Positions 1 through 25,129 of a DNA stretch of 25,129 nucleotides are shown here, piece by piece. Source of the stretch: a virus (lineage: Duplodnaviria > Heunggongvirae > Uroviricota > Caudoviricetes); IMG/VR virus record IMGVR_UViG_3300035682_000012, positions 70,073-95,201 of that record; one strand, given 5' to 3'. Made by a program: the position numbers and the translations under genes. Position 1 is the first letter of the stretch; each line of letters opens with the position of its first letter. The notes under the pieces are model-generated. The model was given only the letters and a program-made list of their open reading frames with translations, was not told the DNA's origin and ran no database searches.

Positions 1-299
1 GAATCACCTTTACGCGAAAACTTTACAGGAATGTTTTTGTTTGTAAGAATGTTCACAAAGTTAGCAATTGCTCTCCTATGTGCATTCAACTTAATAAGGT
101 CAGCAGTACTGCTTTCTACCTTATTGTACTCTTTTGGTTTCCAAGTATCACCACCCCAATATGTAGTAGGTGTGTCATAGGAACTCCATTCATCAGCCCA
201 AAATGAACTCGCTGATTTTTTCTCTTTCTTTTTACTAGTGTACGAACCTTTAGTTAAATAATCTAAAGTACCCGTCTTAAAACTGTCATACCAACTCAT
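1..299 (-). CDS. 5' part of a phage protein running off the window edge; possibly the N-terminus of a metallopeptidase/vWA-type protein
   Basis: Hand-translated open frame from ATG at 299: MSWYDSFKTGTLDYLTKGSYTSKKREKSASSFWADEW...DLIKLNAHRRAIANFVNILTNKNIPVKFSRKGD, no stop before position 1. The family guess rests on recollection of the RRAIANFVxIxTxKxIPVKF segment. Confidence 0.6.
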   Translation of the reverse strand, partial: MSWYDSFKTGTLDYLTKGSYTSKKKEKKSASSFWADEWSSYDTPTTYWGGDTWKPKEYNKVESSTADLIKLNAHRRAIANFVNILTNKNIPVKFSRKGD

Positions 300-334
300 A
301 CTCTTTAAGTTTATATGTGAATAAATATTGTTAG

Positions 335-381
335 AAGATAGTAGGGGAATCGAACCCCTACCATGTTTCCAAAACTATCTT
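335..381 (-). ncRNA. Miniature tRNA-like element: acceptor stem plus T-arm, with no D or anticodon arm
   Basis: Minus strand reads A-AGATAGT-TTTGGAAACATGGT-AGGGG-TTCGATT-CCCCT-ACTATCT-T-CTA. This gives a perfect 7(8)-bp acceptor-like stem, a 5-bp T stem, a canonical TTCGATT loop and a 14-nt linker. Confidence 0.55.
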
Positions 382-395
382 AGTTTATCTGCGAA

Positions 396-566
396 TTAAG
401 CAGAAATCTTAGCTCTACTAGCTAATTGTTGTAATCTTTGAGAATAGTACAACGCTCTACTTGTGTAGTAAGTACGCTTTTGCTCACTACTTGTAGTGTT
501 TGCATTTGTTAAAGCTTCTGTCAATTGATTCGTGATAAATTCGAACTTTGATTTTAAAGTAACCAT
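396..566 (-). CDS. Small hypothetical protein, 56 aa (not in the ORF track)
   Basis: MVTLKSKFEFITNQLTEALTNANTTSSEQKRTYYTSRALYYSQRLQQLASRAKISA*. A-rich leader (AAAACACAAAATG), same strand as neighbours. Confidence 0.65.
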   Translation of the reverse strand: MVTLKSKFEFITNQLTEALTNANTTSSEQKRTYYTSRALYYSQRLQQLASRAKISA

Positions 567-618
567 TTTGTGTTTTCCAGTTTTTTATGTGGTGGCTCCA
601 CGTTTATTAAAAAAATCT

Positions 619-864
619 TTAATTGCTTTTCATACCTTTACATACCCCATATCCTTGTCTTTGTGATAATCTATATAATCGTGCAGCATCTGCAGCAGGC
701 ATAATTTGTATTTCGTTACCCGTCTTATGATTTGCTATTGCAACCCCACCAACTTTTTCTACCGAACTACAATTGATACAATTTCGATATCCGTATTTTT
801 CATATCTAAGTTGCGGCATATCGTTTTTACATTTAATACATTTAATCATTAATAACTTACCCAT
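619..864 (-). CDS. C4 zinc-finger protein, DksA/TraR-like finger
   Basis: CIKC...MPQLR...GYRNCINCS pattern. Start moved from 918 to ATG 864 (or 849) because a promoter occupies 888-919 and 864 has an A-rich leader. Confidence 0.6.
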   Translation of the reverse strand: MGKLLMIKCIKCKNDMPQLRYEKYGYRNCINCSSVEKVGGVAIANHKTGNEIQIMPAADAARLYRLSQRQGYGVCKGMKSN

Positions 865-887
865 AATTATTATTGTTTGATGAAACA

Positions 888-919
888 TAAAGATACGATA
901 AATATCTGAAACCGCCAAA
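888..919 (-). promoter_or_regulatory. Bacteroidota-type housekeeping promoter (-33 TTTG / -7 TAnnTTTA)
   Basis: Minus strand TTTG-GCGGTTTCAGATATTTATCG-TATCTTTA, 20-nt spacer, matching the Bacteroidota TTTG-N19-21-TAnnTTTG consensus. Confidence 0.7.
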
Positions 920-944
920 CATTTTGGAAAGTATTTTGTAAGGT

Positions 945-1014
945 ACTGATATTCAGTTAGTTACACATTAGCGTTTATTCTAATATAGATAAGTCATTGA
1001 TTATCAATTAGTTA
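945..1014. repeat. Two copies of a palindrome-containing 19-bp motif
   Basis: ACTGATATTCAGTTAGTTA (945-963) and ATTGATTATCAATTAGTTA (996-1014); 15/19 identical, starts 51 bp apart, each with a TGATnnTCA-centred inverted repeat. Confidence 0.55.
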
Positions 1015-1449
1015 GGTAAATTGGTGTATTTCGTTGTATCTATTCAATATAGACCTAATGTTTTCAGCACCTACCGGATTTGCTGAATGTATTAAATATG
1101 TAGGCATTGGTAAACCATTTTCACTACAATATTCAATTAACCATTTTGCACAATCATATCCCGTTTTTTCTTTGAAATCTGCTTTTAATGGGTCAGGTGG
1201 ATTTTCTCTACCACCATTATCAAAATAGTAGTTTATATGTTCCTCACCTAAATCGTGGTCAAACGATACAATATTAGGGAGGCCATTAAGTGCGATTGTT
1301 CCTATAAATTCACCATAAGACCTAACTACTTTCCATTTTAAATCTTTATACCTACTATCACCACTTTTTTTAAAGGATGCTTTAGGTTCTCTAATATCAT
1401 CTAAATATAAATTGTAACTCTCTTGCATATCACGTTTCCATTTAATCAT
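1012..1449 (-). CDS. Cyclic-phosphate processing receiver (Rec-like) domain protein
   Basis: Motifs LYLDDIREP, VVRSYGEF, SFDHDLG, KTGYDCAKWL and HSANPVGAENI are characteristic of this phage-common family. Confidence 0.7.
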   Translation of the reverse strand: MIKWKRDMQESYNLYLDDIREPKASFKKSGDSRYKDLKWKVVRSYGEFIGTIALNGLPNIVSFDHDLGEEHINYYFDNGGRENPPDPLKADFKEKTGYDCAKWLIEYCSENGLPMPTYLIHSANPVGAENIRSILNRYNEIHQFT

Positions 1450-1466
1450 TGGTTACCCCCATAAAT

Positions 1467-1495
1467 AAAAAAGGGGATAATTTCTTATCCCCTTT
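1467..1495 (-). terminator. Intrinsic terminator
   Basis: Minus strand AAAGGGGATAA-GAAA-TTATCCCCTTT followed by further Ts, directly after the stop of the 1503-1661 ORF. Confidence 0.8.
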
Positions 1496-1502
1496 ATATA
1501 AA

Positions 1503-1661
1503 TTACTTAGTAGTAATTGTAGAATCTACTTTTGTAGAATCCGTAACTACTGATGTTGAATCGGTTTGAACTGACGTTGAATCCGTTTTCACTTCTGTTG
1601 TTGTTGCTCCACCACATGCTGTTAAAGATGCGATAGCAACAATTGCTAACATTTTTTTCAT
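1503..1661 (-). CDS. Small lipoprotein, 52 aa, with four DST repeats (not in the ORF track)
   Basis: MKKMLAIVAIASLTAC-GGATTTEVKTDSTSVQTDSTSVVTDSTKVDSTITTK*. Lipobox LTAC, own promoter (1701-1732) and terminator. Confidence 0.8.
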   Translation of the reverse strand: MKKMLAIVAIASLTACGGATTTEVKTDSTSVQTDSTSVVTDSTKVDSTITTK

Positions 1662-1700
1662 TTGTTTTGTTTTTGTTATTGTTATTTAATGTTTATATGT

Positions 1701-1732
1701 CTAAGATACTTAATATATTCGAAACTACCAAA
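1701..1732 (-). promoter_or_regulatory. Bacteroidota-type promoter
   Basis: TTTG-GTAGTTTCGAATATATTAAG-TATCTTAG, 20-nt spacer. Confidence 0.65.
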
Positions 1733-1981
1733 TTATTTGGTTGTTTTCTTTTTTGCACTAGTTGTAGGTACTTTAGCCGTTGCTTTTTTAACTTTAGCCT
1801 CAACTTCAGCTACTTTAACTTCAGCTACTTTTTTAACGTTTTTAACTTTGTTCAAATCGCTTCTTAAATTAGTTGCGGTATCTGGTGCTACTTTAGCTAC
1901 GTCTGATACAAATGAATCTACTTGTTTTTCTAATTCGGTTGCTTTTGCAAACAATCCTTTAATGAATGTAAATAATCCCAT
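1733..1981 (-). CDS. Small K/V/A-rich hypothetical protein with a histone-like basic tail
   Basis: C-terminal VKKVAEVKVAEVEAKVKKATAKVPTTSAKKKTTK; A-rich leader and two upstream promoter-like motifs. Confidence 0.65.
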   Translation of the reverse strand: MGLFTFIKGLFAKATELEKQVDSFVSDVAKVAPDTATNLRSDLNKVKNVKKVAEVKVAEVEAKVKKATAKVPTTSAKKKTTK

Positions 1982-2000
1982 AATTTTTGTTTTGTTTAAT

Positions 2001-2045
2001 TATAAATATATCTTAAAGATACGAAAGGTTTATTGATTTTCCAAA
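2001..2045 (-). promoter_or_regulatory. Tandem host-type promoter plus ATATTTATA motif
   Basis: TTTG-GAAAATCAATAAACCTTTCG-TATCTTTA (2014-2045) followed by ATATTTATA (2001-2009). Confidence 0.65.
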
Positions 2046-2347
2046 TATTTTAACCCAAAAAATGCGTAATTATCGATAACTGATTGACGCTCACCCATTT
2101 GTATAGCTATTTCCTCACTAGAAACAATGGCATCAACGGGACATTCCGGTAAACAAGCACTACAATCTATACATTCTATTGGATTTATGTATAATTGTTT
2201 ACCTTTCTTATCCTCATCACTCATTCCAATCGATTCTAATCCCATTCCTGTCGTATTTATCGGTCCATGTATACAATCCATAGGACAAACTTTTAAACAC
2301 CCACCATCGATACAACTGATACAACTAGACGTAATTATAAAACTCAT
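2030..2347 (-). CDS. fdxA: 7Fe (3Fe-4S/4Fe-4S) dicluster ferredoxin
   Basis: CISCIDGGCLKVCPMDCI (Cx2Cx4Cx3CP) and YINPIECIDCSACLPECPVDAI (Cx2Cx2Cx3CP). Confidence 0.85.
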   Translation of the reverse strand: MSFIITSSCISCIDGGCLKVCPMDCIHGPINTTGMGLESIGMSDEDKKGKQLYINPIECIDCSACLPECPVDAIVSSEEIAIQMGERQSVIDNYAFFGLKYLENQ

Positions 2348-2706
2348 AATATATCACCTTTGTATATTCTATAACTATCTGAATCAAAATGTTCCGTACT
2401 TACTTCAAATACTTCACCATCTTCTAATGCTATCAATTGATGTGGTTGTCCTGGATATTGAGTAACTACATCTCCTACCTTTAAAGTAGTTTCTTCGGTA
2501 ATCCCTCGTTCAGTATCTATCCATTTGTAAATAAAACTACCTTTGTTTACATACCAAGTTTCTTGTTTCAACATATGATAATGCATAGAGAACTTACATC
2601 CTTCTTTAAACACTAATACTTTTCCACAATATTTTTCATCATTGTAGATTATTAATTCATGTCCCCAACCTTTTGGTATTTTACAACACTCCGTTACCTT
2701 TGCCAT
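2344..2706 (-). CDS. Cupin-fold protein, sugar-phosphate isomerase-like
   Basis: KGWGHE, SMHYHMLKQETWYV cupin motif 1 and PGQPHQL motif 2; coupled to an RfaE-like gene. Confidence 0.8.
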   Translation of the reverse strand: MAKVTECCKIPKGWGHELIIYNDEKYCGKVLVFKEGCKFSMHYHMLKQETWYVNKGSFIYKWIDTERGITEETTLKVGDVVTQYPGQPHQLIALEDGEVFEVSTEHFDSDSYRIYKGDIL

Positions 2707-3097
2707 TATATAATTGATTTATAACATTAGTAGAACTGAATCCTTCCATTTTAGGAAAATATACAATTTCACCAACATATTCACTTCCTATAATTTTTTT
2801 ACCTTTGTATTCCTCACCTATAACCATTATTGCAGGTCTCATGGTTTTGATAAGTGTTTCTAATTGCTCATCTGAATCAAATGCTACAACTCTATCTACA
2901 TATCTAATAGCCTCTAATAGTGTAATTCTACTTACTAAATTATTTATAGGTCTTTGTTCACCTTTTAATTCTTTAACTCGTTTATCACCATCAAGTCCTA
3001 CGATTAGGAAATCGCCTAAGTCGGCTGCTTTCTTTAAGAGCTGAACATGTCCTAAATGGACTATATCAAATGTTCCGTTTACCCAAACTTTTATCAT
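2681..3097 (-). CDS. Cytidylyltransferase-family nucleotidyltransferase, RfaE/HldE domain II-like
   Basis: NGTFDIVHLGH (HxGH), LIVGLDGDKRVKELKGEQRPIN, KMEGFSSTNVI. Confidence 0.85.
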   Translation of the reverse strand: MIKVWVNGTFDIVHLGHVQLLKKAADLGDFLIVGLDGDKRVKELKGEQRPINNLVSRITLLEAIRYVDRVVAFDSDEQLETLIKTMRPAIMVIGEEYKGKKIIGSEYVGEIVYFPKMEGFSSTNVINQLYNGKGNGVL

Positions 3098-3462
3098 ATT
3101 GTAATATTCCCAAAGCCTTCATCTCTTTTTACTGAGATTCCAATTGCTCTACTTACATCCGGTGTTAGTTTTTCACTATTATTAATTAAGTATCGTTCTT
3201 GTCTACCAATACCCATTAATAATTGATGATAACGAATACCAGCGGTTATCATTTGCATTTTAGTTATCAATTCTAAATCCCAAGGACGAGCCGTAGTTAA
3301 TACAATGTGATGGCCGGCTTCATACCATTCATTCATTTTTTCACTAACACCCGGTAGTACAGTCACTACATTTGGGTCTAAATCTTCAAATCTAACTTGC
3401 TCTATTAAAGTACCATCTATATCAGAAAAGATGGTTTTATAATTATTATCAGTCTTCACCAT
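3094..3462 (-). CDS. HAD-superfamily phosphatase (capless)
   Basis: IFSDIDGTL (motif I DxDGT) and IVLTTARP (motif II). Confidence 0.75.
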   Translation of the reverse strand: MVKTDNNYKTIFSDIDGTLIEQVRFEDLDPNVVTVLPGVSEKMNEWYEAGHHIVLTTARPWDLELITKMQMITAGIRYHQLLMGIGRQERYLINNSEKLTPDVSRAIGISVKRDEGFGNITI

Positions 3463-3688
3463 ATAATGAGAATGTTTTTATTGGTTCATCGTATTCTTTA
3501 ACTTCAAACACACTAACTGTCCCATCTCTTGCATCTATAAAATATTGTGTATCACCATTAACTTGATAATACGCTTCTAATGCATCGGTAAGTGATGGAT
3601 AAATTGTTGTTTTTCTATCTGCAAATACCCATCTATCTCCAGGTGCAATTCTTTTAAGAACTACTATCGGGTTTGTTTCAGTTGCCAT
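3449..3688 (-). CDS. Hypothetical protein
   Basis: 79-aa ORF packed in the operon with overlapping ends. Confidence 0.65.
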   Translation of the reverse strand: MATETNPIVVLKRIAPGDRWVFADRKTTIYPSLTDALEAYYQVNGDTQYFIDARDGTVSVFEVKEYDEPIKTFSLYGED

Positions 3689-3690
3689 AA

Positions 3691-3918
3691 TTATTCAGCG
3701 TTTACTACTTCAATAATTTTACTTTCTTTAGCACCGGTTACTTCATAATCAACGTTAATCGCTGAATCTACGAATAATTTAACTACTCTAGCTTCTGCTT
3801 CGGTTACACTCATTGCATCTACTAAATAGTTTTCTTTTGTTTTCTTAATTTTAGATACACCTTTACCATTATCTACTTCGTGGTGCATCGTTACTTGTAC
3901 TTCATAATACTTTGCCAT
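3691..3918 (-). CDS. DUF4494-like protein (Bacteroidota)
   Basis: KKTKENYLVDAMSVTEAEARV matches the remembered family motif YLVDAxSxTEAEAR. Confidence 0.7.
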   Translation of the reverse strand: MAKYYEVQVTMHHEVDNGKGVSKIKKTKENYLVDAMSVTEAEARVVKLFVDSAINVDYEVTGAKESKIIEVVNAE

Positions 3919-3946
3919 AACTTTTATTTTTAGTTTGTTTATAAAT

Positions 3947-3978
3947 TAAAGATACATTAAATTTCTGAATCTTCCAAA
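3947..3978 (-). promoter_or_regulatory. Bacteroidota-type promoter
   Basis: TTTG-GAAGATTCAGAAATTTAATG-TATCTTTA, 20-nt spacer, embedded in the 3' end of the upstream gene. Confidence 0.7.
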
Positions 3979-4583
3979 TCTTCTTCTATATTTTCTTCTT
4001 CATCCTCATCACCCACTATACCCTGCTCCACATATTGACCATCTTTTGGTATTTTTCTTTTACCTATTAGTAGAAAGAAACAATTATAACATAGAAATCT
4101 TAGATTTTCTAATTTATGGTTCTGCCAATTACCATCAAAGAAATCTAATAATAGGGGTGCTTTACCATCCGTTACTCTTACTTCCTCAAACCCACAACAG
4201 CTACATTGTTCAGGAAACACATCATTTTTAATCAATCTCCTCTTTAGCTTATAGATAGGATAGTTCGGATGCATACCTTGTAGAATCTCACTTAAAGGGT
4301 ATTTACCAACCGTCAGCTTTAATCTACGTTCAATAGGAACATTCGTAGGGTTATAATCAATTTCAAATATACCATACATCTTTGCATATTTTTTATATGT
4401 GTTGTATGATACACCCAATGTCCTTGCCGTATCTTTTGCCGAACGAGACCTACCTTGTGCTTCCGTAATTTCGGCTGCTAATAATTGTCTACTACCTAAT
4501 CCTCTTTTTAATGTTCCCCTAGATGAGTTATCTACTTTTTTATATGTTTCATCTAAATTGGGAAAGAAACCTTCATTTTCCAT
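3957..4583 (-). CDS. HTH plus degenerate HNH/zinc-finger protein
   Basis: HTH-like SAKDTARTLGVSYNTYKKYA; CSCC...LLLDFFDGNWQNHKLENLRFLCYNCF; acidic tail. Confidence 0.7.
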   Translation of the reverse strand: MENEGFFPNLDETYKKVDNSSRGTLKRGLGSRQLLAAEITEAQGRSRSAKDTARTLGVSYNTYKKYAKMYGIFEIDYNPTNVPIERRLKLTVGKYPLSEILQGMHPNYPIYKLKRRLIKNDVFPEQCSCCGFEEVRVTDGKAPLLLDFFDGNWQNHKLENLRFLCYNCFFLLIGKRKIPKDGQYVEQGIVGDEDEEENIEEDLEDSEI

Positions 4584-4587
4584 AAAC

Positions 4588-5226
4588 TTATTTAAACTTC
4601 AACCCAGTCAATTTTTCTATATCAACTAATTCAACTTTGTTATTATATATTCCATCGGGTTTAGATTGGTCATTCTCAAATAAGAAAGCCATCCATTCAT
4701 TTGATTTTTTATAGTAAACCACTTTCCAACATTGTTTTGGAACTGATACTTTACCTATCTTTTTTATCTCTCCCACATTACCTGCCCATATATGAACCGA
4801 ATCATCTTTCACTGCCCACTCTCTAGTCATTACTTCTAATGATTTCCAATCTCCTGCATTTAGTCTATGTGTTTGTGCCGACATATTACTCATATAGAAC
4901 GATTCAATTTGAACACCTGCCGTTTGACATTGATTGGATGCTGCAGGACTCATATGTCCTCTATCATATCCACTACCTACATAGTCTGCTTTAATATCGG
5001 TTTCAAGTATTGCTTGTGGGTCTGGCTGAAATGCATCTCTTCTAGGTAATGGATTTGGACAACCAACTTTTGCTTTAGTTTCCCACCACTCTACCATTAC
5101 TGGATATTTTTTTGACTTACTAAAATGTGATGTATAGTTTGTATGTTTCAAAATAACTACATCTTGTGCTCTACCACCTATTGCAAAAAATACACAAATC
5201 GTAACAAGTAATACTAATTTTTTCAT
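4588..5226 (-). CDS. Secreted DNA/RNA non-specific endonuclease (NucA/Serratia family)
   Basis: Signal peptide MKKLVLLVTICVFFAIGGRA-Q; GYDRGHMSPAAS, SFYMSNMSAQ, LNAGDW. Confidence 0.9.
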   Translation of the reverse strand: MKKLVLLVTICVFFAIGGRAQDVVILKHTNYTSHFSKSKKYPVMVEWWETKAKVGCPNPLPRRDAFQPDPQAILETDIKADYVGSGYDRGHMSPAASNQCQTAGVQIESFYMSNMSAQTHRLNAGDWKSLEVMTREWAVKDDSVHIWAGNVGEIKKIGKVSVPKQCWKVVYYKKSNEWMAFLFENDQSKPDGIYNNKVELVDIEKLTGLKFK

Positions 5227-5229
5227 ACA

Positions 5230-5238
5230 TATAAATAT
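5230..5238 (-). promoter_or_regulatory. ATATTTATA motif, putative phage-specific (late?) promoter
   Basis: Same 9-mer at 2001-2009, 5230-5238, 10303-10311, 12204-12212 and 23011-23019, always intergenic and just 5' of a minus-strand start. Confidence 0.55.
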
Positions 5239-5248
5239 ATACGAATAT

Positions 5249-5280
5249 AAAAAACCCCCACTTTTAAGGTGAGGGTGTTT
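5249..5280 (-). terminator. Intrinsic terminator
   Basis: AAACACCCTCAC-CTTAAAA-GTGGGGGTTTTTT immediately after the 5283 stop. Confidence 0.75.
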
Positions 5281-5282
5281 TA

Positions 5283-5465
5283 TTAGTTTGAACTTTTAGT
5301 TTCTTCTACCGAAGCTTGTCTATAATCAGTTACTAATTTCTTTAAGTCACCGATTGCAGTTCTTGCATTCTTTTGAGATACTTTTGTTGTCTTGTTGTGT
5401 TCTTCTTCAAATTTTAGAAACAATGATTTGATTGCTTCAAAAATTTCTTCTTTTTTACTTGCCAT
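5283..5465 (-). CDS. Histone H1-like (Hc1-type) small protein
   Basis: KVSQKNARTAIGDLKKLVTDYRQASVE resembles the Bacteroidota/Chlamydia Hc1 core (KAAxxRARKAxxxLxKxxxxxRKxS). Confidence 0.6.
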   Translation of the reverse strand: MASKKEEIFEAIKSLFLKFEEEHNKTTKVSQKNARTAIGDLKKLVTDYRQASVEETKSSN

Positions 5466-5483
5466 AATTTTTGGTTTTGTTTA

Positions 5484-5789
5484 TTAATTGTTTTTAATAT
5501 CCCAATACACCTGTCTAACCTTAGCTCCTAATTCAGCATCGTTGGGTGTATCTAAAATTGTTCTACTATTTATTGTAATAAGATTTCTATCTTCACCTAA
5601 ATAACATTCTCTACATAATTGTCCTGCTCCATCTACATAACCATATCTAAAATCTACATGTGTTGATTTTAATATTGTAGTTTCTTTACTACACATTATA
5701 CAATCTTCGTATAATTTATGAACTGAATCATAACTGCCACCCATATCTGTTCCTACTGAATTTTGCGTTTCCATATTATTCTGTTTCAT
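5484..5789 (-). CDS. Hypothetical protein with two CxxC motifs
   Basis: CIMC...RYGYVDGAGQLCRECY. Confidence 0.7.
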   Translation of the reverse strand: MKQNNMETQNSVGTDMGGSYDSVHKLYEDCIMCSKETTILKSTHVDFRYGYVDGAGQLCRECYLGEDRNLITINSRTILDTPNDAELGAKVRQVYWDIKNN

Positions 5790-6093
5790 TTGTTAAAAAA
5801 TCATTGAATTGTTTTGCTGCTTTTGGATTTACTTCCTCTAAATTTTGTAAACTTATTTCATATCTACCTAATGTATTATTGGAAATAAATGCCTCATCAT
5901 GTAATGAATCAATTAAATTTGTTAATGAATCGATATATTTTGCTTTTTCAATATCACCACCTTCTAAAAAACCAGGTGATATTGTATTTAATTCATTCTT
6001 TAATTTTTCATTTTGTTCTCTATATCCATAGACGGTATATAGTAATGCTAATAATGTTCCTGCTGTCAATAATGGTCCAAAGAATTTTTTCAT
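5776..6093 (-). CDS. Hypothetical membrane-anchored protein
   Basis: N-terminal hydrophobic stretch followed by a coiled-coil-like segment. Confidence 0.65.
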   Translation of the reverse strand: MKKFFGPLLTAGTLLALLYTVYGYREQNEKLKNELNTISPGFLEGGDIEKAKYIDSLTNLIDSLHDEAFISNNTLGRYEISLQNLEEVNPKAAKQFNDFLTNETE

Positions 6094-6094
6094 A

Positions 6095-6238
6095 TTATTT
6101 CTGTTTACGTTTAAATAAATCTTTTAATTTTTTTGCGGGCATAATTATATTTTCATTTTGGTCTACTAATGGTGCTCTCCAAATTTCGAAAGCCATCCAT
6201 AAACCTGTTCCTATTATACCTATTGCGAAATATTCCAT
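6095..6238 (-). CDS. Small single-TM protein, 47 aa (not in the ORF track)
   Basis: MEYFAIGIIGTGLWMAFEIWRAPLVDQNENIIMPAKKLKDLFKRKQK*; fills the gap between neighbours exactly. Confidence 0.65.
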   Translation of the reverse strand: MEYFAIGIIGTGLWMAFEIWRAPLVDQNENIIMPAKKLKDLFKRKQK

Positions 6239-6240
6239 AA

Positions 6241-6540
6241 TTATATTTTAGATTTCCAAAATTGATACCATTTTTTCTTTGGTGGTGGTTGACATAAACT
6301 AAATGGATTATCTCCAAACGATACCGAATCCAAATACTTTGTTGATATCATATTTAAAAATACCTCGTGATATTTTGCAGGTATAGTATCAAAGTCTGCT
6401 TCAATTTTTATATCTAATTGAATCGAACCATCATTTGGTGTAATTAACTTTAAAATATTTTGTACACTTACTATACTAGCAGTTTTAATATTAATATTAC
6501 TACCACCACCTAAATAAATGTCCGTTTCTTTTTTTGCCAT
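6241..6540 (-). CDS. Hypothetical protein
   Basis: 99-aa ORF with its own promoter; ends KKKWYQFWKSKI. Confidence 0.7.
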   Translation of the reverse strand: MAKKETDIYLGGGSNINIKTASIVSVQNILKLITPNDGSIQLDIKIEADFDTIPAKYHEVFLNMISTKYLDSVSFGDNPFSLCQPPPKKKWYQFWKSKI

Positions 6541-6556
6541 AATTATTAATTATACT

Positions 6557-6588
6557 TAAAGATACTACTAAGTTTTGTTATTTCCAAA
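6557..6588 (-). promoter_or_regulatory. Bacteroidota-type promoter
   Basis: TTTG-GAAATAACAAAACTTAGTAG-TATCTTTA, 20-nt spacer. Confidence 0.7.
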
Positions 6589-6922
6589 AAATACTTACTA
6601 AAATTATAGATACCGCTAACGCACACTGCACCAATACTTTGAGTGTAAATGGTTGATTGAAATGATATGGATATAGTATAATACCCACAAATACTCCCGT
6701 AACAAAGAATAAAAATCTATTACTCCACATACTACCAGCAAATCCAGCTACACCATATTCGGATGCTTTAATCCAAAGGAAAGTACATACTACTGCTAAT
6801 AGATACGGTATTGGTGATTTAATCCAATTTGGTGTTTTAAATTGCCAATACATAATGTACCAATGTCCAAATCCACCTGCCGTAAATAACAGAAATGATT
6901 GTAAAATTTTAACTAAGTTCAT
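6578..6922 (-). CDS. Four-TM membrane protein, possibly SMR/DMT-like
   Basis: Four hydrophobic segments in 114 aa. Confidence 0.65.
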   Translation of the reverse strand: MNLVKILQSFLLFTAGGFGHWYIMYWQFKTPNWIKSPIPYLLAVVCTFLWIKASEYGVAGFAGSMWSNRFLFFVTGVFVGIILYPYHFNQPFTLKVLVQCALAVSIILVSIFWK

Positions 6923-7751
6923 TTATGTTTTTTATTATTTGTTCTGCAATAAGTCTAGAACCTCTAATTGAATTATGCTCATCCACCTCTACTGAATTTG
7001 TATCTTTTGTGATTGTTGCTTTTTCATAATCTCTGTAATATTCTAACAACGATTTTATATCTGCTTTATCACTATGTGTAAATGTTATAGTATTTGGTAG
7101 TATTAATTTGTCAATTACATCTTTAATCTTATTTTCACCTACATATTTTAATGTAGTTTCATTTAATTGTTCTATCGGAAATTCATCTAATAAAATTAAA
7201 TATTCACCACCATTTTGTTTAATATAGGATATAACGCCAATCAATGAATGTAAATCTTCTAAAAAAGCTATATCAGATGCAAAGAAGTTTGGTGCAAATT
7301 CATTAATTAATACTCTATGAATATACGGGTCCATACTATCGTAGTTATCAAAATTTGCCGTATAATTTACATATCGTTTTTGTAATTCAATATACATTTC
7401 ACGTCTAACTCCAATCGGCCACTCTAATATGAATAAAGTATCTTTAACTAATTCATTATTATTTAGCATCCAATTCATTGTTTTACGAACTGCTCTTTGT
7501 AATGAACCACCATATATCGATTCATCTATTACATTGATACCATAATGTTCTTTTAATCTACCACCAATGTTAAATTTTTGCCTAACCCAATCGTAATTAT
7601 TAAATGGTGTTTTTCCGTTATAATGTACAGGATGTGATGTATCTATATCGTTTGTTTCTTCAAAAAATTGGAATGTATTTGGATTAGAATGTCCCATGCC
7701 CCACATAAACGAACAACCATTGAGATATATTTGTTTAAATTTAAATGACAT
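6909..7751 (-). CDS. SGNH/GDSL-like hydrolase-fold protein
   Basis: IYLNGCSFMWG block I, GGS block II, C-terminal DEH. Confidence 0.6.
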   Translation of the reverse strand: MSFKFKQIYLNGCSFMWGMGHSNPNTFQFFEETNDIDTSHPVHYNGKTPFNNYDWVRQKFNIGGRLKEHYGINVIDESIYGGSLQRAVRKTMNWMLNNNELVKDTLFILEWPIGVRREMYIELQKRYVNYTANFDNYDSMDPYIHRVLINEFAPNFFASDIAFLEDLHSLIGVISYIKQNGGEYLILLDEFPIEQLNETTLKYVGENKIKDVIDKLILPNTITFTHSDKADIKSLLEYYRDYEKATITKDTNSVEVDEHNSIRGSRLIAEQIIKNINELS

Positions 7752-8502
7752 CGTTTTGTTTTAAGAAATTATACAACTTTTTAGCATATTTTTTATTATG
7801 CTCTGCTCCAGCGTGTTTTATATCTGCCGATTTATCTATGAAATTGTCATAATCACCATCAAATCTATTTTCTTCCTTAATTGTAGTATCATTTAAGAAA
7901 CTACCATTCCATACCATAGGAACATTATTTAATTTACAAAAATATGTAATCAATAGATGATTTTTATACCAATTAATTAAATCATTTTCATCTTGTGTAA
8001 TTTCTAAAAAACCAGCATGCTCTTTTTTGCCCAAATCATCCTCTAAAAAATATCCCCAAGGATTAACGTGAAATGGTTCTAAGTCACCAGTACCTGTATA
8101 ATATTCTTTTCGAGATGGATATGTATACATTATATTAACTAATTGTGGTCTTGCTGTTTTAAAGTAAGTTTGTAAACATCTGAAAATATAGTCATTACTT
8201 CTACCACCAAATCCAAAATTCAAATCTACTGCACCCGGTATAAGTTTACATAATTGATGTGACCATGTTTCCTCATCGTTAACACCAACACCTTCGGTGT
8301 GTGAATCACCAATACTCATAATTCTAAATCCATCTTTGTAAATAGAATCACCTCTATATCCTAATTCATTATAGGTATACCAGCAGTTGCCACTTTGGTC
8401 TGAACCACTTCCATTAAATTTTTGATTAACTCGTTCGTGTAGTCGCCATTTACAGGTAGCAACATCAAAACCATCTTTTGTCCAAAACTTTATTCCTTTC
8501 AT
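7741..8502 (-). CDS. SGNH/GDSL-like hydrolase-fold protein
   Basis: IGDSHTEGVGV, LNFGFGGRSND, C-terminal DIKH (DxxH). Confidence 0.7.
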   Translation of the reverse strand: MKGIKFWTKDGFDVATCKWRLHERVNQKFNGSGSDQSGNCWYTYNELGYRGDSIYKDGFRIMSIGDSHTEGVGVNDEETWSHQLCKLIPGAVDLNFGFGGRSNDYIFRCLQTYFKTARPQLVNIMYTYPSRKEYYTGTGDLEPFHVNPWGYFLEDDLGKKEHAGFLEITQDENDLINWYKNHLLITYFCKLNNVPMVWNGSFLNDTTIKEENRFDGDYDNFIDKSADIKHAGAEHNKKYAKKLYNFLKQNDVI

Positions 8503-8508
8503 ATATAA

Positions 8509-8540
8509 CTAATTTAATAAATAAAAACTATATTACCAAA
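8509..8540 (-). promoter_or_regulatory. Bacteroidota-type promoter (variant -7 box)
   Basis: TTTG-GTAATATAGTTTTTATTTAT-TAAATTAG, 20-nt spacer. Confidence 0.5.
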
Positions 8541-9356
8541 TTAAAGCTTAGCTAATTGTATTCTAAATTTAACGTTTGGATATTTTTTTTCTAATTGTTG
8601 TACTGCTGATATATTTTTTTGGGAATCATCTATAAAGAATATATCATCATATCCCTTTTTAATCATATCCTCAATGTACTTTGCTTTCTTTTGTGGGTCT
8701 GCATCACCTAATGCCATTACATAGATACTACCCATACCAATATCTTTTAAGTATTGTTTAACAGGTGCATATGCTGAACGAGCAGTTAATATAGTTACTC
8801 TACGTTCCCCTTCACTACTTACAAATCTTTTAAGTAATTTTGTATAACCCAGTATTTGTTCGGGTTCGTTTACATTGTTGAAATCTGAAAAATCAAATTG
8901 GTCACCTTGTTTTGGTGTATAAACTGCATATTCCCCAGGACTTAATTTAGATTTTTTTCCACCTCTATGTGTTACAAAAATAAATGATTTTGTTTTTACT
9001 AATGTATCATCGAAATCAAATATTCTTAATTTCTTATCTTCTGCCATTAAATCTCTTAATAACATTGATTCCTTTACATTCAACTTATCATCTTCAATAT
9101 GTCCATCAACCGGCTCATATCCTCTATCTATTTTGTCTTTGTTTTTATTATATAAATGTTGTGCACCAGGTTCATTTGGTTCACCATCATCAGAATCTAC
9201 GGTATGTTTTTCCGCAGGTACTCCCATATGTTTAGTGTATGTAGATGTAGCGTGATGTTGATTAAAATCACGTTCTGCTTCGGTTTTTTCAGTATCGGAA
9301 AGACCTGTATTTAAATGCTTACCTGTATCTTCTAACAAATCTTTTAACTTTATCAT
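8541..9356 (-). CDS. HAD-family phosphatase (RNA-repair/nucleotidase-like) with an acidic N-terminal extension
   Basis: LRIFDFDDTL, VTILTAR, KA, FFIDDS motifs. Probable start MIKLKDLLE at ATG 9356, overlapping the upstream TGA as ATGA. Confidence 0.75.
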   Translation of the reverse strand: MIKLKDLLEDTGKHLNTGLSDTEKTEAERDFNQHHATSTYTKHMGVPAEKHTVDSDDGEPNEPGAQHLYNKNKDKIDRGYEPVDGHIEDDKLNVKESMLLRDLMAEDKKLRIFDFDDTLVKTKSFIFVTHRGGKKSKLSPGEYAVYTPKQGDQFDFSDFNNVNEPEQILGYTKLLKRFVSSEGERRVTILTARSAYAPVKQYLKDIGMGSIYVMALGDADPQKKAKYIEDMIKKGYDDIFFIDDSQKNISAVQQLEKKYPNVKFRIQLAKL

Positions 9357-9673
9357 AGTCCACACATTTTTGTAAATTCACCTCTATTATAAATAACATT
9401 CTCTTTATTGAATTTTTCAATCATAGAATGCAATACTTCTTCTCTATTTTTCATATCTCTAATCATATGCACAATTTCTGCAACACCCACTACCATATCT
9501 CTATCGTTTTCATGTCCATCTTCTTCATTTACTTTTTTATTATCATGTCCACACTTGTGACAAACATAGATATTTTTTCCACCGTCTATAATATCCCAAG
9601 ACCACTTGCATTTGTCACAAATTATTTCTTTATTTGTTACAACTTCATTTAATAAATTTTTCAAAAGTATCAT
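9353..9673 (-). CDS. Hypothetical protein with a zinc ribbon and an MILLKNLLNE N-terminus
   Basis: CDKC...YVCHKCGHDN. Confidence 0.7.
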   Translation of the reverse strand: MILLKNLLNEVVTNKEIICDKCKWSWDIIDGGKNIYVCHKCGHDNKKVNEEDGHENDRDMVVGVAEIVHMIRDMKNREEVLHSMIEKFNKENVIYNRGEFTKMCGL

Positions 9674-9888
9674 TTAGGATGTTTATTTAAATATCGTGTA
9701 AGTAATATATAAGATAACCAAAAACAACCTGAAATTGAGTAAAAGATAACGTCTGCTCCCCAATACGAACCTGTCAATTCCATCATTAGTTTGAATAGTG
9801 CATCGTAACCCAGTGGTAGAAAGAACATCGCTAACATTAGTGATGTATCTTTTAAAACAGTTATTCTCTTTTTTGTCTGTTTTTCCAT
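9670..9888 (-). CDS. Small two-TM membrane protein
   Basis: Two hydrophobic helices; ATG with A-rich leader; 4-nt overlap with the downstream gene. Confidence 0.65.
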   Translation of the reverse strand: MEKQTKKRITVLKDTSLMLAMFFLPLGYDALFKLMMELTGSYWGADVIFYSISGCFWLSYILLTRYLNKHPK

Positions 9889-9947
9889 TTTTTAGTATTA
9901 TACTATCACCGTCCATTTAGGCCCTGATTTCGTTATTAATATTGAAC

Positions 9948-10268
9948 TTATCCATTCAATTGTTTCTTGTCTGATTTAGTTGATGTTTTTGCTAATTTTT
10001 CATTTTCTTTTGTAAGAAATTCAACTTTAACCGATAGTGCTGCTACTTGTTTAGTTAAATCTAAAATCATCATTCGTAAATCATCTTTTTCTTTACCGGC
10101 TGCTTCTAATAATCCTTCTAATTTAGCAATTCTATCTTTACAATCGTGTCTAATAAAATCTTCATCTCTTTCTTTATGCATTGCTCTTTTTTCATAGAAT
10201 CTCCATGCAGATGCTCCACCTAAAATTGAAATTGCGGTTATTAATACGGTATATGCGTTTTGGTCCAT
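9948..10268 (-). CDS. Single-TM plus coiled-coil protein (holin-like topology, function unproven)
   Basis: N-terminal TM followed by heptad-rich IAKLEGLLEAAGKEKDDLRMMILDLTKQVAALSVKVEFL. Confidence 0.65.
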   Translation of the reverse strand: MDQNAYTVLITAISILGGASAWRFYEKRAMHKERDEDFIRHDCKDRIAKLEGLLEAAGKEKDDLRMMILDLTKQVAALSVKVEFLTKENEKLAKTSTKSDKKQLNG

Positions 10269-10310
10269 TGTTTTTGTGTATTTAAGGGGGTTAATACTAT
10301 AATATAAATA

Positions 10311-11153
10311 TTAAATAATTGAATGAAATGATGTATAATATCCAGGATCATTTAATATACTATTATATATATTATCCGCTACAATTTCATGTGCTTCAAA
10401 ATTAGGATGCGAATCATCTATTCCTAAATCATCTACTACTCTTAATTTATTTATAGTTACAAAATCAAAGATATTAGAAAATGAAATACCATTATGTTGA
10501 ATTTTTACAAATATATTCTCATCAAATTTATCCAAATTTTCTTTGTAATCATCTGAATATGATATTACTTTTAATATAACACCTTTACTTTTTAAAATTT
10601 TATGTAGTATATTAATCTTACTTATAAAATATGCACTTTGATTTTTTCTCCAACGTACCTCATCTAATGTAAATAATTCTAATTCCAACTCTAACTTAGT
10701 TATAAAATCCTTTTTATCTACAACATCTATATTATCTATTAATTCTTTTTTTGATTTTAAAAAACCATCATATGTTTCAAAATCTAATTTATAAATTTTA
10801 TTTTCGTATATAAAAAAATCTCGTGTAACATTTGTAAGTTGCAATATAACTACCTTTGGTTTAAAAAAATTATGGTCAAACTTATCATCACCGGGTAAAT
10901 ATATCGAATTAATTGATTTTTTTATAATCTCTAATCCTTCAAAAAAATTACTTGAACCCGAACTTGATACGATTTGATTAGGTAAATCTAATTTTTTACC
11001 TAAAATACTAGAATATGAATGTTTATAATTAAAATATAACTCATCATTTGTAATTGTATTAAAATCTAATGGTAATCCTAGTTCTTTTCTTTTATAGAAG
11101 TGTAACGCTAATCCATGTGTAAATGAAGTACCAACCGCTAATATCTTATACAT
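10311..11153 (-). CDS. SGNH/GDSL-like hydrolase-fold protein
   Basis: ILAVGTSFTHG and C-terminal DDSHPN (DxxH). Confidence 0.6.
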   Translation of the reverse strand: MYKILAVGTSFTHGLALHFYKRKELGLPLDFNTITNDELYFNYKHSYSSILGKKLDLPNQIVSSSGSSNFFEGLEIIKKSINSIYLPGDDKFDHNFFKPKVVILQLTNVTRDFFIYENKIYKLDFETYDGFLKSKKELIDNIDVVDKKDFITKLELELELFTLDEVRWRKNQSAYFISKINILHKILKSKGVILKVISYSDDYKENLDKFDENIFVKIQHNGISFSNIFDFVTINKLRVVDDLGIDDSHPNFEAHEIVADNIYNSILNDPGYYTSFHSII

Positions 11154-11156
11154 AAC

Positions 11157-11534
11157 TTATTTTAAAGTTAATAAATACTTAGTTTTATTCAATGAACCTA
11201 ATAATTCATCTCTCAAATTAAGTAAATCAGTATCTACTTTTGCATCTAATGCACTTGTTATTTTTGTACAAATATCAATACCACCATCTATTACACTAAT
11301 TACATTTTCATCGGAAACATTGATGAAAGTATAACTCAAACCATCCACTGCGATTCTACCATATTTTCCCATTGTAATTTCTGCAAATTCATCTATGTTA
11401 CCTGAAATCGTATCATATAAATCACCTAATGCATTATGTTTTGCATAGATTTTAGTTTGCCAATGAAAGAACTTAACTTGAGTTTGTAAGTGGATAACGT
11501 CTTGTATGTATTGTTGTAATTCTTTATTTTCCAT
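11157..11534 (-). CDS. Ferritin/Dps-like four-helix protein (DUF5856-like)
   Basis: FHWQT...AKHNALGDLYD...IDEFAEITMGKYGR. Confidence 0.75.
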   Translation of the reverse strand: MENKELQQYIQDVIHLQTQVKFFHWQTKIYAKHNALGDLYDTISGNIDEFAEITMGKYGRIAVDGLSYTFINVSDENVISVIDGGIDICTKITSALDAKVDTDLLNLRDELLGSLNKTKYLLTLK

Positions 11535-12186
11535 TTGAATATTGTGTTTGATTTTCAGGTTTTGGAATGTTGTTTCCTAATTTTTTATCTTCCTGGTCAT
11601 AATATCCTTTTGATGCCTGAACAATATAGTTTTCGGCATTTGTGATATGGTCTTGTATCCATCCTGGAATATCTTTTTCGGTATCACCCAATCTACCCAT
11701 TAAATCATTTACTGCTTTACCAATACTCACCAATGATGCCTTTGCCATTGAAACTTCGTGGTCTTGTGTACCATTACTTGCTACTACATCACCACCCGGT
11801 TCTTCTTCTCTTAATATACTTTCTGGAGTTAATCTTCTTTTAACCATTAACTCTTTTGCTTCTTTTCTAGGTTTGATTTCGTTTTTATAGAATTCACTTA
11901 GTGTTGTATAAACAGTTTCATCAACATGCTTACCCATTCTCCATCCACCACCTTTCTTTTCATACATCTTAACTCTTTCTGTCATTCCTCTACCTTCACA
12001 TACTCTACCTGTTGCTTTCCACAAAATATCATTTGTTGGAGTAGGTTTTGTATCTCTCATTGTGCCTAATGGTCCTTCGTTTGTGTTTTCTGCACTTACA
12101 CCTGTAATTGCGGCTGATGGCATTCCTTCAAAATCATCTTCGGTTGGTACTTCCGGTTTAGTTGTTACACTATTGTTTGTTGTCAT
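11524..12186 (-). CDS. Hypothetical, probably virion-associated protein
   Basis: Acidic low-structure N-terminus; helical DHEVSMAKASL...DIPGWIQDHITNAENYI module; preceded by ATATTTATA. Confidence 0.6.
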   Translation of the reverse strand: MTTNNSVTTKPEVPTEDDFEGMPSAAITGVSAENTNEGPLGTMRDTKPTPTNDILWKATGRVCEGRGMTERVKMYEKKGGGWRMGKHVDETVYTTLSEFYKNEIKPRKEAKELMVKRRLTPESILREEEPGGDVVASNGTQDHEVSMAKASLVSIGKAVNDLMGRLGDTEKDIPGWIQDHITNAENYIVQASKGYYDQEDKKLGNNIPKPENQTQYSNGK

Positions 12187-12216
12187 AGTTATTTCCTCTA
12201 ATATATAAATATAAGA

Positions 12217-13335
12217 TTAATTTACTTTAATTAATTCATTCTGATATTCATTGTAGTTTTTTATATATAGATTAAATATATCTATTTTGAATTGCCCAAT
12301 TTGTGTATTTTGTTTTAATACATATGGTACTTTCATTAAAAATTCTATGTTTTCGTTTGTTAGATGTTCTGCATTTATTGTCACAAAACTATCATTGGTA
12401 AGTTCATCATTAATATCTTTTAACTTACTAACACCCTCAACTTGACCCAAATTATTAGTGTATATAGTTGTAAAGTATGGTTCTAAAAATATAACTAAAT
12501 CTTGTGGTGCATTATAAATGATTAACCCAATGTTATATTTTGGCATTGGAATTGGTTTGTGATTTATATCAAAATACCATATACACCCCCATTTTCTAAT
12601 ATATTTTTTTGTATCGGTATCTATTCTACTTTGATAATCATCTTGTACTTTTTGTAAATCACCACCTTCAAATTTATGCCCTCTTTGTGTAAAATGATAA
12701 ACTAATGCATCTCTACTTTGTATAATATCAAATCCACCAATTACCATTCTATGAAAAATATCAACATCTTCGATTGTTTGAAAATTTGTATCGTGTCCAC
12801 CTAATATATTAATGTACTCATCTTTCAATACAAACCAAGGTGCAAATATACCATTGTTAGTTGTATTTTTTTCTATCGTTTCATAGAACTCATCAAACTT
12901 AGATTGATTAAACTCATTTGGATATGTACCTGCATCTAATTGATATTTTTCCTTACCTGCTGGATGAATTGGTGGCTCTACACACATACCACATACGATT
13001 TTATTTGTTCCCACATACTTCAAAATATTCTCAAAGAAATTTTTGTGAACTATCATATCTGCGTGCAAAATCCCTATTACAGGTCTACTTGCTATTTGAA
13101 ATCCATAATCGTATAAAACAGGATGTCCAAGTTTTTCACTATATATGTGGGTAATTGTATTTGTATGTTTTAATGATAATAACCATTCATTTGTTCCATC
13201 ATTACACCCATCCCCATATAGTATAACTTCAATATCGTCAGAAATATCTCTAACTGATTTATATACTAATTTTAAATACTCTAAGTTATTATAACTTGGT
13301 ATTACTACTGAAATGTCTTTTAATTCGTAACTCAT
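12217..13335 (-). CDS. GT2-family glycosyltransferase
   Basis: SVVIPSYNN, GDGCNDGT, LHADM, EDVDIFHR. Confidence 0.9.
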   Translation of the reverse strand: MSYELKDISVVIPSYNNLEYLKLVYKSVRDISDDIEVILYGDGCNDGTNEWLLSLKHTNTITHIYSEKLGHPVLYDYGFQIASRPVIGILHADMIVHKNFFENILKYVGTNKIVCGMCVEPPIHPAGKEKYQLDAGTYPNEFNQSKFDEFYETIEKNTTNNGIFAPWFVLKDEYINILGGHDTNFQTIEDVDIFHRMVIGGFDIIQSRDALVYHFTQRGHKFEGGDLQKVQDDYQSRIDTDTKKYIRKWGCIWYFDINHKPIPMPKYNIGLIIYNAPQDLVIFLEPYFTTIYTNNLGQVEGVSKLKDINDELTNDSFVTINAEHLTNENIEFLMKVPYVLKQNTQIGQFKIDIFNLYIKNYNEYQNELIKVN

Positions 13336-13973
13336 TCGCCTACATCTTTTATGTGTCTACCCCACCCAGCATGCTTACAATATCCTTCTGTAAATGCCAT
13401 AGCAAAGTATCCTAATGAATAATAATATTTACTTAATTCTAATTCTCTACCTATTGGTTTATACCCATCTTCTGGATAATCTTTCATTTTCTTTAGTGCA
13501 GGATTGAATGTAAATCCGTGCCAATGTCCATCAAATCCCCAACTTACTCTTTGTACTTTATTTCCCATTGGAGTTAAATATACATCAGGTAAAAGTGGAT
13601 GCCCTATATCATTTGGGTCTCTTGTTTGAACACAAATAATCTTATCATCTAAATCTATAATTTCTAAACAAGCTTCTATAAATCCTTCTTTGTAAAATTC
13701 CCAATCTTCTTCCATATGAAAAACATACGGAGTAATTACATATCCATACATTTTATCTATACTTGCAACTTGTCCTATATTAGTTTTGTTGTACCAAAAA
13801 CTTACCGATGGGAATTTTTCTTTTAAATGGTCATTACAACCAATTACAGCACTATCATCAATTACATTGAAATCGGTAATTAGATATGTGTTATATTTGA
13901 AAAAACTTTCTAATGTTTTCTCTAACAAATCTGGTCTATTACAACTTGTACAAACTACACTTACTTCTTTCAT
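13332..13973 (-). CDS. GT-A fold (GT2-like) glycosyltransferase
   Basis: VVCTSCNRPDLLEKTLESF, VIDDS, FHMEEDW. Confidence 0.8.
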   Translation of the reverse strand: MKEVSVVCTSCNRPDLLEKTLESFFKYNTYLITDFNVIDDSAVIGCNDHLKEKFPSVSFWYNKTNIGQVASIDKMYGYVITPYVFHMEEDWEFYKEGFIEACLEIIDLDDKIICVQTRDPNDIGHPLLPDVYLTPMGNKVQRVSWGFDGHWHGFTFNPALKKMKDYPEDGYKPIGRELELSKYYYSLGYFAMAFTEGYCKHAGWGRHIKDVGE

Positions 13974-14452
13974 AATCTTATTATTCTTTGTACCATCGGT
14001 TTGATATTAATTAATGATGGTTCAAAATATTCTTTAAATTCTTTAAAACTTTTAAAACTTTTAAATGTATTTTTTTTATCAACTATTTTTTTTAATTCAT
14101 TATTTTTTTCAATAATGTAATTTGAATTATAATTTGGGTTATGTCTACTTTTAATTTGTATTTTTAATTCTTCTTCTTTCAAATTAATTATTCCAAATTT
14201 AATATTTTTATAATAATGTTTACACTCTAATATAAAGTTTGGTGGAAATATATTTGTTAAATAAATCTGATTATCTTTATTAACCAATTCTAACATAACA
14301 TCTATTAATAATATTTCATTTTCATATTCACCATTTGGTAATGCTTTTATCACATCCCAATCCACTAAATCATAATCTTTTAATTTATTATTGTTTAGTG
14401 AACAAAATGTTGTTTTACCACTACATTCGGTTGTGAAAATTATCCAATTCAT
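13970..14452 (-). CDS. P-loop kinase-like protein (degenerate Walker A)
   Basis: IIFTTECSGKTT, LVDWD, IKSRH lid-like Arg. Confidence 0.5.
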   Translation of the reverse strand: MNWIIFTTECSGKTTFCSLNNNKLKDYDLVDWDVIKALPNGEYENEILLIDVMLELVNKDNQIYLTNIFPPNFILECKHYYKNIKFGIINLKEEELKIQIKSRHNPNYNSNYIIEKNNELKKIVDKKNTFKSFKSFKEFKEYFEPSLINIKPMVQRIIRL

Positions 14453-15078
14453 TATAACGTTTCGTAAAGAGCATTTTGTTTTTCTTGTCTTTCTATTTCT
14501 TTAATGTGTTTAATACAATATGTTTCATCTTGTGGAAATATTGTATAACTTTCAAATCCCTGTAATTGTTCATGTACTTTACCTGCCCAAAAAATAGATT
14601 GTTTGTTTTGATATAATCTACCTTGAACATCAGGAAAATTTACCCATCCTTTCTCATTTACATTCCATCTCCATTTTTGAATATGTGATTCTGTTAATCC
14701 ATTCACTATATTAATTCTAGGAATAAAAAACATTTCAATAGTATCATTACCTTCTAATATATTTGATAATCCCTGTATTAATATTGGGTCTATTGTTTCG
14801 TCTGCATCTAATTGGAATATCCAGTCACCCGTACAATTTTGTGTAAGATGTTGTTTGTATGTTCCAAAATCTCCATTCAGAGGATATCCAATTGTTTTAT
14901 CAATTTTTTTGTCAAATGTCAAATCATTAAGATATTCAAGTACTTCAACCGTCACTTTTTGATTATCATATTGAACAACAATTTCATCTACTTCTCTTTT
15001 GTTTTCTATTAGTAGTGGTAATAATGTTTGTATTTCTTTTATTTCATTTACAACCGTAATTGCATAACTTATTTTCAT
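14452..15078 (-). CDS. GT2-family glycosyltransferase
   Basis: ISYAITVVNE, GDWIFQLDADE, PDVQGRL, VHE. Confidence 0.85.
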   Translation of the reverse strand: MKISYAITVVNEIKEIQTLLPLLIENKREVDEIVVQYDNQKVTVEVLEYLNDLTFDKKIDKTIGYPLNGDFGTYKQHLTQNCTGDWIFQLDADETIDPILIQGLSNILEGNDTIEMFFIPRINIVNGLTESHIQKWRWNVNEKGWVNFPDVQGRLYQNKQSIFWAGKVHEQLQGFESYTIFPQDETYCIKHIKEIERQEKQNALYETL

Positions 15079-15079
15079 A

Positions 15080-15625
15080 TTATATTATTTCTTGTTCATC
15101 TGTATTAAAATTTTTGAATCCTAATTTTGGTTTTAGTTTAGATACATCAAAATACAACTCTTTAATCATCTTTACATTTTTCTTTTTGTAAGTGCGATAT
15201 ACATCATATTTTTGCAAATCTCTATTATTTTTAACTGATTTTTTATAAAAGGTTCTACCACTTTTATCAATTAAGATTGCTTTCCTACCCGTGTCATATC
15301 CTAAATTTTCATTAAACGTTGCATCTTTATCTTCGATTTCTTTAATTAATTCACGAGTGTATGCTTGGTTTTGAATATCATCATATAATTTTAAAAATCT
15401 AGTTAATGGTAGTTCATTTAATTTTATACAATGTATCAATCCTTTTTGTGAATTTTTACCTAATACCAATAACAATGGGGTTGTTGCGGCACTATATGAT
15501 TCACTTACTCCTGTATCTTCATATTTGTAACCATATAATCTATAAAATCCGCCATTCTTAACTTCATTAATAGAGGTTACTATTTCTTTATAAAAATATT
15601 TTCTATAATGATGTATCTGATTCAT
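15080..15625 (-). CDS. Hypothetical phage protein; weak resemblance to T4 gp2 DNA end protector
   Basis: PLLLVLG...IHCIKLNELP...YRTY spacing recalls the gp2 PLxxxLG...GLNLHYLP...KxY pattern; not verified. Confidence 0.45.
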   Translation of the reverse strand: MNQIHHYRKYFYKEIVTSINEVKNGGFYRLYGYKYEDTGVSESYSAATTPLLLVLGKNSQKGLIHCIKLNELPLTRFLKLYDDIQNQAYTRELIKEIEDKDATFNENLGYDTGRKAILIDKSGRTFYKKSVKNNRDLQKYDVYRTYKKKNVKMIKELYFDVSKLKPKLGFKNFNTDEQEII

Positions 15626-16892
15626 TTATCTTAGTAAGGGTTGGTAAATTCAATGGTATAAATTGTTTTATTGTTGGAACATATTGAGTTAAAATAGTGT
15701 CAAATGATTTAGTCATTTTTTGTAAACTAAAATTTTCGTTATTATACTTACCCAATTTTTTAGATTCAACTTTATATGTGTTGTAGTTCTTATAAATATC
15801 TTTTAACTTATTAATTGCATTAGAATAATTTACATAAAACCATTGACTACCATCTATAATAAATTGATTTTGTGCCGATTTATCTACGGGTTTTAATTCA
15901 CCCTCTAATAATACTGCACCACTTTTTAAGAAATCTAAATGACCACTCCAATTAGATGCAATTACCGGCTTACCCGTCAAACTGAATTCTAATAGAGGTC
16001 TGCCGAATCCCTCACCATGTGTAAATGATACCATTGCTTTTACTTTTGGATGTTCATATAACCCATGCATTTCGGTTTCAGTTAAATCACCATGTAGTAA
16101 ATAGATTGAAGGACACTTATCACCAAATTCATTTGTAAGTGTTTCTATTCTGCCCGCCATATCTTCTCTATCTCTTACACTAAACCCAGCGGATGATGTT
16201 TTTAATACCAATGCTGGTTTTTGTTTTTCATTACTAAAAGCGTGACAAAAACTTTTGATTGTCATTCCAATATCTTTTCTATCATGTCCTAATTGACCTT
16301 GTAACCAGTGCCCGGTAATTAAGAATGCAAACTCTTCTTTGATTGCATCTAATTCCGTAATATATGGAACTTCTGCCGCACCAAATGTTGCATCATTAAA
16401 TCCTTCAAATAGAACTTCAATTGGTTTTGTAATTTTGAAATTATTAATAACTTGTTGTGTTTGATTATTTTTTTCTACATACGATGTTTTTATTAATACA
16501 TCTTTAGAAAATTCAGATGGAACTATAATCAAATCCATTTTATTACAACCATGTATCCAATCAATAGGACAAACCGTTGTTTCTATACCTGCTGAAATAC
16601 CGATATTATATGTTCCTTTTCTTTCAAATTCATTAGGAACTGTAATTTGAATAAACACATCGGGTGTTCTATCAATAGGTAATCCAATTCTATCTATGAT
16701 TTGTTTATCACTATCATTTTTTGCATTTAGACCATTCATAGGAGTACTACCCCATCTCATTGATACAATTCTAATATCGTATTTATCTAAACTAATTAAA
16801 CTTCTAACTAAATCTCTACTATGGTCTCCGTAACCACTTCGCGTTGCTACCGGTCCTTGAACTACTACTAAAGGTTTTTTAATTTCTGCCAT
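15603..16892 (-). CDS. GT4-family (GT-B) glycosyltransferase
   Basis: TRSGYG, HGEGFGRPLLEFSLTGKPVIASNWSGHLDF. Confidence 0.9.
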   Translation of the reverse strand: MAEIKKPLVVVQGPVATRSGYGDHSRDLVRSLISLDKYDIRIVSMRWGSTPMNGLNAKNDSDKQIIDRIGLPIDRTPDVFIQITVPNEFERKGTYNIGISAGIETTVCPIDWIHGCNKMDLIIVPSEFSKDVLIKTSYVEKNNQTQQVINNFKITKPIEVLFEGFNDATFGAAEVPYITELDAIKEEFAFLITGHWLQGQLGHDRKDIGMTIKSFCHAFSNEKQKPALVLKTSSAGFSVRDREDMAGRIETLTNEFGDKCPSIYLLHGDLTETEMHGLYEHPKVKAMVSFTHGEGFGRPLLEFSLTGKPVIASNWSGHLDFLKSGAVLLEGELKPVDKSAQNQFIIDGSQWFYVNYSNAINKLKDIYKNYNTYKVESKKLGKYNNENFSLQKMTKSFDTILTQYVPTIKQFIPLNLPTLTKINESDTSL

Positions 16893-16895
16893 AAC

Positions 16896-18299
16896 TTATT
16901 TTATTTTGAATAATTCGTATTTTTTTCTAGGTTTCCAATTCGTAAATGCACCATCCATTCCATTGATTAAAGTTTGACACATATTTTGTACACTTAATCC
17001 ACCAACTCCTAGTGCAAAATCTCTACCTAATATTCCTTTTTCTTTTCTTTGTTCTCTACTCATATCATACCAATGACGGATTGAATCTGCTACTTCAACA
17101 TAATCAATATGGTCTTCAAATATATAAGGTGTAGGTACTGAACCTGTAAATGAACGAGATGTTGACCAAACCGGTGTTACCCAATCTCCCCACTTTAATT
17201 TATCTTTCCATAATCTCCAATCATGTAGAGTACCCCACTTAACATAATCCGATGGTCTTGTATAATCCCAATTGCCATGCACATCTTCATTTTGGAATAC
17301 AAATCCACATTGGTCTTGTATACCACCCGTTACATTTACTATAATTGGTGTTCCTGCCATAATAGATTCTGCAGTTGCTAATCCAAATCCTTCGTTAGAT
17401 GCTATATTAATTGTAACATCTGCAATATTATAAAGATAGTTTAATTCAGTTTCATTCCATCTACCTGTATCAAATACTACATTGATTTCAGGTGCACAAT
17501 CTGCAATAACTCTAGGTAAATCTGTACCATTATCATCCACCGGTTGGGTATGCATTAACAATACGGTCTTTTTAGCTTGCTCAGGTGAAAGTGTTGCTAC
17601 AAATTCTTTGAATGCGTATATAACTTCAATCGGTTGTTTTCGTCTGATATTTCTATTACTCCAATACAATACGAAATCATATGTTTTATCCCCAAATATT
17701 TTCTTTTTGAAATCGGCAGGTACATCTGCTACTTTATAATCTTCCGGATTAATACCATGTGGTACATAACTCACTTGCCAATTTTCAGGTTGTTTCCATC
17801 TATCTTTTGAGGTTAAACTCCAAACTCTATTTGTAATACCAAATGTTTGTTTTGAAATAGTACCTATCCAATCACAACTTTCGTAGTAATCTCTATTGTA
17901 CTTAGGGTCTGGTAAATCATCCCAAATGTGGTAAAAGAATATTGGTGTATGTTGTCTGATTTCATGTTCAATATCATATAACCATATCCAATATCTCGGG
18001 TCTGTAAAGTGTAGAATAGCATCAGGTTTTTCAATTTCTAATATTTGTCTTAACTTTTCTGCCGTTCCATACCCTGTTGATGGATAAATTTTTAGATATG
18101 CATCTTCAATTCCGGTTCTACCACGAACATCATCACATAAATCTAAAATTTTACCTTCTTCTGGATGTGTTACTGCTGCACCCAATTGAACCCAATCATA
18201 GTGTTGTAGTGAACCCATTACTAATTGTTTACTCATATTAGCAATACCACTACTCATTCTTAAATCATCTGCCAATAACAGGATTTTCTTTTTTGCCAT
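16896..18299 (-). CDS. GT4-family (GT-B) glycosyltransferase
   Basis: SGIA, YVPHGI, NRNIRRK, SNEGFGLATAESIMAGTPII. Confidence 0.9.
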   Translation of the reverse strand: MAKKKILLLADDLRMSSGIANMSKQLVMGSLQHYDWVQLGAAVTHPEEGKILDLCDDVRGRTGIEDAYLKIYPSTGYGTAEKLRQILEIEKPDAILHFTDPRYWIWLYDIEHEIRQHTPIFFYHIWDDLPDPKYNRDYYESCDWIGTISKQTFGITNRVWSLTSKDRWKQPENWQVSYVPHGINPEDYKVADVPADFKKKIFGDKTYDFVLYWSNRNIRRKQPIEVIYAFKEFVATLSPEQAKKTVLLMHTQPVDDNGTDLPRVIADCAPEINVVFDTGRWNETELNYLYNIADVTINIASNEGFGLATAESIMAGTPIIVNVTGGIQDQCGFVFQNEDVHGNWDYTRPSDYVKWGTLHDWRLWKDKLKWGDWVTPVWSTSRSFTGSVPTPYIFEDHIDYVEVADSIRHWYDMSREQRKEKGILGRDFALGVGGLSVQNMCQTLINGMDGAFTNWKPRKKYELFKIK

Positions 18300-18315
18300 A
18301 ACTTATTTTATTTCA

Positions 18316-18513
18316 TTAAAATTGTGAACCACTTACTTGTAACTCTGAATGTTTTGTTAAATTGTCTCTATATGAATTATCTGTCATATATAGGTTTAAA
18401 CTTCTATTAACTAATTTTTGTAACGTAATCCCGTCAGTTATCGTATGAATCTTAAAGGATTTGTATAAATCAGTTAATATTTTTACAGATGTTAATTGTG
18501 TTTTGTCTGCCAT
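18316..18513 (-). CDS. Ribbon-helix-helix DNA-binding protein
   Basis: LTSVKI beta strand followed by two helices (DLYKSFK...TLQKLVNRSLNLY). Confidence 0.7.
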   Translation of the reverse strand: MADKTQLTSVKILTDLYKSFKIHTITDGITLQKLVNRSLNLYMTDNSYRDNLTKHSELQVSGSQF

Positions 18514-18552
18514 AATATTTTCCTTTTGTTTTATATATGTATATATATATAA

Positions 18553-19425
18553 CTATTTAAATAAAGAACACAATTTTCTCTCTTTAAATTCACACCATCT
18601 ACAATTTTTATTTTTCTCACCGGGAACTGGCTCAAAATTTGCTTGTAAATTATAATTACCATCCTCTAAAAATACTGAATCTACAAACTGCATAAAATCC
18701 TTATATCCTTTTAATGTAGTATTAGTTCCATGCGCAGGTACGAATGCTGACATATGTGGAATTGGAAATTCGTAATCTTTGTTTATCTTTCTTTTGATGA
18801 TATGATATTCTACTTTAATTTTTTCAATATCTATCTTATACTGAATAGATAGGAAATATTTGTAAAGTAATAATTGATTGATTTTGGTTTTATCCTTCTT
18901 CATATCTTTTGTCCAACCACCTCTACTTGTCTTAAAATCTATAATATAATATTCACCACTTTCTTTATGCTTCAAAAGTACATCGATGAATCCCATATAA
19001 CTTACATTCTCTTTTACTTTTAAGTTAAGTGGTTTTTCTACTCCTACTAACTCCCATCCTTTCTTTGAGAACAATCTATCACCATGTTTCCTAAACCAAT
19101 TTAAAATCTCAATACCATCCCCATAGAACTCCTCTAATTCTTCTTTGGTACAAACTACTTCACCATCACTAAACTTCTCTTGTTCCTTCTTAAAATTAGA
19201 TTTAAGAGATTCTAATAACATTAGGTTTAGGTCTAATTGATTTGCTTGTTTTTTACTTACACCATAGAAAACCGTAAGGTAATGTTGCAAAACTTCGTGC
19301 ATGGCTGTCCCAAATACCATATTGATATTTGATTTAGACTCACTTAGTTTATCTATGTATGCTAACTTGTATTGTTGTGGACAATTTGCCCACATTGTGT
19401 ATTGTGAATAACTTACTCTTGCCAT
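18553..19425 (-). CDS. PD-(D/E)XK RecB/Cas4-like exonuclease with a probable Fe-S staple
   Basis: SYSQ...CP, GTAMHE, GFIDV, IIDFKTS, QLLLY and C-terminal CRWC...C (four Cys in total). Confidence 0.85.
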   Translation of the reverse strand: MARVSYSQYTMWANCPQQYKLAYIDKLSESKSNINMVFGTAMHEVLQHYLTVFYGVSKKQANQLDLNLMLLESLKSNFKKEQEKFSDGEVVCTKEELEEFYGDGIEILNWFRKHGDRLFSKKGWELVGVEKPLNLKVKENVSYMGFIDVLLKHKESGEYYIIDFKTSRGGWTKDMKKDKTKINQLLLYKYFLSIQYKIDIEKIKVEYHIIKRKINKDYEFPIPHMSAFVPAHGTNTTLKGYKDFMQFVDSVFLEDGNYNLQANFEPVPGEKNKNCRWCEFKERKLCSLFK

Positions 19426-19430
19426 ATACT

Positions 19431-19462
19431 CTAATATACGACTATTTACTTAATTTACCAAA
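19431..19462 (-). promoter_or_regulatory. Bacteroidota-type promoter (variant -7 box)
   Basis: TTTG-GTAAATTAAGTAAATAGTCG-TATATTAG, 20-nt spacer. Confidence 0.6.
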
Positions 19463-19497
19463 AAATAGAGAGAATATCACTTATATATTATAAAAAA

Positions 19498-21078
19498 TTA
19501 TAATATCATTCTAGAGCCTATCTGAAAATTACTTAAAAAGTCAGAAAATGCTTTCGTATTTCCACTTAATTTGTAGTTAGCTGAAAATCCAAATCTCTTA
19601 CTAATTTTATAGTCAAATGCTGTACCTAATAAAAATCCCATATGTCTATTAACTGTTGTTACACCCGTTGCACTATTATAACTTATAGGTGCAAACATTG
19701 TAAATACCTGTGGTGATATTGTTAATTTTTTATTATACTGATAAGGTTTAGTCCAAAACACGATTGCCGATGTAGCCATATTGTATTCAAACCCACCCGT
19801 CTCATCGTTTTTAAGGAGTAGATTGATTACACCCACATTATAACCATATGTTCCTTTTTTTGCAGTTGGTTTGATGTATGTATATCCTAATAAATTCATA
19901 TAGTTTCCACCTAAGTATGCAATTCCAGTTCCGTATGAATGTATTGCATCTAATTGTCCATCATCCGTCATTCCCATTTTTGTTATACCACCCGTCATTA
20001 CGATTGAACTTAAATTGCTATTCACCATCAATCCCGCACTATAACTTACATCACCTGCTAACGATGATTTACTAAGTCCCATAGATATAGATGCTAAAAA
20101 ACTACCTGGAGTTGCTTCCATAACACTTATATCAGATGCCAATAGTGTTGGATTTGTTACCTCTTGTTTTTTCTTTTTTTCTTCTTCTTTTTTCTTTTCT
20201 TCCTCCTTCTTTTTCTCTTCCTCTTTTTTAGCTTCTTCTTTCTTTTCTTCCTCTTTTTTAGCTTCTTCCTTTTTCTCCTCAGTCTTTTTTTCTTCTGATT
20301 TCTTTTCTTCGGTTTTAGCTTCTTCTTTCTTTTCTTCTGTTTTAGCTTCAGTTTTCTTTTCCTCTGTTTTTTGTTCAGCAGGTTTGTCCGATTTAGTTTC
20401 AGCCGGCTTTGCTTCCGCAGGTTTTGCTTCCGTTGATGATGAACTACTTGATGAACTACTACCACTTGCAGGTGGTGGGGATGAACTTCCACTTGCAGGT
20501 GGTGGGGATGAACTTCCACTTGCAGGTGGTGGAGCGGTAACTACGGGTGGAGGGGGTGGTGGTGGTGCAATGTTTATTGGTGGTGTTGCGGCAGAACTTG
20601 CAGCTCCACTTGCGGCAGATGATGCAGCTCCACTCGCTGCTCCACTCGCGGCACTTGCGGCTGCTTTTGCTGCTGCATCCGATGCAGCTTTTGCTGCGGC
20701 ATCTGCTGCAGCTTTTGATGCAGCATCTGCGGCTGCTTTTGCGGCGGCGTCAGCGGCGGCTCTCGCTGCGGCATCTGCGGCTGCTCTTGCGGCAGCTTCC
20801 TGTGCTAATCTTATATTATCGTTTAGTGGACAAGGTGTTGCGAATATACTATTGACCCATATTTGGAATGCACCACTACTAATATCTGCCAATGTTACAA
20901 TTTTAGATTTACCTCTAATAACTGCAATAGTTTGGTTTTGTCCGAATGGAATTACAACCACATATACCTTTTGGTCACATGGGTCTATATAAGTTTGGGT
21001 AATAGTTTGACCGTCTGCTCTAAATGCAGTTAAAGTTGTAACAATTAATAATAAAATAGTTACTAGCCATTTCTTCAT
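19498..21078 (-). CDS. Exported protein: small N-domain, Ala/Pro/EK low-complexity stalk, C-terminal outer-membrane beta-barrel-like domain
   Basis: Signal peptide; (A)AADAAAK repeats, PPPASGSSS repeats, KEEEKKK runs; C-terminal alternating strands ending SNFQIGSRMIL. Confidence 0.7.
   Translation of the reverse strand: MKKWLVTILLLIVTTLTAFRADGQTITQTYIDPCDQKVYVVVIPFGQNQTIAVIRGKSKIVTLADISSGAFQIWVNSIFATPCPLNDNIRLAQEAAARAAADAAARAAADAAAKAAADAASKAAADAAAKAASDAAAKAAASAASGAASGAASSAASGAASSAATPPINIAPPPPPPPVVTAPPPASGSSSPPPASGSSSPPPASGSSSSSSSSSTEAKPAEAKPAETKSDKPAEQKTEEKKTEAKTEEKKEEAKTEEKKSEEKKTEEKKEEAKKEEEKKEEAKKEEEKKKEEEKKKEEEKKKKQEVTNPTLLASDISVMEATPGSFLASISMGLSKSSLAGDVSYSAGLMVNSNLSSIVMTGGITKMGMTDDGQLDAIHSYGTGIAYLGGNYMNLLGYTYIKPTAKKGTYGYNVGVINLLLKNDETGGFEYNMATSAIVFWTKPYQYNKKLTISPQVFTMFAPISYNSATGVTTVNRHMGFLLGTAFDYKISKRFGFSANYKLSGNTKAFSDFLSNFQIGSRMIL
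20462..20532. repeat. 27-bp tandem repeat, about 2.6 copies, coding PPPASGSSS
   Basis: ccacttgcaggtggtggggatgaactt at 20462 and 20489, partial copy at 20516. Confidence 0.9.
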
Positions 21079-21923
21079 TAGTTATTACTTAGTCCGATTC
21101 CGATTTGTGTGTAACCCCTTATAGGGTCTGTATCTAATTTTATGGTAAAGAGTTTAAAGTCTCTTGTTAGTCCAATTTTGAATGTAGTAAAGTTTGTATT
21201 TGATTTTGGAAATGATATACCACCTAAGTCATCTTTACCTTGCCATCTAATAACTTCACTACCAAATCCTATCATACCATGTATTCCCAATTTATTAATT
21301 CGTTTACCACCACCAATATAGAAAGTTGATTCTTTTTTCCAATCGGTTTTACTAAGTGTAAAATCAACGTTGTTAATTTGGCCATATGGATAGTATTGAT
21401 TTTGGTCTATTGCATAAGTCATTACATAATCCATAATGAAATATGATTTTTTACCACCTATTAATCCCCAAAATGATGCCTGTTTGTTATTTGTATATCC
21501 TAATCCAAATGCAGTATAAACTGGTTCTTTTCTAATAGTATCTCTTTTGCCATTTTCGTATATGTGAATTATACTTCTTTGTCTCCATCCAAAATCATCA
21601 TACCAAATGTAAGGAAATGGTTGATACCATCCCCAATTTCCCCAATAGTAACCAAACTGATTATTTCTATTCCAATTTTGAATACCAACTCTACCACGTT
21701 GGTTTGGTTGTGATTCTTGTGGTGGATTGTTTCTCCAACTACTCACATTATTTTGTTGTGGTATAGATGGTTGAACTCTTGTTTGAGTTGATTGTGATGT
21801 TTGTGATGATGCCGGAACACTTCCACCTGTTTGTCTCCAGCTACTAACTTGTGCATTTAACATAACTGCACATATTAAGACTAACACAATAGTTAATCCA
21901 CTAATCAATAAAAATTTTTTCAT
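21078..21923 (-). CDS. Exported protein with a Q/N-rich N-region and a C-terminal beta-barrel-like domain
   Basis: Start set at MKKFLLISG (ATG 21923); signal peptide; VSSWR twice within a Q/S/N-rich tract; aromatic-rich GYYWGNWGWYQ; amphipathic strands to the C-terminus. Confidence 0.7.
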   Translation of the reverse strand: MKKFLLISGLTIVLVLICAVMLNAQVSSWRQTGGSVPASSQTSQSTQTRVQPSIPQQNNVSSWRNNPPQESQPNQRGRVGIQNWNRNNQFGYYWGNWGWYQPFPYIWYDDFGWRQRSIIHIYENGKRDTIRKEPVYTAFGLGYTNNKQASFWGLIGGKKSYFIMDYVMTYAIDQNQYYPYGQINNVDFTLSKTDWKKESTFYIGGGKRINKLGIHGMIGFGSEVIRWQGKDDLGGISFPKSNTNFTTFKIGLTRDFKLFTIKLDTDPIRGYTQIGIGLSNN

Positions 21924-22156
21924 ATTATCTCCTTTAAACATATTCTATCCAATTCCTCTGGTCTTAATGCGAAGGTTTGTTCTTGGTTACCATTTTCTGA
22001 AATCATATTAACTATCCATAATCCCAATCTTTTTTCTTCTATTTCAATTTTTTGTCCTGTTATAAATCCCATATCCATCAATCGTAATCTTAAACATGGT
22101 GTGCAATTTTCACATGGGTCATTTTGAGGTACATCTATAACATCGTAAGTTTTCAC
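21920..22156 (-). CDS. feoA: FeoA-domain protein with an N-terminal CxxCxxC
   Basis: LRLRLMDMGFITGQKIEI...FALRPEE; GTG start. Confidence 0.75.
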   Translation of the reverse strand: MKTYDVIDVPQNDPCENCTPCLRLRLMDMGFITGQKIEIEEKRLGLWIVNMISENGNQEQTFALRPEELDRICLKEII

Positions 22157-22263
22157 TATTTCAATTTTTCTAAGATAGCTAAGTTCTTCTTTATTTGTTC
22201 TGCTGTTTTAACTCCAGAACGTTTACTTCGCATTGCTCTTTTTTTCTTTGGTGCTGTTCCCAT
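22156..22263 (-). CDS. Small basic peptide, 35 aa (not in the ORF track)
   Basis: MGTAPKKKRAMRSKRSGVKTAEQIKKNLAILEKLK*; fills the CsgG-FeoA gap, stop overlaps the FeoA GTG. Confidence 0.6.
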   Translation of the reverse strand: MGTAPKKKRAMRSKRSGVKTAEQIKKNLAILEKLK

Positions 22264-22274
22264 TTGTATAAATT

Positions 22275-22994
22275 TTATTTTGTGTAAATACCTTTTTTAA
22301 TCATTCTACCTAATATTCTTGCACACGCAATATCCAATGCCTTTTTAGTTGCTATTGAAATTGTTGATTGATTGAATTTAACCTCATCAACCGTTGCATC
22401 TGAAAGAAAAGTTAATTCTCTTTTAGTTGTTGCTTCTCCTAATCCACTTGCTGCAAATATCTCACCTGTCTCTGCATCGGTAAATCTAACTTGTAAACCA
22501 ATACGAGTAACCACCATATTTTTAACACCATTACTTAAATTTACTGTCTCATCTTCTGATACTGAATAATCATAACATTCTATCTCTACGAAATAATGTG
22601 CTAATCTAATTTTACCCCTACCATCGAGCTTATCTTGCGATATACCGCTCTGCGATGCTTGAAACTGCTTAACCATGCGATTTTTAATTTCAGTTTTATC
22701 TTCTGTAAATGTAAATCTATTAAGATTACTAAGATACTCCAATGTAATATTAGCCACACCGAGACCGACACGTTTTTCTTTAAGTTCCGGATATTGTTCG
22801 TACATTTCTTCACTTATACCACATTTTAAAATTTGAATTGGAATGGTAGGCCCGTCATAATCCATATATTGGCTTATGTCCACTTTTGTTTCAAAACTTG
22901 CTTTGTATTGTTCTGTTTTAGTTGAACCTATATTCTGACTACTTGCAACAAGACTTACCAAACAAAAACTTAATAAAACGAATAAACTTTTCAT
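22275..22994 (-). CDS. CsgG-like (curli assembly/transport family) exported protein
   Basis: Signal peptide; GLGVANITLEYL...NRFTFTE, VTRIGLQVRFTDAETGEIFAASGLGEA and IATKKALDIAC fit the CsgG-fold pattern. Confidence 0.65.
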   Translation of the reverse strand: MKSLFVLLSFCLVSLVASSQNIGSTKTEQYKASFETKVDISQYMDYDGPTIPIQILKCGISEEMYEQYPELKEKRVGLGVANITLEYLSNLNRFTFTEDKTEIKNRMVKQFQASQSGISQDKLDGRGKIRLAHYFVEIECYDYSVSEDETVNLSNGVKNMVVTRIGLQVRFTDAETGEIFAASGLGEATTKRELTFLSDATVDEVKFNQSTISIATKKALDIACARILGRMIKKGIYTK

Positions 22995-23039
22995 ACATTC
23001 TTACTTTTTATATAAATATAGAATTTTATCATTATAAAT

Positions 23040-23068
23040 AAAAAACCCCCACCGATTAAGTGGGGGTT
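23040..23068 (-). terminator. Intrinsic terminator
   Basis: AACCCCCAC-TTAATCG-GTGGGGGTT followed by further Ts, after the 23086 stop. Confidence 0.85.
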
Positions 23069-23085
23069 ATCATATTATTTTGTTA

Positions 23086-24288
23086 TTAATTACCTTTTGT
23101 TGGAAATCTAGTCCAACCACTAATCCATATTGGTTTGGATAATATTTCCATTTCAGCTTTTGTATAAGATACTTGTTTGTTACCTTCTGATAAAGCTTTT
23201 GCCTTCATATCAGCTGCAGTAAATACAATTGATGTTGATTTGAAATTTAATAATGGGTCATACGCCTGAACCTCATTGTTTTGGAATTTACTTACACCAT
23301 CTTTATATGCTTGTGCAGTTTCATTACTTTCCATTGAGAATCCCCCTTTTTGATATCCAACAATCTTTGAGTTAGTAATTGTGAATTGAGTTGCTCTCCT
23401 CCATCTTAAACCTAAATTATGGTTTGCTAATGAAGCCACATCAAATGGTCCAACTAAAATCATATTATCTAATTTAGGATGTGTAAATGGTTGTGCAGAT
23501 GTACCTGTTCCATCATTATCACATTCTACACCATTTCCAGCATCACCAGCATCTACGAATTGTGGGTCTCTCTTTGAAACTGAATACGATACTGAACCTC
23601 TATATCCAAAATCAAAATCGTAATCATCATCCGCAGTTGCATAAGCGTATAAGTTTTTTGCATTTACAGTTCCACCAAAAAATTCAAATGCATCATCGTT
23701 AGCGTAAATAGTTTGAACATTCTCAATGATTGTCCCACTACCAACTCCACCTAATGTTAGTGCGTTGATTTCAGAGTTTGGCATTGCTGCGATACCAGCG
23801 TATTCAATTCTTACATATTTTAGAATACCACTATTATCTAAATCGTTAGTACCACCATAAGGTCTACCAATGCCGCCTTCAATAGTTGGTTCGGAAGTTC
23901 TATTAGTAGTTGCTCTACCTAACAATACAACACCACCCCAATCACCAGGTGTTCTTTCACCAACTGCTTTACCTGATGTAAATATAATTGGTTTTGTAGA
24001 AGTTCCCTCTGCAATTAGTTGTGCACCTCTTTCAATAATTAATGCACCTTTCTCTGCAATATCAGAAACAATTGTTGTACCCGGTTGGATAATAAGTTTA
24101 GCACCATCAGTTACATATACATATCCTTTTAATGTCCATGTCTTGTCCGATGTTAAAGTTGTTGTTGTGTTAATGTTTCCACTTAATGTTGTTGTAGTTG
24201 GAACATTGATAGGCGTTACATCGCCACCTAATTCTTTTTTGCAGCTGAATAATCCTAATACCAAAATAAGCCCTAATAATTTTTTCAT
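23086..24288 (-). CDS. Bacteroidota lipoprotein, right-handed beta-helix type, partner of a TonB-dependent receptor
   Basis: Lipobox LFSC-KKE; WTLKGYVYV...IQPGT, GDWGGVVLLG, DNSGILKYVRIEYAG, DDAFEFFGGTV, DDDYDFDFG, NGVECDND. Confidence 0.85.
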   Translation of the reverse strand: MKKLLGLILVLGLFSCKKELGGDVTPINVPTTTTLSGNINTTTTLTSDKTWTLKGYVYVTDGAKLIIQPGTTIVSDIAEKGALIIERGAQLIAEGTSTKPIIFTSGKAVGERTPGDWGGVVLLGRATTNRTSEPTIEGGIGRPYGGTNDLDNSGILKYVRIEYAGIAAMPNSEINALTLGGVGSGTIIENVQTIYANDDAFEFFGGTVNAKNLYAYATADDDYDFDFGYRGSVSYSVSKRDPQFVDAGDAGNGVECDNDGTGTSAQPFTHPKLDNMILVGPFDVASLANHNLGLRWRRATQFTITNSKIVGYQKGGFSMESNETAQAYKDGVSKFQNNEVQAYDPLLNFKSTSIVFTAADMKAKALSEGNKQVSYTKAEMEILSKPIWISGWTRFPTKGN

Positions 24289-25129
24289 AGATTCAAATTT
24301 AATGTTAAAGAAATTGTTCGTTCGTTGTTTGTTTTTATCAAATTTCGGTTTTGTAACTTTTGATAATAGATTGATGGTTGGCCTAACACATCACCTATTG
24401 CCAATTTTATTTCACCTTTATTTAATTTATGTAAAAGGGTAACATCCAATACATCTCTGCTGTTTTCAAAAATGTCTGGATAACCCTGAAATCCTATTGC
24501 TGATATTCTATCACCTACTCTATTGTAAGTTATGTTAAGTGTGTTTTTCTTTTTATGTATATTCACACCACCATTTAATACATAGTTTGATTGCCCCTGT
24601 AATTGTCTTTTAACTCCTTTAACATTTACTTCGGAATTCATTACCGAAGCGTTTGTATAAAAATCAAACCACTCAGTTACCTTTTTACGGAACTCTAATT
24701 CAACACCATAAAGATATGCGTTATCAGGATTTGAGTAAGTTAATAATAAGTTTGATGGAACTGAACCATCAGCTACTACTTGCTCAATTGGTTTTATGAA
24801 GTTCTTACCAAATAGGGATACTGAAATGTTCTCTCCTACTTTTGGATATAATTCCCATTTCAAATCTAAATTATATATGTCAGATTTTTCTAATTTAGGA
24901 TTACCCAATAATTGTGCGTTTCTTACAAAATCATAATAAGCAAAATTAGCTACTTCTCTAAACTCCGGCCTTGCTAATGTTTTACTTAATGAAAATCTAT
25001 ACTTCGTTTTTTCTAAATTGTATGAAAGATTTAATGATGGTAATACATCCAAATACTCTCTATTAACTTTAACTTTACTTCCACTAAAATCTGCGGTAGA
25101 TACATCAAATAAATTATATTCGGTTCTAA
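24285..25129 (-). CDS. TonB-dependent receptor, C-terminal part (runs off the window)
   Basis: Frame stays open from 25127 (RTEYNLF...YLDVLPSLNL); SKTLARPEFRE, GNPKLEKSDIYNLDLKWELYP, FGKNFIKPIE; ATGA overlap with the lipoprotein gene. Confidence 0.9.
   Translation of the reverse strand, partial: RTEYNLFDVSTADFSGSKVKVNREYLDVLPSLNLSYNLEKTKYRFSLSKTLARPEFREVANFAYYDFVRNAQLLGNPKLEKSDIYNLDLKWELYPKVGENISVSLFGKNFIKPIEQVVADGSVPSNLLLTYSNPDNAYLYGVELEFRKKVTEWFDFYTNASVMNSEVNVKGVKRQLQGQSNYVLNGGVNIHKKKNTLNITYNRVGDRISAIGFQGYPDIFENSRDVLDVTLLHKLNKGEIKLAIGDVLGQPSIYYQKLQNRNLIKTNNERTISLTLNLNL

Follow-up and report, generated by a model that had tools for sequence, protein, structure and literature searches.

Several bacteria pair a TonB-dependent transporter with a surface lipoprotein of the pectin-lyase fold. 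The closest described example is Fjoh_0545/Fjoh_0546 (transporter and lipoprotein 'FII') of Flavobacterium johnsoniae, part of the phoBR operon 'PUSIV' that is induced by phosphate starvation (PMC8115612); related pairs are BT4055/BT4056 of Bacteroides thetaiotaomicron and ElpS with its neighbouring receptor in Caulobacter (PMC8115612; 10.1101/2023.03.17.533168). Among phages, cyanophages carry the auxiliary genes pstS and phoA with pho boxes, and their control by the host PhoBR system has been demonstrated by experiment (PMC10976474). Phage TonB-dependent receptors have been published as well: PMC9723777 describes 'SusC' of megaphage Mar_Mega_1 and of LR745206, and 10.64898/2026.10.24.761521, which covers 1,603 outer-membrane proteins of huge phages, includes a 22-stranded receptor from Lak phages. 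CsgG and CsgF are encoded by pelagimyophages and by the OM43 phage Melnitz (PMC7029224, PMC9004378). With phage TonB-dependent receptors and phage CsgG already in the literature, the locus considered here cannot be called an undescribed system, as a preliminary description had proposed.

The 25,129-nucleotide stretch analysed (the window) is the terminal part of a 95-kb viral record with a CheckV completeness of 39%, and derives from a freshwater 'bS21' jumbo phage of lake water that infects Bacteroidota. Its last seven genes form two separate phage-native cassettes, inherited independently, rather than one system. We consider it probable that cassette A is a phosphate-linked importer pair and that cassette B remodels the envelope in a phage-specific manner.

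Gene content of the block

All seven open reading frames (ORFs) recorded in the preliminary description for 19498-25129 are present, adjacent and co-oriented on the minus strand (Table 1). They are tightly coupled: the start of the lipoprotein gene and the stop of the receptor gene overlap by 4 nt, and successive overlaps of 1 nt, 22 nt and 1 nt lead from the peptide gene through those for FeoA and the 287-aa protein to the 526-aa gene. N-terminal signal sequences, judged directly from the sequence, are present in five products. The earlier fold calls (TonB-dependent receptor, beta-helix lipoprotein, CsgG-like protein, FeoA and barrels) agree with Pfam, AlphaFold2 and Foldseek, and the phage does encode outer-membrane proteins.

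Table 1. Features of the block, in window coordinates
Feature	Position	Strand	Basis or remark
TonB-dependent outer-membrane transporter, C-terminal 280 residues	24285..25129 (ORF to 25127)	-	Pfam; cut by contig end
Beta_helix_4 surface lipoprotein, 400 aa	23086..24288	-	PF28492; lipobox LFSC
Intrinsic terminator closing cassette A	23044..23068	-	10-bp stem, U-run
Exported CsgG-fold protein, 239 aa	22275..22994	-	AlphaFold2 and Foldseek
Highly basic peptide, 35 aa	22156..22263	-	conserved in at least 35 related loci
FeoA-domain protein, 78 aa	21920..22156	-	PF04023, 25.1 bits (cut-off 23)
Exported Q/N/P-rich protein, 287 aa, probable small barrel	21078..21941	-	weak OMP_b-brl match
Exported low-complexity protein, 526 aa, C-terminal barrel	19498..21078	-	AlphaFold2 and Foldseek

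A transporter-lipoprotein pair with phosphate-linked relatives

The transporter fragment matches OMP_b-brl_3 (1.4e-19) and TonB_dep_Rec_b-barrel (3e-11) in Pfam; a full-length orthologue on the related contig L006 (7524-10004, 826 aa, 96% identity over the shared part) combines CarbopepD_reg_2, Plug and OMP_b-brl_3 domains. Beta_helix_4 is a pectate-lyase-like beta-helix. It was found on 120/120 lipoprotein homologues among the matches listed, and the atlas clusters of the lipoprotein, presumed to be the lid of the transporter, are 100% Beta_helix_4 and from Bacteroidota. The two genes adjoin in 33/33 related phage loci and in about 65 of 80 bacterial loci. At dS of about 1, purifying selection acts on both (dN/dS 0.11 for the transporter, over 60 pairs, and 0.16 for the lipoprotein), as on the 239-aa protein of cassette B (0.10). 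In the tree the lipoproteins of phages group in a single clade (97), with Chitinophagales as the nearest bacterial neighbours outside it; a single bacterial sequence, L166, is nested within, and its gene lies beside those for a T9SS purple acid phosphatase and a phosphodiesterase-like protein. Cassette A appears to be a host-derived auxiliary gene pair, although identity between the phage transporters and most bacterial ones is only 28-39%.

Like the Fjoh_0545/0546, BT4055/4056 and ElpS pairs, the phage pair joins a Plug, CarbopepD_reg_2 and OMP_b-brl_3 transporter to a pectin-lyase-fold lipoprotein directly downstream, in identical gene order; the likeness to Fjoh_0545/0546 is one of description and Pfam make-up. 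In contrast to the latter, it is phage-encoded and has no adjoining phoBR, and it is shorter than most bacterial pairs, by about 100 residues for the transporter (826 versus 930-945 aa) and about 50 for the lipoprotein (400 versus 440-470 aa). A complete TonB-dependent transporter encoded by a huge phage is common to this lineage, Mar_Mega_1, LR745206 and Lak. LR745206 even has a Beta_helix_4 lipoprotein homologue (39%) adjoining its receptor (27%), although in reversed gene order and in an unrelated phage lineage. PMC9723777 and 10.64898/2026.10.24.761521 consider the receptor by itself, as an importer of carbohydrates or a possible exclusion factor, and their available parts describe no lid partner, phosphate-starvation link or cis-element.

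In bacteria the pair belongs to the phosphate-starvation response, a role based on regulation and gene context. PHO4 and PhoU_div lie no more than 8 kb away at 10-11 bacterial loci, as does a Metallophos gene at nine; 22 phage loci also have Metallophos, 37-42% identical to the bacterial proteins. In 4/4 Flavobacteriales genomes with OmpR-type regulators, one regulator lies 1.6-3.7 kb from the lipoprotein homologue, these genomes having only 4-8 such regulators each, and in one (G029) a phosphate porin is found there too. Fjoh_0542-0546, with the same layout of regulator and phosphate porin beside the pair, is induced by phosphate depletion (PMC8115612).

The element TTAAY-N6-TTAAY precedes 18/57 bacterial transporter genes (0.017 expected per 300 nt), and three genomes (G005, G093, G029) have 1-5 triple sites genome-wide, one of them immediately 5' of the pair. 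Among 29 unique phage upstream regions the element occurs in strict form in 11 and in relaxed form in 24, at -62 to -91, against backgrounds of 0.008 and 0.032, respectively. The array has an 11-bp period and is the same before the pair of the phage relatives and before the bacterial operons; array and intact gene are seen only in relatives, because the contig stops short of the 5' half of the window's transporter gene and of the region upstream of it. We infer that the array is a putative Pho box bound by PhoB; our literature search found no published Bacteroidota Pho box. A close parallel is the cyanophage pstS and phoA, host-derived phosphorus-acquisition genes that respond to phosphate stress, as cassette A would, apparently with its host regulator sites kept. 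They belong to another phylum and encode a periplasmic binding protein and a phosphatase rather than a TonB-dependent importer with a lid, and PhoBR control, experimental in cyanophages, is only inferred for cassette A. The host Sec, lipoprotein-export, BAM and TonB machineries would install the extra importer and its surface lid during infection, probably still under host PhoB through the retained repeats, and the pair may thereby sustain uptake of a putative phosphorus-containing substrate while a genome larger than 300 kb replicates.

A phage-specific set of probable envelope proteins

The AlphaFold2 model of the 239-aa protein is of low confidence (pLDDT 63.6); its top 16 Foldseek matches are nevertheless all CsgG (E 1.7e-7 to 7e-6, TM 0.4-0.5), and the atlas language-model score to CsgG/LpoB clusters is 0.94. 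A Pfam search of the protein gave no match, CsgG included. It is exported, is no lipoprotein and has no conserved lipobox Cys; it is found at more than 500 viral loci and is absent among 401 Bacteroidota genomes. Multimer prediction pointed to self-association: with four copies, a head-to-tail interface reached an ipSAE of 0.73 (best control 0.00), with at least 90% of contacts agreeing between runs and a partner pLDDT of at least 78. In calibration this mark was reached by 20/30 solved pairs and 1/23 solved single chains, counts that hold only roughly because the calibration used two copies. Likeness to solved CsgG rings may add to the score. The protein would most likely assemble into a ring, either within the outer membrane or beneath it. 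It resembles the curli channel in fold (top Foldseek entries 4uv2, 4uv3 and 6l7c), export and predicted self-association, and the pelagimyophage and Melnitz proteins in being phage-encoded in the absence of curli subunit genes. It differs from CsgG in having no PF03783 match, lipobox Cys, CsgF or CsgE, in its partners (a cytoplasmic basic peptide and stalked barrels) and in a host of the phylum Bacteroidota.

The 35-aa peptide, encoded 5-15 nt behind the 239-aa gene, has 40-80% identity across the related loci, the motif MRS(R/K)(R/K)SG(V/L)KK...NLxIL and no signal sequence. FeoA is an occasional accessory passenger, optional to the cassette: it occurs at variable position in 2/33 and 5/36 well-flanked related loci (10 sequence pairs made up its dN/dS set), and no FeoB lies near it.

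Of the two barrel proteins, the 287-aa protein (33 unique orthologues, 269-296 aa, dN/dS 0.39) begins its mature part with a conserved QVSSWR, followed by a Q/N/P-rich linker. Its C-terminus is probably a small outer-membrane barrel; the OMP_b-brl match (E 0.006) falls under the cut-off, the atlas score of 0.88 to OMP_b-brl clusters is a lead only, and its own family clusters are viral. The 526-aa protein combines a Cys-containing head (about 60 aa) with a low-complexity stalk (about 250 aa, rich in Ala, Pro, Ser and Glu/Lys) and a C-terminal outer-membrane beta-barrel, an architecture common to 85 orthologues. Its last 206 aa are modelled with a pLDDT of 89.4 and about 12 strands, and the best Foldseek matches are all outer-membrane barrels (NanC, 7.5e-4; TamA; autotransporter Hbp). 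The gene comes after the 239-aa gene in 29/36 loci.

By sequence, the core pair of 239-aa and 526-aa genes recurs in the cultured Flavobacterium phage vB_FspM_immuto (NC_055915.1). Its gp017 shares 53% identity with the 239-aa protein (E 2e-67), and gp018, which comes directly after gp017, has the signal peptide, Cys-containing head (E 6e-7), stalk and length of the 526-aa protein; both are annotated as hypothetical proteins. Immuto, at 160 kb, belongs to a different genus and has lectin and cohesin genes upstream; no homologue of the basic peptide, FeoA or the 287-aa protein was detected in it, and the receptor-lipoprotein pair is absent.

Cassette B is a phage-specific set of probable envelope proteins without host counterpart. 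It would remodel the envelope, the barrel proteins anchoring disordered stalks in the outer membrane; candidate purposes include re-dressing of the surface or exclusion, stabilisation of the envelope, and control of lysis or secretion. That the block serves superinfection exclusion or receptor masking instead of uptake, the pair replacing or covering a host receptor and the stalked barrels shielding the surface, seems to us rather unlikely. In its favour, TonB-dependent transporters are common phage receptors, and the barrel proteins diverge more rapidly (dN/dS 0.31-0.39) with stalks of varying length and composition, as exposed surfaces should. Genes that modify LPS and glycans are also numerous in these phages (PMC9723584), and the preprint 10.64898/2026.10.24.761521 cites lambda Lom blocking LamB as a precedent for outer-membrane proteins of phages. 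Against this, selection on transporter and lid is strongly purifying rather than diversifying, and the Pho-box-like array kept in relatives, together with their co-acquired phosphoesterase, argues for nutrient-responsive use. For cassette B specifically, exclusion or masking is as likely as any other purpose.

Linkage, terminators and viral origin

The seven genes had been taken for one contiguous module. Their adjacency and shared orientation in the window, and their staying within about 10 kb in relatives such as L006, L010, L031 and L049, would suit a single outer-membrane import or secretion machine in which transporter, lid, CsgG-like pore, FeoA and barrels cooperate, a reading that we hold to be improbable and that the linkage data largely refute. 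The search for the gene order in other phages upheld the transporter-lipoprotein adjacency and not the linkage of the whole set: both cassettes occur together in just 8/33 and 4/36 well-flanked related loci, are separated by 28 kb in the complete relative G001, and in another (G002) the lipoprotein and with it cassette A are absent. Gene order is not constant (in L006 the pair is flanked by the 239-aa gene on one side and FeoA on the other), FeoA is rare, and Bacteroidota loci with the pair have no cassette B genes nearby.

A strong terminator also separates the lipoprotein gene from the 239-aa gene. As noted earlier, it shares a 15-mer, GTGGGGGTTTTTTAT, with the terminator at 5247-5280; there are exactly two copies (5247-5261 and 23038-23052; 0.01 expected by chance), both forming terminator hairpins (-17.5 kcal/mol at 23044-23068, where the stem has 6 G-C pairs and z = -3.05, and -15.4 kcal/mol for the other). 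ATATTTATA comes after both; the 95-kb record has 10 copies on the coding strand and none on the opposite strand, mostly just 5' of start codons, a distribution that is only modest evidence because the genome is 30% G+C.

The block is native to the phage, as first proposed. Complete relatives of 326-335 kb carry the same genes mid-genome, and G001 and G002 both encode Terminase_6N, bS21 and PhoH, in agreement with the bS21 phages of PMC9723584. Viral-contig relatives number 111 for the lipoprotein and 506 for the 239-aa protein, on contigs of up to 335 kb and many of them mid-contig. DNA contigs from three lake runs span 21824-23418, including the suspected join at about 23050, and 17866-19550 with zero differences; contigs from RNA libraries belong to a related strain (90-97% identity), possibly represent carried-over DNA and are weak evidence of expression. 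That the block is host chromosome fused to phage sequence, either at a prophage edge or in a chimeric assembly at about 23050 or at the contig end, is a most remote and already refuted reading, for all that the block lies at the extreme contig end where the transporter is truncated, the pair is bacterial in origin and the proteins of the block have zero matches to PHROG families, since the complete terminase-bearing relatives, the bridging contigs, the lipoprotein-to-239-aa order repeated in L008/L153 and L077/L114, a G+C of 0.31-0.35 that fits the phage and not the bacterial loci (0.39-0.42), and the 15-mer common to another phage gene boundary all speak against it. Foreign DNA was likewise rejected as the source of the G+C bump at 20000-21000, which is explained by the Ala/Pro/Ser low-complexity coding of the 526-aa gene.

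Two cassettes in one block

An ORF listing recovered all seven open reading frames of the flagged block as the preliminary description had given them, on the minus strand, which carries all genes of the 95,201-base IMG/VR virus record; the window makes up the final 25,129 bases of that record. That description had read them as a single contiguous outer-membrane module of a new kind. The block is two cassettes: a TonB-dependent transporter with a lipoprotein as its presumed lid (cassette A), and the 239-aa protein with a basic peptide, an optional FeoA and two barrel proteins (cassette B).

Genes of the flagged block, in window coordinates
Feature	Position	Strand	Remarks
TonB-dependent transporter, C-terminal 280 residues, cut by contig end	24285-25127	minus	Pfam barrel match
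Lipoprotein, 400 aa	23086-24288	minus	lipobox LFSC; no match in Pfam run
Exported protein, 239 aa	22275-22994	minus	no Pfam match
Basic peptide, 35 aa, starts MGTAPKKKRAMRSKRSG...	22156-22263	minus	no signal sequence; conserved gene
FeoA protein, 78 aa	21920-22156	minus	Pfam match
Q/N/P-rich exported protein, 287 aa	21078-21941	minus	no Pfam match
Protein with long low-complexity middle, 526 aa	19498-21078	minus	no Pfam match

A terminator with a 10-bp stem separates the lipoprotein gene from the gene for the 239-aa protein, the two halves have separate linkage, and in a complete relative (G001) they lie 28 kb apart. Among related phage loci with at least 8 kb of flank on both sides, the only ones counted, transporter and lipoprotein genes are adjacent in 33/33, with the 239-aa gene within reach in just eight of these. 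A 526-type barrel gene follows 3' of the 239-aa gene in 29/36 loci, the pair being present in just four of the 36. A second complete relative (G002) carries the 239-aa gene and no lipoprotein homologue, and L006, the closest relative at 96% identity, has the pair placed between the 239-aa gene and FeoA, along with a GT2 glycosyltransferase gene and a gene for a Metallophos phosphoesterase. The earlier reading stands in that the genes are native and include outer-membrane genes; it falls in treating them as one system, or as a new kind of system.

The 15-mer reported as common to two terminators is real (two copies against 0.01 expected), and both copies form good hairpins. The element ATATTTATA occurs ten times on the coding strand of the 95-kb record and never on the other, mostly 3-35 nt 5' of start codons (window positions 2009, 5238, 10311, 12212, 15799 and 23019). 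Its count is near the composition-based prediction, though strand-specific; it resembles a -7-type promoter element (TAnnTTTG, final A) and is kept as weak support. The GC bump at 20-21 kb corresponds to Ala/Pro/Ser low-complexity coding.

Phage origin and expression

Viral relatives, complete genomes with terminase and DNA contigs across the suspected join uphold the proposal that the block is native to the phage. Relatives on viral contigs number 111 for the lipoprotein and 506 for the 239-aa protein, on contigs of up to 335 kb and many of them far from contig ends. The record itself has a CheckV completeness of 39%; two CheckV-complete relatives (326 and 335 kb) encode a large terminase, ribosomal protein bS21 and PhoH, which identifies the clade as freshwater bS21 phages, for which Bacteroidetes are the predicted hosts (PMC9723584, a paper that makes no mention of the block's genes). 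Lake-water DNA contigs from three runs span 21824-23418 and 17866-19550 with zero differences, so the join suspected at ~23050 is sound. The window gave no megablast match among GenBank phages, and the block none in PHROGs except low-complexity noise on the 526-aa protein; NCBIfam matches on that protein were discarded as noise of the same kind.

Elsewhere the record encodes a DNA ligase, a CobS/CobT-like pair, HNH and PD-(D/E)XK nucleases, glycosyltransferases and heptose-pathway enzymes. Within the window, the stretches 2344-3462 and 12217-18299 encode heptose-pathway enzymes (adenylyltransferase, isomerase-like protein and cupin) and three or more glycosyltransferases. These heptose and glycosyltransferase genes are consistent with the LPS/glycan-modifying repertoire published for bS21 phages.

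A 2017 freshwater metatranscriptome (run X20) contains contigs from a related strain, 90-97% identical within 19647-24369, that touch parts of four genes (lipoprotein, 287-aa, 526-aa and the end of the transporter); depth values, and stretches without RNA cover, carry no information in this data set. Coming from an RNA library, these contigs hint at expression, short of proof.

The transporter-lipoprotein pair and its probable phosphate link

The transporter fragment in the window matches OMP_b-brl_3 (1.4e-19) and TonB_dep_Rec_b-barrel (3e-11), family HMMs for the 22-strand barrel; its N-terminal 546 residues lie past the contig end. The full-length, 826-aa orthologue of L006 is a canonical Bacteroidota transporter, with CarbopepD_reg_2 (8.3e-8), Plug (2.3e-7) and OMP_b-brl_3 (4.5e-26) domains and a TIGR01782 match (3e-54) under that model's cut-off. 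The lipoprotein belongs to PF28492 (Beta_helix_4), as do 120/120 of the closest homologues listed and 100% of the three best Atlas clusters. Its lipobox, LFSC, is followed by KKE, and its gene overlaps that of the transporter by 4 nt on the same strand.

A similar arrangement is found in bacteria, where 80 loci, nearly all from Bacteroidota, place a 930-945-aa transporter directly 5' of a 440-470-aa lipoprotein, the two adjoining in about 65 of the 80. The bacterial transporters are 28-39% and the lipoproteins 42-63% identical to the phage proteins, and the remaining five phage genes are absent from the vicinity of the pair in these loci. The phage pair would be a compact, strongly conserved variant of the bacterial transporter-lid pair, and it is under purifying selection (dN/dS 0.11 for the transporter and 0.16 for the lipoprotein, at dS ~1). 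For the homologous BT4055-BT4056 pair, a published AlphaFold-Multimer model has few confident contacts (10.1101/2023.03.17.533168).

In an unrooted tree of the lipoprotein with its host homologues, an analysis that the preliminary description had proposed, the phage sequences form one supported clade (97) with a single bacterial sequence nested in it; the nearest bacterial neighbours outside are Chitinophagales. The nested sequence comes from a Spirosomataceae bin from Lake Mendota (L166, JBILRJ010000032.1). Its pair, at 5497-9215, has the short lengths seen in phages, shows identities of 62% and 72% to the phage genes, and has genes for a T9SS-tagged purple acid phosphatase and a phosphodiesterase-like protein as its flanks. 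The bacterial gene content led us to reject a mis-binned phage. This bin could represent the donor lineage or a bacterium that received the genes from phage, or it could point to the host. A Sediminibacterium bin from the same lake (L193, 8001-9164) carries a Beta_helix homologue on a very long branch, 44% identical, which the tree places as sister to the phage clade; a transporter gene is missing beside it.

The connection to phosphate begins with Flavobacterium johnsoniae, whose phoBR operon includes Fjoh_0545/0546; their induction upon phosphate depletion ranks among the strongest (PMC8115612), and their Pfam make-up is identical to that of the phage pair. Homologues include BT4055/4056 and Caulobacter ElpS, and adjacency of the pair is conserved in 621 genera (10.1101/2023.03.17.533168). 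We link the phage pair to the F. johnsoniae genes through domain make-up, operon layout and this literature, and induction by phosphate limitation is known for the F. johnsoniae homologues only (PMC8115612). Within 8 kb of the bacterial pairs, PHO4 and PhoU_div genes occur in 10-11 loci and a Metallophos phosphoesterase in nine; Metallophos is also present in 22 phage loci, at 37-42% identity to those beside bacterial pairs. In 4/4 Flavobacteriales genomes with OmpR-type regulators, of which each has just 4-8, one regulator lies 1.6-3.7 kb from the lipoprotein homologue, and one of these genomes has a phosphate-selective porin alongside.

Upstream DNA points in the same direction. The direct repeat TTAAY-N6-TTAAY, with an 11-bp period and often three to four units, precedes 18/57 bacterial transporter genes, against an expectation of 0.017 per 300 nt. 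Triple sites number one to five per bacterial genome, and in three genomes one falls exactly 5' of the pair, beside the regulator. Among 29 distinct phage upstream regions, the array is found at -62 to -91 in 11 under strict and 24 under relaxed matching (background 0.008 and 0.032); these are regions of relatives, the window's own upstream DNA lying past the contig end. We infer from the repeats that the array is a retained, putative Pho box; the F. johnsoniae study gives no Pho-box motif (PMC8115612). In the relatives L039/L040, L020 and L027, a G/C-run terminator hairpin lies directly 5' of the array and transporter gene, so that terminators bracket cassette A there.

Phosphate-responsive nutrient import is the best-supported mechanism for cassette A. 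In lakes, phosphorus is often limiting for bacteria, and a phage with a genome of >300 kb needs very large amounts of it. Cyanophage pstS genes have pho boxes (PMC10976474), and a phage outer-membrane importer that keeps the host phosphate switch would extend that paradigm to Bacteroidota and TonB-dependent transport.

Phage outer-membrane proteins have precedents. An October 2026 preprint that catalogues those of huge phages includes a TonB-dependent receptor in Lak phages (10.64898/2026.10.24.761521), and another study has a "SusC" receptor for Mar_Mega_1 (PMC9723777). An unrelated 635-kb megaphage, LR745206, likewise carries a lipoprotein-transporter pair, its transporter being the "SusC" of that same source. 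The preprint on the PusCD complex does not mention the transporter-lid pair (10.64898/2026.09.03.749221), and the literature searched yielded no description of a phosphate-type transporter-lid pair in phages or of its repeat array.

In L006, a GT2 glycosyltransferase gene and the Metallophos gene stand between FeoA and the 287-aa gene (11545-12977), an arrangement that recurs in 22 phage loci. The pairing is reminiscent of the PlcP-plus-glycosyltransferase remodelling of membrane lipids under phosphate stress.

The CsgG-fold protein and its barrel neighbours

Searches of Pfam, NCBIfam and PHROGs at E <= 0.01 gave no match for the 239-aa protein, PF03783 included. Its AlphaFold2 model, of modest confidence (pLDDT 63.6), retrieves CsgG chains as the top 16 Foldseek matches (221-247 columns, E 1.7e-7 to 7e-6, TM 0.38-0.50), with the related folds FlgT, LptE and PelC next, while a language-model Atlas search led independently to CsgG/LpoB clusters (score 0.94). 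Together, model and searches argue for a CsgG fold. Multimer prediction gave a head-to-tail packing of four copies of the protein with an ipSAE of 0.73 against 0.00 for the best control, a contact agreement between runs of at least 90% and a pLDDT of at least 78. The ipSAE mark was reached by 20/30 proteins solved as pairs and 1/23 solved as single chains, counts that are only approximate for four copies because the calibration used two; likeness to solved CsgG rings may also contribute to the score.

The long strands (134-173) are amphipathic yet highly charged. No lipobox Cys is conserved, the sole Cys of the signal region (C11) varying in the orthologue consensus, which ends its signal in AxAQ, a site of the signal-peptidase-I type. 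The csgE/csgF partner genes and secreted amyloid subunits of the CsgG/HfaB family are absent beside the 239-aa gene, whose neighbours are the basic peptide, FeoA and the barrel proteins. Within its neighbourhood the 239-aa gene is the best conserved (~82% identity, against 35-45% for the nearby nuclease and glycosyltransferases; dN/dS 0.10), and a query of 401 Bacteroidota genomes did not find it.

The basic peptide gene always lies 5-15 nt 3' of the CsgG-fold gene, in 35 or more related phage loci. A CsgF-like plug was considered for this peptide and rejected, since it is strongly basic and has no signal sequence. The FeoA protein scores 25.1 bits against PF04023 (gathering cut-off 23) and appears in 2/33 and 5/36 of the well-flanked loci, at variable positions; no FeoB was found in the window or related loci, which makes a role in iron transport doubtful.

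The 526-aa protein comprises a signal peptide, a Cys-containing head of ~60 aa, an Ala/Pro/Ser/Glu-Lys-rich stalk of ~250 aa and a C-terminal barrel, a plan kept by 85 orthologues with variable stalks. Its C-terminal 206 aa are confidently modelled (pLDDT 89.4) as a barrel of about 12 strands, whose best structural matches, weak at E 7.5e-4 or worse, are all outer-membrane barrels (NanC, TamA, Hbp); it has no Autotransporter match in Pfam. The mature 287-aa protein starts with a conserved QVSSWR and contains a Q/N/P-rich linker; its OMP_b-brl signal is weak, and no sequence similarity to the 526-aa protein is detectable. Gln begins the mature 287-aa protein, and cleavage is predicted at or next to Gln in the 239-aa and 526-aa proteins; Gln at the cleavage site is usual among exported Bacteroidota proteins.

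Conservation of the cassette B gene pair extends from Flavobacterium phages of 160 kb up to jumbo phages of 335 kb. In the cultured Flavobacterium phage vB_FspM_immuto, gp017 is 53% identical to the 239-aa protein and gp018, directly after it, has the head-and-stalk plan of the 526-aa protein, which makes the role of the core pair testable at the bench. Genes for csgG/csgF occur in pelagimyophages and the OM43 phage Melnitz (PMC7029224, PMC9004378); the literature searched contained no description of a cassette that joins the 239-aa protein to a basic peptide and a stalked barrel. It is conceivable, if rather improbable in our estimate, that cassette B encodes a phage-specific envelope apparatus not described before, in which a CsgG-fold ring and stalked barrels would form a phage-made surface or periplasm-spanning structure on infected Bacteroidota, alongside a PhoB-wired importer pair that would tie lake phage yield directly to host phosphate sensing. 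The exported CsgG-fold protein is the best-conserved accessory protein of this abundant phage clade (~82% identity against ~40% for neighbouring enzymes). In L006, a class-3 lipase gene (Lipase_3, 7.7e-28; 5211-5990) lies just 5' of the CsgG-fold gene.
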